Of a DNA stretch of 54,232 bases, positions 1 to 54,232 are shown in pieces. The stretch comes from Candidatus Parcubacteria bacterium (GTDB taxonomy: Bacteria > Patescibacteriota > Minisyncoccia > Phycocordibacterales > JAACPR01): the NCBI GenBank assembly GCA_041158505.1, contig JBEBBG010000019.1:1-54232 (forward strand), in the 5' to 3' direction. Each line of letters begins with the position of its first letter. Within the stretch, counting starts at the first letter, position 1. Made by a program: the position numbers and the translations under genes. Below the pieces are notes generated by a model. That model saw only the letters and a program-made list of their open reading frames with translations, was not told the DNA's origin and ran no database searches.

Positions 1-105
1 AACGGCGTCTTGGCAGATATCACATTCTGCAAGGGCAAAGAAACGGTGGAAGCAATTGCTTTCATGTTCGACGGTGACAACGGTGGCATGCTCTGCGTGC
101 CGTAA
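1..105 (+). CDS. 3' end of a hypothetical protein (partial)
   Basis: Frame open from base 1 (NGVLADITFCKGKETVEAIAFMFDGDNGGMLCVP*), followed by a terminator hairpin. Confidence 0.6.
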   Translation, partial: NGVLADITFCKGKETVEAIAFMFDGDNGGMLCVP

Positions 106-149
106 AGTAAAAATTAACCGCTTTTAGGATATTTGGCGCCCAAATCCTA

Positions 150-183
150 ACCTCAGACAACACGGTCTGAGGTTTTATTATTT
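150..183 (+). terminator. Rho-independent terminator
   Basis: AACCTCAGAC-aacacg-GTCTGAGGTT followed by a T-rich tract. Confidence 0.7.
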
Positions 184-307
184 ATGCAATTCAATTAACA
201 TTATGTGACAATCTTTTTCTCACTTTTTATTTATTTACAATACTCAATTTACTACTTTCAATACCGCTTAATATCTCATATTTCTCAAACACCCATTGTT
301 CTAGCTG

Positions 308-335
308 GTTCCAAGTTTCTAAAGGCATCTCCACA
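308..335 (+). repeat. boundary repeat copy 1 (subtype A)
   Basis: GTTCCA-AGTTTCTAAAGGCATC-TCCACA; lies within about 115 bp of similarity to 5535-5650. Confidence 0.8.
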
Positions 336-381
336 TTTCAAAGAATTTCAAATTATTTCGAGAAATTTATAATAATTTCAA

Positions 382-1113
382 TTAGTTTCTAAAATCTAAT
401 ACAAATGTTGTCTGAACAATATAATCAGAATCTTTTAAGATTTCTTTTGTTAGTTTTGCATCTTCTTCTGATAAGGAGTATTTTTTTATTAATATATTAG
501 ATAAACCTTTTACTTCCCTATCTTGAATAAGATCATATTTAATTTGAAGAGACTCAAATATATTTTTTAATTCATCTGCGTTGCTAAAATAAAATTCGTC
601 TCTTTTCAGAAGATCAATTTGGCCATCAAAAAGATCATCGGCAGATGTTTTTAATAAATCAGAGTTATTTTTTGAACCTTGATGTTGAATGATTGCAATA
701 CCTTTAGTTAATCTCTTAATATTACCAATTATTTTTTGCTGATTTTCTAAAGAATTCCAAGCTAAAACATACCTACACAGGGTTATGTCGAAGCACTTAT
801 CTTCTATAGGAATTTCAATCAGATTACTGTTAATCTTAACCTGAGCAATATTATTATTTAAATCATCCTCATTTATTTCAACAGCGGTTGTCTTAATTTT
901 ATAATCGTCCAACTTACTTATAAGGTCTTGTAAGAACTCTCCTCTGTGACTACCTAAATCTAAAACATTTATTTCTGAACCCGAATCAAACTCCTTTTTG
1001 ATTATTTTTGAAAAGAGATCTGCAGACTCCCCATAAACTGTCTTTATAGCCTGATCATCTGATAAACCATGAAATAGCCTGCCGGCAAATATTCCTTGTA
1101 TCTTTGATAACAT
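382..1113 (-). CDS. class I SAM-dependent methyltransferase
   Basis: VLDLGSHRG motif I, AVEIN, FDITLCRYVL; very AT-rich. Confidence 0.8.
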   Translation of the reverse strand: MLSKIQGIFAGRLFHGLSDDQAIKTVYGESADLFSKIIKKEFDSGSEINVLDLGSHRGEFLQDLISKLDDYKIKTTAVEINEDDLNNNIAQVKINSNLIEIPIEDKCFDITLCRYVLAWNSLENQQKIIGNIKRLTKGIAIIQHQGSKNNSDLLKTSADDLFDGQIDLLKRDEFYFSNADELKNIFESLQIKYDLIQDREVKGLSNILIKKYSLSEEDAKLTKEILKDSDYIVQTTFVLDFRN

Positions 1114-1162
1114 AAAAGAAAGAATATCATCTAAAGATTCCTAAATAAAGTCGCCATCAGAG

Positions 1163-1190
1163 GTGATAACTTCGTTCACTAATCTCCACA
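1163..1190 (+). repeat. boundary repeat copy 2 (subtype B)
   Basis: GTGATA-ACTTCGTTCACTAATC-TCCACA, identical to 1744-1771. Confidence 0.9.
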
Positions 1191-1250
1191 ATTTATAAAT
1201 ATTTCAATATATTTAAAATAATTTCAAACTATTAAGATATTACACTAATA

Positions 1251-1278
1251 TTGACTAATAATATATTTAATGTATAAT
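1251..1278 (+). promoter_or_regulatory. sigma70-type promoter
   Basis: TTGACT-N16-TATAAT with extended TG, upstream of the 1314 ORF. Confidence 0.65.
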
Positions 1279-1313
1279 TTTAAATGAATTCTGAACCCAC
1301 ACACTACAAATAA

Positions 1314-1673
1314 ATGAAGAAATTCTTGCTTATTCTCACCCTTGCCTGTGTCGCTCTTTCCGCGACAGCAAGCCCGCGATTTGATCGCAACAGAAACATG
1401 GCAGGCCAAGTAATTGACTTGGCCACAGGGAGAGGGGTTATTCCTCAGCATGCAGACAGTATCACCTCCGATGGTGCTCGGCTTTATTACAAAGTCGGGA
1501 TTGCAGAGGTGAAAGTGATTCGAGACTTCGAAGTCTACGAGATTGTCGGCACGAACTCTCAGAGTATCGCAGACTTCATCGGTTATCATGATTTCCTCGA
1601 AATCATCTCGGTACTCGCAAAAGAGGATGTTGCTGGTTTCATCATGGTGACTAAGAAAAAGTCAACACCCTGA
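1314..1673 (+). CDS. secreted hypothetical protein
   Basis: Signal peptide MKKFLLILTLACVALSATA; own promoter and downstream hairpin terminator (about 1693-1736). Confidence 0.75.
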   Translation: MKKFLLILTLACVALSATASPRFDRNRNMAGQVIDLATGRGVIPQHADSITSDGARLYYKVGIAEVKVIRDFEVYEIVGTNSQSIADFIGYHDFLEIISVLAKEDVAGFIMVTKKKSTP

Positions 1674-1743
1674 AATAACACGAACAACCGTCACCCCACC
1701 GAAAGACACCACGTCTTCGGATGGGGTGTTTTATTTCATACAA

Positions 1744-1771
1744 GTGATAACTTCGTTCACTAATCTCCACA
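1744..1771 (+). repeat. boundary repeat copy 3 (subtype B)
   Basis: Identical to 1163-1190; 3 bp from the stop codon of the phosphatase gene. Confidence 0.9.
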
Positions 1772-1774
1772 TCA

Positions 1775-2305
1775 CTAAACCTCAAAAGTATGTACCGACC
1801 CATTTGGAACATCAACATCTGATTTATTCTGAAACATTTTGTACATCAGCCTTATAATTCCCTTACTTGTTACAACTAATACCTTTTCGTATTCGAGCGT
1901 TTTTGCTTGGTGAATGAAAGTATGTATACGCTTTTCAACATCAATTACAGATTCGCCTCCATACTGGCGATAGTCATATGTTTGATTCTTATTATGAATT
2001 CGCAGCGTGTCACCATTTGGAATTTCAGACCACATCTTCCCTGCTAACGAACCAAAGTCCTGCTCGCGCAAACTATCATCAAAAATAATTTTCTTTTTCA
2101 ATGCATCAGCCACGATCTGAGAACTTGTTGCAACTCGTTTAAGCGACGAAGAAAAAATAATATCAAAATCTTTTGGTAGATCTGGAATACTATCCACCAT
2201 TTGTTTAACACCTTCTTCGTTTAAAGGTTCATCAACTGTTACGCCCTGTATTCTGTGTTGCTTATTAAAATCAGTTTCACCATGTCGTATAAAATAGAAG
2301 ATCAT
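1775..2305 (-). CDS. histidine phosphatase (phosphoglycerate mutase family)
   Basis: FIRHGET, SSSLKR, LREQDFG, GGES; start placed at MIFYF, 7 nt after TATAAT; second His replaced (VVTSKG). Confidence 0.85.
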   Translation of the reverse strand: MIFYFIRHGETDFNKQHRIQGVTVDEPLNEEGVKQMVDSIPDLPKDFDIIFSSSLKRVATSSQIVADALKKKIIFDDSLREQDFGSLAGKMWSEIPNGDTLRIHNKNQTYDYRQYGGESVIDVEKRIHTFIHQAKTLEYEKVLVVTSKGIIRLMYKMFQNKSDVDVPNGSVHTFEV

Positions 2306-2344
2306 ACATTGCATTATACAGCTTTTTAGTTTTTACAGATTGTG

Positions 2345-2372
2345 GTTCTAACATCCTCTACATTGCTCCACC
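2345..2372 (+). repeat. boundary repeat copy 4 (subtype C)
   Basis: GTTCTA-ACATCCTCTACATTGC-TCCACC(A). Confidence 0.9.
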
Positions 2373-2469
2373 ATCACTTGACTAAATACATTTTATATTA
2401 TATCGTCAACGATGCATCGTTCTTTGAAATTCGTTCAGAGAACACACTCAAACCCAAACCCGTTGAACT

Positions 2470-2844
2470 ATGAAACTACTCTCCCTGATTGCACTTGTCT
2501 GTGCAATCGTCATTCCGAACACTATCTTCGGCGAAGACATCAACCCGGATTCAAAACAACCTTCGCTGGTTGTGAACAAGGATCTCGGGTTCGTCTACCT
2601 GCAAAAATCAGTGCCTCCTGCAGACGTCCTGGCCCGCAAAGAAGAGGAGGTTTTGAAGGAAACCGCTCGCCAACTCTTCGAAAAGTGGACCGAACACAAG
2701 GGTCAGAAGATCTTGATCACGGGTTCTGAACCGAAGTGGATTGTGCACATGGAAAACAAGAAAGGATACGTTATCCTAACCGTTGCCTTTGCGCGCATTT
2801 CACACGCGATCGATTCCACGATAATCGCTCAAACAATCGACTGA
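2470..2844 (+). CDS. secreted hypothetical protein
   Basis: Signal peptide MKLLSLIALVCAIVIP; TTGACT at 2378 upstream; hairpin plus T tract downstream. Confidence 0.75.
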   Translation: MKLLSLIALVCAIVIPNTIFGEDINPDSKQPSLVVNKDLGFVYLQKSVPPADVLARKEEEVLKETARQLFEKWTEHKGQKILITGSEPKWIVHMENKKGYVILTVAFARISHAIDSTIIAQTID

Positions 2845-2954
2845 CCACCCTTCCCCTCCCGAATCAAAACAAAAGCCTTGTGGCTCGTTTGAATCGCGGG
2901 GCTTTTTCTTTTTAAACAACTTGCTACAAGACACCTTCTCCAACACGGAACGTA

Positions 2955-2982
2955 GTTCTAACATCCTCTACAGTACTCCACA
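2955..2982 (+). repeat. boundary repeat copy 5 (subtype C)
   Basis: GTTCTA-ACATCCTCTACAGTAC-TCCACA, 3 bp from the TrmB stop codon. Confidence 0.9.
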
Positions 2983-2985
2983 TAC

Positions 2986-3789
2986 TTAAACCGTCTTCAA
3001 AAATCCCTCCACATCCTTTGGATTCGGTTTGATTTCTTTTGAAACACTCCAGACCAAATCAAACTGAGCGCGAAGCAGCTGCGAAAAATCCTTACTACTA
3101 ATAATAAAACCAAACCCCTCCTTTCGAGATGAAACAACAGCCACCTTGTCTGCATAATTCCAATACCCCATGTCCCAGGTCATTTGTTTGGGCGCTACAC
3201 GAATTTCTCGTAAAAACTTTTTTCCACTGCCAAGTGCTGGTTGATCTTTGAAACTCACCGCATGTGACTTGGGCCAAATTGCATTGATGTGAATTCCACG
3301 TCGGATTCGCTCTCGGTTATGATTTTCAAAATACTCTTTTCCAAGAAAGGCAACCATCTCGCTAATCGGAAAGAGTGCTTGCGTCTCAATGTTTTCATAC
3401 CACAGCAAATCATTGAGTACCTGGCGCACACCCTCCACACCAGAATAAAACTTAATCTTCGGCTCAAACGACTCCCCACCAAAGTTCATGTGTGGCAAAA
3501 AGGATTCGACAGACGCTTTTTCTTTTTGGAGTTTTGCAATTTTTTCAGCAAGGAGACGTGGAATATTTTTAGGATCATCAATATAAAATACTTTTTTGTT
3601 GTCACGAATCTGCTCAAGCACCAACGTGTGCTGGATGAGGATTTTAAGATTGTCGTACACCGATGCTCGTGGCGTATTTAGGTTTTCTGCAATTTGCCGA
3701 GCGGTCGCACCAGGGTGTTCAACGAGATACGCATAAATCCGCTTTGTAGCTGTAGCAAACCCAAGTTCGTTAAAAAATGAATCAAACAT
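2986..3789 (-). CDS. TrmB-family transcriptional regulator
   Basis: N-terminal wHTH (TARQIAENLNTPRASVYDNLKIL), KIKFYSGVEG, YADKVAVVS C-terminal domain. Confidence 0.85.
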   Translation of the reverse strand: MFDSFFNELGFATATKRIYAYLVEHPGATARQIAENLNTPRASVYDNLKILIQHTLVLEQIRDNKKVFYIDDPKNIPRLLAEKIAKLQKEKASVESFLPHMNFGGESFEPKIKFYSGVEGVRQVLNDLLWYENIETQALFPISEMVAFLGKEYFENHNRERIRRGIHINAIWPKSHAVSFKDQPALGSGKKFLREIRVAPKQMTWDMGYWNYADKVAVVSSRKEGFGFIISSKDFSQLLRAQFDLVWSVSKEIKPNPKDVEGFLKTV

Positions 3790-3805
3790 GATGATATAGG
3801 TTATT

Positions 3806-3823
3806 TGTCGATTTTCGACGACA
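3806..3823. promoter_or_regulatory. palindrome, possible TrmB operator
   Basis: TGTCG-N8-CGACA (inner GTCGA-TTT-TCGAC) between divergent genes. Confidence 0.4.
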
Positions 3824-3884
3824 GTTTTACATTAAAACAATTACCTGCTACTGTCAACGAGAACTCAACCAAGCCCTTTACCCT

Positions 3885-4694
3885 ATGCAAATGAAACAAC
3901 TACTTCTGTTTGTTGTCTGTGCCTGCACATTCGCCACGCCTGCCCTAGCTCAACTGGAGATTGATGAGCAACCCTCATACCTCCCCGCCGACGTGAGTAT
4001 CAGTACAACTTACAACAGTCAGTACATCGCTTCTCGTATCAACCGCGTCATAACACCTGACCCGACCATCTGGACCCAAGCATCAATCAAATGGGAATCT
4101 GGCTTCTACTTCTCGTGGCTCGAAATTCGAGGCATTGATGATGTGTCACCAACACTCCCACCATTTGAAGAGACCCTGGTCACACTTGGCCAGTCATGGA
4201 AGTTGGATACCTTCGATTTCAAACTCGAAGCAACCATCATCAACCTCGACCCTGTTGCCAGGTGGGCAGCGCATGACCGGTATTCGTTCGACGCGTACAT
4301 TTCAAAGACCTTTACGTTCAAGAAAAACGGCAAGCACAGCATCACACCAGAACTTCGGATGTTGTGGTTCTGTGACACACAAGAACTTGATGGTGGTGTT
4401 CCCATCATCATGCCGAGCGTCGCACATAAATGGCAACAACCATTTGAATACGAGCACCTCACCATCCAAAGCAAGCTCGGGCTTTGCTGGGACGGTGGTC
4501 TCTATCGAAACAATACTGAAGGCGTTTTCCTGCAAACCGACATCGGACTACAATGGAATCTGGCGAAGTTCCTCGGAACACCTGCCACACTTACCCTACC
4601 TGGGTACAAATCCCTCATCCCCATCACACATGGAAATGACGGACGCGACGGTGTACACCACGTCTTCTATGGAGGAATCAGGTTTGATTTCTAG
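3885..4694 (+). CDS. secreted beta-barrel-like protein (TorF/porin-like)
   Basis: Signal peptide ending ALA, alternating amphipathic strands, ESGFYFSW, terminal YGGIRFDF. Confidence 0.6.
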   Translation: MQMKQLLLFVVCACTFATPALAQLEIDEQPSYLPADVSISTTYNSQYIASRINRVITPDPTIWTQASIKWESGFYFSWLEIRGIDDVSPTLPPFEETLVTLGQSWKLDTFDFKLEATIINLDPVARWAAHDRYSFDAYISKTFTFKKNGKHSITPELRMLWFCDTQELDGGVPIIMPSVAHKWQQPFEYEHLTIQSKLGLCWDGGLYRNNTEGVFLQTDIGLQWNLAKFLGTPATLTLPGYKSLIPITHGNDGRDGVHHVFYGGIRFDF

Positions 4695-4797
4695 ATTGTC
4701 CGTGATGGAATTGCTGCGTAAGGCTTGTTTAGGGTCCATCCCCTAGCAAGTCTTTTTCTTTCCTGCCTAGACATACTGACCACCAGAGCTCATCACA

Positions 4798-4825
4798 GTT
4801 CTAACATCCTCTACCGTGCTCCACA
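4798..4825 (+). repeat. boundary repeat copy 6 (subtype C)
   Basis: GTTCTA-ACATCCTCTACCGTGC-TCCACA, followed by inverted repeat AAAATAACCTTG/CAAGGTTATTTT (4831-4859). Confidence 0.9.
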
Positions 4826-4881
4826 CTCACAAAATAACCTTGTTTTTCAAGGTTATTTTTGTTTTTAAGGTCTTATTTTAC

Positions 4882-4910
4882 TTGACTTTTTGTGTAAAAT
4901 ATGCTAATAT
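4882..4910 (+). promoter_or_regulatory. sigma70-type promoter
   Basis: TTGACT-N17-TAATAT. Confidence 0.65.
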
Positions 4911-4959
4911 ATAAAGGAAATCAGCATAGTTTTGCTGATAAAACAAAAACGATCTTTTT

Positions 4960-5385
4960 ATGAAAAAACTTTGCACAATCCTTACAATCGTGTTCGCAAT
5001 CGTCGTCGGAATCGGATTCTTCTGGTCATCGCACAAGCGACACCAGGATGCAGTCGAGGATCAAGTATCCTCTTTGGTGCCGTGGCACCAACAAGAAGTA
5101 CGAGACTACGCCGAGATGACCTCAACGCTCAAGGTCGGCGACCTCGTTCTTGTAATCGACAACAAAGTCGACAAAAATGAACGCCACCTCGCGGTGACCA
5201 AGGTCGATGAATTCCCAGGGAACCGTCGCATCCACCTCGAAGGTAGGTACGACACCCCGGAAACCATGTTCCTTTGGTCTGGGCTTGAGGAAGGACTGAA
5301 AGTGAATAACACCTATTCGTTCCATCCAATCTATCAAGACAGCCCTGGCTACACCCAGCTTGCGACCTGGTTCTGGATCCAATAA
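4960..5385 (+). CDS. membrane-anchored hypothetical protein
   Basis: N-terminal TM helix; downstream hairpins and terminator (about 5392-5468). Confidence 0.75.
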   Translation: MKKLCTILTIVFAIVVGIGFFWSSHKRHQDAVEDQVSSLVPWHQQEVRDYAEMTSTLKVGDLVLVIDNKVDKNERHLAVTKVDEFPGNRRIHLEGRYDTPETMFLWSGLEEGLKVNNTYSFHPIYQDSPGYTQLATWFWIQ

Positions 5386-5601
5386 AACTCAAAGGTAGGC
5401 CGACTACCTTATCCGAAAGGATGAATCGTCGGAATTGCCGCAAGAGAAATCCTGCGGCTTTTTTCTTTCCTAATCTTAACTGGTTGTATTAACTACTTGT
5501 GTCTCTTTTTACTTAACAAATCATTTCAAAACAACACTCATTTCCCTATTTTCTAAAGCCAGTATTGATTCGTAACTTTCAAACACCCAGCTTTCTAGCT
5601 G

Positions 5602-5629
5602 GTTCCATGTTTTCAATGGTATGTCCACA
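5602..5629 (+). repeat. boundary repeat copy 7 (subtype A)
   Basis: GTTCCA-TGTTTTCAATGGTATG-TCCACA; flanks similar to copy 1. Confidence 0.8.
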
Positions 5630-5701
5630 TTTCAAAGTATTTCGAAATTACCACTTTTATAGAACTATAACGACAACGCATGCGCTGCTATACTTACCTT
5701 A

Positions 5702-6085
5702 ATGCTAAAAGTAAAAACTACAATAAAACAAAGCCCGCTGCATGGATTAGGCTTGTTCGCAGACGAGGATATAAAAGAAGGTACTGTCATCTGGGAATTT
5801 GAACCTGGATTAGATATTTCAATTACAAAAGATGAGTATGATAGCTTATCTCAAATGCAAAAAGATTTTTTTGATCATTACGGGTACTGGAGCGACGAAT
5901 TACATTTGTATATTTGTGCAGCAGATGGTTGGCGTTTTACAAATCACTCCACAAATCCAAACACTGCGACAATACATGCTGCCCCATCTAACGAAGGTCA
6001 GGATATTGCCATACGAGACATTAAAGCTAGCGAAGAACTTTTATTTGATTACCGTTCATTTGGAGAAAACCCTGAACAAATATAG
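5702..6085 (+). CDS. SET-domain protein
   Basis: GLGLFA, RFTNHSTNPN, RDIKASEELLFDY. Confidence 0.9.
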   Translation: MLKVKTTIKQSPLHGLGLFADEDIKEGTVIWEFEPGLDISITKDEYDSLSQMQKDFFDHYGYWSDELHLYICAADGWRFTNHSTNPNTATIHAAPSNEGQDIAIRDIKASEELLFDYRSFGENPEQI

Positions 6086-6091
6086 ATCACA

Positions 6092-6118
6092 GTTCTACCA
6101 TTCGCTGCGTTGTCCACA
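6092..6118 (+). repeat. boundary repeat copy 8 (degenerate, 27 bp)
   Basis: GTTCTA-N15-TCCACA, preceded by ATCACA as in copy 6; marks the right end of the array. Confidence 0.65.
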
Positions 6119-6147
6119 TCCTTGTATAAAAATCTGAGCGAGTGTCT

Positions 6148-6969
6148 TTATTGCTCAACCCTCCGTCCCACAAACCCAAAAATATTTTTATACCCATTTT
6201 GGCTAAACAGTACTGGGAAAAAATCGTACTCAGCAGGCACGGCTTCACCTGCCGCATTGCGATACACGGTCTGCCCTTTCTGCACGAGCTGTAAATTAGC
6301 AATCTGAGGATCAAGCTGATCACCTTCATCCTTTGGAAATTCCTCCTCAACGATAAACACTGCAGGTGCATGTCCAGTTTCAGAGACGACAGCGGCATCT
6401 GTATCAGTAAGCATTCCCTGCGCGTGCAATATTTTCTTGATATCCGTAATAATTTTTTGCGTAGCTGCAGGATCAGCATCATTGCCATACTCAAATGCAA
6501 TGCCCGCTTTTGCAGATGATAGAAGCACGTTCCCTTCTGTTACTCTCATAACCAGCGCAACAGATGGCTGCACACTATCGATAAGTCGCTGTGTCTGCTG
6601 ATCAAGATGATCGACAATCACCGCATCTCGAAGTGAACTTTCAGTAGAGTGAATATCAATAAACACATCTACTTGTGCTGCAATCGCAGACAGATAGAAC
6701 GCAAGCTGCTCCTCATAGCTTCCTTGTTCATTTCCGACACCAACACGGTTAATGTCATGGTTAATGTATCGCACACCCTTCTCAAGTGCTTGCTCATTTG
6801 CAATGTTTGTAAGCAGTGTCCCCTGCTCAGGCACAACGTCTGCAAATACTTGTGTCACCGCAAGACCAACCCGTTCATCACCATGTGTGCACCCATTGAT
6901 AAATACAATCGGCCTTTGTGCTGTTGCAATACTATCTAGTAGTTTTGTGTATTTTTCTTTGGGATTCAT
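6148..6969 (-). CDS. succinylglutamate desuccinylase/aspartoacylase family (M14-like)
   Basis: THGDE, DINR, IDIHS, FEYG motifs. Confidence 0.85.
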   Translation of the reverse strand: MNPKEKYTKLLDSIATAQRPIVFINGCTHGDERVGLAVTQVFADVVPEQGTLLTNIANEQALEKGVRYINHDINRVGVGNEQGSYEEQLAFYLSAIAAQVDVFIDIHSTESSLRDAVIVDHLDQQTQRLIDSVQPSVALVMRVTEGNVLLSSAKAGIAFEYGNDADPAATQKIITDIKKILHAQGMLTDTDAAVVSETGHAPAVFIVEEEFPKDEGDQLDPQIANLQLVQKGQTVYRNAAGEAVPAEYDFFPVLFSQNGYKNIFGFVGRRVEQ

Positions 6970-7001
6970 TGTCTACAAATTTTTAAAGAAAAAGGCATAC
7001 A

Positions 7002-7787
7002 TTATGCCTGGACTGTTTTGAGGTGCGCGTTTCTACACCGTTCGTAACACATCCTCCCCCAGAGCGCGACCTGCGCCGGATCATCAGTGTTATCAAACAT
7101 CCGAAACTCAATCGTACCATGGGCCGAAATGCGAATCAGGTGCCAACAACGACGAGGGTCATCAACAAATCCATGTTCGCAGTAATACTGGTGCATGTGT
7201 GCACTGTCCGTGTATGGAGCAGGACGAAAGTTGGGTGCCATGGTTTGGTAGATTGACATCCTTTCACCCTGCGTCTTGTTCCCAGCCTCAACAAGTGTGT
7301 CGAGATCTTGGATAACATCGTTGTACACGTGCAACGCCGTTTCCATATCAGGCATGCCGATATGGAAATGCGTACCAGCTACGCGACATGCTGCAAGCAA
7401 CACATCCTGCGGCAACTGAGCAGCAATCTGTTGATAGCGACCCGTTGGATCAGGGTAGACATCAAGCGGCATCGTTGCTGGAGCAACCGTTTCATACCTG
7501 ACGCCAAGACCGTTCATTGAAAGCTTTTGTTGCAGCATCACCTGCTGCTCCTCAACTTTCTGTTCCATGGAATCAATCAAGGTAGGGCCAACGCGACTCT
7601 CCAACTGACACGCGGACAGTTCGTAGCCAAACGCGTCATCTTTGAGCAACGAGAGAGCGTATTGTGACAAGGGAACAATTTCATCGTCCGCATTGACCAC
7701 AAATGCTTCTCGTTCGCACCCAACGTACCACGCATACTGCGGTTTAAACGCAAACCTATTACGGAACAATTCGAGTGACGTATTCAT
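7002..7787 (-). CDS. carboxylate-amine ligase (GCS2/YbdK-like)
   Basis: VGCERE, ELSACQLE, GTHFHIG, TIEFRMFD. Confidence 0.8.
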   Translation of the reverse strand: MNTSLELFRNRFAFKPQYAWYVGCEREAFVVNADDEIVPLSQYALSLLKDDAFGYELSACQLESRVGPTLIDSMEQKVEEQQVMLQQKLSMNGLGVRYETVAPATMPLDVYPDPTGRYQQIAAQLPQDVLLAACRVAGTHFHIGMPDMETALHVYNDVIQDLDTLVEAGNKTQGERMSIYQTMAPNFRPAPYTDSAHMHQYYCEHGFVDDPRRCWHLIRISAHGTIEFRMFDNTDDPAQVALWGRMCYERCRNAHLKTVQA

Positions 7788-7791
7788 GTTT

Positions 7792-8010
7792 TAAAAAGAA
7801 CGAAAAAGACTTCTTGTGTCTCATGGCAACAAACGAGAAACAAGAAGTCTTTAGGTTTCTTGACTCGTACATTACCGAAGTAACAGATATCAATTACCCC
7901 ATGATAACGGAGGGTGTGCCGGGTTCTCACTAATGCAAGAACCACCTTGCCATTTGGCGATCTAGCCCCAACCCTGCATACGCAGGAACTAAATCAAAGG
8001 TTTTAACTCT
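7792..8010 (-). promoter_or_regulatory. structured 5' leader with terminator (candidate riboswitch/attenuator)
   Basis: Upstream TTGACG-N17-TAATTT, several hairpins, then AAAGACTTCTTG...CAAGAAGTCTTT plus U-tract about 20 nt before the ATG. Confidence 0.55.
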
Positions 8011-8104
8011 AGGTTGAAATTACCAGAATTGAAACAAGACGTCAATTTATTAAAGGTAATCTATTGACTCCCAGAATCTTTTTATGCAATATGACCTTAA
8101 ATCA

Positions 8105-8175
8105 GGGGGTATAATTCAATGGTAGAATGACGGTCTCCAAAACCGTATATGTGGGTTCGATTCCCACTATCCCCG
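8105..8175 (+). tRNA. tRNA-Trp(CCA)
   Basis: Acceptor GGGGGTA/TATCCCC, anticodon arm ACGGT-CTCCAAA-ACCGT, T-loop GGTTCGATTCC; CCA end not encoded. Confidence 0.95.
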
Positions 8176-8271
8176 CGTTCTTCAACGTAATCCATCCTAA
8201 AAAGAAAAAGCCCGGTACGCAGCACGCGCCGGGTATATTTATTTCATCAAACTAGACCTAGAGCTGAAGGC

Positions 8272-9426
8272 TTAGATTTTTTGCACGACCAATCCGACAT
8301 ACGCACCGTGCTCGTCTCCAGACTCGCACAGCTGCATATCCAGATTAAGCAACGGCTCGATAAACCCTTCCCGAAAGAGTTCCCGAGGCATTAGGGATGT
8401 CACGAAGGGAAAGGTGTTCAAGCGTTGCAATGCAAAGCGCCGTTCCACCATGTCCCGAATTTCTTGGACTGAATACATGCGGGCGTGCACCGGGATTGTT
8501 CCCCGGACACCTGCCAAATCGACCTCGAGGGTATTCATAATCGGATTAAAGATTGCCGCAATTGAGTTTTGCCACGGCAATATCGACCGATGTACGAGTG
8601 CGTCCGCGTTATAAAAAGAGAGGTATGCGTAACCGCCCCTAGTAAGCACGCGTCGCACTTCACTCAGCAGACTTTGGATGTCGACGATATCTCCACATGT
8701 GCCATTATTCATGACAACGAAAGAGACCGTTCCATCCTCAAGTGGAATTCCCTGCTCAAGGTCGCGCTGAACGAACTGAATCCTGTGCCGTTGATTGGAA
8801 TTGACTTTGCCCTGTGCAACAGCGACCATCGCGGGAGAAATGTCATAGCCCACAAGAGAGCGGAATCCAGCCTTGTGATGAAAGATCATTCGCCCCGTAG
8901 CGGTACCCAGATCGACAAAAGTGCCGCGATGATCGAGCGATTCAATCGTCTCGCTAATGATTCGATTCTCAATCTGGTAGGTAAAACGCGTAGCAGGGCA
9001 GCCATCCTGGTGCGTATCGTAGGTTTCGGCAACAGACTCCGTGAGTCTGAGCAAGTTTCTTCGGAGGGCTTCTGGCGATCGATCACCAGCATTGTTACCC
9101 TCCTGACTACTTGTTGCCTCGTCTCGCAGCATTGTTTGGTGTTTCACGCCGGCGTTGATAACCGTGTGCAACAGTGCTTGCGCAAGGTATGGATCAATAC
9201 CAACTTCAGCAGCAACCTGACCAATATGCTGTAACCGCGACTGCTCCCGGCCGAGTACGACGATAGGATCTGTCCCTTTCGTGTCAACAACCAAGGTAGA
9301 CAGGTCAATGCGACGCTTCACCAGACGAACAAGATGTTCATCAAGGACACCGAGTCGCTCTCCAATACCTTTGAGCCACCGGTCTTTCTGTTCTGCGCTT
9401 ACCGCGCTAGGAGGATTTGTGTTCAT
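8272..9426 (-). CDS. AroQ chorismate-mutase-like domain fused to a class I SAM methyltransferase
   Basis: LDEHLVRLVKRR..K..RE..KHQ N-terminal domain; VDLGTATG, GYDIS, EVRRVL. Confidence 0.7.
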   Translation of the reverse strand: MNTNPPSAVSAEQKDRWLKGIGERLGVLDEHLVRLVKRRIDLSTLVVDTKGTDPIVVLGREQSRLQHIGQVAAEVGIDPYLAQALLHTVINAGVKHQTMLRDEATSSQEGNNAGDRSPEALRRNLLRLTESVAETYDTHQDGCPATRFTYQIENRIISETIESLDHRGTFVDLGTATGRMIFHHKAGFRSLVGYDISPAMVAVAQGKVNSNQRHRIQFVQRDLEQGIPLEDGTVSFVVMNNGTCGDIVDIQSLLSEVRRVLTRGGYAYLSFYNADALVHRSILPWQNSIAAIFNPIMNTLEVDLAGVRGTIPVHARMYSVQEIRDMVERRFALQRLNTFPFVTSLMPRELFREGFIEPLLNLDMQLCESGDEHGAYVGLVVQKI

Positions 9427-9477
9427 GATTAATTGATAAGTAACGTTTACAAAGCATATTACATACCTAAAAAGAAA

Positions 9478-9508
9478 AAACCAGCCGGCGACGAACGCTG
9501 GCTGGTTT
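9478..9508 (-). terminator. terminator after trpS
   Basis: AAACCAGCCGGCG/CGCTGGCTGGTTT hairpin with adjacent A-run. Confidence 0.6.
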
Positions 9509-9529
9509 GTAAAATCCGGTACCGTGGCC

Positions 9530-10525
9530 TCAGTAAAGGGTCAGACCAAATCGATCCTGAACGAGAGCAAGGGTCTCTGCATACCTAGCACGGGCACGTT
9601 GACCGCCAGATTTCAAAACATCAATGACGTAATCATCCTGATTTGCCAATCGTGCGCGCGCCTGCTGAAACGGTTCGATGATTTCCGCAAGCGTATCGAG
9701 CATCCGCTCTTTACACTCTCGGCAACCAATACGCGCCTCCATACACTGGCGAGCAATCGTCCGATCATCCCTTTCCCCCGGCGTGATGATTTCATGCATC
9801 GGGTAGATAGACATGCAGCCATTGAATGGATCACCAGGATCAGAGAGACGCACGCGCTTCTCGTCGGTAACTCCTCGTTTCATGTAGCGCTCGCGGATCT
9901 CGTCCATGGGACTGTTGATGTCGACAGCATTGTCTGCCTCCGACTTCCCCATTTTTTTGCCGTCGAGGCCAGGCACCTTGACCATGTTCTCAACCATTTG
10001 GGGAACCACAAGGGTTTCACCAAAACGGTTATTGAAACGTTTCGCAAGGTCCCTGGCGAGTTCAACATTTGGCACCTGATCTGCACCCACAGGCACAAGC
10101 GTTGCTTGTGCACCGAGGATATCAGCAGCCATCAACACTGGGTACGAGAGAAGCCCCATTGTCTGACGCTGAGGATGTTTTGCCATCAGGTCTTTGATGG
10201 TTGGCAACTGCGCGACTTGGTTGTACGACTGCAGCATACCGAGCAGCAATGCGAGCTGTGAGATTTCGGGCACACTCGACTGCGCAAAGATAATCGACTG
10301 CTCAGGATCAAGCCCTGCAGCCAAATAGTCTTTTGCAATTTCAACGAGATTCCCCCGAAGTTCCTCGGGGTTATCGAGCGTCGTGAGTGTGTGGAGATCA
10401 GCGATAAAGTACAGACTCGTACAATCATCACTTGCGTACTGCACGAACTGCCTGACGGCACCGAGCAGATTACCAACATGCAACTTTCCAGTCGCACGAA
10501 TTCCAGAGAGAATTGTGGGTTTCAT
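9530..10525 (-). CDS. trpS: tryptophan--tRNA ligase
   Basis: SGIRATG, HVGN, YPVLMAADI, VPVGADQ, KMGKS. Confidence 0.95.
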   Translation of the reverse strand: MKPTILSGIRATGKLHVGNLLGAVRQFVQYASDDCTSLYFIADLHTLTTLDNPEELRGNLVEIAKDYLAAGLDPEQSIIFAQSSVPEISQLALLLGMLQSYNQVAQLPTIKDLMAKHPQRQTMGLLSYPVLMAADILGAQATLVPVGADQVPNVELARDLAKRFNNRFGETLVVPQMVENMVKVPGLDGKKMGKSEADNAVDINSPMDEIRERYMKRGVTDEKRVRLSDPGDPFNGCMSIYPMHEIITPGERDDRTIARQCMEARIGCRECKERMLDTLAEIIEPFQQARARLANQDDYVIDVLKSGGQRARARYAETLALVQDRFGLTLY

Positions 10526-10809
10526 TCGGAGGGTGGAGGGGGTGATGTGTGAAGATAACTGAATTCAAAATTAACAGGGAGAATTTCCTCGTTGCATGTG
10601 CCACAAGTAATTTTTCCCTGAACTTCTTCACCGCTTTGGTATTTTTCACATTTCGTGCACCAGATAAGCGGACGTTTACAGCGCGGACACCATCGCTTCT
10701 TTGCAGTTTTGTCCCTGCCCGGAAGGATGCTGCCCGACGTCGTGAGTTGGCACGCAAGGCACCAGAACGACACCAGGACGGTATCGTGTTCTTTTTGTGG
10801 AGAGAACAT
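10522..10809 (-). CDS. small zinc-ribbon protein (4x CxxC)
   Basis: CLAC, CPRC, CTKC, CGTC; stop overlaps the trpS start (ATGA). Confidence 0.55.
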   Translation of the reverse strand: MFSPQKEHDTVLVSFWCLACQLTTSGSILPGRDKTAKKRWCPRCKRPLIWCTKCEKYQSGEEVQGKITCGTCNEEILPVNFEFSYLHTSPPPPSE

Positions 10810-10922
10810 GGTTATTTCCTTATGTTTCAATGCTGATATTACGTAAAATGAAGAAAAATACAAGAATCTTCAAAAGTTCTTGCTCAAACTCTGGTGATTT
10901 CTTTTTCTGCTATACTACACGC

Positions 10923-11144
10923 ATGGCATTTCTCACCATCATCACCATGTTGGCACCAATCATCTTGGGCTTGGCACTGCTGCTTCTGATGCTCAATCTT
11001 ATGTTGCTGGCAGTTGCACTCATCGGCGGCAAGAAAGCACGACAGACACCAGCGTACAAAATCGGCATGAAGATGCTTAAAATTCTCTTTGTGATTGTAC
11101 TGGTCACACTTGCGGTTGTTGCACTACACGGCACCCTGCGTTAG
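10923..11144 (+). CDS. small 2-TM membrane protein
   Basis: Two hydrophobic helices; TATACT 6 nt before the ATG. Confidence 0.65.
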   Translation: MAFLTIITMLAPIILGLALLLLMLNLMLLAVALIGGKKARQTPAYKIGMKMLKILFVIVLVTLAVVALHGTLR

Positions 11145-11285
11145 ATGTTTTTAAAACACTCACACACGAATTGTTTAGTATATTGACAATATAAATAATT
11201 CAATACATAAATAATAAAGGTGTTTTCCTCCTGCGCGTTGATCGCAATTCCGCGGTCGCCACAACCCATGAACTGGGTATTCGCA

Positions 11286-11690
11286 ATGGAAAACAAAAAA
11301 ATGAGAACGATTTCGTTCTCGGCAAATATTGGGGTGGTCGCCGGATACGGCCACCAGAATCAAAACGAAGAAACGCCCGCCGACATTGTTGGAAAGGTCT
11401 GGCAAGGAATTGCCGCCGAGTACTTCAGAGCAAATGGTGTCTACGTGGGAGCTGTCATCGCAGACGCGAAGACGGTCTACCACAAGGACTGGGGATGCCC
11501 GGGCGGAGGTGAAAACACTGCCCTCGTTACTGGGACGTGCAACCCCCATTTCACCGACACCACCGCCTACAAAGCAGCTGTGACGGAAGTGCTACACCTT
11601 GTCGCAAGGCAGTTGGGTCAATCAACAACCCAACTCACCTTCTCGGAGGTCGAGTTCGAGTACTTCGACCTCCGCGATTCTGAGAAGTAA
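11286..11690 (+). CDS. hypothetical protein
   Basis: Coding-like ORF (YHKDWGCPGGGE); terminator about 11711-11746; start uncertain. Confidence 0.7.
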   Translation: MENKKMRTISFSANIGVVAGYGHQNQNEETPADIVGKVWQGIAAEYFRANGVYVGAVIADAKTVYHKDWGCPGGGENTALVTGTCNPHFTDTTAYKAAVTEVLHLVARQLGQSTTQLTFSEVEFEYFDLRDSEK

Positions 11691-11745
11691 TCGCCACACC
11701 CTATCCACCCAACAGGGTCTTGAGCAATCGGGACCCTGTTTTTCT

Positions 11746-12375
11746 TTACCACAACACAACCAACAGTAGCACCGCCACCACAAACAACGTATACTCCGTC
11801 ACCGAAATCCAGTTGAGCTTGAGGTAGTAGTGATCAACCCAATCTTCAATACCCCACCGGCGTAGGTACAAAGGAAGTTCTGCTTCTTCCCATGATGCAA
11901 CGAGGCGGAGCCGGCGTTCTGCATCAGGCAGCACATTCCAGTCACCATCATGTGCAAGCATTGATTTCATCCGATTCGCACGCCGTGCAAGCAGCTTGTA
12001 CCGAGTGTTGCGTAGTGGCCACAACACGGGAATGCCCCACCCCGTACCATACAAATCGTTTACAAAGTGCAGCATCGTGGCAATCAGAAAAAGTGTTCCG
12101 AAAAATGGTGCAACGTACACAGCGACCGCGCCAACAATCAAAAACAAAAGTGGAAAGTGGAAACCAGACCGATGGTCATGGGCGTACGCCGCCGAGGCTG
12201 CGAGTTTGTGTCGCTTAATGAGTTCAGGTAGCGCATCGAGATCGGGACACATTGCAAACCCAATACCGAGCAGGAGATGCCACCAGAGCAGCTCTGTCTG
12301 TGTTAGGTGTGCGGCAAGCAACATTGCAAAAATGCCGTTTGCAATATCTGCCAAAAGCGCGAGTGCGTACTTCAT
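11746..12375 (-). CDS. membrane metal-dependent hydrolase (YdjM-like)
   Basis: PDLD, HDHRSGFH, LHFVND, GWGIPVLWP. Confidence 0.75.
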   Translation of the reverse strand: MKYALALLADIANGIFAMLLAAHLTQTELLWWHLLLGIGFAMCPDLDALPELIKRHKLAASAAYAHDHRSGFHFPLLFLIVGAVAVYVAPFFGTLFLIATMLHFVNDLYGTGWGIPVLWPLRNTRYKLLARRANRMKSMLAHDGDWNVLPDAERRLRLVASWEEAELPLYLRRWGIEDWVDHYYLKLNWISVTEYTLFVVAVLLLVVLW

Positions 12376-12420
12376 ATAGGAGTAGCGTAGCACAAAAATA
12401 AGTGCTAACCTCAACCCCGT

Positions 12421-12975
12421 ATGTTCTCCACACTCACACCCCCGGAACGGCGCTCTGCATCAGCAGAAGCGATCACTAAAACCCTCACTGGTAACCCTCG
12501 TGCTTTGGATCGGTACCGATTCATGCAGCCGTCCGAAGCAAACGGAACGCTGGTGAAACACCGAATCACGGTGCCCACACTCGCGACGGTCCTCATGCGC
12601 GAAGGAGATATCATTCCCTTCCACGTGCATGGCCGGCGCGACAAGCGGTACGTCTTTAGCGGCATCGGAAGGTTCAGCGTCTTCCTCTACCGCCCCAGAG
12701 GCGGCAAGAGACAAGCCCTTATCCGCGAGGTGATCCAAACCGGACCAGAAGACAGATTGGCGACCGTGGAGGTGCCGCGTGGCACCTTCCATGCCGTCGT
12801 CTGTCACTACGTCAATCGAGCAAATGCCGATTTTTCGGAAACAGATGGCCGGGCAACATTTGACGTTGTTGCAACCGGAAACGACCCGACGGACATTCAC
12901 TGGGATCCGAATCTCGAGCAACTGCTCGCACACGTTTCGTTCAATCCCAAGATTGATTCCCTGCCGTGGGCCTGA
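12421..12975 (+). CDS. cupin-fold protein
   Basis: PFHVH and VEVPRGTFHAV cupin motifs. Confidence 0.6.
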   Translation: MFSTLTPPERRSASAEAITKTLTGNPRALDRYRFMQPSEANGTLVKHRITVPTLATVLMREGDIIPFHVHGRRDKRYVFSGIGRFSVFLYRPRGGKRQALIREVIQTGPEDRLATVEVPRGTFHAVVCHYVNRANADFSETDGRATFDVVATGNDPTDIHWDPNLEQLLAHVSFNPKIDSLPWA

Positions 12976-13041
12976 CGTTTGCGCAATGTGCTGTTCTCTC
13001 GTGCTCACTGGTAACCCCGGTGAGCTTTTTCTTTTCCCTGC

Positions 13042-13461
13042 TTACTCAGGTTTCGTCTTGCGGTATCCAATCACCACGGACGCAGCGAGCGCCATAATGA
13101 CGAGGTTCTTAATGATGTACTGTCCTTCAAGTGATGGAACACCAAATGCAATCCAACTAACGTGCGGCACGAGGATGAGTGGCAACACGGTTGTAACCAT
13201 GTGTGGAATCAACAGAATCGCAGCAATCGTTTGCGTCTTTCGAGAGAGGAACAGCACACCGATGAGCATTTCGGCCCAGCCGAGAAAAATGATAAACGAG
13301 TCGAGTGGCCACCACGTGATGGTAACGTCACGAAGCGCATCAACGAGTGGTGTCGCAGGCGACAAACCAAGCACCTTCAGTAATCCAAACCAGAAAAAGA
13401 TAATGAAGAGTGCGATGTGGGCAAACATGTACGTTGCGTAGCGTGCGGTTGGTGTTTTCAT
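13042..13461 (-). CDS. DoxX/YkgB-like membrane protein
   Basis: FFWFGLLK, GWAEMLIG, EGQYIIKNL. Confidence 0.75.
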   Translation of the reverse strand: MKTPTARYATYMFAHIALFIIFFWFGLLKVLGLSPATPLVDALRDVTITWWPLDSFIIFLGWAEMLIGVLFLSRKTQTIAAILLIPHMVTTVLPLILVPHVSWIAFGVPSLEGQYIIKNLVIMALAASVVIGYRKTKPE

Positions 13462-13581
13462 ACAATGATTTTATCACGGCAAACCGACACGTCACAGATA
13501 TTTTTGCAGTATGCAAGAAAGTATAAAAAGAAAAAGAGTGGCGCGCGAACGCGCCACTCCACAAAAACTCGTTGGCCAACT

Positions 13582-14523
13582 TCAGTGAAGCCACGTCTTG
13601 AGGTACGCGAGCGTGGTTCGGTAGTACTTCTCTGGATCAACCGCAGGAGGAAGCCCTTCTCCGAGCACGGGGATTTGCTCCCGGACGACCTGACCGAACG
13701 GCTCGGCCACGATGGGGCCTTCGTAGTTCATACCCCGGAGCGCTAGCCCGATTTGTTCCCAGCCGCGGGAGTTGTCGTGCACCCATGCGTTTTTGTTGCG
13801 ACCAGGAATTTCCCGGCCAGCAAAGCCGTGCGCGTGCAAGTAGCCGAGCATCGACTCACCTGTTTCATGCGTACCGGCCGCCCGAAGCTCGAGCACCGCG
13901 TTGAGACGACGCTGGTACATGTGGAACGTGTCTGCGTGCCAGCGGAAACGCGGCCCGAGGGCGCGGCAAATTAGAAGCACCGGCTCAAGACCACCGAGCG
14001 CTTTGTCCTCTTCGGGACGCAGGTACTCGATGTTGATCTGGAGGTTGAGTTCTCCCACCTGCGGCAGGATGTGGTCGTAAAAGCTGATTGCCCGTGTCAC
14101 GATTTCCTCCTGACAAAACTCATCGTAGTCGCGACCAAGCACGAAGCAGCTCGGACCGGTGATGTGCCGGACCCGAAGCCCAGCTCCCTGGAGAGCCTGA
14201 ATGTACGCAAAGTCCTCATCGAATGTCTTCAGCACCTCAGCAAAGGCTTTCGGGGAGCATTCTCCGATGGGATCTCCGAACGATCCATCGCCCGGGAAAA
14301 ACCGGCAGTACGAAACTTCGGAAATGCCGCCCAAGAGCACTGCATCCGCGGCTTCTTTGGCAGACATGAAGTTGAGCGGTTTGCCGACGATTTCAAAAAT
14401 CGTGGCCCCAGCTTGATGTGCGATACGGACCGCGTCGGTGAGCAGGTTGCCCTGCCCCGGATTGAGCACGCCTTGAAAGGCGAGCCAGTGTGCGCCGAGC
14501 TGGCGCTGAGTCTCAGTGTTCAT
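13582..14523 (-). CDS. sugar isomerase/epimerase (xylose-isomerase-like TIM barrel)
   Basis: IEYLRPEE, ADTFHM, YLHAH, AEPF metal-ligand pattern. Confidence 0.75.
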   Translation of the reverse strand: MNTETQRQLGAHWLAFQGVLNPGQGNLLTDAVRIAHQAGATIFEIVGKPLNFMSAKEAADAVLLGGISEVSYCRFFPGDGSFGDPIGECSPKAFAEVLKTFDEDFAYIQALQGAGLRVRHITGPSCFVLGRDYDEFCQEEIVTRAISFYDHILPQVGELNLQINIEYLRPEEDKALGGLEPVLLICRALGPRFRWHADTFHMYQRRLNAVLELRAAGTHETGESMLGYLHAHGFAGREIPGRNKNAWVHDNSRGWEQIGLALRGMNYEGPIVAEPFGQVVREQIPVLGEGLPPAVDPEKYYRTTLAYLKTWLH

Positions 14524-14656
14524 AACGAATGGTTGTTTTCAAGTGCGGCACATACCGATGCGCTGCTTTACAGATTCAGGCATACACTACAATGGATTCA
14601 CAATCAGTCAAGGAACGTACCCTATACAGTTGCACATCTGCTACAATACTTCTCAT

Positions 14657-15163
14657 ATGCGTATTCATATTAAAAAGTACTTACCAGAATTTGTATACGG
14701 CGGCATTGATGGAGCTGTTACCACATTTGCAATTGTTGCCGGTGTTGTTGGTGCGTCCCTCTCCCCAACCATTATCCTCATTCTTGGCTTTGCAAACGTT
14801 CTTGCAGACGGCTTCTCGATGGGTATTTCAAACTTCCTGTCACAAACATCGGAAAATGATTTGCGAGATGACACCCGAAAAAATGCACGCAAAACATCAC
14901 TCGCAACGTTTATCTCCTTTGTCATTGTTGGTCTCATCCCACTCTCGCCGTACATTGTTGGTGCGATAGCAAACTACGCAGGTGACGCACTCTTTGTATG
15001 GTCAACGCTGCTAACCCTCGTCGCGTTCTATTGGATTGGCTACATGAAAGGTATTTTTACACATGGTAAAAAGCACCGTGCGGCATTCCAGACGCTTGCT
15101 ATGGGTACCGCAGCAGCTTTGATCTCGTATATCGTAGGATACGCACTCAGCTTTGTGGCGTAA
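14657..15163 (+). CDS. VIT1/CCC1 metal transporter
   Basis: VYGGIDGAVTTFA, ADGFSMG. Confidence 0.9.
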   Translation: MRIHIKKYLPEFVYGGIDGAVTTFAIVAGVVGASLSPTIILILGFANVLADGFSMGISNFLSQTSENDLRDDTRKNARKTSLATFISFVIVGLIPLSPYIVGAIANYAGDALFVWSTLLTLVAFYWIGYMKGIFTHGKKHRAAFQTLAMGTAAALISYIVGYALSFVA

Positions 15164-15270
15164 GGACACAAAAGCACGGACAAATTGATTGCCATTTCAC
15201 ATCTCACATGCTACCCTGACGACACAGCTCGGCACTAGGGTCGAGCCTTTATTATTGACCGAAAAATCCC

Positions 15271-15411
15271 ATGGAACCACAGGACATGAATCCAATCGAT
15301 GAGACAACCGAAGAGGAAGTCGCTGAGATGGACGCCGACATGGAGTCAGCAGAAGAGATCGAAGCCGACGATGAGGAGGCTTTTGATGACGCTGACGAGT
15401 CAGCTGAGTAA
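15271..15411 (+). CDS. 46-aa hyperacidic peptide (not in the ORF track)
   Basis: MEPQDMNPIDETTEEEVAEMDADMESAEEIEADDEEAFDDADESAE*; strong terminator about 15442-15472. Confidence 0.65.
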   Translation: MEPQDMNPIDETTEEEVAEMDADMESAEEIEADDEEAFDDADESAE

Positions 15412-15498
15412 TAGTACTCAGGCACACTAGTGCCACACAGAAAACGGCCGGCGCTTCGCGCCGGCCGTTTTCTTTTACTGAGCAGGATCTGCAAAACC

Positions 15499-15663
15499 CT
15501 ACTCCTCAAACGTCGGCACGGTCTCTCCTGCAACCACATCCCCACGCGTCCCTAAATCTGGTGCACCGACCTGCTCTGGCTCACGCATCAAAATTGCAAC
15601 CAAGAGCACGATGATCACGAGAACAACAAGTGCTACCACGGTTCGCGTTTGTTTCTGTTTCAT
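15499..15663 (-). CDS. 54-aa single-TM protein (not in the ORF track)
   Basis: MKQKQTRTVVALVVLVIIVLLVAILMREPE...; TAGAAT 6 nt upstream. Confidence 0.65.
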   Translation of the reverse strand: MKQKQTRTVVALVVLVIIVLLVAILMREPEQVGAPDLGTRGDVVAGETVPTFEE

Positions 15664-15740
15664 GCAGACATTCTAGCACAGTAAAGCAATATACCTGTCA
15701 GCAATTGACTTGCAATAAAAAAATTGTAGTATCGCAAACA

Positions 15741-16022
15741 ATGCACACGATCTTCTTTTCTACTCACCCTGCCGTTGGCCAGCTTGCTGTCATGCCCGCC
15801 ATACAACAACTGTTGAAGGACGAACACCTCAAGGCTGTCAACGTTCACTTGGAGGCCGCCATTGTTGTCGTCGGTTCTGACACTGAGTACACCACGCTGC
15901 ACCACGACCACGACACTCGGCACTTCTGCTTCCTGTCCAGATCTCCGCAAACGGTCCATAACGGCACCTTCGTCGGAGACCTTCTGGGAACCCTTGCCCA
16001 CATTCAGGCACTGGCAAGATAA
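15741..16022 (+). CDS. hypothetical protein
   Basis: TTGACT promoter upstream, hairpin plus T tract downstream. Confidence 0.55.
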   Translation: MHTIFFSTHPAVGQLAVMPAIQQLLKDEHLKAVNVHLEAAIVVVGSDTEYTTLHHDHDTRHFCFLSRSPQTVHNGTFVGDLLGTLAHIQALAR

Positions 16023-16145
16023 CCCTTCGGCGCCCCCGGTAACCCCTAGCGACCCCCTTCTGGGACCACCGCTTTTTCTTTCAAATCCCTTCCAAAATAA
16101 GCCTATTTGTGTTACAGTATCCCCTACACCTAATTCATATACACT

Positions 16146-16691
16146 TTGCGAAAAGGAAAGAAAAAACAACCAGAGCAGCTGCCATCAGCTACCATCAATG
16201 AAGCCATCAGAGCCAAGGAACTTCGTGTCCTCGATGATGACGGCAACAACTACGGTATTTTGACCCGCGCAGAGGCTCTGGCAAAGGCAAAAGAGATGGA
16301 AATGGACCTCATTGAGATCTCTCCAAATGCCGTTCCTCCGGTTGCAAAGATCATGGATTATGGTAAGTTTCAGTACGACCAAAAGAAGAAAATAAAGGCC
16401 CAAAAAGCCAAAGCTCACAACGTCGAAGTTAAGAGCATCCAGGTCAAAATCGGTACCGACGAGAACGACCTCAACATCAAAGCAAAGCGTGCCTCAGAAT
16501 GGCTCAACGAAGGACATCGAGTTAAAATTGAACTCTTCCTCCCGGGCCGCTCAAAGTATCTCGATGAGAACTTCCTCAAGGAACGACTGACTCGAGTGTT
16601 GAAGCTAATTACCGTCGAGTACGCTGTGGCCGATGAAGCAAAAAAGGTTCCAAAGGGCCTCGCCACAATCATTGAACGAGCAAAAAAGTAA
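16146..16691 (+). CDS. infC: translation initiation factor IF-3
   Basis: INEAIRAKELR, PPVAKIMDYGK; non-ATG start. Confidence 0.95.
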   Translation: MRKGKKKQPEQLPSATINEAIRAKELRVLDDDGNNYGILTRAEALAKAKEMEMDLIEISPNAVPPVAKIMDYGKFQYDQKKKIKAQKAKAHNVEVKSIQVKIGTDENDLNIKAKRASEWLNEGHRVKIELFLPGRSKYLDENFLKERLTRVLKLITVEYAVADEAKKVPKGLATIIERAKK

Positions 16692-16692
16692 C

Positions 16693-16887
16693 ATGAAGAC
16701 TAATAAATCATTCAAAAAACGCCTCAAGGTAACAAAAAGCGGCAAGATCATTGCCCGCCGCAAGGGCCAGAACCACTACAATGCCAAGGACAGTGGTACC
16801 ACGACGATTGCAAAACGTCGCACCACCAAGATTCCGATGACCCAAAAGTCACGAAGTCGATTTCTCATTAACGTAACAAACAAGTAG
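16693..16887 (+). CDS. rpmI: 50S ribosomal protein L35
   Basis: MKTNKSFKKRLKVT; synteny. Confidence 0.9.
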   Translation: MKTNKSFKKRLKVTKSGKIIARRKGQNHYNAKDSGTTTIAKRRTTKIPMTQKSRSRFLINVTNK

Positions 16888-16888
16888 T

Positions 16889-17233
16889 ATGTCACGCGTT
16901 AAAGGAGGTGTAACGGCGCTCAAGCGCCGAAAGAATGTTCTCAAGGCAACGAAGGGGTTCCGACACGGCCGCAAGTCAAAGGAGCGAACAGCACGAACAG
17001 CTATTCGCAAGGCTGGCCAGCACGCGTTCAATGATCGACGCAAGAAGAAAGGAAATTTCCGATCTCTCTGGATTACTCGACTCAACGCTGCGCTTCGCCT
17101 CGAAGGTGAAACGTACAGCGCGTTTATCGGCAAGCTCACTGCAAAGCGAATCGGTGTAAACCGAAAGATGCTCTCAGAGATTGCTCGAGACAACGTCGAG
17201 AGTTTCAAGCGAATTGTCGCGCAGGTAAAGTAA
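16889..17233 (+). CDS. rplT: 50S ribosomal protein L20
   Basis: MSRVKGG, FRSLWITRLNAA. Confidence 0.97.
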   Translation: MSRVKGGVTALKRRKNVLKATKGFRHGRKSKERTARTAIRKAGQHAFNDRRKKKGNFRSLWITRLNAALRLEGETYSAFIGKLTAKRIGVNRKMLSEIARDNVESFKRIVAQVK

Positions 17234-17316
17234 CCTGACAGGAGGTACGAAACGTACCATGCAAAAGAGCGGCGAGGCCACAGGCCTCGCCGCTCTTTTT
17301 GTTCCCTTGCATGTTT

Positions 17317-18681
17317 TTACAACTCCACCACTTCCCCTTCATTTGGCATACGCGCATCAACACCGAGCGTATCTCTAACCTGCTGTACAAAAAAGAGTGA
17401 AGCCTTCGGCTCTCCCATAACCACAAACACTTGCTTCACCGCTGGTGCGGCGTGCGCCACAAAATCCAGAAGTCCAACCTTATCCTTATGTGATGAGTAT
17501 CCACTGACACTCACTACCTCAGCACGCACCGGTACGTCTGTTCCATCAATGTACACACGCCGCACACCTTCCTGCAGCTGTCGTCCAGCGCTTCCTGGAA
17601 TCTGGTACCCAACGAGGAGTAACCCGTTCTTTTTATTTGGCAGGTACCGCTTCTCGTGCGTTGTAATTCGCCCACCTTCGCTCATACCAGAGCTGGCAAC
17701 AATAATCTTTGGACCATCCACACGCCCAATCGCTTCAGATTCTTCGCGGCGCATGGTCACCTTCAGCTTTGGAAAATCAAAAATAGCATCCCCGGCAGTA
17801 ATTTCAGCTTGTACCTTTTCATTAAATAAATCTGTGTATTTCCCATACACCTCCGTCAGTCGAATACCGAGCGGCGAATCAAAAAACACCGGCACGCTTG
17901 GCACGACACCATCTTCAATCAAATCATTGAGTTCTTTAAGCAGTACTTGCGTCTTCTCGAGCGAGAACACGGGGATAATCAGTACCCCACCGCGACCAAT
18001 CACCCGCCGCACCACCTCTGCCAGCTTCTGCTTTCGTGATTCCCGTTCCTGATGTACGCGATTACCGTACACGCTCTCCATAATGATGTAGTCTGCATCG
18101 GTAACATACTCAGTATCTCGAAGCAATGGCGTTGGTGAGTTTCCTAAATCCCCCGTAAACGCAATCTTCTTTCCACTCGCCTGATGTGTCATTTCTGCAA
18201 TAGCAGAACCAAGAATGTGCCCCGCATCCTTAAAGAACAACGTAAAGCCAGCAATTACTTCCTCCTGATGGTATGGCACCGTCTTCCAGAGTGAAAAAGC
18301 ATGTTCAACATCGGTAAGTTCATAGAGCATATCGGCATCATCAGTTGCCTCCGCGCGCATCACTCGAACCGCATCCTCAAGCATTGGTCGTGCGAGATCT
18401 CTCGTTGCAGGTGTTGAGTAAATCGTCCCCGAAAAACCATCCTTTACCAGCTTCCCAATACGCCCAATGTGGTCGATGTGCGCGTGCGTCACGATGAGCA
18501 TATGAATCGAAGCGGGATCATATGGAAATGGCTGTTGATTAGCACGCTCGCTCTCTCGCCCACCTTGGGCCAGTCCACAATCAACAAGTATTCGCGTCGT
18601 ACCATCAGATAGAAAAAAGTTTGCACCGGTCACTGATCCGACCCCACCATAAAAGCCGAGTGTTAGTTTGCCTTGTTCCAT
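17317..18681 (-). CDS. MBL-fold beta-CASP ribonuclease
   Basis: THAHIDHIG, AGHILGS, MESVYG, YSSH. Confidence 0.9.
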   Translation of the reverse strand: MEQGKLTLGFYGGVGSVTGANFFLSDGTTRILVDCGLAQGGRESERANQQPFPYDPASIHMLIVTHAHIDHIGRIGKLVKDGFSGTIYSTPATRDLARPMLEDAVRVMRAEATDDADMLYELTDVEHAFSLWKTVPYHQEEVIAGFTLFFKDAGHILGSAIAEMTHQASGKKIAFTGDLGNSPTPLLRDTEYVTDADYIIMESVYGNRVHQERESRKQKLAEVVRRVIGRGGVLIIPVFSLEKTQVLLKELNDLIEDGVVPSVPVFFDSPLGIRLTEVYGKYTDLFNEKVQAEITAGDAIFDFPKLKVTMRREESEAIGRVDGPKIIVASSGMSEGGRITTHEKRYLPNKKNGLLLVGYQIPGSAGRQLQEGVRRVYIDGTDVPVRAEVVSVSGYSSHKDKVGLLDFVAHAAPAVKQVFVVMGEPKASLFFVQQVRDTLGVDARMPNEGEVVEL

Positions 18682-19067
18682 AGTGATTTCTTTGCGTACA
18701 AAAATGCAGCAGTACCACCCAGTATATCCATACCGATGTCCTGCATCGTATCTACCTGATCGGCAATCACATTAGTAAAGCCAAGGAAGAGCTCCCAGAG
18801 TTCCCACCCGAGTCCCACCACAAGCACAGAGCCGAGCACCACTGCAAATACCGATCCCTTGTGCTCGCGTGGGAATGAAAAGATTCCAGAGGCATAGAAG
18901 AGTAACGCCGCAAGCAAGCCAATCAAAAACCCACCTGCAAAGTGCATTACCACATCAAACCACTCTGTTCGCCAGTAGAGAAATAATGTTAAGGCAACGT
19001 AATGCATTACCGCGACAATTACAGCGAGCGTTAGCGTTTCGGTTACGAGCGGTTTTATTTTTGACAC
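18663..19067 (-). CDS. membrane protein (VanZ/DUF2238-like)
   Basis: FDVVMHFAGG, WELWE, DTMQD. Confidence 0.7.
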   Translation of the reverse strand: MSKIKPLVTETLTLAVIVAVMHYVALTLFLYWRTEWFDVVMHFAGGFLIGLLAALLFYASGIFSFPREHKGSVFAVVLGSVLVVGLGWELWELFLGFTNVIADQVDTMQDIGMDILGGTAAFLYAKKSLWNKAN

Positions 19068-19115
19068 CCTGTTATTGTAACAAAAACGCCACCCAAATGG
19101 GTGACGTGTTTGCTC

Positions 19116-19229
19116 GGCCGACGATATGCCCTAGCTAAAGCTAGGTGGGTGACCGCAGGCAGTAGCCAAGACCGCTGCCGATGTAAGTCGTCCCTTCTTG
19201 TTTGAGATGTCTAGAACATATGGTCGGCC
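19116..19229 (-). ncRNA. candidate 6S-like RNA
   Basis: Closing stem, central bubble and apical stem; promoter TTGCTT-N18-TATACT; terminator 19082-19107. Confidence 0.55.
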
Positions 19230-19367
19230 TATACTTAGAGTATACTCTTCCACCTGAAAAGAAAGCAACTATTTTATGAAAAAACGCTCAAAATTGACTT
19301 TGCAATGCCTTTTGTATAGTGTCATGAGGAACTGCTAGATTTTCACCCTGCACCCAAAAAACGAATC

Positions 19368-19814
19368 ATGAGCACACAGCAAGAAGGTGAAATCGCCTTC
19401 ATCATCCCCACGGGGAACATCAGCCTGGAAGACGGCTACGAACTCGAAGGAGGCACTCTCTTCATCATACTGGTCAAGCCGGACGGCGAAGCTTTCCGCA
19501 TCGACCTGTACGTTGTGGGAGGGTCTGGAATCATCCAGTACCTGTTTGCGAATACCTATTCAGCAGCCTGTATGGATGCGTTAAAAAATACAAAACTCAC
19601 CATCAGAAATCATGGCGGGGGTACGAATGACATCCGTTTCGTCTGCACGGTTCCAAAAAACCCTGACGGCTCTGGGAAGGCTCAAAAACGAACTACTGCA
19701 TGGAATCCGATGAACCTCATTGGCGTCTTCAAAACCAAACCTGGATGCCATGCACGTGATGTACCCGCAGCTGTCGCACAGGCAATACGTGAGTACGAAC
19801 AATCCATCGACTGA
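19368..19814 (+). CDS. hypothetical protein
   Basis: Own promoter (TTGACT) and terminator (about 19838-19876). Confidence 0.7.
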   Translation: MSTQQEGEIAFIIPTGNISLEDGYELEGGTLFIILVKPDGEAFRIDLYVVGGSGIIQYLFANTYSAACMDALKNTKLTIRNHGGGTNDIRFVCTVPKNPDGSGKAQKRTTAWNPMNLIGVFKTKPGCHARDVPAAVAQAIREYEQSID

Positions 19815-19914
19815 TTTACGCACCTCACCCAACCTCAAACGCCCGTCCCAGCTTGGGACGGGCGCTTTTCTTTTTTATAAAAATCTCTCAAGCAGAACTG
19901 CGATAACCTCCACC

Positions 19915-20520
19915 CTACTCAAGCAATCCGTCGAGATTCACGTCGTAGAGAATCTGTTCGCCCACGAGTCGGTATGAAAGCAACTCATTGCTACTAAACC
20001 AGTGCGCAATTTCTTTCACCGCTTCATCAGGCGTACCCGATGCGTGCACCAGGTTTCGCACTGCCCGTCCATTACCATTCGACAGTGGGTACGAATCAAT
20101 CACAAAATCACCGCGAATGGTTCCAACGTCAGACGTTAGCGGCTCCGTGCTGCCAACCAGCTTTCGAACCACTGGCACTGCGTGTGCACCCTGCCACGCC
20201 ATCGCCACCACCGGTCCGCTCGTGAAGTACCGCACGAGCCCGTCGAGCACCTTCTCGGCCATCACCATTGGATCATCGCTTTCAGGCGTTAGACCTTTAT
20301 CACGCATACCCGCAATCGCCTTATGCCCCACTGCCTCAAGCCAACCCGCATCAAGCGTGTAGTGGCCACGAACCTGCTCGGCATTTGGCACGAGCATCTT
20401 AATACCTACCAGCTTTAGTCCTGTTCGTTCGATCCGTCGCACCACCTCACCAATGAGTGATCGCTGCACACCATCCGGCTTAATAATGACAAGCGTCTGC
20501 TCTTTGATGACATGCTCCAT
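19915..20520 (-). CDS. ndk: nucleoside-diphosphate kinase
   Basis: IKPDGVQR, GTIRGDF, NLVHAS. Confidence 0.95.
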   Translation of the reverse strand: MEHVIKEQTLVIIKPDGVQRSLIGEVVRRIERTGLKLVGIKMLVPNAEQVRGHYTLDAGWLEAVGHKAIAGMRDKGLTPESDDPMVMAEKVLDGLVRYFTSGPVVAMAWQGAHAVPVVRKLVGSTEPLTSDVGTIRGDFVIDSYPLSNGNGRAVRNLVHASGTPDEAVKEIAHWFSSNELLSYRLVGEQILYDVNLDGLLE

Positions 20521-20533
20521 AGAAAATATGTGG

Positions 20534-21310
20534 TTACTGTTTCGTTAAAATTTCTGCATCACCCTCGGTAATCAAAACGGTATGTTCGAACTGTGCCGAG
20601 AGTGAACCATCCTTTGTGCGGTACGTGTAACCATCTGTCTTATCGAGGACAATTGCCCCATCCCCCAGACAAAACATAGGCTCAATCGCGAGCACCATAC
20701 CCGGCTTAAGCTCGGGCCCAGTGCCTGGTGTGCCCTCATTGGGCACATACGGCTCTTCATGAACCGCGTACCCCACACCATGTCCTGCGAGCCCCTCTGC
20801 AATGGAAAGGCCCTCTCGGACGGCTACGGCCTCAATGGCGGCAGAGATATCTCCAATTCGATTACCACCACGGGCAGCTTTAATGCCAGCCATCAGCGCC
20901 TCTTTGGTTGCGGCAAGGAGACGATTCACACTCGTCGTACCCTGTCCTGCAACGGTCGTCACCGCATGATCGGTAAACATCCCTTCATAAATCAATCCTG
21001 CATCAATTGTTACAATATCCCCCACCTCAATGGTTACCGGTACCTCATCTGGAATGCCGTGCACAATTGCGTCATTAATCGACACGCAAATACTCGATGG
21101 AAACGGCCGCTTTGCACCCGTTGGTTTGTAGTTAAGAAATGCAGAGGTACCCCCGAGCTCACGAATACGCTGTGCGGCGTAGTCAGACAACTCATCGGTG
21201 CGTACCCCAGGAGCAATCTTTGCAACGGTCTCAGCAACAATCATAGCCAAGCGTTTACCACTCTCTCGTAGCCGTTCAATGTCTGCTTCTGTCTTAATGG
21301 TGATTGCCAT
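20534..21310 (-). CDS. map: methionine aminopeptidase type I
   Basis: IVHGIP, GHGVG..HEEP, AIEPM, QFEHT. Confidence 0.95.
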   Translation of the reverse strand: MAITIKTEADIERLRESGKRLAMIVAETVAKIAPGVRTDELSDYAAQRIRELGGTSAFLNYKPTGAKRPFPSSICVSINDAIVHGIPDEVPVTIEVGDIVTIDAGLIYEGMFTDHAVTTVAGQGTTSVNRLLAATKEALMAGIKAARGGNRIGDISAAIEAVAVREGLSIAEGLAGHGVGYAVHEEPYVPNEGTPGTGPELKPGMVLAIEPMFCLGDGAIVLDKTDGYTYRTKDGSLSAQFEHTVLITEGDAEILTKQ

Positions 21311-21385
21311 ACGTACCTCTACCTTTACATAAAACGGCCCGGATTGCACGTCCGGACCGCTCTCGCAACGCTGTATCGTCGTACG

Positions 21386-22660
21386 TTAGTACTCACGCAT
21401 GGTGAGCTGCGCATCGACTTTTTTGATAACGTCGATGAGCACTGATACCGCAATAAGGAGTGATGTACCACCAAGGGTCAGTGACGTGATACCCGATGTT
21501 GCGGTTGCAATCATTGGCAACACAGCAATCAAACCAAGGAAAACGGCACCGATAAGTGTAATGCGTGAGACAACATTACCAACATGCTTTGCAGTTGAAT
21601 CTCCGGGACGAACACCAGGGATGAATGCTCCAGACTTCTGAAGGTTCTTTGCCATAGCATCTGGATCAAAGGTCACCGCGGTGTAGAAGTACGTAAAGAA
21701 GAATACAAATACAAAGTATGTAATACCGTATGCGAGGTTGTTTGCGCTAAATGCTGTAAACCAGCCAAGCACCTTCTGCACCACAGGATTTTCTACAGCA
21801 CTCAAGAAGTTCGTCGCCATCTGTGGCAAGAGTAAGATTGAAAGTGCAAAGATAATTGGAATCACACCAGCCTGGTTAAGACGAAGTGGGATGTAGGTTG
21901 CAGTTGCCGCAGTAGTTCGATTACCGATTGATTGTTTTGCATAGGTAACAGGCACAGGTCGCTCTGCCTCGGTCATGATGACAACGCCAAGCGTGATGAG
22001 TAGCGCACCGACAACAAAGGCGATGTACGTAAGTAGGTCTGCCGCCGTGTAGGTAAAGAGGATTTGCTCAATCGCAGTTGGAAATCCAGCCACAATACCA
22101 GCAAAGATAATGATTGAGGTACCGTTACCAATACCAAACTCGCTCATGAGCTCACCAATCCACATGAGGAGAACTGAACCAGCAGTAATCACAATGAGGT
22201 TGGTTGCGAGTGCAAACGGTGTGAGCTGCGGGATAATTCCCTGGCTTGCAAGAAGCAAGAGAAACCCAAGACCTTGAATCACCGCGAGCGGTACGCTAAT
22301 GAGTCGTGAGTACTGTGAAAATCGTCGTCGTCCTGCCTCACCTTCTTCGTGGTACATCGCCTTAAGCTTTGGTGACATCATGGTCAAAAGCTGCATGATA
22401 ATGCTTGCAGTGATGTATGGTCCAACACCGAGCATTACAATTGAAAGCGCAGAAAGTCCTCCTCCAGAGAAGAGATTAAGGAGACCGAGTAGTTGGTTAT
22501 TCTCAAAGAATGAAGCGAGTGCGTTGTGATTTACACCAGGAACTGGAATCGCAGCGAGTAGACGAAAGACAACAAGTGCACCGAGTACAAATAAAATACG
22601 GTTACGCAGTGTCGCGTCCTTGGCGATCAATCGAAGCTTTGTGAAAAATGTACCAAACAT
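21386..22660 (-). CDS. secY: preprotein translocase SecY
   Basis: GVGPYITASIIMQLL, IPGVRPG. Confidence 0.98.
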   Translation of the reverse strand: MFGTFFTKLRLIAKDATLRNRILFVLGALVVFRLLAAIPVPGVNHNALASFFENNQLLGLLNLFSGGGLSALSIVMLGVGPYITASIIMQLLTMMSPKLKAMYHEEGEAGRRRFSQYSRLISVPLAVIQGLGFLLLLASQGIIPQLTPFALATNLIVITAGSVLLMWIGELMSEFGIGNGTSIIIFAGIVAGFPTAIEQILFTYTAADLLTYIAFVVGALLITLGVVIMTEAERPVPVTYAKQSIGNRTTAATATYIPLRLNQAGVIPIIFALSILLLPQMATNFLSAVENPVVQKVLGWFTAFSANNLAYGITYFVFVFFFTYFYTAVTFDPDAMAKNLQKSGAFIPGVRPGDSTAKHVGNVVSRITLIGAVFLGLIAVLPMIATATSGITSLTLGGTSLLIAVSVLIDVIKKVDAQLTMREY

Positions 22661-22666
22661 GGTGTG

Positions 22667-23107
22667 TTACTTGATGGTGCTTCCTCCCTGCTCAAGCTTT
22701 GCCTTTGCAGCAAGTGAGATAATGCAGTTCTCAAAGGTGAATTTCTTTTTGGTCTCACCTGTACCAAGTACTTTTACAAGAGGAAGTTTTCCTGCTTGTC
22801 GATTTACAAGCTTCTGCTCAACGAGCGTCTTTGGGCTAATGACTGCACCATTCTCAAACGCTGCGTCGATTCGAGTAATGTTAACTACCCGAGCTGGAAC
22901 CTGTCGGCTTGTGTTGATGTTCTTACCGCGTCCACGAAGCTTTGGAATCTTCTTGATAGTATCACGCATGTCAGGTCGAATACCATGACCACCGTGTGCG
23001 TGCTGACCCTTTGTACCACGACCTGAAGTCTTACCACGCTTACCACCACGACCAATAACAATGGCCTTCTTTTGTGGTGTATGTCGCTTGAGATTGTTTT
23101 TTTGCAT
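22667..23107 (-). CDS. rplO: 50S ribosomal protein L15
   Basis: GKTSGRGTKGQ. Confidence 0.95.
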   Translation of the reverse strand: MQKNNLKRHTPQKKAIVIGRGGKRGKTSGRGTKGQHAHGGHGIRPDMRDTIKKIPKLRGRGKNINTSRQVPARVVNITRIDAAFENGAVISPKTLVEQKLVNRQAGKLPLVKVLGTGETKKKFTFENCIISLAAKAKLEQGGSTIK

Positions 23108-23118
23108 GGTCGTAAAAT

Positions 23119-23703
23119 TTATTTAGCTGCTTTGAGCTTTGCGAGCGCTTTAAGTGTTGCACGTGCAATATTGAGCTTATTCTTGCTACCTGACTGCACC
23201 TTTCCTACGATGTCATTTACACCAGCAAGTTCGGCGAGGTCACGTACTGCAGATCCTGCAACAAGTCCGCGACCCTTTGATGGTTGGATGCTTACAATCG
23301 CGCTTGCGTACTTTGCCTCAACGAGATGAGGAATTGAGTTACCTGTTGTGCGAGGAACGGTAACAAGGTGCTTCTTTGCATCCTTGATAGCCTTCTCGAT
23401 TGCAAGAGCGGTATCGCCTGCCTTTCCAATACCAACGCCAACCTTACCCTTTCGATCTCCAATTGCCATTGCAACGCTGAAGCTAAAGCGACGTCCACCT
23501 GAAGAAACTCGAGTTACACGTCGAATGTTCAACATTCGCTGGTCGTACTCTGAACGAGCTTGCGGCTTTCGTGCTGGGCGTCGGTTTTTTCGGAATGATG
23601 AACCACCCTGCCCCTGTCCTCGTGGGCTTCGACGATCTGATCGCGCTGGTGCGTCTGCCGCTACCGGTGCATCACTCTGCTGTTGTACTGCTGCTTCTGT
23701 CAT
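23119..23703 (-). CDS. rpsE: 30S ribosomal protein S5
   Basis: RRVTRVSSGGRRFSF. Confidence 0.95.
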   Translation of the reverse strand: MTEAAVQQQSDAPVAADAPARSDRRSPRGQGQGGSSFRKNRRPARKPQARSEYDQRMLNIRRVTRVSSGGRRFSFSVAMAIGDRKGKVGVGIGKAGDTALAIEKAIKDAKKHLVTVPRTTGNSIPHLVEAKYASAIVSIQPSKGRGLVAGSAVRDLAELAGVNDIVGKVQSGSKNKLNIARATLKALAKLKAAK

Positions 23704-23722
23704 ACTCGTACCTTACACTACA

Positions 23723-24067
23723 TTAAAATGTTAAGCCACCGTCTCGTGCGCCATCTGCAAGAGCCTTGATTGAACCCGCGTAGAGAAAACCTCCTCGGTC
23801 AAACACAGCCGCAGTTACACCCTGCTCTTTTGCAAGCTTTGCAATTGCAAGACCTGTCTCTTTTGCACGCTCTGCCTGAGTCTTTGCTTTTGATTGTGTT
23901 GTATTTGTAGCAGCAAGTGTATGCGCCTTTGTGTCATCAATAAGCTGCGCGTAAATAGCGGTGTTTGATCGGTACACTGCAAGTCGTGGTCGCTCTGCAG
24001 TACCAGAAACCTTTGCGCGGATGCGCTTGTGTCGTGCTTGTCGCTTTGTTGCCTTTGATGTTGCCAT
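23723..24067 (-). CDS. rplR: 50S ribosomal protein L18
   Basis: RPRLAVYRSN, VFDRGG. Confidence 0.97.
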   Translation of the reverse strand: MATSKATKRQARHKRIRAKVSGTAERPRLAVYRSNTAIYAQLIDDTKAHTLAATNTTQSKAKTQAERAKETGLAIAKLAKEQGVTAAVFDRGGFLYAGSIKALADGARDGGLTF

Positions 24068-24076
24068 ACCTAAATA

Positions 24077-24613
24077 CTATGATGCTTTCTTACCTTCCTT
24101 GCGTCGGATAACTTCGTTGTCGTATCGAATACCCTTACCCTTGTACGGTTCTGGTTTCTTTTGTGAGCGAACAACTGCCGCAAACTGCCCTACCTTCTCC
24201 TTACTAATACCTGAGATAGTAATCGCGTTCTTCTCTACTGCACAGGTAAGTCCTGCTGGAACTTTAAGTGGAACCTCGTGTGAGAAACCAATGTTGAGCA
24301 CGAGCGTATCGCCGCGAAGCTCTGCTTTGTAACCAACACCTTCGATGAGTAGCTTCTTGGTAAATGGTGTATGTACACCCTGTACCATTGCAAGAATCTC
24401 TGAACCGTACGTTCCCCAAAGAGCACGTGACTCGATGGTGTCATCCTTGTTGGTAACGGTGATGAATCCATCAGCAACAGCGACGGTTACGTTCTCAGCT
24501 CGAAATGTAAGTGAGAGTTCACCCTGTGGACCTTTTACGGTAATTACATTTCCAACAACTGCAACATCAGTCTTTGCAGGAATTGCGATTGGTTTTTTTC
24601 CGATTCGTGACAT
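24077..24613 (-). CDS. rplF: 50S ribosomal protein L6
   Basis: MSRIGK, PEPYKGKG. Confidence 0.97.
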   Translation of the reverse strand: MSRIGKKPIAIPAKTDVAVVGNVITVKGPQGELSLTFRAENVTVAVADGFITVTNKDDTIESRALWGTYGSEILAMVQGVHTPFTKKLLIEGVGYKAELRGDTLVLNIGFSHEVPLKVPAGLTCAVEKNAITISGISKEKVGQFAAVVRSQKKPEPYKGKGIRYDNEVIRRKEGKKAS

Positions 24614-24622
24614 AAAAAAGTA

Positions 24623-25018
24623 TTACCAGATCTCAAAGAGAGCTTCACCTCCAACGTTCTCCTTTCGTGCCTGCTTATCGGTCACAATACCCTTTGGGGT
24701 TGAGAGAATGAGTGTACCGTATCCATTTCGAACTGGCACAATTTGATCAACGCGCTTGTAGGTTCGCTTTGATTGCTTTGAGAGACGCTTCACGCCAGAA
24801 ACAGCTGGAGCTCCCTTTGTGTCGTACTTGAGCTCGATATCGAGATACTTCTTTACATCTTTGCCGTCTTTCTCAACTGCTGCGATGTATCCTTCTCGCT
24901 TAAGTACTTCTGCAATTGCAAAGGTAACCTTTGAGTATGGAGTACGGACATCTTTATGACCACGCAACTGTGCGTTGTAGATGCCGTTAATAAGATTTGC
25001 AATAGCGTCGACTACCAT
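24623..25018 (-). CDS. rpsH: 30S ribosomal protein S8
   Basis: LSTPKG, VGGE. Confidence 0.95.
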
Positions 25019-25197
25019 GATGATTTCTTAATACCTGGAATGAGGCCTTCGTTTGCACACTCGCGGAAGCAGATGCGGCACATGTCGAAGTCTCGCATGT
25101 AACCATGCTTACGACCACATTTAAAGCAACGTCGTACGACGCGGCTCTTGAACTTTGGTGGTCGTGTAGACCGTACGATGACTGATGTTTTAGCCAT
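25012..25197 (-). CDS. rpsN: 30S ribosomal protein S14 (zinc type)
   Basis: RCFKCGR...MCRICFR. Confidence 0.95.
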
Positions 25198-25226
25198 AAA
25201 TAAAACCGCCAAAAAAGCGTTCCCGT

Positions 25227-25255
25227 ATACTAGCAAGGTCCGTTTCTAATGTCAA
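25227..25255 (-). promoter_or_regulatory. internal sigma70 promoter for the rpsN block
   Basis: TTGACA-N17-TAGTAT. Confidence 0.7.
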
Positions 25256-25367
25256 CGTTTTTTGGACCTTATTTTTCTTATCGGGAGCCGATATTACCAA
25301 CACGTACCGGCCAGTATTCCGAAAAGCAAAAAATCGCGACTTGTAGGGCCTGTAATCTGGTCTAAAC

Positions 25368-25480
25368 GCAAAAGCAGCACGGGCATACTCCTGAGGAACT
25401 CCGCAGCCGATGTTCCTAAGCAAAGCTTTTGGAATATCGTGCGAGGACCTTTCGAAGGGGTGTGCCCGTGCTGCTTTTGT
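25368..25480. repeat. long inverted-repeat structured element
   Basis: About 24-bp arms GCAAAAGCAGCACGGGCATAC/GTGTGCCCGTGCTGCTTTTG with an internal hairpin motif. Confidence 0.75.
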
Positions 25481-25485
25481 ATTAT

Positions 25486-26025
25486 CTACGCCTCTTTCTT
25501 GAACGGAAATCCAAGATGAGCAAGGAAAGCCTTTGTCTCTGCAGCCTCCTGTGACGTGGTCACGACGGTAATCGCGAGTCCAAATACGTCTTTGATATCC
25601 TGATCTGCTGTCTCTGGGAAAATAGTGTTTTCCTTGATGCCGAGGGTGTAGTTACCCATCGCGTCCATGGTGCTGTTGATACCACGGAAGTCTCGAGTTC
25701 GAGGAAGCGCAACGTTGATGAGCTTATCGAGAAACGCGTACATGCGCGGACCACGAAGTGTTGCTTGGTATCCAGCAAGCTGACCTTCACGAACCTTAAA
25801 TGAAGCGATTGACTTCTTTGCTGGTCGCTCAAAGACTTTCTGTCCTGCGATGCGAGTAAGCTGATCTTCTACAATCTCCATCTTGCGCTTATCTGCACGT
25901 GTCTTACCAACTCCCGTCGAAATAACCACTTTTTGAATGCGCGGCGCCTGCATGACGTTTGTGTATCCAAACTCATCCTTGAGAGCCTTAAACGCTGTAT
26001 TCTGCTTTTCCTTTACTGTCTGCAT
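25486..26025 (-). CDS. rplE: 50S ribosomal protein L5
   Basis: KKSIASFKVREG, LPRTRDFRG. Confidence 0.97.
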   Translation of the reverse strand: MQTVKEKQNTAFKALKDEFGYTNVMQAPRIQKVVISTGVGKTRADKRKMEIVEDQLTRIAGQKVFERPAKKSIASFKVREGQLAGYQATLRGPRMYAFLDKLINVALPRTRDFRGINSTMDAMGNYTLGIKENTIFPETADQDIKDVFGLAITVVTTSQEAAETKAFLAHLGFPFKKEA

Positions 26026-26036
26026 AGTCGTAGTGG

Positions 26037-26342
26037 TTATAGGGTCTGGCCGCTTGCCTTAGCAACGCGCACCTTCTTTCCTCCATCAACCTTGTAGCCA
26101 ACGCGTGTTGCCTTCTTGGTTTTTGGATCGATGATTGCAACGTTTGAAACGTCGATTGGCATGGTTTTACTAATAACCTCGCCTGATACACCTTGCCGTC
26201 GTGACTTCTGTCGCTTCTTTGCAATGTTAATACCCTCAACAATTACTCGTCCCTCCTTTGGAAGCGCGCGAAGTACCTTTCCAGTTTTACCCTTATCCTT
26301 ACCAGCGAGCACAATGACGTTGTCGTTTTTCTTGATCTTCAT
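26037..26342 (-). CDS. rplX: 50S ribosomal protein L24
   Basis: GKDKGKTG, SNV. Confidence 0.97.
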   Translation of the reverse strand: MKIKKNDNVIVLAGKDKGKTGKVLRALPKEGRVIVEGINIAKKRQKSRRQGVSGEVISKTMPIDVSNVAIIDPKTKKATRVGYKVDGGKKVRVAKASGQTL

Positions 26343-26349
26343 ACGCGTA

Positions 26350-26718
26350 CTAGATAACCTCTGGGGCTAGAGAAATAATCTTCTGGAATCGCTCTGAGAG
26401 CTCTCGTGGTACTGGACCGAATACTCGGTTTGCAAGTGGCTCTCGCTTCTCCTTGTCTACAAGGATAACTGCGTTCTCATCAAATCGGATGTACGAACCA
26501 TCCTTTCGTCGGAATGGCTTGGTCTGTCGAACAACGACAGCGTGAAGTACCGCCTTCTTCTTTACAGACTTTCGCGGCTCAGCCTTCTGTACTGAAATAA
26601 CAACGAGTTCACCGATCTCTGCGTATCGCTTCTTTGAAGCACCGAGCACCTTGAACACACGGCCAACCTTGGCTCCTGAGTTATCGGTGATGGTTACAAT
26701 TGACTGTGGCTGAATCAT
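26350..26718 (-). CDS. rplN: 50S ribosomal protein L14
   Basis: DNSGAK, SLAPEV. Confidence 0.97.
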   Translation of the reverse strand: MIQPQSIVTITDNSGAKVGRVFKVLGASKKRYAEIGELVVISVQKAEPRKSVKKKAVLHAVVVRQTKPFRRKDGSYIRFDENAVILVDKEKREPLANRVFGPVPRELSERFQKIISLAPEVI

Positions 26719-26727
26719 ACGCGTAGT

Positions 26728-26997
26728 TTATAGGACAATAAATCGCTTATCCTTTGAGATAGGGCGGGTTTCCTGAATAGTTACCTTGTCACCAATCTTT
26801 TTGGTGTTACCTGGGTTGTGCGCCTTGTAGCGCTTCTGTTCCTTGATGAACTTCTCGTACTTTGGGTGCTTGTAGTATCGCTCAACCTTCACAACCACTG
26901 TATCCTGCATCTTGTCTGACACAACGACGCCAGAAAAGCGCTTGCCAGTCTTTGGCATCTCGGTGGTCTCTGCTGCTTTTTGCTTTCGTCCAAACAT
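26728..26997 (-). CDS. rpsQ: 30S ribosomal protein S17
   Basis: [15 protein letters not shown]. Confidence 0.97.
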
Positions 26998-26998
26998 G

Positions 26999-27181
26999 TT
27001 AGCGGTTGTTGAGTTCTGTTAAAATGCGAGCGATATCGCGGCGAAGGGTTTTTCCCTCTTTATCGTTTCGTGCAGCCGCACCAGCAACGCTGAAGCGAAA
27101 ATCACGAAGTGCCGTGCGCTTATCCTTAAGCTCTTGCTGGAGCTCCTGGACTGTTTTCTTTTGTAGCGTATCTGCTGCCAT
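26999..27181 (-). CDS. rpmC: 50S ribosomal protein L29
   Basis: RRDIARILT; synteny. Confidence 0.92.
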
Positions 27182-27195
27182 GGGTCGTTACATTA

Positions 27196-27624
27196 CTACA
27201 TTTGGTCTCGGGCCACAACCTTTACAGTTACTGGGAGCTTGGTACCCGCTTTTCGAAGTGCTTCTCGAGCGATATCGGCTGGTACGCCGTCAATCTCAAA
27301 AAGTACTCGTCCTGGGTATACTTCAAACTCATATCCCTGAAGATCTCCCTTACCCTTACCCATCTTTACCTCTGCAGGCTTCTTGGTGAAAGGCTTGTCT
27401 GGGAAGATGCGGATCCATGATCGGCCAACCTTACCCATGTGACGTGACATTGCGCGTCGAGCTGCCTCAATCTGGTTTGATCGAACGCGACCGTAGCTTG
27501 TTGCCTTAAGGCCGAACTCACCGAATGCAACGGTAATACCGCGAGTTTCTGGTCGTGTCATTCGAGCCGGATTGATTCGGTTCGTGTGGTGTTTTCGGTG
27601 TTTTACTTTCTTTGGAAACAGCAT
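27196..27624 (-). CDS. rplP: 50S ribosomal protein L16
   Basis: [15 protein letters not shown]. Confidence 0.97.
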
Positions 27625-27635
27625 AAGCCTAAGGA

Positions 27636-28295
27636 TTACTTCTCAAAAATTTCACCTCGGTAAATCCACACCTTGATACCAAGATCTCCCTGTGGAATGG
27701 TTGCTCGAACACGTGCAAAGTCAATATCGGCACGGAAGGTCTGAAGTGGCACTCGACCCTTCTTGAGCTCTTCTGTGCGGGCCATATCAGCACCGTTCAA
27801 ACGTCCTCCGATTCGGATTCGAACACCCTCAACCTCTCGGTTTGCCATAACCTTATCTACGGTCTGCTTGAGCACTCGTCGAAACGGCATACGCTTCTCG
27901 AGCATCTCAGCAACCATAAGGCCAACAAGCTGCGCGTTTGCCTCTGGGGTTCGCACCTCTTCAATGTCCACCTTGAGCTCAACTGCTTCATCAAAAATAC
28001 CCTCCTTCTTCATGAATTTGGTAATACTTGCTCGAAGCTTCTCTGCCCCCTCACCTGATCGGCCAATAATAAGGCCAGGACGTGATGTTTTGATGATGAC
28101 GCGAACCATCTTGTCGCTTCGCTCAATCTCAATAAGCGCTACGTACATACCCTTAAGCTGTCGCTCAACAAAAGATCGAAGCTTGATATCTGCCTTGAGG
28201 TAGTCACGGTACTTCTTGTCCATGCCAAACCAACGTGATTTCCACGTTCGTAGGATGCCGAGGCGATGTGCGTATGGATGTACGGTGTGTGACAT
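27636..28295 (-). CDS. rpsC: 30S ribosomal protein S3
   Basis: MSHTVHP, GRVPLQTFRADID. Confidence 0.97.
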   Translation of the reverse strand: MSHTVHPYAHRLGILRTWKSRWFGMDKKYRDYLKADIKLRSFVERQLKGMYVALIEIERSDKMVRVIIKTSRPGLIIGRSGEGAEKLRASITKFMKKEGIFDEAVELKVDIEEVRTPEANAQLVGLMVAEMLEKRMPFRRVLKQTVDKVMANREVEGVRIRIGGRLNGADMARTEELKKGRVPLQTFRADIDFARVRATIPQGDLGIKVWIYRGEIFEK

Positions 28296-28299
28296 AAAA

Positions 28300-28650
28300 T
28301 TATTCGGTATCGTTCTTAGTAGTCTGCTCCGCAAGGACAACACGGACGTGGCTTGTCTTCTTTCGAATCGGGTGCGCAGTACCTCGCCACTTTGGCATCC
28401 AGCGCTTCATAACAAAACCAGGATCTACAGAAATAGACTTTACGTAGAGCGTTTCTGGGTTGAGCTTAAAGTTGTGCTTCGCGTTTGCTACAGCTGACTC
28501 AAGGAGCTTCTTAATTGGGTCTGCAGCTCGCTTTGGAGCAAATGAAAGGGTTGTAATTGCAACACCAACCTTCTTGCCACGCACTGTATCTGCCACAAGG
28601 CGGACCTTGCGTGGTGACTGTCGGTAGTTTTTTAGCTCTGCTTTAACCAT
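28300..28650 (-). CDS. rplV: 50S ribosomal protein L22
   Basis: SPRKVRLVAD, SAVANA. Confidence 0.97.
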   Translation of the reverse strand: MVKAELKNYRQSPRKVRLVADTVRGKKVGVAITTLSFAPKRAADPIKKLLESAVANAKHNFKLNPETLYVKSISVDPGFVMKRWMPKWRGTAHPIRKKTSHVRVVLAEQTTKNDTE

Positions 28651-28661
28651 GGTGAAATATA

Positions 28662-29000
28662 TTACTTCTTAGCTGGGGTTGCCTTTGCGGCCTTTGCAGA
28701 TGCAATTTCTGCGGCCTTCTTTGCCTGATCAAGGTCCTTCTGCATCTTACCTCCGTGTCGCTTAAAGGTTTTTGTAGGTGCAAATTCACCGAGGCGGTGT
28801 CCAACCATTTCCTCGGTTACTAGTACGTCAAGAAAGTCTTTGCCGTTGTGCACCTTAAAGGTAAAACCAACCATTTCTGGCGCAATTTGGCTATCTCGTG
28901 CCCATGTCTTAATAGGACCTGCTTCAAGCGGCTTTTTACCCTCGATTTTCTTCAAGAGCTTCTCGTAGACGTATGGACCTTTTTTGACTGATCGTGCCAT
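28662..29000 (-). CDS. rpsS: 30S ribosomal protein S19
   Basis: [18 protein letters not shown]; candidate own promoter TTGACT-N16-TAACAT at 29071-29098. Confidence 0.97.
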
Positions 29001-29176
29001 TTTTTGATGAATTTACCCTGCGCTCTTTTGAGCACAAAAACTAAAAGCCCTGACGAGCTTGTGGTGTCAAATGTTAGCATATGGCTCTTTTTAGTCAAGC
29101 GGGTACGCTAGACCTACCCCACCAGTCTTGTTTATCCCTAGTTTCTACTATAGGCTGAACTAGAAATAAACGACCT

Positions 29177-30337
29177 ATGAGCAATCCAGATCCTTCCAAT
29201 CCGGGGGCTATTGCCTTGGCAAGGCTCCAAAACCTCTTACAACATCCTGGGTTCCGTATCGACGAGCACATGAAATGCTACGTTGATGGAGAATTCCTGG
29301 TCCGAAACGAAAACCAACCTCGCACAACATTCGACCCAGAGAAACTTGAACGGCACAAAGAGAGCATTAAAAACGGCGGTCAGATTGAACCAGTCGTCAT
29401 CATTCCATGGCTAACTGAATCAAACGGAAAGTACATCGGAAAAATCGTCGATGGCGAACGAACATGGCGCGCATGCAAGGAGTTGCATCGTGCCGTCTAC
29501 GTTGTCTTTACTGATCCACCAAAAGATGAGGATGAGCTCTTTGAGCGCGCCCTTATCGCCAACTTTGACCAAGAGAAGCACACAATCAACGAAACGGTCA
29601 GGGCTATCACACGTTTGCACGATGAACACGGACGAACCTTCGAGGAAATCCGAAAAAGGCTCGGCCTTGGCAGCCAGATGGATGTCAGCAACTTCTACAA
29701 GTTACGGCTGCTTCATCCGGAGTTACAACCCCTTCTCGACATCTCTCCAGTTGAATCGCGTGAGAAAAAGACCCCCAGGTTGGCAAAAATCCTTGGGCTC
29801 AAACTCGCAGAGTTTCCCAAAGATCGCCAAAAAGCCTTGTGGTTTGAAGTCATGGGCAAAGGGGCTCTTGAAGCCATTCGAGCCATCGACGATATGCAGG
29901 CTGTGGGCAAAATCGAACAAACAGTTGTCAGACGAGGCCCTCGACAAGTAAGCCCTGCTCAAGCAATTGAGCAGATTGGTGCACTCGTCCAACGAGCCTT
30001 GAATGATATCAATCTGCTCTGTTCGCACCTTCCCTCTGACAAGCTTCCTGATTTGGTTCAGAAAATGCGCGCATCAGGAGGCCTGAAAGGGACGTTACAG
30101 CAGATTGAGACACTCTACATGACTGCAGCCTACCTCTACATGGGCCTAGCCGGGATGAATGCTGAGCAGACACGCAGTGCAACTGAGGCAAAGCAGATAC
30201 GCGACCTGCTTCGTCAACAACTCAACCTTAGGGACTGGGAACCCGAGGTTATAAGACGAGCACGCGAAGCTCAGCGCAAGCAACCCAACCCCCAAGCTCC
30301 AAAGAAGACTACCGACCGCAATGCTGGTGAATACTAG
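29177..30337 (+). CDS. ParB/Srx N-terminal-domain protein with HTH and long helical C-terminus
   Basis: NQPRTTF, SIKNGGQIEPV, IVDGERTWRA, TFEEIRKRLG. Confidence 0.8.
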   Translation: MSNPDPSNPGAIALARLQNLLQHPGFRIDEHMKCYVDGEFLVRNENQPRTTFDPEKLERHKESIKNGGQIEPVVIIPWLTESNGKYIGKIVDGERTWRACKELHRAVYVVFTDPPKDEDELFERALIANFDQEKHTINETVRAITRLHDEHGRTFEEIRKRLGLGSQMDVSNFYKLRLLHPELQPLLDISPVESREKKTPRLAKILGLKLAEFPKDRQKALWFEVMGKGALEAIRAIDDMQAVGKIEQTVVRRGPRQVSPAQAIEQIGALVQRALNDINLLCSHLPSDKLPDLVQKMRASGGLKGTLQQIETLYMTAAYLYMGLAGMNAEQTRSATEAKQIRDLLRQQLNLRDWEPEVIRRAREAQRKQPNPQAPKKTTDRNAGEY

Positions 30338-30397
30338 GTTGCGGTTTTTTCGTACTATTGAAAAACTACATAAAATGTGGTATTTTTCTTGAAAAAT

Positions 30398-31060
30398 ATG
30401 AAAAGTTTTGATCCTTCTCTCCCCGAAGAAACTGTCCAGAAATGGGTGCGCGATGTGCAAGACCATGGATGTCCTGAAAGTTTTGGGCGTATTTACGAGC
30501 AGTTCCACTGCCTCGTGACAACAATCTGCCGCAAACATCTCCCTGGCCGGCCAGAGGCAGATGTCGAGGACACGGTTCAGACTGTGTTCAGAAAACTCTG
30601 GGAGACAAAGATGCGATCTTTCAGAGGTGAAACATCTCACGTCTTTGGCGCCTGGTTGAAAACAATCACAGCCAACCGGTGCACTGATGTCATGCGGAAG
30701 CTCAGGCGTTCTGTGCCAACTGACCATCACAGTCTTACATTACTTGAGGTCGACCAAGCAAACGAAGTGCGCGGACACATGCCTACGGATCACATTCGCT
30801 ACGTCGAACTGGTTCGTGCGTTTGAAACTGCGCTGACATGTCTCAGCCCGAGAGCCCAAGAAGTACTTCGTGCAGCAATCCTTGGAGGCAAGAAGTACGC
30901 TGAGATTGCAGCCGAACTTGGACTAACCGTAACCAACACGGGAAACATTCTGAGTTTCAATATAAGGCGATTACGGGAGGCACTCGTCGAGCTGCATCCC
31001 GAATACGCACGACGCGCGCGGCAACGAACTTCCAAGCGAAACCCTACTCTGGAGCCATAA
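30398..31060 (+). CDS. ECF-type sigma-70 factor
   Basis: DVEDTVQTVF, AWLKTITANRCTD, LSPRAQEV, YAEIAAELG; start uncertain (30377 or 30398). Confidence 0.85.
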   Translation: MKSFDPSLPEETVQKWVRDVQDHGCPESFGRIYEQFHCLVTTICRKHLPGRPEADVEDTVQTVFRKLWETKMRSFRGETSHVFGAWLKTITANRCTDVMRKLRRSVPTDHHSLTLLEVDQANEVRGHMPTDHIRYVELVRAFETALTCLSPRAQEVLRAAILGGKKYAEIAAELGLTVTNTGNILSFNIRRLREALVELHPEYARRARQRTSKRNPTLEP

Positions 31061-31108
31061 TGGCTCCTTTTTCTTTTACACCACCCCACTTTCCGCTATA
31101 CTTGCCGC

Positions 31109-33085
31109 ATGCAATACAAAACCTACGTTGAGCCAGATTTTTCATGGGTAATCTGGAACCCAAAAAAGATTAAAGCGATAGCTGAGGAAGTGCTTACTAA
31201 CCAAAAGAAGACCTACGCAGCAATTAAAGCCGTTCCTAAAAAGGAGCGAACCTTTGCGAACACCTTCTACCCGCTCGACCTGGCGAGCCAGTTCTGGTCT
31301 GACCGCATGAGTCCCATTGATATCCTCAAAAACGCCAGTGACGACAAGAAGGTGCGCGATGCTGCCCTGGAAGCCGAGGTGTGGCTCTCAGGCGAGTATG
31401 CAGCACTTGTACGGGACAAGGAGCTGTATGCAGCACTCAAGGAGTACAAAGTGGGCAGCGAGAAGCTTGAGGCACACGAGCAGCTCATGATTAAGGACAC
31501 CCTTCGCGGCTTTAAGCGAATGGGTCTTGATCTCCCTGAAAAGACACAAAAAGAGCTCCTCTCGCTCATTCAGGAATCAACCAAGCTCAAAGCCGAATTC
31601 GCAAAAAATATTGCGGAGTACGAAGACCACATCGAGGTCACCAAAGAAGATTTAAAAAACTTTCCAGAGCGGTACGTCAAAAGTTTGGCAAAGACCAAAA
31701 AGGGCTACAAGGTCACCCTTAGCTACCCAGACGTGGACCCGTTCTTTAAACACTCACCGAACGAAGCGCTTCGAGAAAAGCTGCAGCGGAAGGTGCTCCG
31801 CAAGGGTGGAACAAAAAACATCCAGATTCTCGAGCGACTGATTGCAATTCGGCAACGTAAAGCGGTTATTCTCGGCTACAAAACATATGCCCACCTCGTG
31901 CTCGATGAACGCATGGCAAAGAACCCGGAAACCGTCCTTCGTTTTCTTGATAGCCTCGACACCAAACTCATCGAGCGGGCAAAAGCAGACGTCCAGCAGC
32001 TCACACAACGAAAGCAGCATGATCTTGGAAAAAAAGCTCGGCTTGAAATGTGGGATATTGCATACTACGCAAATAAGCTTCTGAAGGAGCAGTACAACCT
32101 CGATACTGAGCTTTTGCGAGAATACTTCCCCCTCGATCACGTCCTTGCCACCATGTTTGATTTGTTTGGCGGCCTCTTTGGTGTGCAGTTCAAAGAGGTC
32201 AAAGACATCAAGCTCTGGCATAAAGACGTTCGACTCTTTGCAGTCTACAAAGGCAAGCAACGCACCGGATACATTGCAATGGACTGCTTCCCTCGTCCAG
32301 GTAAGTTCAGCCACATGGCAGCATTTCCTATTACTGACGGGCGCACTCAAGGCTTCCGAGGCAGTGCGTACGTGATGCCAGTAAGTGCCATGATTGGTAA
32401 CTTTGCAAAGCCAGTTGCAGGCGAAGAACCAAAGCTTTCACTCGGCGAAGTTAGTACGCTCTTCCATGAGTTTGGTCACTTGCTCCACAATACTCTCACC
32501 CGCGCGGCGCTTGCCTCACAATCAGGCTTTGATGTGACCTGGGACTTCGTAGAGCTTCCCTCACAGCTTGCAGAAGCATGGCTCCAAGAACCAGCATTCC
32601 TCAAGAAGGTCAGTAAGCACTACAAAACAGGTAAACCAATCGATACGGCAACAATTAGAACAATTATCGAAACTGATCTCTTCCTGCGCGGTATGAGCGA
32701 AGTGCGACAAAATATGCTCGCGCGTTACGACATGGACCTCCACACACGCACAAAGCCCGTACGCGGCATTGTCGACATCTACAAGCAACTCTACAAAAAG
32801 ACTACTGGTATCACCATGCCGACTGATTCACTCTTCCCTGCAGGCTTCGGACACATTGCTGGTGGCTACGACGCGGGCTACTACTCGTACAAGTGGGCAG
32901 AAGTGTATGCATGTGACGTCTTTGATCGCTTCAAGCGTGAAGGTATCTTTAGTAAAAAGGTAGGCACTGCGTACCTCACCGAAATCCTTGAGCGCGGCTC
33001 ATCACGAGATGAGATGGAATCACTCGTTGCCTTCCTTGGCCGCAAACCAAACAGCAAAGCTTTCCTCAAATCAATCGGGTTGTAA
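31109..33085 (+). CDS. M3 family oligopeptidase (thimet/OpdA-like)
   Basis: TLFHEFGH, WDFVELPSQ, GYDAGYYSYKWA. Confidence 0.95.
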   Translation: MQYKTYVEPDFSWVIWNPKKIKAIAEEVLTNQKKTYAAIKAVPKKERTFANTFYPLDLASQFWSDRMSPIDILKNASDDKKVRDAALEAEVWLSGEYAALVRDKELYAALKEYKVGSEKLEAHEQLMIKDTLRGFKRMGLDLPEKTQKELLSLIQESTKLKAEFAKNIAEYEDHIEVTKEDLKNFPERYVKSLAKTKKGYKVTLSYPDVDPFFKHSPNEALREKLQRKVLRKGGTKNIQILERLIAIRQRKAVILGYKTYAHLVLDERMAKNPETVLRFLDSLDTKLIERAKADVQQLTQRKQHDLGKKARLEMWDIAYYANKLLKEQYNLDTELLREYFPLDHVLATMFDLFGGLFGVQFKEVKDIKLWHKDVRLFAVYKGKQRTGYIAMDCFPRPGKFSHMAAFPITDGRTQGFRGSAYVMPVSAMIGNFAKPVAGEEPKLSLGEVSTLFHEFGHLLHNTLTRAALASQSGFDVTWDFVELPSQLAEAWLQEPAFLKKVSKHYKTGKPIDTATIRTIIETDLFLRGMSEVRQNMLARYDMDLHTRTKPVRGIVDIYKQLYKKTTGITMPTDSLFPAGFGHIAGGYDAGYYSYKWAEVYACDVFDRFKREGIFSKKVGTAYLTEILERGSSRDEMESLVAFLGRKPNSKAFLKSIGL

Positions 33086-33102
33086 CAAGCTGCACAGAAC
33101 TA

Positions 33103-33243
33103 GAAACAAGTAACAGGGCCCTGCTGCGGGCATCTCGGAGCCGTCCTCAACGGCGAGAGCTAGCTGAAAACAAAAGCCGGACCACGTAGTGGTCCGGCTT
33201 TTGTTTTACAGCGTGCCCGCGGCAGGGCCCTGTTACTTGTTTC
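33103..33243. repeat. nested inverted-repeat element and bidirectional terminator
   Basis: 30-bp arms with one mismatch; inner perfect hairpin 33167-33207. Confidence 0.8.
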
Positions 33244-34081
33244 GCTTCGTCTTGCGTCGCGTCACAATCATTGGGTTTGAGTACTTCTTTGGACGTCGTG
33301 TCTTTACACCGTATGCAAGCTTACCGTGTCGAGTCTTTGGACCACGTCGAAGACCAATACCCTGTCGGCCTTCTCCACCTCCGTGAGGGTGATCTACCGG
33401 GTTCATCGCAGAACCACGAACCGTTGGACGAATACCAAGATGTCGGCTTCGTCCTGCCTTACCAAGGTTTCGGAGCTTGTGCTCTGGGTTTGAAACTTCA
33501 CCGATAGTTGCCCATGCACCTGACGTAACCTTTCGGACTTCTGTTGATGGCATCTTAAGCTGTGTAACGTTTGCATCAGTGTCCTGAGCAATAACCTCAG
33601 CGTAAATACCAGCACCTCGTGCAAGCTTTGCGCCACCATCAACGTTAAGTTCAATGTTGAACACAAATGAACCAACTGGAATGTTTCGAAGTGGCAATCG
33701 GTTACCAAGTGTAGGCTTTGCAGTCTCGCTTACGATAAAGGTATCTCCCGCAGTCATCTTTTGAGGGATGAGTACGTACCGTCGTTCACCGTCTGCGTAG
33801 AGTGCTACACCAACGAATCCTGATCGATTTGGATCGTACTCAACAGATTCAATCTTTGCGGGGATATCCTTTTTGTTGTAGGTGAAATCGATTGCTCGGT
33901 AGAGACGCTTGTTTCCACCTCCCTTGTGCGGCACCGTAATGCGTCCGCGATTGTTTCGTCCTGCATTACGCTTTGTACCCTTCACAAGCGCTTTTCGTGG
34001 CTTTGAGGTGGTGAGTGTCTTCTTGTATGGCACCACGGTCATACCGCGGCTACCTGGTGTTGTTGGTTTAAATTTCTTCAT
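33233..34081 (-). CDS. rplB: 50S ribosomal protein L2
   Basis: YDPNRS, MNPVDHPHGGGEG. Confidence 0.98.
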   Translation of the reverse strand: MKKFKPTTPGSRGMTVVPYKKTLTTSKPRKALVKGTKRNAGRNNRGRITVPHKGGGNKRLYRAIDFTYNKKDIPAKIESVEYDPNRSGFVGVALYADGERRYVLIPQKMTAGDTFIVSETAKPTLGNRLPLRNIPVGSFVFNIELNVDGGAKLARGAGIYAEVIAQDTDANVTQLKMPSTEVRKVTSGAWATIGEVSNPEHKLRNLGKAGRSRHLGIRPTVRGSAMNPVDHPHGGGEGRQGIGLRRGPKTRHGKLAYGVKTRRPKKYSNPMIVTRRKTKRNK

Positions 34082-34137
34082 GATTATGTGAGTTAGCAGC
34101 TCAATGATGAGCTATACAACCTCGTTACTTTCTAAAT

Positions 34138-34491
34138 CTAGACGAACTGAATCGTGTCGCCTTTCTTGAGCGTGACGTACGCCTTCTTGGTTCCTCCTGA
34201 TACACCTCGAGTGACACCAGAACGCTTTCGACGTGTTGTCTTTTTGCTCGGTTCTTTTGCAATGTTGATACTTACCGGTGTTACCTTGTATGCCTCAACG
34301 ACCGCCTGAGCGACATCTGCCTTTGTTGCGCGAGGACTAATGTTAAATACATAGACCCCCTTCTCTGCAACAAGCGCTGCCTTCTCAGTAATACGCGGCT
34401 GCTTAAGTACCCACGTAACATCACGTGTACTTGCACCTGTCTTTGCTACAGCTTTTGTTGCTGTTTTCTTTTTTGTTCCAAAGATTGCCAT
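34138..34491 (-). CDS. rplW: 50S ribosomal protein L23
   Basis: PRITEKA, KKAYVTL. Confidence 0.95.
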   Translation of the reverse strand: MAIFGTKKKTATKAVAKTGASTRDVTWVLKQPRITEKAALVAEKGVYVFNISPRATKADVAQAVVEAYKVTPVSINIAKEPSKKTTRRKRSGVTRGVSGGTKKAYVTLKKGDTIQFV

Positions 34492-34492
34492 A

Positions 34493-35155
34493 TTACTTCA
34501 TGCGAGCAGCAAGCTGCGCAACGCTTACGTCTGGGTTCTCAATAATGATGTACTTGTAGGTAAGCAAGTCGACTGGGTTCAAGTTTCGAACCTCATCGAG
34601 CTTTACGTTACCGAAGTTGTCGAAGCTCTTTTTGGTGTTGAGATCACGAGCATCTGTCGCAATGTAGGCTGCATTCTTGCGCTTTGTAGCAAGTGTTTCG
34701 CATCCCTTTACCTGCGCCAAGCTCTTGAGTACTTCCTTCGCCTCTTTGGTCTTTGGTTCTGCAAACGAGATATCGTCTACAAAGAGAACCTCACCATCCC
34801 GAAGCTTTTGTGAAAGAATCGTGTAGAGAGCCTTGGTCTTCATTTTCTTGTTTACCTTTCGGCTGAAGTCTTTTTCACTTCGAGGACCGAAGGTGATACC
34901 TCCACCGACCCAAATCGGTGAGCGTCGTGAACCGTGTCGAGCACGACCAGTTCCCTTTTGTCGCCATGGCTTCTTACCACCACCACGAACCTCGCTTCGA
35001 TCTTTGGTGTGTGCAACTGAATGTCGAGCATCGCTCTCCATGCTGGTTACCACTTGGTGCACAAGATCACTATTCCAAGCCAATCCGAAGATATCCTCTG
35101 GAACGTTCACCTTTGCTACTTCTTTTCCTTTTGTGTTGTAGATTACCTGTTCCAT
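34493..35155 (-). CDS. rplD: 50S ribosomal protein L4
   Basis: KPWRQKGTGRARHGS. Confidence 0.97.
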   Translation of the reverse strand: MEQVIYNTKGKEVAKVNVPEDIFGLAWNSDLVHQVVTSMESDARHSVAHTKDRSEVRGGGKKPWRQKGTGRARHGSRRSPIWVGGGITFGPRSEKDFSRKVNKKMKTKALYTILSQKLRDGEVLFVDDISFAEPKTKEAKEVLKSLAQVKGCETLATKRKNAAYIATDARDLNTKKSFDNFGNVKLDEVRNLNPVDLLTYKYIIIENPDVSVAQLAARMK

Positions 35156-35158
35156 ATA

Positions 35159-35773
35159 CTATCCGCGAATTTCTACCAATGTTCCTCGTCGGCCTGGGAT
35201 TGCTCCTCGGAGGAAGAGCTCGCCCGTCTCCTGGTTAATGTGCACAATCTTTACACCCTTGAGGGTTACTCGATCGCTACCCATTCGGCCACCCATACGC
35301 TTTCCCTTTCGGACCTTCTGCACACCTCCGGCACCAATAGAACCTGGTGACCGCTCATTGTGCTTCTGACCGTGGGTGCGTGGACCTCCAGAAAACCCGT
35401 GTCGCTTTACAACACCCTGGAAACCCTTACCCTTTGAGGTTGCAACAGCAACAACGCTGTCACCAACCGCAAATGCGTTGAGGTCAATCTTGTCACCAAC
35501 GGCAACGTCGATTCCCTCTTCGCTAACTCGGTTCTCCTTGAGGACACGAAAAGCCTGTCCAGCCTTTTTCATGTGTCCAAGGATTGCCTTACCAAGGCGT
35601 GATTCTTTTTGTTCACCATACCCAACCTGTACCGCATCGTAGCCGTCAGTTTCGAGTGTTTTGATCTGGTTTACCACCACAGGCACCGTTTTTACAACGG
35701 TTACTGGGTGTACGCGGCCTGTTTCATCGAAGACCTGCGTCATATGCTGCTTTTCTCCAAGGATAAATTTCAT
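35159..35773 (-). CDS. rplC: 50S ribosomal protein L3
   Basis: SKGKGFQGVVKRH. Confidence 0.97.
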   Translation of the reverse strand: MKFILGEKQHMTQVFDETGRVHPVTVVKTVPVVVNQIKTLETDGYDAVQVGYGEQKESRLGKAILGHMKKAGQAFRVLKENRVSEEGIDVAVGDKIDLNAFAVGDSVVAVATSKGKGFQGVVKRHGFSGGPRTHGQKHNERSPGSIGAGGVQKVRKGKRMGGRMGSDRVTLKGVKIVHINQETGELFLRGAIPGRRGTLVEIRG

Positions 35774-35777
35774 ACGC

Positions 35778-36122
35778 CTAGATCATCTTTACATCGACGT
35801 TGACGCCTGATGGAAGGGATAGGTTAGTGAGCGCTTCGATCACCTTAGCTTCTGGGTTCAAAATGTCAATCAATCGCTTATGAACTCGCATTTCGAATTG
35901 TTCTCGCGCATCTTCGTGTACGAAGGTCGAGCGATTAACCGTATACTTTTTGATTTCGGTTGGAAGCGGAATTGGACCACGGATGTCTGCGTCAAATCGC
36001 AAGGCCGTATCCATAATCTGCTTTACTGAAGCGTCAAGGATCTTGTGCTCGTACGCACGGACGCGAATGCGAAGCTTTGCTCCAACATCGCTCTTTGCTT
36101 TTGCTGCTTTTTTTTCTGCCAT
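35778..36122 (-). CDS. rpsJ: 30S ribosomal protein S10
   Basis: GPIPLPT, REQFE. Confidence 0.97.
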   Translation of the reverse strand: MAEKKAAKAKSDVGAKLRIRVRAYEHKILDASVKQIMDTALRFDADIRGPIPLPTEIKKYTVNRSTFVHEDAREQFEMRVHKRLIDILNPEAKVIEALTNLSLPSGVNVDVKMI

Positions 36123-36205
36123 ATGTATTTGGTGTTCAAGGAGCCAGTATTCCTTTGGGAATAGCCCAAGTGGGTATCCTGTCTACCTCGATACAGTTAG
36201 AGCCG

Positions 36206-37402
36206 TTAGGCTACGATTTTAGTTACAACACCTGCACCTACAGTCTTTCCACCTTCACGGATAGCAAATCGCTGCTGATCCTCGAGTGCTACTGGAGCTA
36301 CAAGCTTTACCTTAAAGGTTGCAGTATCACCTGGCATAACCATTTCAGTTCCTTCTGCAAGGGTAACCTCACCAGTTACGTCAGTTGTTCGGATGTAGAA
36401 CTGTGGCTTGTATCCTGAGAAGAATGGGGTGTGTCGTCCTCCCTCTTCCTTCTTAAGGATGTATACCTCAGCTTCGAAGTCTGTGTGTGGAGTTACTGAG
36501 CCCTTTGCTGAGATAACCTGACCTCGGTGGATGTCCTCCTTCTTTGTACCTCGAAGAAGAATACCAGCGTTGTCTCCTGCAAGACCTTCCTGAAGCTGCT
36601 TGTTGAACATTTCGATACCAGTAACGGTTGTGACACTTGTCGGCTTAAGACCAACAATTTCAATTTCCTCACCAACCTTTACCTTACCGCGCTCGATTCG
36701 TCCGGTTACTACCGTTCCTCGTCCTTCGATTGAGAAGATGTCCTCAACTGGCATAAGGAATGGCTTTTCGGTCTCACGAACTGGCTGTGGGATGTATGAA
36801 TCCATGGTGTCAGCGAGCTCAATAATCTTCTGAACCCACTGATCATCAGCTGATGATGCCTCAACTGCCTTAAGTGCTGAACCCTTGATTACCGGTGCGT
36901 TTGCGCCGTCAAAGCCGTTAGCAGTAAGGAGCTCTCGGATTTCCTCTTCTACAAGGTCAACCATTTCCTGGTCATCTACCATGTCTACCTTGTTGATGAA
37001 TACCATAAGCTTTGGAACACCAACCTGGCGTGCCAAAAGTACGTGCTCACGTGTCTGTGGCATCATACCGTCAGTTGCAGCCACTACGAGTACTGCGCCG
37101 TCCATCTGAGCAGCACCAGTAATCATGTTCTTGATGTAGTCCGCGTGACCTGGCGCGTCAATGTGCGCGTAGTGTCGGTTTGGAGTCTCGTACTCGTTGT
37201 GAGAGAGAGCAATAGTAATACCACGTGCCTTCTCTTCTGGCGCGTTGTCAATCTGGTCAACACCCTTAACTGCAGCGCTGTAGCCGTTACCCTTAAGGTT
37301 CAAGCTGTGTAGGATAGCAGCAGTAAGTGTAGTCTTTCCGTGGTCAACGTGACCAATGGTACCAACGTTTACGTGCGGCTTTGCTCGATTAAATTCTGCC
37401 AT
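36206..37402 (-). CDS. tuf: elongation factor Tu
   Basis: [20 protein letters not shown]. Confidence 0.99.
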
Positions 37403-37618
37403 AGTAATGTATTAGATTAATGAACTGCTCATCTAGGGCAGCGGCGCGAGAACGGTGCGCTACCCCAAACGAGCAAGTAATAAAGGCAATTTTTGTAGCT
37501 CCCCTCGTCTCGTGCTACGAAAGCACATAGAAAAAAGCGCGAAAATTGCGTAGGAACATACTATCAAAACAGACGCAAGTGTCAACAGTCGCCACTGCCT
37601 ATTTTGGCGTTTTTACCC

Positions 37619-38857
37619 CTACCACTGCGGGATTCTACAAGCCCCATCGTAAAAGTACTGCTTACCACCACAAATACTAACCGAATTAATCTTGGTTCCC
37701 TTGACTTCGCAGAAACTTATTGGGTAATCATAGGTACAGACCACCTCCCCCGGGTAGCACTGTGGTGCCACGAGCGGTACTCGGGCCTCAGGGTCAGGTC
37801 GTGTCATGATGTACTGAATAAACAGCTGCTGCTCGCTTGGTGTACAGTAACGTGCAGACGAGACAGGTTCCCGCCCAACCGGGCTCGTTGAAGTTCCCGT
37901 TGCGGTTAACCCTCGAGTAAAGAGCTGCTCTTCCCGTGGTTCAAGTGTTGCGGTGAAGGTTGATCGAGCCAACTCTTCTTCCTCTTTTGTTACTGCAACC
38001 GCAACAAAACCAACATCCTCAGCGTACTTCGTAGTATTGGTAAGCTCAAAACGCAGTACTCCAGAACCATTTGTTGCCGCTCGACGAAGTATCGATTTGC
38101 CACACGTGAAGTCATCACGGTTGGTGGTAATTCGTTCAGCAGCACAGGTGAGCGTGTACCTCCAGTACGCAATTGCATCGTCTGGCGTAATACCTACTTC
38201 AAATTTATACTCGTACGAACCTTTTTCTTTATCAGTACTAATCAATCGAGGAAAGAAAAGCATGCTGTGCCCATCGACGGGTGCAGTAACCTCTTCTGCA
38301 CCCGTGCCACGTGGGCGACGCACAAAACGAGTAGTATCAGTGCTTGTCGCTGTCGCTACAGCAGTCGATGTAGTAGCTGTCTCGCTCGTTGCCGCAGGTG
38401 TAGCACATGAAATTTCTTGTATTTTTTGACGAGTAAGCGGACCGGTGTTTCCTGTTCCAGCAACCGTACGAGACGCGACCAATCCTTGCGCAATTTGAAA
38501 ATCACCGACAGCCGCAAAGGTCAGGTTATCGTACGTACCAGAAGGAGTTGCAGCTGTATAGTGCCCCTGCTTCGTCAAAAAGCGTTGCAGTGCGGTTACC
38601 GCTGAACCTGTCATACCGCGCGCCATGTTTTCGTTAAGAACAAGGCATTCATTTGTGGCAAACTCGTCTTGTCGAATCGATGCACCGGTACCGCTCGTTG
38701 CTTGAATTGCCTGCTCGGCAATCTGCGCTTGCTCATCAGAAAGTATTCCGAGTGATCGTAGTAGCTGAATATCGGCAAGTGTTAGCGCGTCTGCAGCGGA
38801 TGCCACAAACAAACCAATGATGAGTATCAGCAATGCACTTACGCGCGTTAGTTTCAT
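37619..38857 (-). CDS. secreted peptidoglycan-binding-domain protein with Cys-rich C-terminus
   Basis: Signal peptide; GSAVTALQRFL...TFAAVGDFQ...GPLTR. Confidence 0.8.
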   Translation of the reverse strand: MKLTRVSALLILIIGLFVASAADALTLADIQLLRSLGILSDEQAQIAEQAIQATSGTGASIRQDEFATNECLVLNENMARGMTGSAVTALQRFLTKQGHYTAATPSGTYDNLTFAAVGDFQIAQGLVASRTVAGTGNTGPLTRQKIQEISCATPAATSETATTSTAVATATSTDTTRFVRRPRGTGAEEVTAPVDGHSMLFFPRLISTDKEKGSYEYKFEVGITPDDAIAYWRYTLTCAAERITTNRDDFTCGKSILRRAATNGSGVLRFELTNTTKYAEDVGFVAVAVTKEEEELARSTFTATLEPREEQLFTRGLTATGTSTSPVGREPVSSARYCTPSEQQLFIQYIMTRPDPEARVPLVAPQCYPGEVVCTYDYPISFCEVKGTKINSVSICGGKQYFYDGACRIPQW

Positions 38858-38891
38858 ATATGCCTATGCTACCTCGTTTTGAGTACGGTGC

Positions 38892-40040
38892 CTACTCAGT
38901 TGCTCCGTCTTTAATGTGCACCATAGTAGACCACTGTGCGCTGCTTCCGTAGAGCACGCCGTCATCACACGCAACGCGTAGTCCGAACGCATACTTAGAT
39001 TCAACAGTATCGAAACCTGCAATGTACGTTGACGGCGTTATCTTTGACGCAATCGTATACGAAGGATTTGCTAGGTACACATCTGCTTCTCCGCTTGTTG
39101 GAATCGAGATATTTCGCTCAAGAAAGTCACCTTCGAGCGAACAGTTGCGCGCATTCTCCGAATCCCATCGAACAGTAACGGTTCGGCTTCCGACTTCAAT
39201 TGCCTTTACGCTTCCTTCTACAAAGTCACCATCTGAGTCTTTAATCTCCATGTACACTTTGACTGCATCTTCTTCTGATGCCCAGAATTCTGGTTCATAC
39301 GCAAAGTCCGAATCCCAATCGAAATCAAGATCAAAATCGAAATCGAGCTCATACCCCCAATCAGGATCATATCCGAGATCAGGATTGTAGCTAAAATCAA
39401 TATCGTATGAAGTATTTGGTTCGTATGAGAAGTCTGCATTGTAATTGTCGAGCAGCTCATTGAGATCGTACCCAAAGAAGTCTCCGGGCCCAGCAACGGT
39501 ACCTAGACCCTCTGCTGATGCTGTACCAGTTGCACTAGCGGCGCTCGCACCACCACATGAGATTGATTTTATTGTTGCGCGTGTCTGTGGACCCGCACTA
39601 CCAAACCCTGTCGTATCTGGAGTTCCGTTAAGAACAATGCCTTCAGCTTTTTGGAAATGTTCCAATGCCTCACGAGTAACTGGTCCAAAGTACGCAGTAA
39701 TATCACCACTATAGTGACCCACCTGCGCAAGGAATCGTTGCAACGCAGCAACCGCACTACCACTCATACCCTCACTCACGTTCATTGAGAGATCGAGACA
39801 ACCTGACGCGTTTGTACCAGCGACGGCTTGCATAACGGTTGTTTGAGTACTCGTTGTTTGCGTCGTGCTTGGATTTCCAGCATCAGAAGCAGCAGCGCGT
39901 GCAGCCGCAATTTTATTTTGTGGAATTAATCCAGCAGCTACAAGCACATCAATGTCTGCCATTGTTAGCGCGTGCACAACAGGTGTACACAAGAAGCTAG
40001 CAACAAGCACCAGAACTGCTCCAAACGTTCGTGCGCGCAT
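38892..40040 (-). CDS. secreted peptidoglycan-binding-domain protein with D/Y/F-rich tract
   Basis: GSAVAALQRFL, YFGPVTREALEHFQ, GPQTR. Confidence 0.8.
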   Translation of the reverse strand: MRARTFGAVLVLVASFLCTPVVHALTMADIDVLVAAGLIPQNKIAAARAAASDAGNPSTTQTTSTQTTVMQAVAGTNASGCLDLSMNVSEGMSGSAVAALQRFLAQVGHYSGDITAYFGPVTREALEHFQKAEGIVLNGTPDTTGFGSAGPQTRATIKSISCGGASAASATGTASAEGLGTVAGPGDFFGYDLNELLDNYNADFSYEPNTSYDIDFSYNPDLGYDPDWGYELDFDFDLDFDWDSDFAYEPEFWASEEDAVKVYMEIKDSDGDFVEGSVKAIEVGSRTVTVRWDSENARNCSLEGDFLERNISIPTSGEADVYLANPSYTIASKITPSTYIAGFDTVESKYAFGLRVACDDGVLYGSSAQWSTMVHIKDGATE

Positions 40041-40051
40041 AGGTTGTATCG

Positions 40052-41626
40052 TTAGAGTGCTACGTTAAAGATTTGTCCGTTTGAGTACTTGTTGTTTGAG
40101 ATAACTCGAATTCGGTAGTTACCAGTTTCACCACTCACCTTTTTACCGTTTGGCTTTACAAACTCACGTGCTTTACCTGGGAAGTTAAAGAGGATTCGAT
40201 CAACATCACCACCTCGGCCCTGGTAGTTTCGCAAGATAAGTGTCGCATTAGTCTTTGGGTGGAAGATTTCAATGTGATTACCAGTTGCTGCAAAGTTTTT
40301 TCCAACAAGATTGATGGCAGTTCCAAATGGTCCTTTTGCGGGTCGGATATCATTGAGAACCGGTGCCTTTACAACAGGGTCAGCGGCTGGAACCGTTGTG
40401 GTGCCATTGCCCGTTGTTGTAGCTGTACCCCCCGTAGTATTTGATGTTGTTGTTCCTGTACCTGAAGTTACTCGTCCACCGATTGAGAAGGTTGCTTCTG
40501 TACCAGCTGAACCCCATGTTTGAATTCCAGCATTTGCACCGGTAACCGTATCGAACTGCAATCGTAGTCCGTTCTCAGGAATTGAGGCATTGAAGTTTAC
40601 CTTATCCTTTGCAAGCTCTGAGCGCTTTGGTACGACGCGGATAGCAAATTTGCTTTCAGTACGAGGCTCAAGCATTGTCTGGTCTCCATCAAGGACAATG
40701 TCGTACGTACTACTTGCAACTTCGTTCCAGCTATTTGCCGCTGCTCGGTTTCGAGAAACAATTCCTTTACCTTGCTTGTAGACATCAATGTAATCAATTC
40801 GCTGTGCTGGGGTTACCTCATCATCGTCGCTTTCGACACGGATTCGAAGTGATGCAAGTGCCGCATTCTTTTCCTTTGGAGTAACGGTGAGCGTCATGAT
40901 ATCTTCTCCTGCAACATCATCAACAACGAGACCTTTGCGAACGTTTACACCAGCAGCAAAACTTGAAACCGTTGAAGATGCGGTTGTTTTAATATCTGCG
41001 CTACCACAGGTATTTTCCTGGATAAACTCTCGGGTGCGTGCGGTAAGTATTCCAGCAGCTTCTTGTGTTCGTGACGTGATGATCTTGTTATCAAGCTGGA
41101 ACTGAATGAGTGCTTGTCGAGTAACTGGACCAAAGAAACCAGTCACGTCTGTACTACTCAAGTAGTTCTTTCGAACAAGCAACCGTTGCAACTGACGAAT
41201 CTCTGGCTGTGCGAGCTCACTATTATTCTCAACAGACAATGCCCGAGTTAGGTAGATACAGCTTCCTGCACCGGTGATCTCGGTCTTTTTACACGTTTTT
41301 TCTGCAATCTTGTCCCGTGTTGGAGCGGTGAGCAAACCTGCCTGTTTTGCTTCTTTTCGATTAATAATCCCTTCGGCTAGCTGGAATGCAATCACAGCAT
41401 CTTTTGTCTTTTTATCGAAAGCTTCGTTTGGTGTTCCCTTGAAATATTTCTGTTTCTTGAGGAATTTCTCGAGCGCGAGCACCTCTTCACTTTCATCACC
41501 TTGTTCAAGCGCTCGGACGATGAGCGTACACTGCGCGCTCACATCCGCCTGTGCGTGTGTAAGCTGCGGCAGGCCAACAAGCGCTGCAATTACGACTAAT
41601 GCGAGACTACCAATGCGAAGCTTCAT
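40052..41626 (-). CDS. secreted protein with two peptidoglycan-binding domains and a C-terminal IPT/TIG-like domain
   Basis: Two PG_binding-like repeats, Thr-rich linker, PAKGPFGTAINLVGKNF. Confidence 0.8.
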   Translation of the reverse strand: MKLRIGSLALVVIAALVGLPQLTHAQADVSAQCTLIVRALEQGDESEEVLALEKFLKKQKYFKGTPNEAFDKKTKDAVIAFQLAEGIINRKEAKQAGLLTAPTRDKIAEKTCKKTEITGAGSCIYLTRALSVENNSELAQPEIRQLQRLLVRKNYLSSTDVTGFFGPVTRQALIQFQLDNKIITSRTQEAAGILTARTREFIQENTCGSADIKTTASSTVSSFAAGVNVRKGLVVDDVAGEDIMTLTVTPKEKNAALASLRIRVESDDDEVTPAQRIDYIDVYKQGKGIVSRNRAAANSWNEVASSTYDIVLDGDQTMLEPRTESKFAIRVVPKRSELAKDKVNFNASIPENGLRLQFDTVTGANAGIQTWGSAGTEATFSIGGRVTSGTGTTTSNTTGGTATTTGNGTTTVPAADPVVKAPVLNDIRPAKGPFGTAINLVGKNFAATGNHIEIFHPKTNATLILRNYQGRGGDVDRILFNFPGKAREFVKPNGKKVSGETGNYRIRVISNNKYSNGQIFNVAL

Positions 41627-41756
41627 AAAGATATGAGTTATAAAACGGTAAATGATTATTAACGAAAAGAGGAAGGGGCACAAAGACCCCTTCCTCTCAT
41701 CCTTACCGTTAAGTATACGGCAGTATATTCGTCTCGAAAGCGAGCGCTGTGGAAAA

Positions 41757-42227
41757 CTACTTGAGTTCTACCTTTGCACCTGCCTCCTCGAGCTGCTTCT
41801 TCAAACCTTCTGCGTCTGCCTTTGCAAGACCTGCCTTTACCTCTGATGGTGCATTGTCTACAAGATCCTTTGCCTCCTTGAGACCAAGACCGAGTACTTC
41901 CTTTACCACCTTGATAACTGCAATCTTCTGTGCGCCGCCGTCTGCAAGTACTACGGTAAATGCATCCTGTTCAGCCGCACCTGCGTCAGCACCAGCTGCT
42001 GGAGCTGCTGCGACAGCAACTGCTGACACACCAAACTTCTTCTCAAGAACCTTCACGAGCTCATTAAGCTCAAGAACGCTCATTGATTCTACCTGTTCTA
42101 CGAGTGCAGCAAACTTTGCTGGCACTTCTACTTCTGCTGCATCATCTGCAACTGGTGCAGGAGCTGCTGCTTCCTCAACGGGAGCTGCAGTCTCTTCTGC
42201 TACCACATTCTGTGCATCTTCTGACAT
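41757..42227 (-). CDS. rplL: 50S ribosomal protein L7/L12
   Basis: [18 protein letters not shown]. Confidence 0.97.
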
Positions 42228-42254
42228 ATCAGTACGTTAAAATTCCTACAATGA

Positions 42255-42743
42255 TTACGCTGCTTTCTTGTCTGCGTATGCTTTCACAACCATCGCAAAT
42301 CCTTGAATTGGTGAGTTGATAACGTTCACAAACATACCCCGAAGGACATGGAGTGACGGAATCTTCGCAACCTCCTCCATCTCTGTTTTGTTCATGAATC
42401 GAGATTCAAAAACACCACCTACAATTGAGATGCTGTCTTTAAACTCTTTTGAGAACGCAAAGATTTCTCGAGGTGCTGCAGTTGGATCTTCTGAGAAGGC
42501 AACTGCAAGCTCTCCATCAAGTGTTGGCATATTGCCAGCGATGTTTGCTTCACCAAACGCTTTCTTGACGAGCGTCTTTTTTGCAACAAAGTACGAGATG
42601 TTTTGTGACGCAAGTTTTGCGCGCATCTCGCTTGTCTTTGCTACTGGAAGTCCTTTAAAGTTCACGAACACAACCGACGGTTTGTCGACCACGTCTTGAA
42701 TCTTTGAAAAGATTGCCTCCTTTTTTTCTCGTGTAATTGCCAT
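42255..42743 (-). CDS. rplJ: 50S ribosomal protein L10
   Basis: NFKGL, VAKKTL; synteny with rplL. Confidence 0.95.
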   Translation of the reverse strand: MAITREKKEAIFSKIQDVVDKPSVVFVNFKGLPVAKTSEMRAKLASQNISYFVAKKTLVKKAFGEANIAGNMPTLDGELAVAFSEDPTAAPREIFAFSKEFKDSISIVGGVFESRFMNKTEMEEVAKIPSLHVLRGMFVNVINSPIQGFAMVVKAYADKKAA

Positions 42744-42789
42744 AGCAATATGTATGGTTAAGCGTTGTTGGCATCTCCCCTCGTCTAAA

Positions 42790-42915
42790 TAAAAGAGAAG
42801 ACGGCCATGTGCAAGGCCGTCAAACGTAACGCGCCCAGTATTCGGGCTGCGTGCCTAGAGCGGTCTTCTGGTAGACGTCGCTCTCGCAATGTCTGCCTGC
42901 CACTTGTCTTTGGCC
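42790..42915 (-). promoter_or_regulatory. L10-leader-like autoregulatory RNA with attenuator hairpin
   Basis: GCCAAAGACAAGTGG...CCGCTCTAGGC, then GACGGCC/GGCCGTC plus U-rich tract upstream of rplJ. Confidence 0.6.
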
Positions 42916-42971
42916 TTACGTGAACGAGAATACCAGAAAGAGGGCTTTATGGTCAAGCGCGTCTGCACAAC

Positions 42972-44606
42972 CTACGCTTTGTGCAGTGGAAGGGTGATGG
43001 TAAAGGTTGAACCCTTGTCTCGTCCAGCAGAGTGAACCACAACGTCACCACCATGTGCAGTTACAATCTTCTTCGTAATGTAGAGACCATATCCTGTGCT
43101 GTTTACATTTCGGCGTTTTGCCTCTTCCCCGCGGCCACCCTGAGTAAAGAGTCGTCTCATGTCTTCCTGCGTAAGTCCAAGACCAGTATCAGTAACAGTA
43201 AGGACAGCGTTCTTGCCTTGTGTAGTAAGGGCAACCTGCACGACGCCGCGCTCGGTGTACTGAATTGAGTTTTCGATAATGTTTCGAACCGCCTGTGCTA
43301 AGTGGGTCAAATCACCAAAGACGCGCGCTTCTTCTTTTGCCTCAATACTAAGGGTAAGGCCTTTTGCTTTTGCAACTTCTTGTACCTGCGATGTAATGTC
43401 ACTCACTAGTGCACGCAAATCGAGTGAAATCTTTTTAAATTCAACTGTTCCGTCGTGAAGGTTTGCAGCATCGAGCAATGAGCGCACCATGTTGATTGCT
43501 TCTGTGTCTGTTGCGAAACCAGTCTCAACGAGCTCTCGAGCTGGTGCAGGTAGTTCACCGTACTCATTTGTTCGGAGCGCATCAAAGATAATGCGTGTTC
43601 GGTTAAAGAAACCTTTCACCTGGTGATTAATGAAGCGCATCAATGACTGCTGCTGATCATTGGCTTTTTGCAAGCGCACCTTTTGGTGTTCAAGCTCTTT
43701 TACGCTCTTGATGAGCTGCACACCGAAAATGGTAACAAGCACAAGGGTGCCAGCAATCACATATTTCATGTTTTCGATGTTGCGCACAAAGAGCATCGAG
43801 AGCACAAGTACCCAGAGCGCCGCCACGAGCACCTGCGTGCCGAGCACTTTTGTGTTGAACGTCTTGTACTTCACCATGCTATACGCGAGGAAGCCTACAA
43901 AAATCGGAGCTCCAAAGAGGCCGTACTGTCCAATGAGCCAGTTCTCGGTAAATACTTCGAGGATGTTGCCCGCCGAGAAGCTCAAGAGGAAGAGAACAAT
44001 ACCAACCGTGATAAGTGTTGCGCGCTTTCGTGCAATTGCATCTTTACTCTTGAGCCAGAAGTATCCAAAGAATCCAACGATGAGGAGAATGTAGATAAAC
44101 TCAAGCGCGTACCCGTATGTTGCAACGATGCCTTCAACAGCTGCTCGATCACAGTTCGATAAATCGTACCCAAGTAGGCCAAATTTTGTTGGTGTCAGAA
44201 AGAAAGTTACAAACAATGGCGACGCGAAGAGGACTTTCTGCCAGAACGAAAAGTCTCGCTCAAAGACCATCGCATATACAAAGTAGAGCGCAAAGAAGTA
44301 CACAAGCGGCTCCAGAATGATCAGAAACGACCACGCAAACATAGTCATCGGCGGCAGTTCTGTAGCCCAGGTGACTAAATTAAAGAAAATCCAACCACCG
44401 AACGCGGCAACCATAAGTAAAAGAAGTTTATTAGGTAGTCTGTTTTTTCCATTTAGAAAAACAAAGAGTGCGATTAAAACACTTGGAATAAGAGAACCAA
44501 AGTATGAGTAGTAAAGAAGCGGTGAGAAAACATTATCAGAAATTACCAAAAAACTAGATCCATACCATTCGCAAGCTGCAATCGTCTCCGCAATGACGTT
44601 CTCCAT
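42972..44606 (-). CDS. multi-TM sensor histidine kinase
   Basis: FINHQVKG H-box, NIIENSIQYT, DTGLG, GYGLYI. Confidence 0.9.
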   Translation of the reverse strand: MENVIAETIAACEWYGSSFLVISDNVFSPLLYYSYFGSLIPSVLIALFVFLNGKNRLPNKLLLLMVAAFGGWIFFNLVTWATELPPMTMFAWSFLIILEPLVYFFALYFVYAMVFERDFSFWQKVLFASPLFVTFFLTPTKFGLLGYDLSNCDRAAVEGIVATYGYALEFIYILLIVGFFGYFWLKSKDAIARKRATLITVGIVLFLLSFSAGNILEVFTENWLIGQYGLFGAPIFVGFLAYSMVKYKTFNTKVLGTQVLVAALWVLVLSMLFVRNIENMKYVIAGTLVLVTIFGVQLIKSVKELEHQKVRLQKANDQQQSLMRFINHQVKGFFNRTRIIFDALRTNEYGELPAPARELVETGFATDTEAINMVRSLLDAANLHDGTVEFKKISLDLRALVSDITSQVQEVAKAKGLTLSIEAKEEARVFGDLTHLAQAVRNIIENSIQYTERGVVQVALTTQGKNAVLTVTDTGLGLTQEDMRRLFTQGGRGEEAKRRNVNSTGYGLYITKKIVTAHGGDVVVHSAGRDKGSTFTITLPLHKA

Positions 44607-44610
44607 ATGA

Positions 44611-44784
44611 TTATTCTAGGTACGCATTAGCATCAAATTGATTTGGTACTTCTTCTTCAGTTAAGAAATAAGTGAAATCTTCTCGAACAATATATTCAAC
44701 ATAAATCTCAACAACTGCATATAGAAAGGCAACAAACAAAATAACTAGGAAAATTTTTTCTTTTACTTTTCCCTTTTCAACCAT
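44611..44784 (-). CDS. 57-aa single-TM protein (not in the ORF track)
   Basis: MVEKGKVKEKIFLVILFVAFLYAVVEIYVEY...; TAGAAT 7 nt upstream; stop 4 bp before the kinase start. Confidence 0.6.
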   Translation of the reverse strand: MVEKGKVKEKIFLVILFVAFLYAVVEIYVEYIVREDFTYFLTEEEVPNQFDANAYLE

Positions 44785-44835
44785 TGTTTAAATTCTAGCA
44801 CTCAAAAGCAAATGAATGACTATTTATGCACAAAC

Positions 44836-45351
44836 TTACTTTTGTTGCCCCTTTTTTCCGCGCAATCCATGGTGTTTCTCGTATACTTTTTGAAAGTATT
44901 TTGGCACATAAGGCAGATATTTTTCATACGTCTCTAAAGGCAGAGACTGAATAGACTGAATGGTATGTCTATGATTTTCATCTATAGCCGGTTCGCTATT
45001 CTTCATCTTCCAAAACTGATCCTCTTCGGTAATAGAGTAATCAAACGTAAGTTCCTCACCTGCCTGAATATCTCGAAGTGCAACAAAAGTGCATGAACCT
45101 TTAATACCCATATTAGGATTGCACGAGTGGTTAATGTATCTAACCACACCATCTTCCCCCACATCTCTCCACTTATTCTTTCCAACTCCAACCCAATTTG
45201 GTCCAACATCTGAATCTTTCTCAGAAGATACGACAAAATCAACTGGGCAGCCCTTAAGTAGAAAAATAGTCTGTCCACGCTGAAATGACTTTTTTGTAAA
45301 AACGCCCTTCCCTTCAATGCCACTTTGATTAACATATAGGTCTCGTTTCAT
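44836..45351 (-). CDS. SET-domain protein
   Basis: GKGVF, RYINHSCNPN, GEELTFDY. Confidence 0.9.
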   Translation of the reverse strand: MKRDLYVNQSGIEGKGVFTKKSFQRGQTIFLLKGCPVDFVVSSEKDSDVGPNWVGVGKNKWRDVGEDGVVRYINHSCNPNMGIKGSCTFVALRDIQAGEELTFDYSITEEDQFWKMKNSEPAIDENHRHTIQSIQSLPLETYEKYLPYVPKYFQKVYEKHHGLRGKKGQQK

Positions 45352-45378
45352 ACAAAATCTATACCTAAATACTACACC

Positions 45379-46011
45379 TTACGCAACTAAGTGCTTTCTA
45401 CGGCTGTTGCGAATCAAGAATAAAACCCAGGCACACATTATAAAGTTAACTACAGGATAACCAACGGCCCACCACGTATCGAATCTCAAAATGACAGCCA
45501 TTAGCATCACAATATAGGCACATGTCCATACAAACCAAGGTGCAAACGTTTCTGCTTCCGGATCTTCTTTACAGTCTCTTATGACAAAAATGTAAATCAG
45601 AATCGTATCAGCTAGTACGAATATATGTCCTATCTCATTTTGATCAAACATCCACGCAAGGGCAACAATAACAATATCTGCAATAATGAGAAACCAATCA
45701 AATTTTGAAATTTCTCTCCAATCCCACTTACCTCTTGCAAGCGCTAATATAAAGATACCAATAGCTGAAATAGCACATGAAATCGGTAGAATATTTTTAA
45801 TCCAGTCTTGAGCAACAAGTTGATATGAGATAAGGTCGATTCCGTTTCCAACTGCCCACAACATCCAAGCGGCAGGATTTGGGCGGTTATGCCCACCAAT
45901 CATATCTTTAGCGTAAAGAAAATATCCAAAGAACTGAAGAAGACCCGCCAGCGCTGCAACCCAGATCGAGAGTTCAAGACTCTGGAAAAATATATTCACG
46001 TATTCAATCAT
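45379..46011 (-). CDS. multi-TM membrane protein
   Basis: Hydrophobic, with repeated PNPAAW / PEAETFAPW halves; start uncertain. Confidence 0.7.
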   Translation of the reverse strand: MIEYVNIFFQSLELSIWVAALAGLLQFFGYFLYAKDMIGGHNRPNPAAWMLWAVGNGIDLISYQLVAQDWIKNILPISCAISAIGIFILALARGKWDWREISKFDWFLIIADIVIVALAWMFDQNEIGHIFVLADTILIYIFVIRDCKEDPEAETFAPWFVWTCAYIVMLMAVILRFDTWWAVGYPVVNFIMCAWVLFLIRNSRRKHLVA

Positions 46012-46073
46012 GTAACATTTTAATACAAAAGTCAAAGTCACAAAATAGCCATTATTCTGTATACTTAAGCCTC

Positions 46074-46490
46074 ATGTTACTCATAAAAACAGTTGTGAAG
46101 CCGAGCACGGTTCCAGAAGCCGGACTTGGGCTCTTTGCGGACGAAGATATCCCTGCAGGTACTGTCACCTGGCGGTACGCCCCTGGGTTTGATCAGGTCA
46201 TCAACGAATCACGCCTCGCCACCCTCTCTCCCCAAGCCCGAGCGCTGTGCCTTAAGTACGCCTACAAAGACTCGGTTACCGGTGAGCTTATTCTCTGTGG
46301 TGATGATGAGCGCTTCATTAATCACAGTGAAAACCCAAACGTACTCCAGCTTGCGACCGAGCTGCATCCAGAAGGTATCGAGATTGCCGCATGGGACATC
46401 GCAAAGGGAGAAGAACTTTTCTGCAACTACTACGACTTCGACCTCCTTGCCGCAGACAAACTCAAACACACTCCATATAAACGGACGTAG
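46074..46490 (+). CDS. SET-domain protein
   Basis: GLGLFA, RFINHSENPN, GEELFCNY. Confidence 0.9.
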   Translation: MLLIKTVVKPSTVPEAGLGLFADEDIPAGTVTWRYAPGFDQVINESRLATLSPQARALCLKYAYKDSVTGELILCGDDERFINHSENPNVLQLATELHPEGIEIAAWDIAKGEELFCNYYDFDLLAADKLKHTPYKRT

Positions 46491-46535
46491 GTATTTGAGC
46501 AAACAAAAAGATCCACAGGGTTTGAGCTGCCGCCA

Positions 46536-46615
46536 CAGCCGATAGACGGAACGTCTATCGAGCGAGGACCACACAAAAAGCCCGCGAGGTTTACAAACCT
46601 CGCGGGCTTTTTGTT
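46536..46615. repeat. structured element plus bidirectional terminator
   Basis: CAGCCGAT-hairpin-ATCGAGCGAGGACC, then AAAAAGCCCGCGAGGT/ACCTCGCGGGCTTTTT. Confidence 0.7.
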
Positions 46616-46621
46616 TATATA

Positions 46622-48769
46622 TTACCGCTGTCGGCTCTTTGCAATATCTGCCGCAACGTTTGGTGGAACCACTTCGTAGTGATCAAACTCCATAGTTGCT
46701 GAACCACGACCAGCTGTCATCGATCGAAGACGAGTAGTGTATCCGAACATTTCTGAAAGTGGTACGAGTCCACGAATTGCCTGGATACCCTGTCCACGCT
46801 CATCCATGCCCTGAATCTGACCTCGCTTTGATGCAATATCTCCAGTGATGTCTCCAGTATTTTCATCTGGAACAACAACTTCGACGCGCATGATTGGCTC
46901 GAGAATTGAAGCCTTTGCTTTTTGCGCTGCCTCTTGGAAAGCCGCAATTGCTGCAAGCTTGAAGGCGATTTCTGATGAGTCCACATCGTGGTATGAACCA
47001 TCAACAAGCTCTACAGAGACATCTACCATCTTGTATCCAGCAACGATACCTCGATCCATTGCCTCCTTCACTCCCTTCTCAACTGCAGGAATGTACTCGT
47101 TTGGAATAGCACCTCCCTTAATGTTGTTGATGAACTCGAAACCTTCGCTTCGCTTTACGTTCTTTGGAATCTTATCTGGGTCTGCAAGCGGTTCAAGTGG
47201 CTTGATATTGATGACCACGTGACCGTACTGACCACGACCTCCTGACTGCTTTACATACTTGTAGTTTGCATTTCCTTCAGTCTGGATTGTTTCTCGGTAT
47301 GCTACCTGTGGCTGTCCAACGTTTGCCTCAACGTTAAACTCACGCTTCATACGGTCAACGATGATTTCAAGGTGAAGCTCACCCATACCAGAGATAATGG
47401 TCTCTGCGGTCTCCTCATCTGAAGTAACACGGAAGGTTGGATCTTCTTCGGCAAGCTTCTTGAGCGCCATACCCATTCGTTCTTGGTCAGCCTTAGTCTT
47501 TGGCTCAATACGAAGTGACACTACCGGCTCAGCAAACTCAATCTTGTGGAGTTCAATTGGACTCTTTTCATCACAGAGCGTGTCTGAGGTATGTGTGTTC
47601 TTCAGACCTACTGCAGCAGCAATTTCTCCTGCGTACACAGTCTGCACTTCCTCTCGCTCGTTTGCGTGCATTCGAAGAATTCGTCCGAGTCGCTCCTTCT
47701 CTCCAGTTGTTGCATTGTACACGTATGAACCTGCTGAAACGGTACCTGAGTACACGCGGAAGTAGGTAAGCTGTCCAACGTATGGATCTGACTGAAGCTT
47801 AAACGCGAGTGCTGAGAATGGTGCATCATCAGATGCTTCTCGAGTTGCCTCTTCGCCAGTCTTTGGATCAATACCAGCGATTGGTGGAATGTCTGTTGGT
47901 GCAGGAAGGTAATCAACCACAGCATCGAGTACAAGCTGTACACCAGTGTTCTTGAGTGCAGAACCTGTAAATACCGGGATGATTTCTCGTGAGAGTACTC
48001 CCTTTCGAAGAAGTTTCTTCAACGTATCAACATCGGGTGTTGTACCCTCGAGGAATGCGTTCATTGCATCCTCGTCCTGCTCAACGATTCGCTCAACGAG
48101 CTCGTTGTGGTACTTTGCAGCAATCTCTTGGTACTCAGCAGGAACCTCGTGCTCCTTAATTTCATTACCCATGTTGCCCTCAAAGGTGTATGCCTTCATC
48201 TTGAGAAGATCAATCACACCCTGCACGCCGCTCTCTTCTCCCCATGGGATTTGTGCGCGAACTGCCTTTCGGGTCAATCGGTTCAAAATAGATTGGTATG
48301 ATCGCTCAAATGATGCACCAGTTCGGTCGATCTTGTTGATGAAACAGATTCGAGGAACTTGGTACTTGTCAGCCTGACGCCACACGGTCTCTGACTGCGG
48401 CTCCACACCAGCCACACCGTCAAACACCACTACTCCACCGTCGAGCACCTTCAAGCTTCGCTCTACCTCTGCAGTAAAGTCTACGTGACCAGGGGTGTCA
48501 ATAATATTGAAACGATGCTTCTTTGTAGCATCACCGCCGGTGTAGGTAGGAACCCAGAAACAGGTTGTTGCAGCTGAGGTAATGGTAATACCTCGCTCTC
48601 GCTCCTGCTCCATCCAGTCCATGGTCGCTGCTCCTTCGTGCACCTCACCAATTTTGTGTGAGACACCAGTGTAAAAAAGAACACGCTCAGTGGTCGTGGT
48701 CTTTCCAGCGTCAATGTGGGCAATAATACCGAAGTTTCGTACCTTATCGAGTGGGTAATCTCGTGACAT
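46622..48769 (-). CDS. fusA: elongation factor G
   Basis: [24 protein letters not shown]. Confidence 0.99.
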
Positions 48770-48805
48770 ATGTGTGGAATTATAAAATTAGTAGTGTTCG
48801 TCGTG

Positions 48806-49276
48806 CTACCACGCGAAGTGTGCGAATGCCTTGTTTGCTTCCGCCATCTTGTGGACGTTCTCCTTCTTCTTTACTGCCTCTCCTTCATTCTTTGCAGCAA
48901 GCGCAATCTCATCTGCGAGACGCTTGTACATTGGAGAACCAGACTTTGATGCTGCAGCACCCTTAATCCAGGTCATTGCAAGGAAGAGACGTCGCTCTGG
49001 GCGAACTTCTCGAGGAACCTGGTAGTTTGCACCACCAACACGTCGTGATCGAACCTCAATTGTAGGCGCAGCATTCTTGAGTGCTGCATCAAAAATCTCG
49101 AGTGGATTTTCAACCTTCTCGGTTTCCTTAATACGATCAAATGCTTGGTACACAACCTTTCGTGCGGTTTCCTTTTTACCGCTCATCATGATGTGGTTGA
49201 TGAATTTTTCAACCTTCACCGAGCTGTACACGATGTCTGGCTGAGGGATATTTCGATTCTTTACTGGTCGTCGCAT
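48806..49276 (-). CDS. rpsG: 30S ribosomal protein S7
   Basis: RRVGGANYQVP, MAEANKAFAH. Confidence 0.98.
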   Translation of the reverse strand: MRRPVKNRNIPQPDIVYSSVKVEKFINHIMMSGKKETARKVVYQAFDRIKETEKVENPLEIFDAALKNAAPTIEVRSRRVGGANYQVPREVRPERRLFLAMTWIKGAAASKSGSPMYKRLADEIALAAKNEGEAVKKKENVHKMAEANKAFAHFAW

Positions 49277-49285
49277 AGTAGTGGT

Positions 49286-49702
49286 TTACTTATCTTTCTT
49301 TTGGCGCTTAGCTCCGTAACGGCTGCGTGACTTACCACGCTTCTCAACTCCTGATGCATCAAGTACGCCACGAACGATGGTGTATCGAATGTTAACGTCC
49401 TTTACACGACCACCGCGTAGCATAACTACAGAGTGCTCCTGGAGGTTGTGGCCCATACCTGGAACGTAGGCAGTTACTTCGAGGCCGTTGGTAAGGCGTA
49501 CGCGAGCAATCTTTCGGATAGCTGAGTTAGGTTTTCGAGGGGTTTTGGTTGTTACCTTGGTACACACACCGCGCTTGAATGGAGAGTCGTAGCGGGTTGG
49601 TCGGTTTTTAAGCGTGTTAAAACCACGTCGAAGCGCAACCGCCTTTGAACGGTTGGCTGTTTTTTGTCGATTCTTTCGAACTAGCTGATTAACTGTTGGC
49701 AT
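49286..49702 (-). CDS. rpsL: 30S ribosomal protein S12
   Basis: [24 protein letters not shown]. Confidence 0.98.
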
Positions 49703-49770
49703 ACAATAAAAAATCCCCTGAAATAAAGGTAGGGGTACTCTACTATAGAGCTCCCGTAAATGCAATAGCC

Positions 49771-50442
49771 CTATTCCCCGTCTGTGGCTAAAAGCTCAAT
49801 ACTGTAGAGGGCCGCTGCTGCTGAAGAGACCGTATATGCCACTTCCGTTACGCGTGGTAATACCTCAACACGAGAACTCCCCCTTGCCAGGGTTCTTCCA
49901 AGCGCTGCGGGGCGTGAGGCGTCAACCTGTCCTTGGCGCGGTGGGAGTACTGGCAAAGCAGCGGTTACTACATCTCGCAAGCTTGTCACGCCAGCGCTTG
50001 CGGTAGCCGCGAGATCCGTAACAAGGGTATCTGTTTTTTCTGCAATTCGCACGCGTGCATTAGAAAGCGTTGGATGCCCAGCAAGAAACGCGATAGCAAG
50101 CACCGTTAGTACACCAACAATCATTGGGAGTGACTTTGCGTATGCTGCAGGAAGTGATGAAACAGGCGCGGTTGGCAAACGAGAAATAAGTCGCTGTGCA
50201 ATTTTCATGGGTACCGGAGTTGCTAAAGTAGCCTTATCTTTCAAAGCCCTTTGGGGTTGCTTTGTTTTTGTTTGGCTTGGCGCAGGAATGTGTACAAACC
50301 ACTGTGAACCAATCTTTATCGCTCGAAGTGAGCCATCTCGACAACGTTTCCGAACGGACTCAGTCGACACACCAAGGATAGCGGCAGCTTTTGCCACTGA
50401 AAGAAATACTCTGCCGTTTGCACGGTACTCATCCTTACGCAC
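49771..50442 (-). CDS. excisionase-like HTH (HTH_17) protein with a TM segment
   Basis: [32 protein letters not shown]; start uncertain (GTG). Confidence 0.65.
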
Positions 50443-50480
50443 AGAAAAATTGTAACGCAGCAATGCGCAAAACAAAACGT

Positions 50481-51125
50481 CTAGAACGTCACACCTGTGA
50501 GCAACTGGAAGACTGCCGCAACAATTGGTGTTACGAGCGGCCATAGAAAAAAGATAAAAAGTATCACGAGAAGCATTCCCCATCGCTCAAGAACATCCCG
50601 CCATGCACCATACTGATTTGGAAAGAGTGCAAAAAGAATCTTTGAACCATCGAGTGGCGGAATAGGCATCACATTAAAAATAGCCAGCACGATATTTACC
50701 TGCACAATGAGCAGCGCTACGAGGAGCATGGTCTGATCAATCGGCACGAAACGAATCACCAGCGCAAAAACGATAGCGAGGAGGATATTTGAAAGCGGCC
50801 CCGCAATGGCAACCAGGAGTTCTCCCCACCGCCGGTTGCGTAGATTGTATGGATTGTATGGGACCGGTTTCGCCCACCCAAACACAAACCCAGAAAACGA
50901 AAGGAGGATTGGCAAAATCACAGAGCCAAATAAATCAAGGTGTTTTATAGGATTTAGGGTCAGCCGACCGGCGTAGAGAGCCGTTTTATCCCCTAGAGCA
51001 AGAGCCGCATAGCCATGCGCCACCTCATGAATAACCACCGAAATGATGAGAATTGCTACAATCAGAAGTGTTGTTGCTGGTTCCATAGACCCTTGCATTA
51101 TATAGAGCGTCTGGTAGTATGGCAA
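50481..51125 (-). CDS. site-2 protease (M50)
   Basis: HEVAH, AGPLSN, NVMPIPPLDG. Confidence 0.93.
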   Translation of the reverse strand: MPYYQTLYIMQGSMEPATTLLIVAILIISVVIHEVAHGYAALALGDKTALYAGRLTLNPIKHLDLFGSVILPILLSFSGFVFGWAKPVPYNPYNLRNRRWGELLVAIAGPLSNILLAIVFALVIRFVPIDQTMLLVALLIVQVNIVLAIFNVMPIPPLDGSKILFALFPNQYGAWRDVLERWGMLLVILFIFFLWPLVTPIVAAVFQLLTGVTF

Positions 51126-51141
51126 AACTTAATTCAAACGT

Positions 51142-51384
51142 ATGGCAAAAGCATGTGCACTCACGGGCAAAAGCTCACAAGTAGGCGGCGGTTACTCAAA
51201 CCGTGTCCGTGCTACGCAGTTCAACCCAGTCGGTAAGCGACGACGCTACGCAAACCTCCAGAAGAAGCGTGTCTTCATCCCAGAGCTCAACAAGACCATG
51301 GTCCTCACCCTTTCAACAAAGGCTATCAAGACCATCAACAAGAAGGGTCCATTCAAGGCACTCAAAGACGCCGGCCTTATCTAA
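51142..51384 (+). CDS. rpmB: 50S ribosomal protein L28
   Basis: CALTGK, RRRYANLQ, LSTKAIKTI. Confidence 0.85.
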   Translation: MAKACALTGKSSQVGGGYSNRVRATQFNPVGKRRRYANLQKKRVFIPELNKTMVLTLSTKAIKTINKKGPFKALKDAGLI

Positions 51385-51441
51385 GTTGCCCTAGGCGGTG
51401 CGCCACACTAAACACAACGATAATAAAAGAAAACGAATCCC

Positions 51442-52032
51442 TCACAGGATTCTTGGAAAAAAGCCCACCAAAAAGGGCGTTTTTTCTTTGTACGTTCTCC
51501 AGGCTGATCCGAACTCGCGTTCGCAGTAGACTTCCTCGGTGCGAGCGGCTTTGATTGCACCGATGTGCCAGACGAGCGCAATAACGAGCATTGGGAGGTT
51601 GGCAAAACAAAGCGACACACCCCACACAAAAAGCATGATACCGAGGTAGTACGGATGCCGCGAGTAGCAATACATGCCATGTGTAGTGAGTGCACGTTCG
51701 GGTGGCTTGGTCCCAAAGCGTGTCCATGTCTTGCCGCGAGCTGCACGAGCCATGTAGCAGGTGAGCACACCAAGAAAAGCGACGGCTCCGGTACTCACCT
51801 GCCACAGCAGCTCCACTTCATCTGGCAGCGTCACATAGGCGCCAATGCCAAACCACTGCAGTAGCGTGGTCACAACAAAGAGAATCAGGAGCAACTCCTT
51901 TCTCAGAAATTGTCCCAGATTTTGTGCCTTACCTGCGGCGCCCCAACGACTGTTTGCCAGGGCACGCATCACGAAGAACGAGATAAAGACGAGAGACGGA
52001 AGGATCATATTCATTAGTGATGCATACTGCAA
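51442..52032 (-). CDS. isoprenylcysteine carboxyl methyltransferase (ICMT/PEMT) family protein
   Basis: LTTHGMYCYSRHPYYLG, EE..C...FG. Confidence 0.85.
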   Translation of the reverse strand: MQYASLMNMILPSLVFISFFVMRALANSRWGAAGKAQNLGQFLRKELLLILFVVTTLLQWFGIGAYVTLPDEVELLWQVSTGAVAFLGVLTCYMARAARGKTWTRFGTKPPERALTTHGMYCYSRHPYYLGIMLFVWGVSLCFANLPMLVIALVWHIGAIKAARTEEVYCEREFGSAWRTYKEKTPFLVGFFPRIL

Positions 52033-52044
52033 ACTTTTAACGGT

Positions 52045-52893
52045 TTAGTCAACGGTCACCGTTTTGCCGTCCGAGAAAAAAGAGATTGTTCCTTCGAGAT
52101 CAGTACGGTGCGTTGCGACACCAAATCTGGTAAGTGTATCGAGCACCGACTGATGTGGATGTCCAAAATCATTATCCTTACCCGCAGAAATAGCCGCATA
52201 CTGAGGAGACACATACCCGACAAACACATCACTCGTCGATGTGTCAGACCCGTGGTGCCCCACCTTGAGCACATCGCAATCAAGATTCTCTCTATCCGTA
52301 TAGGCCAACACGCGTTCCACCACGATTGAAGCATCACCGGTAAGGATGAAGCACGTCTCGCCAAACACAAGCTTGAGTACCAGCGAACTATCATTTGTAT
52401 CAGCTGGATTCCAGGAAGCATCGGGGGCAAGAACATCCGCATACACATTATTGGTAGCATCAAGTAGTAGCCGATCACCTCGCGCCAGAACCTGTTGCGG
52501 GACGGCCGTAGCATCAATTGCGGCCGTTACATCATTTGCCTTTGTTGTCGAAGCAACAAAGAGTGTTGGAACGTCGTAGCTGGTGAGCACATCCACGGCG
52601 CCACCAATGTGATCAAGATCGGGGTGTGTGAGCAAAATACCATGAAGTGACTGCACAGAGAGCGGCAGCACTTCACCAAGGGCATGAAGTACCGCCTGAT
52701 TTGCGCCTGTATCAATGAGCAAACTGGTGGCATTGGGAGCTGTTACGAGAAGTGCATCACCTTGTCCCACGTCAAGAATATCTACACGAAGCACTGGCGC
52801 AGCAGATACTGCAAAAATCTCCTTACCTGCCCACCACAACCCAAGCGCAAGACCTGCAGCGGCCAGAAAAAGTATTGTCTGTCTGTACTGCAT
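52045..52893 (-). CDS. ComEC-type MBL nuclease domain protein
   Basis: DVGQGD, THPDLDHIGG, KVGHHGS, FGHPH. Confidence 0.9.
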   Translation of the reverse strand: MQYRQTILFLAAAGLALGLWWAGKEIFAVSAAPVLRVDILDVGQGDALLVTAPNATSLLIDTGANQAVLHALGEVLPLSVQSLHGILLTHPDLDHIGGAVDVLTSYDVPTLFVASTTKANDVTAAIDATAVPQQVLARGDRLLLDATNNVYADVLAPDASWNPADTNDSSLVLKLVFGETCFILTGDASIVVERVLAYTDRENLDCDVLKVGHHGSDTSTSDVFVGYVSPQYAAISAGKDNDFGHPHQSVLDTLTRFGVATHRTDLEGTISFFSDGKTVTVD

Positions 52894-52949
52894 AGGTTCA
52901 CGCTACCCTATCTGTTATACTGGGGGCGTTAAAAAATAATCAAATACAC

Positions 52950-53537
52950 ATGAGTTACACGCCAAAAACATTCACTATTCCAGAACTCAAAGGTATTTCT
53001 GCAACAACTATTGCCGAGCATCTAAAGCTCTATGAAGGCTACGTTAAACACGCAAACCTTATTTTAAGCGAACTACAGAGCCGCAACCCTGATACTGATG
53101 CGTACGCAATGGCAGAGCTGCAGCGCCGTTTTGCTTTTGAGTTTGATGGAATGCGCAACCATGAGTACTACTTTGCGTCACTTGAAGGTGGAGCAACACC
53201 GTTAACAGATCAAGCGCTTACCGATGCACTATGTGCACAGTGGGGTTCAGTAGAAACATGGCTCGCCGCATTTAAAACACTCGCAAAAACACGAGGTATT
53301 GGATGGGCAATGCTCTACTACGATCAGCACACCAAGCGACTCCTGCATGCATGGGTTGATGAACAGCATCTCGGACACCTCACCGGCTGTGTACCAGTTC
53401 TTGCACTTGATATGTGGGAACACTCATTCGTTGCAGACTACCAACCATCAGGAAAGGCAACCTACATTGAGGATTTCTTTTTCAACTTAAATTGGAATGT
53501 CATCGCGGAAAACTTCAAAAACGCAACGCGCGCATAG
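52950..53537 (+). CDS. Fe/Mn superoxide dismutase family protein
   Basis: EHLKLY, NHEYYF, GIGW, LDMWEH. Confidence 0.85.
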   Translation: MSYTPKTFTIPELKGISATTIAEHLKLYEGYVKHANLILSELQSRNPDTDAYAMAELQRRFAFEFDGMRNHEYYFASLEGGATPLTDQALTDALCAQWGSVETWLAAFKTLAKTRGIGWAMLYYDQHTKRLLHAWVDEQHLGHLTGCVPVLALDMWEHSFVADYQPSGKATYIEDFFFNLNWNVIAENFKNATRA

Positions 53538-53542
53538 CACTC

Positions 53543-54232
53543 CTACAACGCGACCACAGCAAACGGGACTGCACTTGCAAGCAGTGCCACCTTTGCTATG
53601 TATGAAAGAACTGCGCTCGTGAGCAACGTAAGCGGCAACACAAACACACTGAGAGAAGCAACCACCATAAGCAGCGCCGATAATCCCATTGCAATCGGCA
53701 CCACTGGCAGCACGAGCACATTTGCAAGAAGCGAAATGAGTGAAATCTCACCAGTCATATGCGCAAGCAGTGGTAAAACGGTTAGCTGTGTTGCTACGGT
53801 TGTTGCAACAATCTCTTGAACACCATATCGCTCGGGGAGAAAGCATACGTATGGCAACACAAGCGGCACACCATGCAACAAACCGAGCGTCGCGACAAAA
53901 GAAAGTTGAAAACCTGGGTCATAGAGCACAACGAGCGGGTTTTGGATAATCATAAGCACACCGGCTACCACGAGTGCTCGATTGACGTTGTACGTGCGAT
54001 CATTCCTGAGTGCGATAACAGCAAGCACTGCCATGATGCTTGCACGCACTATTGTTGAACTGGCGCCTGTCATTACTGCAAACGTGGCAATTGACGCAAT
54101 CGTAAGCACCAAGCTCGATGGTGGCGGCAAACGATGAAACAGCCGACGAATTGCTTCGGCAATAATGGTGACATTAAATCCGGAAAGCACGACAATGTGC
54201 ATCAGACCCGCTCGGCGAAACGCTTCAAGAAG
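53543..54232 (-). CDS. comEC: ComEC/Rec2 competence channel (partial, runs off the window)
   Basis: HIVVLSGFNV, RASIM, FQLSFVAT. Confidence 0.88.
   Translation of the reverse strand, partial: LLEAFRRAGLMHIVVLSGFNVTIIAEAIRRLFHRLPPPSSLVLTIASIATFAVMTGASSTIVRASIMAVLAVIALRNDRTYNVNRALVVAGVLMIIQNPLVVLYDPGFQLSFVATLGLLHGVPLVLPYVCFLPERYGVQEIVATTVATQLTVLPLLAHMTGEISLISLLANVLVLPVVPIAMGLSALLMVVASLSVFVLPLTLLTSAVLSYIAKVALLASAVPFAVVAL

Follow-up and report, generated by a model that had tools for sequence, protein, structure and literature searches.

Direct repeats bounding small recombinase-less units next to ssrA in a Parcubacteria genome are probably attachment-site remnants of serially inserted mobile units

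The stretch of DNA analysed here (the window) is one whole contig, C19, of 54,232 bp from a Candidatus Parcubacteria bacterium (genome G000), and its left end, up to position 6118, is occupied by short units (n = 8; 0.46–1.8 kb), each with one or two cargo genes, which are delimited by direct repeats of 27–28 nt. The array opens with an open-ended ORF (1..105, plus strand), the 3′ part of a cargo gene that belongs to the unit closest to ssrA and whose remainder falls in an assembly gap, followed by two hairpins and a T-run (124..184, plus) that, as read from the sequence, would form its terminator-like end. A minus-strand ORF of 35 codons plus stop (orphan tail A1, 227..334) overlaps the first repeat, A1 (308..335), and next come a SAM-dependent methyltransferase gene of low GC content (382..1113, minus; Pfam Methyltransf_31/11; GC 0.25–0.33), repeat B1 (1163..1190), a gene for a small protein whose N-terminus reads as signal-peptide-like (1314..1673, plus), repeat B2 (1744..1771) and a gene for a histidine phosphatase of branch 1 (1775..2314, minus; His_Phos_1, E = 5e-33). 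Repeat C1 (2345..2372) precedes a further small protein with a signal-peptide-like N-terminus (2470..2844, plus), and repeat C2 (2955..2982) is followed by a TrmB-type HTH regulator (2986..3789, minus; Pfam TrmB, E = 9e-10) and, divergent from it, a 269-amino-acid protein, again with a signal-peptide-like N-terminus (3885..4694, plus). Beyond repeat C3 (4798..4825) lie a hairpin-plus-promoter module (4826..4913, plus), a gene for a 141-amino-acid protein with an N-terminal hydrophobic segment (4960..5385, plus), orphan tail A2 (35 codons plus stop, 5521..5628, minus) with repeat A2 (5602..5629), a SET-domain protein (5702..6085, plus; Pfam SET, E = 3.5e-15) and the repeat most distant from ssrA, C4 (6092..6118). 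The two small proteins and those of 269 and 141 residues were called as ORFs and matched no Pfam family.

All repeats lie on the plus strand. The motif GTKMYA-N16-TCCACM has seven matches in the 54,232-bp window (308, 1163, 1744, 2345, 2955, 4798 and 5602), compared with a mean of 0.10 in shuffled sequence, and none of 100 shuffles reached seven. Its N15 form matches once, at 6092, which by itself is not significant, since at least one match appeared in 10 of 100 shuffles. The positions, copy number (seven N16, one N15) and single orientation given in a preliminary description of this DNA were thus all reproduced, as were its distances between stop codons and repeats (3 bp at 1771/1775, 3 bp at 2982/2986 and 6 bp at 6085/6092) and the contrast in composition between units, whose GC content runs from 0.25 to 0.52 against 0.48 for the genome. 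The genome-wide scan that it had proposed, run with a looser motif on all 19 contigs, returned 14 matches, namely the eight array copies and six strays on C6, C9, C11 and C15 that are scattered and look unrelated; this array is therefore the sole such repeat cluster of the 723-kb genome.

Comparison of the copies defined three subtypes: A (308 and 5602), B (1163 and 1744, mutually identical at 28/28 positions) and C (2345, 2955, 4798 and the degenerate 27-nt copy at 6092, presumably the oldest site of the array). Both A copies terminate conserved blocks of about 110 nt that contain the minus-strand 35-codon ORF. Every repeat ends in a TCCAC(A) core, and ssrA and tRNA-Ala carry the same core at their 3′ termini. 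Set against the ssrA ends of relatives, the block in common is CATCTCCACA in A1 and ATCTCCACA in B, and is shorter in the remaining copies (CTCCACA in C; TCCACA in A2 and C4); in the relatives, the minimal identity between attL and attR is TCCAC. The unit boundaries hence repeat the 3′ end of the target gene, as in genomic islands.

The preliminary description held that the array continues upstream of base 1 and advised looking there for tRNA or ssrA genes and for a recombinase. Continuation on the G000 side is interrupted by the assembly gap; no tmRNA is present in the G000 assembly, and smpB lies at the extreme end of contig C13. The gap is bridged by a contig of run X2, which adds one further unit and then the ssrA 3′ end. 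This contig (X2 record 9, 4,252 nt) reads ssrA T-arm and acceptor, 95 nt resembling window positions 4819–4913, 925 nt, and window 1–3208, so that 1,044 nt, starting in the ssrA T-arm, precede window base 1 and the ssrA 3′ end lies about 1.0 kb upstream of it. The bridging X2 sequences are contigs, not reads, and come from the probable source sample, and hence are not independent. The array thus does extend upstream, to ssrA. The 95 nt after the ssrA end are a paralogue, with 7 differences, of the module at 4826..4913, which is homologous to sequence 3′ of ssrA: it is 84% and 77% identical to modules following two sites of the congener G003, and resembles the terminator after G003 ssrA.

A similar layout was found in relatives. 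In 11 loci, ftsH-smpB-ssrA is followed by a variable stretch and an A site oriented as ssrA, with infC-rplT next, as in the window. In three other genomes, tRNA-Ala(TGC), which ends in ...TCCAC like ssrA, lies 0.5–5.1 kb upstream of an A site, in the same orientation. The array is accordingly located directly downstream of its target RNA gene and oriented as that gene, in synteny with the 11 ssrA-linked and three tRNA-Ala-linked loci. Furthermore, in a co-occurring relative seen on X2 contigs, the ssrA T-arm is joined at window position 1763, inside repeat B2, to a copy of the right flank with about 92% identity, which places the histidine-phosphatase unit straight after ssrA. This is a difference of the kind, with its breakpoint at the motif, by which the preliminary description had suggested its reading be checked, and it supports the claim that the repeats are recombination sites bounding horizontally acquired single-gene units.

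The gene adjoining ssrA or tRNA-Ala in relatives encodes a large serine recombinase (LSR) with Resolvase, Recombinase and Zn_ribbon_recom domains. Complete elements there span 4.9–8.3 kb, are bounded by the same sites and consist of ssrA or tRNA-Ala, an LSR gene that reads into the RNA gene from the opposite strand, cargo and the 28-mer. Among 17 LSR matches at 16 loci, the 3′ end runs antisense into the true T-arm in 15, and in the remaining two it crosses a P-type site into a WN... tail. A full-length, unsplit member of the family is encoded on G229:C12. An A-tail match and an LSR of the ssrA-associated family occur on one contig and the same strand, 2.8–4.9 kb apart, in six genomes (G220, G319, G039, G245, G027 and G235, the last two with LSR fragments). 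The association with a cognate LSR is thus direct for A-type sites in six relatives, and types B and C connect to LSR sites through shared ends and spacing only.

The array itself has no such enzyme. A Pfam search of positions 1–6118 gave no recombinase, and hence no integrase of the sort that adjoins the target gene in the complete elements of relatives. This agrees with the earlier statement that no recombinase is encoded in the window; elsewhere in G000 there are an Xer-like gene on C15 and a single resolvase-domain gene, an LSR 26% identical, on C7. The ssrA-associated LSR family has no match in G000 at E ≤ 1e-20, so the recombinase expected upstream is found beside ssrA or tRNA-Ala in relatives but not in this genome. 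Similarly, neither an LSR nor a tyrosine recombinase lies within the arrays of G003, G013, G011, G043 and G019, and no trace of an LSR 3′ end was detected to the right of the repeats at any of the eight sites. This last result fits simple in situ decay poorly.

The spacing within the repeats gave a further link to LSRs. Every repeat has a GTTCNA block lying 5 bp further out than the GTTCGA of the T-loop (27 versus 22 nt): the distance from GTTC to CCAC is 22 nt in 31/31 true T-arms, and among 37 sites that are not T-arms it is 27 nt in 30, five window copies (one of them A1) being of this number; at the 6092 copy it is 26 nt. According to Rutherford et al. 2013 (PMC3783163), the zinc-ribbon-domain motif is 5 bp nearer the centre in attB than in attP, and the offset seen here matches that rule for LSR attachment sites. 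Serine-integrase sites described there are alike in two respects, namely that the element site has its distal recognition motif 5 bp more remote from the crossover than the host site does and that partner sites have only short identity, and differ in that the right-hand arms of our repeats lack clear symmetry. Judged from spacing, GGTTCNA is a putative zinc-ribbon-domain motif.

The 35-codon ORF at the A-type repeats appears to be the 3′ terminus of an LSR gene, cut off from the rest. Over codons 10–20 of 28 sequences, third positions vary most (1.37 bits, versus 0.79 and 0.83 for the other two), and the reading frame, through GTGGAG/GTGGAC, matches the frame of LSR C-termini. The tail profile, to which A2 gave the best HMM match (E = 3e-19), aligns to residues 528–555 of an unsplit LSR, although this homology is weak (hhalign E = 8e-4 for this alignment and 0.014 in a second comparison; probabilities of 25% and 3%). 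Copies of types B and C carry no conserved ORF, with only 7–10 codons in the GTG frame.

Taken together, the repeats are, in our judgement, probably attachment-site remnants of mobile units serially inserted at the ssrA 3′ end. Turnover and generality lend this reading further support, in that none of ten cargo and flank proteins of the window matched the loci of relatives, and 5 of the 33 genomes in the family have arrays with two or more sites inside 10 kb. Each 27–28-mer would combine an element-side (attP-type, 'P') LSR half-site, as proposed for A1, with the short TCCAC(A) core common to the ssrA and tRNA-Ala acceptors. In relatives the attachment site sits within the 3′ end of the LSR gene, so that integration would split off the last 35 or so codons and leave them as the small ORF by A-type repeats. 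The eight units, with cargo of foreign composition, form a stack that separates ssrA from the core genome and in which the newest unit presumably lies closest to ssrA; they would either have arrived without a recombinase or have lost it afterwards, and an LSR would have catalysed these particular insertions. The missing LSR and the indirect tie of types B and C count against this reading, as does a further point: canonical LSRs are not known to recombine attP with attL. Serial insertion thus needs an incoming element that regenerates an attB-like site, and such regeneration is traceable only at the terminator module after C3 and after ssrA.

A reading with the same site chemistry but a different answer on what moves is that the recombinase-less units (P′-cargo-P) are themselves mobile, an LSR encoded elsewhere, in the genome, a plasmid or a phage, acting in trans and ssrA playing the role of an integron attI. 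We regard a live platform of this kind as possible, if somewhat doubtful. In its favour, an LSR is absent from the arrays in 6/6 genomes of the family that were checked. The B-type 28-mer is identical in its two copies here and two in G003, and 26/28 identical in G327, of another genus, although G000 and G003 have just 71% identity across 839 nt of their infC-rplT region; this suggests recent traffic of small cassettes. Likewise in favour are the 84% identity of the terminator-promoter module after C3 to its G003 counterpart, the tight packing with sites 3–6 bp from stop codons and an LSR remnant at 0/8 junctions, and hybrid junctions in the same sample, in which a B-type left part meets the A1 right flank, or the terminator of the TM unit is followed by a B site. 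On the other hand, neither a circular junction nor an empty site was seen among the contigs, where rare forms cannot show, and no candidate for the trans-acting LSR was identified, G011 and G019 having none at 93–95% completeness. LSR pseudogenes in relatives, reduced to fragments in G027 and G235 and interrupted by in-frame stops in G039, G258 and G245, show that in situ decay occurs, and element sizes form a continuum (8.3, 3.4 and 0.5 kb).

Use of the sites by a tyrosine recombinase, be it the single Xer-like enzyme of the genome acting on IMEX- or pdif-like modules or an integron-type integrase, we consider very improbable. Sites of the Xer/dif type measure 28–31 bp and have two inverted recombinase-binding arms around a 6–8-bp spacer, and attC sites fold as imperfect hairpins (R″-L″/L′-R′). 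Although the repeats share the 28-bp length of dif, their arms show no dyad symmetry by eye, the 11-bp ends agreeing at no more than 3–5 of 10 positions when reverse-complemented, and none of the eight copies with 10-nt flanks forms a hairpin (minimum free energy no lower than −2.2 kcal/mol, z from −1.6 to +1.6). The earlier verdict of neither attC nor dif therefore stands. No IntI was found, the integron-integrase models scoring 127 bits (cut-off 265) and 76 bits (cut-off 435). G000 and each of five relatives encode just one tyrosine recombinase, an Xer-like protein, but its gene in G000 is on another contig (C15) and looks orthologous in all of them, at about 143 bits each. Tyrosine integrases do serve many other islands at tRNA and tmRNA genes (Islander, PMC4383910); here, it is an LSR that adjoins the target gene in 15/17 cases, and the 5-bp shift is an LSR signature. 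Still less credible is that the repeats are no recombination sites at all, and either serve a family of small minus-strand ORFs as a common element for regulation or translation start or have clustered by chance. It is true that a conserved 35-codon ORF begins at two of the copies, where TCCAC read on the other strand gives a GTG with a T-rich stretch before it. However, this 'start' GTG is an internal Val codon of the LSR genes of relatives, the B and C copies have no conserved ORF, the copies accompany ssrA or tRNA-Ala in 14 loci, breakpoints with a true ssrA lie inside the repeat, and chance is excluded by the shuffles, of which 0/100 reached seven matches.

The preferred reading, that of serial insertion at ssrA, has a precedent. 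A 2011 study of Dehalococcoides (PMC3146451) describes tandem islands directly downstream of a single-copy ssrA, with direct repeats related to its 3′ end and a CcrB-like LSR gene, on the reverse strand by attL, whose ORF extends at its 3′ end into ssrA; an integration module is missing from some units, which are discussed as cis-mobilizable elements, and the authors speculate that the gene is complete on the circular form only. These layout features have counterparts here and in relatives, with the LSR families compared by architecture. The Dehalococcoides repeat, however, truly duplicates 20 bp of the ssrA end, and the T-loop is given as the point of insertion. In our array the shared core covers only 5–10 nt at the very 3′ terminus and an element-borne arm makes up the remainder of the 28-mer, the units are of 0.46–1.8 kb, hold one or two genes and lack an integration module throughout, the host is of the CPR type with a genome of about 0.7 Mb, and tRNA-Ala is an alternative target. 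The tRNA/tmRNA islands and tycheposons of streamlined genomes (PMC4383910; Hackl et al., bioRxiv 10.1101/2020.12.28.424599) resemble the array in that successive integrations at one tRNA or tmRNA gene push older elements inward, and in their partial tRNA copies, degenerated elements and variable islands in small genomes; they differ in using mostly tyrosine integrases and in units of kilobases to tens of kilobases. The preliminary description had taken the locus for a possibly undescribed array type. This did not hold, as the sites in relatives are the far ends of LSR elements, as in the Dehalococcoides islands: the array is a miniature, recombinase-less form of a known genomic island type and not a new recombination system. 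Three features appear to be unreported, namely the occurrence in CPR, the very small size of units without a recombinase and a recombinase gene spanning its own attachment site; on none of them did our literature search find a paper.

Class 1 and chromosomal integrons share with the array compact, mostly single-gene units without a recombinase, mixed composition, one fixed chromosomal site and high turnover between relatives. Unlike them, the array lacks IntI and the attC hairpin, its units occupy both strands and bring promoters and terminators of their own, its anchor is an RNA gene instead of attI with a Pc promoter, and the enzyme family implicated is serine and not tyrosine. It is conceivable, albeit rather unlikely on present evidence, that the large CPR order concerned has an LSR-driven cassette-capture platform on ssrA or tRNA-Ala, in which recombinase-less single-gene cassettes, with no more than a P arm of about 28 bp, move between species and are integrated or excised in trans. 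If so, this platform would be a functional analogue of the integron drawn from a different enzyme family. As the recombinase gene spans attP, integration would swap its last 35 or so residues for ones encoded antisense to ssrA, and this C-terminal swap could serve as a built-in switch of LSR activity or directionality.

Scanning the window with GTKMYA-N16-TCCACM gave seven matches, at 308, 1163, 1744, 2345, 2955, 4798 and 5602, all of them on the plus strand, together with an N15 copy at 6092. Shuffled versions of the window contained 0.10 matches on average, and none of the 100 shuffles reached seven or more, so the motif array of the preliminary description is real. When a relaxed motif was applied to all contigs of the genome under study (G000; 723,057 bp in 19 contigs; the window covers contig C19 in full), 14 matches were obtained, namely the eight window copies and six scattered, apparently unrelated ones. 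Comparison of the copies, all in plus orientation, distinguished subtype A (308 and 5602), subtype B (1163 and 1744, identical at 28/28 positions) and subtype C (2345, 2955, 4798 and the degenerate 27-nt copy at 6092). The gene list previously given for the intervals also held, with Pfam families for a methyltransferase, a histidine phosphatase, a TrmB-type regulator and a SET-domain protein; the other four interval ORFs had no Pfam family. GC content of the units ranged from 0.25 to 0.52, compared with 0.47–0.51 in the G000 contigs. A second SET-domain gene, 41% identical to the cassette-borne one (5702–6085), was located at 46074–46439. The stretch between the last repeat and infC (6119–17000, infC at ~16.3 kb) holds about 14 genes and a tRNA-Trp (8105–8176); these genes did not cluster with genes of 18 relatives' loci, except for one cluster common to a single relative, and are possibly island material of greater age that lacks recognisable sites.

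When 19 oriented loci were mapped, a conserved frame emerged, with recG, ftsH and smpB on one side and infC, rplT and a beta-CASP RNase gene on the opposite side (Pfam), the latter being the side carried by the window. In 11 of these loci, the tmRNA gene (ssrA) was found by Rfam directly 3' of smpB, and an A site followed 0.8–6.3 kb downstream in the same orientation. In three other genomes it is tRNA-Ala(TGC) that precedes an A site, by 0.5, 0.6 and 5.1 kb, likewise in the same orientation; the acceptor end ...TCCAC is common to tmRNA and tRNA-Ala. No tmRNA was detected by ARAGORN in the window or in the G000 genome, nor by Rfam in window positions 1–9000 at E ≤ 5 or above the cut-off genome-wide. 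We attribute the absence of ssrA from this '100% complete' assembly to the att repeats, which probably broke the assembly at this point. In G000, smpB stands at the very edge of contig C13 (C13:13547–14079), ending ~100 nt before the contig does, and the sequence past it is similar to a tmRNA 5' end, with AGGGATG in place of GGGGATG, a resemblance that is suggestive only.

The position of the array downstream of ssrA was settled by contigs, not reads, of two sequencing runs, which probably stem from the source sample and hence are not independent. Record 9 of run X2 (4,252 nt, depth 12.7) connects the 3' end of ssrA with base 1 of the window: it begins with 24 nt from the T-arm and acceptor of ssrA, continues with 95 nt similar to window 4819–4913 (seven differences) and a further 925 nt, and ends with window 1–3208. 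This layout puts the end of ssrA about 1.0 kb upstream of base 1, with one further unit of ~1.35 kb preceding the A site at 308, in agreement with the earlier proposals that the array continues upstream and that a tmRNA gene be sought there. The hairpin-plus-promoter module 3' of the C site at 4798 (4826–4913) is a paralogue of the sequence after ssrA, and is also similar to modules after two sites in G003, a relative of the same genus. Two other joints in the run contigs were set aside: 156→1159 in X2, with 33 other letters between and a shorter side of 32 nt, is too short for interpretation, and 5553→282 represents a chimeric A block of a different organism.

Each A copy closes, on the right, a block of ~110 nt that is conserved between the two, and each block contains, on the minus strand, a 35-codon ORF whose GTG start lies opposite the CAC of TCCACA. 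G003 carries both B-type and A-type copies, four with the strict pattern and seven with a looser one that takes in TCAACA and TCTACA variants, and three A copies each were present in G013, G011 and G323. In the family, 5 of the 33 genomes had an array with at least two sites within 10 kb; of 301 genomes sampled across the order, 33 matched the ORF profile, mostly in single copy. Third codon positions were the most variable (1.37 vs. 0.79 and 0.83 bits; codons 10–20, 28 distinct copies), and therefore this stretch has been constrained as protein. None of four small-ORF sequences matched Pfam or PHROGs at E ≤ 5. Among viral contigs, 18 IMG/VR stretches match the A-type pattern, several of them tRNA-end-like, and the WNQLE..WVFE tail is found in none. 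In locus L021 (G043:C1; 8384–8470, 9002–9638), the A site is followed on its right by a terminator and then by an inverted ssrA 3'-end fragment. Two B-like sites in the same locus have a different conserved left extension of ~45 nt, with the tail VE[LM]S[ED]RFKNR.., which suggests that several tail families exist.

In four relatives, the gene cluster adjoining ssrA or tRNA-Ala is a large serine recombinase (LSR), intact or in fragments, with Resolvase, Recombinase and Zn_ribbon_recom domains; when the order was searched with this LSR at E ≤ 1e-20, 72 of the 301 genomes matched. A close LSR homologue and an A-tail match lay on the same contig and strand, 2.8–4.9 kb apart, in six genomes (G220, G319, G039, G245, G027 and G235); the unpublished genome G272, which would add a seventh, is left out of this count. 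We then analyzed LSR ends in 16 loci (12 of them additionally fetched) with 17 LSR matches. In 15 of the 17, the LSR 3' end runs antisense into the true T-arm of ssrA or tRNA-Ala, and the 3' ends of the other two, one on G229:C12 and one belonging to the second LSR of G245:C2, cross a P-type (attP-like) 28-mer instead. Among 14 LSR ORFs read, the C-terminus of 12 is an antisense translation of the RNA gene (e.g., ...DVEMGGIEPPC), while the remaining two continue ...DVEITENEWNQIL... and ...DVDLSNNSFNRL..., in the same frame as the orphan ORFs of the window and with a sequence resembling them. With hhalign, the orphan-ORF tail aligned to LSR residues 528–555 of 564 at E 8e-4, and a second comparison gave E 0.014, scores that are weak because the segment is short; when the unsplit LSR was searched against PDB sequences, only the catalytic domains were matched (3guv, 3bvp), the tail lying outside the matches. 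Mainly from position and frame, we conclude that the 3' end of the LSR gene contains the putative attP. Integration would then leave the last ~35 LSR codons at the far end (attR), where they would appear as the small ORF; the LSR C-termini led us to abandon its initial interpretation as an independent gene or directionality factor. Two further Rfam matches exceeded the gathering score, one to a group I intron close to the tRNA-Ala of G220 (L019 13579–13826) and the other to a LOOT RNA within the G039 element (L029 10133–10244).

The geometry of the sites was compared with that of the RNA genes in the fetched loci. Measured from GTTC to CCAC, all 31 true T-arms span 22 nt, and 30 of 37 sites without a T-stem span 27 nt, including the window copies at 308, 2345, 2955, 4798 and 5602 (26 nt at 6092); B-type copies, which begin GTGATA, were left out of this test. 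Rutherford et al. 2013 (PMC3783163) showed that attB has its zinc-ribbon-domain motif closer to the crossover than attP does, by 5 bp. Given this rule and the two spacings, the 28-mers look like P-type half-sites plus core, and the T-loop region of ssrA looks like the matching B-type (attB-like) half-site. The smallest identity between both ends of complete elements is TCCAC, which places the crossover within it. Without a T-stem and 5 nt too long, the 28-mer was rejected as a displaced true tRNA or tmRNA 3' end. The earlier reading of the repeats as recombination sites was sound. A hybrid 28-mer at G024:C25:4550–4577, with its left 11 nt of C type and its right 17 nt of B type, gives the impression of an arm exchange between site families.

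Elements with an intact LSR measure 4.9–8.3 kb and those with LSR fragments 3.4–4.4 kb, compared with 0.46–1.8 kb for the LSR-less units of G000. Simple in-situ decay of LSR elements does occur, as in-frame stops in several LSRs indicate, but it fits the small units poorly. No LSR remnant lies beside any of the eight window sites, and genes lie within 3–6 bp of sites; the B 28-mer is identical in two G000 and two G003 copies, and matches at 26/28 positions in another genus, despite only 71% identity of infC-rplT between G000 and G003 over 839 nt. Moreover, none of ten window cargo or flank proteins is common to the relatives' loci, a run contig joins an ssrA T-arm at 1763, inside the B copy at 1744, to a ~92%-identical copy of the histidine-phosphatase unit, and contigs of the same sample contain hybrid site–flank combinations. 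These points suggest that small units with conserved arms have been in recent traffic. Neither a trans-acting enzyme nor circles or empty sites were found, the latter two being sought in contigs rather than reads. The only LSR of G000, on contig C7, is an unlikely candidate enzyme for the array sites: its identity to the ssrA-associated LSR family is only 26%, and its gene is not near the array. No LSR was found within the arrays of five relatives, whose genomes hold 0 to 6 LSRs. The C7 gene (L014, G000:C7:31133–34585; ORF 286–1968, minus strand; 560 aa) runs antisense, about 40 codons before its stop, through a sequence like a tRNA 3' half (L014 about 405–435), with a perfect T-arm and acceptor strand and no tRNA by ARAGORN, and may be another LSR gene spanning its own attachment site.

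With regard to known systems, an integron was ruled out, as none of the eight window sites folds into an attC-like hairpin and the sole tyrosine recombinase of G000, on contig C15, is Xer-like (NCBIfam). An Xer/dif module was likewise ruled out, since no inverted repeats between site arms were seen by eye and the Xer-like genes, exactly one in each of five relatives, are never at the array. The preliminary description had excluded attC and Xer dif correctly; its proposal of an undescribed array type did not stand, the system being of a known kind. The closest published system is the ssrA-GI family of Dehalococcoides (PMC3146451), with tandem islands after ssrA, a 20-bp repeat, a CcrB-like serine recombinase that overlaps ssrA at its 3' end, and an integration module absent from some units. 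Compared with that family, the G000-type locus differs in the core at the extreme 3' end, the element-borne 28-bp arm, the miniature recombinase-less units and, in relatives of G000, tRNA-Ala as an alternative target. Among openly accessible papers, we found no report of a serine recombinase at ssrA in Patescibacteria and, going by the titles and abstracts of the papers listed, none of CPR tmRNA islands.

Genomes of CPR/Patescibacteria are tiny and have few recognisable mobile elements, which makes their gain of accessory genes hard to explain. The locus described here is one route of such gain. It is a hot spot fixed at the tmRNA gene, in a position that many families of a single order have conserved, and foreign genes (for methyltransferase, SET-domain, phosphatase, secreted and membrane proteins) are stacked here in units bearing probable serine-recombinase attachment sites. 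For annotation, 27-nt-spaced copies of GTTCNA...TCCAC should be sought downstream of ssrA or tRNA-Ala, and the compact natural LSR/att pairs, with a gene spanning the putative attP, are potential recombination tools. Of most interest are the CPR setting, a miniaturisation like that of integrons, and a recombinase gene apparently divided by its own attachment site.

Follow-up and report, generated by a model that had tools for sequence, protein, structure and literature searches.

Small cassettes stacked beside the tmRNA gene of a Parcubacteria bacterium are probably joined at sites that hold severed tails of large serine recombinases

The left end of the window, our term for the whole 54,232-nt stretch of Candidatus Parcubacteria bacterium DNA that was analysed, raises the question of why repeats lying between genes should each read, from a TGG on the minus strand, as the same short protein tail with the pattern W-x-x-V-x-[DE]-V-[RI]-T. 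A preliminary description had listed five such peptides, in repeat copies 2 to 6, and all five were recovered exactly on the minus strand, at 1188, 1769, 2370, 2980 and 4823 (Table 1). The pattern TGGN6GTN4GANGTNANNAC had 5 matches in the window, each of them on the minus strand, whereas 100 shuffles gave 0.00 on average, and across the 19 contigs of the genome it matched these five copies only. They belong to an array of eight directly oriented sites (window 227-6131) that also includes A1 (289-335), A7 (5583-5640) and the degenerate D8 (6086-6131), which the earlier list did not have. The sites delimit cassettes with one or two genes, in units of 0.5-1.8 kb. Our reading, to which we give a probability of roughly 0.7, is that the repeats are the att joints of at least eight small cassettes stacked at the 3' end of the tmRNA gene (ssrA), and that the motif is the severed tail of a large serine recombinase (LSR).

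Table 1. Sites and cassettes of the array, in window coordinates.
Feature	Position	Strand	Details
Right part of cassette nearest tmRNA gene	1-328		Contig X2 record 9
Site A1	227-345	-	Core CTCCACA (plus 329-335), A-type arm, 35-codon frame 334-227 starting at core
Cassette gene, SAM-dependent methyltransferase, 243 aa, AT-rich	382-1113	-	Pfam Methyltransf_31/11; GC 0.25-0.33
Site B2 (copy 2)	1141-1190	-	Core 1184-1190, arm 1163-1183, putative orphan tail WRLVNEVITSDGDFI, then stop
Cassette gene, 119 aa, no family, then hairpin	1314-1673	+	ORF list, Pfam
Site B3 (copy 3)	1731-1771	-	Core 1765-1771, putative orphan tail WRLVNEVITCMK, then stop
Cassette gene, histidine phosphatase family, 179 aa	1775-2314	-	Pfam His_Phos_1, E 5e-33
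Site C4 (copy 4)	2326-2372	-	Core 2366-2372, arm GTAGAGGATGTTAGAAC, putative orphan tail WSNVEDVRTTICKN, then stop
Cassette gene, 124 aa, no family	2470-2844	+	
Site C5 (copy 5)	2924-2982	-	Core 2976-2982, putative orphan tail WSTVEDVRTTFRVGEGVL, then stop
Two-gene cassette	2986-4694		TrmB-like HTH regulator 2986-3789 minus; 269-aa no-family protein 3885-4694 plus
Site C6 (copy 6)	4767-4825	-	Core 4819-4825, putative orphan tail WSTVEDVRTVMSSGGQYV, then stop
Cassette gene, 141 aa, no family	4960-5385	+	
Site A7	5521-5640	-	Core GTCCACA 5623-5629, A-type arm, 35-codon frame 5628-5521
Cassette gene, SET-domain protein, 127 aa	5702-6085	+	Pfam SET, E 3.5e-15
Site D8, degenerate C-like	6086-6131	-	1-nt length difference breaks frame

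Sites B2 and B3 were identical over 28 nt, and C4, C5 and C6 had an exact 17-mer in common. Within types B and C, 26-28 nt were identical, and the flanks were unrelated from approximately 26-29 nt past the TGG. LSR attachment sites typically combine a short common core, from a few bp to approximately 10 bp, with a conserved half-site of approximately 20-25 bp, and the sites here have both. The A-type sites, A1 and A7, have a conserved open frame of 35 codons, in a frame other than that of the LSR reading, and homologues in the arrays of related genomes. None of the 11 inverted repeats found in window 1-8000 lay at any site, and no clear inverted symmetry was apparent between the left and right arms of the window's sites. 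In the rebuilt tRNA-His attP of a related genome (G048), CTTCTACGA and TCGTAGAGG could be seen by eye on either side of the core.

The tmRNA ends ...GCCATCTCCACA, and the site core, 6-11 nt long, matches the antisense of this 3' end exactly and holds the TGG that is read as W. It was CATCTCCACA in A1, ATCTCCACA in the B sites, CTCCAC in the C sites and TCCACA in A7 and D8; all eight direct sites carry the core ...TCCAC(A). The W and its neighbouring bases derive from antisense tmRNA 3'-end sequence, a point absent from the preliminary description, and ssrA is therefore the target. Contigs from the likely source sample placed the tmRNA 3' end on the plus strand, approximately 1.0 kb beyond the left end of the window. 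One of them, X2 record 9, ran from the T-arm and acceptor end of the tmRNA through 95 nt like window 4819-4913 and another 925 nt to window 1-3208. A second, variant contig had the same tmRNA 3' end joined at window base 1763, in site B3, and a form without the methyltransferase unit and different cassette orders were also seen among the contigs. Since these sequencing data are contigs, not reads, of the probable source sample, the variant joints may stem from different strains and not from recombination. In six relatives (G003, G029, G013, G006, G130 and G129), sites of this kind directly adjoin the tmRNA 3' end, and the Rfam tmRNA genes there (scores of 89-138 bits) are found downstream of, and antisense to, the sites. 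The smpB gene of the window's genome is the final gene on contig C13.

Site arms recurred between genomes and cargo did not. The B arm was identical at 26/26 positions in two of the three copies of G003, which is of the same genus; arms were exactly conserved within types and between the two genomes, with unrelated flanks. The 3.5 kb beside the array (window 7000-10500) matched G003 at tRNA genes only. No cargo was shared with 12 related loci, and together with the variant junctions in the sample this shows cargo varying between strains. Site D8 is the one farthest from the tmRNA gene.

Beside the core, an arm of approximately 20 nt encodes V-x-[DE]-V-[RI]-T, and in relatives it begins a conserved tail of approximately 30 codons. 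Three LSRs of 527-556 aa (P0005, P0006 and P0008), with Resolvase and Recombinase domains (PF00239, PF07508) and a zinc ribbon in P0005 and P0006, end in ...GAVVE[DE]VRTIFE.RNDATIYIP...; their bodies differ, and the tail of approximately 30 aa is common to all three. The LSR ORFs of this bacterial order routinely cross the crossover into antisense tRNA or tmRNA, and antisense T-arm codons ([DE]SN, DLN etc.) end 18 of the 30 inspected. In G048 the LSR stops at ...RWGG within antisense tRNA-His, an orphan tail WGAVVEDVRT... lies approximately 10 kb upstream, and the two sites of the pair have only TGGGGTG (7 nt) in common. A relative of P0005 likewise has its C-terminus, ...FRGG, in antisense tRNA-His. 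The LSRs of G405 and G308 read into the tmRNA gene as ...MWRWGESNPR, in the W frame of sites B and C, and a 20-nt repeat of the G308 element lies 10.5 kb upstream. The preliminary description had proposed that each site supplies the last codons of a gene overlapping its own att site, for example an LSR. This was borne out in relatives, whose LSRs carry the C-terminal tail in ORFs that cross their own att, but an attP inside an integrase ORF was found for no gene in the window.

The LSR elements at ssrA in G308 and G130 have an arm that differs from those of the window's sites, AATCGGTCA..., and no LSR was found to carry a B-, C- or A-type tail, whether joined to it or left at the opposite end of an LSR element integrated at ssrA. 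The C5 frame and an A-type frame, used as queries in word-index searches, returned no longer protein, and the best 150 of 257 profile matches were all of 26-205 aa. The LSRs of relatives share the core (G405, G308) or the tail family (P0005, P0006, P0008 and G048); no case with both together was found.

Protein-level constraint, suspected from the start because types B and C differ at many bases and keep the same residues, was evident in a larger set. Pairwise differences over the six codons V-x-[DE]-V-[RI]-T averaged 0.175, 0.103 and 0.469 at codon positions 1, 2 and 3 in 17 short sites taken from 11 genomes, and the next 12 nt were near random (0.62-0.72). The third-position excess was also present in 16 long tails (0.246, 0.183 and 0.441). 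Synonymous sites of E-D-V-R-T were nearly fixed, as would be expected if the DNA doubles as a binding arm.

These observations suggest how a recombinase tail could come to lie between cassettes. Read along the minus strand, a site opens with the end of the cassette beside it, which shows weak conservation (...TTTnnnnnTG), continues with the core, (CA)TCTCCACA, antisense of the tmRNA 3' end with TGG as W, and closes with the arm of approximately 20 nt, which would belong to the next cassette. In mobile elements using such sites, the LSR gene would lie at the element end and read through the crossover, so that the arm doubles as the first tail codons (V-E-D-V-R-T and variants). Integration would cut the LSR ORF at the core, after which the recombinase would end in antisense tRNA or tmRNA and the severed tail would be stranded at the element's far end. 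The window's copies would be orphan tails of this sort, with conservation that stops where the DNA arm stops, on cassettes without a recombinase. An LSR acting in trans presumably built this array, in which the distal unit (D8) would be the oldest and the unit beside ssrA the newest. Some sites may still be active: exact arm conservation and the variant joints of the sample argue that at least some are usable.

The recombinase is missing from the array itself. No Resolvase or Recombinase domain was found on the array contig (C19), and Pfam and PHROGs scans of 10 ORFs (8 cassette, 2 flanking) returned no integration module. The sole LSR of the genome is on another contig (C7, 31418-33109) and has a different target, and none of the 8 family-f1 genomes with arrays had an LSR on the array contig. 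Nor does any gene read into any of the eight sites; the open frames upstream are 1-29 codons long, and an AstE/AspA-like gene upstream of D8 has its stop codon before the site. The preliminary description had considered a shufflon-like swapping of C-termini. In such an arrangement a resident gene, an LSR or another, would enter the first site and exchange its C-terminus by recombination among sites. The tails are indeed protein-constrained as a family, and LSR C-termini do change with the junction that they face. However, with no gene entering the copies and no recombinase in the array, the recombinase idea was right in kind and the swapping of a resident gene's tail is unsupported here; all sites being direct repeats, recombination would moreover delete rather than invert. 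We consider this arrangement extremely improbable. Scars of islands whose integrase was lost, also proposed earlier, come close to our own reading. As wholly inert scars, each unit would be a decayed LSR-bearing ssrA island that had lost its recombinase and most of its cargo, its sites dead. The missing recombinase and the degenerate, out-of-frame D8 are in keeping with decay, the window's tails stop straight after R-T where G129 and G085 retain long ones, and in the protein library an orphan tail as a rule has no LSR nearby, the best 150 of 257 profile matches there being all short. Yet separate loss of the recombinase from at least eight units, and from all arrays in 8 genomes, would be unparsimonious, the arms are exact amid unrelated flanks, and the alternative junctions of the contigs fall precisely at sites. 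We regard wholly inert scars as unlikely.

The sites could instead serve a different enzyme, for example the tyrosine recombinase of the genome or an unrecognised enzyme of an integron-like platform, with the likeness to LSR tails secondary. Tyrosine integrases classically target tmRNA genes (PMC4383910), arrays occur in genomes without an LSR match (G011, G024 and G019 have sites), and the conserved A-type frame of 35 codons is not that of the LSR reading. Against this, the only Phage_integrase match in the window's genome is on contig C15, far from the array, and a target identity of 6-11 nt is typical of serine, not tyrosine, integrases (Bxz2, for one, is quoted with a 4-bp core; PMC2884959). 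The sites, moreover, have no inverted repeat and nothing like an attC hairpin, and the B and C arms are LSR tail codons in the very frame by which LSRs cross the tmRNA core. A different enzyme therefore seems to us quite improbable. The reading of the sites as att joints with severed LSR tails can be extended, tentatively, to an integron-like, LSR-driven capture platform at the tmRNA gene in this order of small-genome bacteria. Cassettes of one or two genes, each with no more than a 26-nt arm and the core, would be integrated and excised in trans by visiting LSR elements, and the tail, encoded across attP and exchanged on integration, might act as a switch of activity, stability or direction, making these enzymes a serine counterpart of the archaeal "suicidal" integrases.

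If the cassettes were captured in this way, the locus would be a concrete route of gene flow into very small, recombination-poor genomes, with short cassettes stacking at an essential RNA gene and a site of approximately 35 bp as the sole requirement. It also points to a natural design, an LSR with attP inside its own 3' end, so that the protein before integration differs from the protein after it. Should the tail control activity or direction, it would solve the directionality problem in a new way; to our knowledge, that task otherwise falls to separate RDF proteins. Many natural attP/attB pairs, with tRNA and tmRNA ends as their targets, would also become available from the family. In annotation, the hundreds of short "hypothetical proteins" that end ...VEDVRT.FE..ND..IYIP would be orphan recombinase tails that mark island borders.

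Several known systems resemble the array in part. Like integrons, it has promoter-poor one-gene cassettes, short sites and one chromosomal platform, with sites conserved and cargo variable; unlike them, it has no IntI tyrosine recombinase and no attI, its platform is the tmRNA 3' end, its sites are not imperfect palindromes and its genes lie in both orientations. SCCmec elements form composite islands that the CcrAB serine recombinases build at rlmH/orfX. They share with the array serine recombinases, tandem units of which some have no recombinase, and repeats copied from the final bases of a single-copy essential gene, but in SCCmec the repeats correspond to the last codons of the target gene rather than those of the recombinase, and each unit spans tens of kb. 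In the integration-dependent immunity of mycobacteriophage BPs, attP reportedly lies in the 3' part of the repressor gene, and integration is said to alter the C-terminus of the product. That case differs from ours in involving a repressor gene, a tyrosine integrase and no cassette arrays; the tail here may have a regulatory role.

The archaeal SSV-type "suicidal" integrases have attP in the integrase ORF, with att translated as protein, so that integration severs the gene and leaves one piece at each element end (available part of PMC7253208). There, according to the same text, a tyrosine recombinase is split into two inactive halves, whereas the bacterial LSR here would exchange its last 10-30 codons, and its catalytic and DNA-binding domains are left whole. 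The known system that comes closest is that of the Dehalococcoides ssrA islands. In the available part of their description (PMC3146451), these are likewise tandem units downstream of a tmRNA gene present in one copy. Short direct repeats of the 3' end of ssrA delimit them, their cargo is strain-specific and some units have no integration module; the latter are discussed as cis-mobilisable elements and in terms of accretion. DsiB, a CcrB-like serine recombinase of approximately 540 aa (CcrB is mentioned in that paper), lies on the reverse strand at the ssrA-facing edge. A recombinase ORF crossing att is not described in that part of the source. The units here are smaller, at 0.5-1.8 kb with one or two genes and an integration module in none of the eight, and the repeat shared with ssrA is 6-11 nt, compared to 20 bp there (PMC3146451). 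The host here is a bacterium with a 0.72-Mb genome, and the conserved part of the repeat, unlike that in the available account of Dehalococcoides, would be element DNA that encodes the recombinase's own C-terminal tail.

Translation exactly reproduced the five minus-strand peptides of the preliminary description. A degenerate DNA pattern for W-x-x-V-x-[DE]-V-[RI]-T had 5 matches in the window, compared to none expected (100 shuffles), and was absent elsewhere in the host genome, G000 (723 kb, 19 contigs). The observation is real and non-random. Sites B2 and B3, named by type and order in the array, were identical over 28 nt, and a 17-mer was common to sites C4 to C6. Three additional members of the series and the cargo of the cassettes are listed in the table. 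All 8 sites were direct repeats. The units between them were 0.5-1.8 kb with 1 or 2 genes apiece, and GC content differed unevenly from unit to unit. Site D8 was the most decayed, had a 1-nt length change, and was at the greatest distance from the tmRNA gene, ssrA; its decay and distal place fit successive insertions at ssrA that left the oldest unit farthest out.

Additional sites and cassette cargo of the array in the window
Feature	Position	Remark
A-type site A1	289-335	additional member of series
A-type site A7	5583-5640	additional member of series
Degenerate site D8	6086-6131	additional member of series
Cassette cargo		methyltransferase
Cassette cargo		histidine phosphatase
Cassette cargo		TrmB-like regulator and 269-aa partner
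Cassette cargo		SET-domain protein
Cassette cargo		three small proteins without family

A promoter-like sequence (TTGACT...TAATAT) was present at 4826-4913, within the 95 nt after site C6. In X2 record 9, a contig from the likely source sample that bridges the tmRNA 3' end and the window start, a 93% identical copy of these 95 nt immediately followed that 3' end; judging from this recurrence, cassette starts may have a common promoter module. The partial cassette nearest ssrA (116-318) was 78% identical over 205 nt to positions 973-1173 of locus L112 (G026:C40) from another genus; this similarity included two hairpins and was the only cargo-side likeness found. Far outside the array, 13 nt at the start of an ORF (12426-12438, CTCCACACTCACA) matched the C6 core and right flank, possibly by chance.

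The preliminary description had linked the motif to a large serine recombinase (LSR), and the link was right. At 0-1 mismatch, the C-type 17-mer also occurred across further families of this order, where it starts a conserved piece of ~30 codons, (L/W)GAVVEDVRT.FE..ND..IYIP..., that ends at a stop. Only matches at 0-1 mismatch were informative; at 2 mismatches in 61 relatives, matches were at background level (12 outside G000 and 10 in the control). A search of 401 genomes with the complete degenerate motif gave 7 matches outside G000 and 6 in the control, with related-looking matches only in G130, G129, G085, and G379. The frame 5' of the ~30-codon piece was neither conserved nor open, and a stop codon was immediately before the piece in 4 of 17 loci. 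Mean pairwise differences at codon positions 1, 2, and 3 of the piece were 0.246, 0.183, and 0.441 (16 loci, 24 codons); this variation is codon-like. Neither Rfam nor ARAGORN detected an RNA at the pieces. A search for longer proteins identified three LSRs of 527-556 aa with Resolvase and Recombinase domains, 2 of them with a zinc ribbon. Their bodies differed, and the last ~30 residues of each were the conserved piece, which is thus their C-terminal tail. One of the three, P0006, had no match among viral contigs. A profile of the piece searched against 1.84 billion representative proteins yielded 257 matches. The best 150 of these were 26-205 aa each with the piece C-terminal, and since all 150 were short, the orphan state of the tail, severed from its gene body, is the usual one. 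Word-index protein searches, which are weak evidence here, gave no match to longer proteins with the C5 frame or the A-type frame.

The codon-position bias proposed earlier as a check was borne out, with a third-position excess in short sites and long tails. When 17 short sites (11 genomes) were compared, codon positions 1, 2, and 3 of the stretch for V-x-[DE]-V-[RI]-T (six codons) differed by 0.175, 0.103, and 0.469, respectively, and the following 12 nt were unconstrained. The synonymous positions of E-D-V-R-T in long tails were nearly fixed (0.12, 0.34, 0.12, 0, 0), and later third positions differed at 0.33-0.79. Our reading of these sequence comparisons is that ~20 nt may be doubly constrained, as the starting codons of the tail and as the element-side DNA arm beside the crossover. 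Such a constraint would explain why the window copies were exactly conserved to ...AGAAC or ...ATCAC and divergent beyond. A-type sites (227-334 and 5521-5628, minus strand, and loci L110-L124) also had a conserved frame of ~35 codons, V[DE]I....WNQ[LI]E.WVF..., with its start precisely at the core (GTGGA); it is not the frame of the LSR W. Of 19 matches to it, 18 were genuine instances, with a third-position excess (0.318, 0.283, 0.461).

Of 32 other family genomes, 10 had A-type homologues; a contig typically contained several, spaced 0.5-2.6 kb apart. G003, of the same genus as the host, had B-type sites too, with arms 26/26 identical to those of the window in 2 of 3 copies. Its series ended at a tmRNA gene (128 bits) that adjoins smpB and runs antisense to the sites as read. 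The same arrangement at an antisense tmRNA was seen in G029, G013, G006, and G130, and the C-type long tail of G129 was likewise at an antisense tmRNA gene. The tmRNA 3' terminus was ...GCCATCTCCACA, and its antisense, TGTGGAGATGGC, was the left part of the sites in the window; the W is therefore TGG opposite CCA inside ...CUCCAC. The tmRNA gene of G000 was absent from the assembly, with only tRNA-like partial matches by Rfam and no match by blastn with the G003 tmRNA. The terminal gene of contig C13 of G000 was smpB, and a tmRNA 5'-end-like stretch followed its stop to the contig end (C13:13975-14079), with the remainder of the gene not in the assembly. This remainder is probably missing because the repeated sites broke the assembly. 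The 4252-nt contig X2 record 9 ran from the T-arm and acceptor end of the tmRNA through 95 nt like window 4819-4913 and then another 925 bases to window 1-3208, which places the beginning of the array at ssrA, ~1 kb beyond the left end of the window. In G405 and G308, ssrA is an LSR target: the LSR ORF ran ...MWRWGESNPR straight into the tmRNA gene and shared its frame with the W of the B and C sites; the G308 element had a 20-nt repeat 10.5 kb upstream. Both of these elements also had the LOOT RNA motif (Rfam RF03000, 70-73 bits; L126:8832-8948 and L127:12514-12629).

LSRs were present in 258 of 401 genomes of the order. Among 30 inspected LSR ORFs, 18 ended in antisense tRNA T-arm codons (e.g., ...ESNPR, ...QDSNLRP), and 3 more ended in ...WGG and a stop that, in their DNA, was inside antisense tRNA-His. 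An orphan tail in G048 was ~10 kb upstream of the LSR end on the same strand, and TGGGGTG was the only sequence common to the two junctions. Given conservative site-specific recombination and a host tRNA right of the LSR junction, the tail right of the distal junction must be element DNA, and the LSR ORF therefore crosses attP. Integration swaps the LSR tail for host codons and leaves it stranded at the opposite element end. Both states exist within one lineage, as shown by a relative of P0005 (itself tail-bearing) that ended in ...FRGG and a stop in antisense tRNA-His. In G020, a 341-aa reverse-transcriptase-like ORF converged on an orphan LSR tail and overlapped it (L006:143-1168).

Evidence on mobility of the array pointed both ways. 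Arms were conserved between G000 and G003, though the 3.5 kb beside the array (7000-10500) matched G003 at tRNA genes only, and DNA synteny against four same-genus genomes was also limited to tRNA genes. Sites matched across 12 related loci, with cargo common to none. Contigs probably from the source sample had the histidine-phosphatase unit immediately next to the tmRNA end, omitted the methyltransferase unit (156 to 1159), altered the cassette order (5463 to 1161, 5553 to 282), or linked both ends of the methyltransferase unit via a B-type site (1179 to 330); as the runs are contigs, these joints may reflect nothing more than other strains. In contrast, a recombinase was absent from the array and was on the array contig in 0 of 8 family genomes, and no LSR with a B-, C-, or A-type tail was found by word-index and profile protein searches (best 150 of 257 profile matches). 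Tail swapping on a resident gene, as suggested in the preliminary description, was not supported at this locus.

The only LSR of G000 (L053, C7:31000-33109, 563 aa) read ...LPRQDSNLRPIDY into an antisense tRNA 3' half; it was rejected as the array enzyme, having another tRNA target and no repeat in common with the array contig. The 5' half of that tRNA was ~250 nt further on, and the tRNA, not called by ARAGORN, may be intron-bearing or interrupted. Integron attC and Xer/dif sites were ruled out, with neither a palindrome nor IntI. A tRNA- or tmRNA-like nature of the repeats, or of a conserved 70-100 nt element in relatives, was also rejected; ARAGORN, and Rfam at permissive thresholds, detected none at the sites, and variation was codon-like rather than covariation-like. 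Contig C16 had a sequence resembling the A1 core downstream of tRNA-His; it falls in a promoter region and was judged coincidental.

In our classification, the locus is a cassette array at ssrA that lacks a recombinase and has orphan LSR tails as its joints. We found no paper on LSR genes crossing their own attP or on such cassette arrays in this group, a result for main texts that is not proof of absence. The closest described system is found in Dehalococcoides, whose tandem islands at ssrA have 20-bp ssrA repeats as boundaries and encode a CcrB-like serine recombinase, DsiB; some units are without the module and were discussed as cis-mobilisable elements (PMC3146451). The ORF-spanning attP resembles that of the SSV-type "suicidal" tyrosine integrases, which are described as so far restricted to archaea (PMC7253208). 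It also resembles the integration-dependent immunity of phage BPs.
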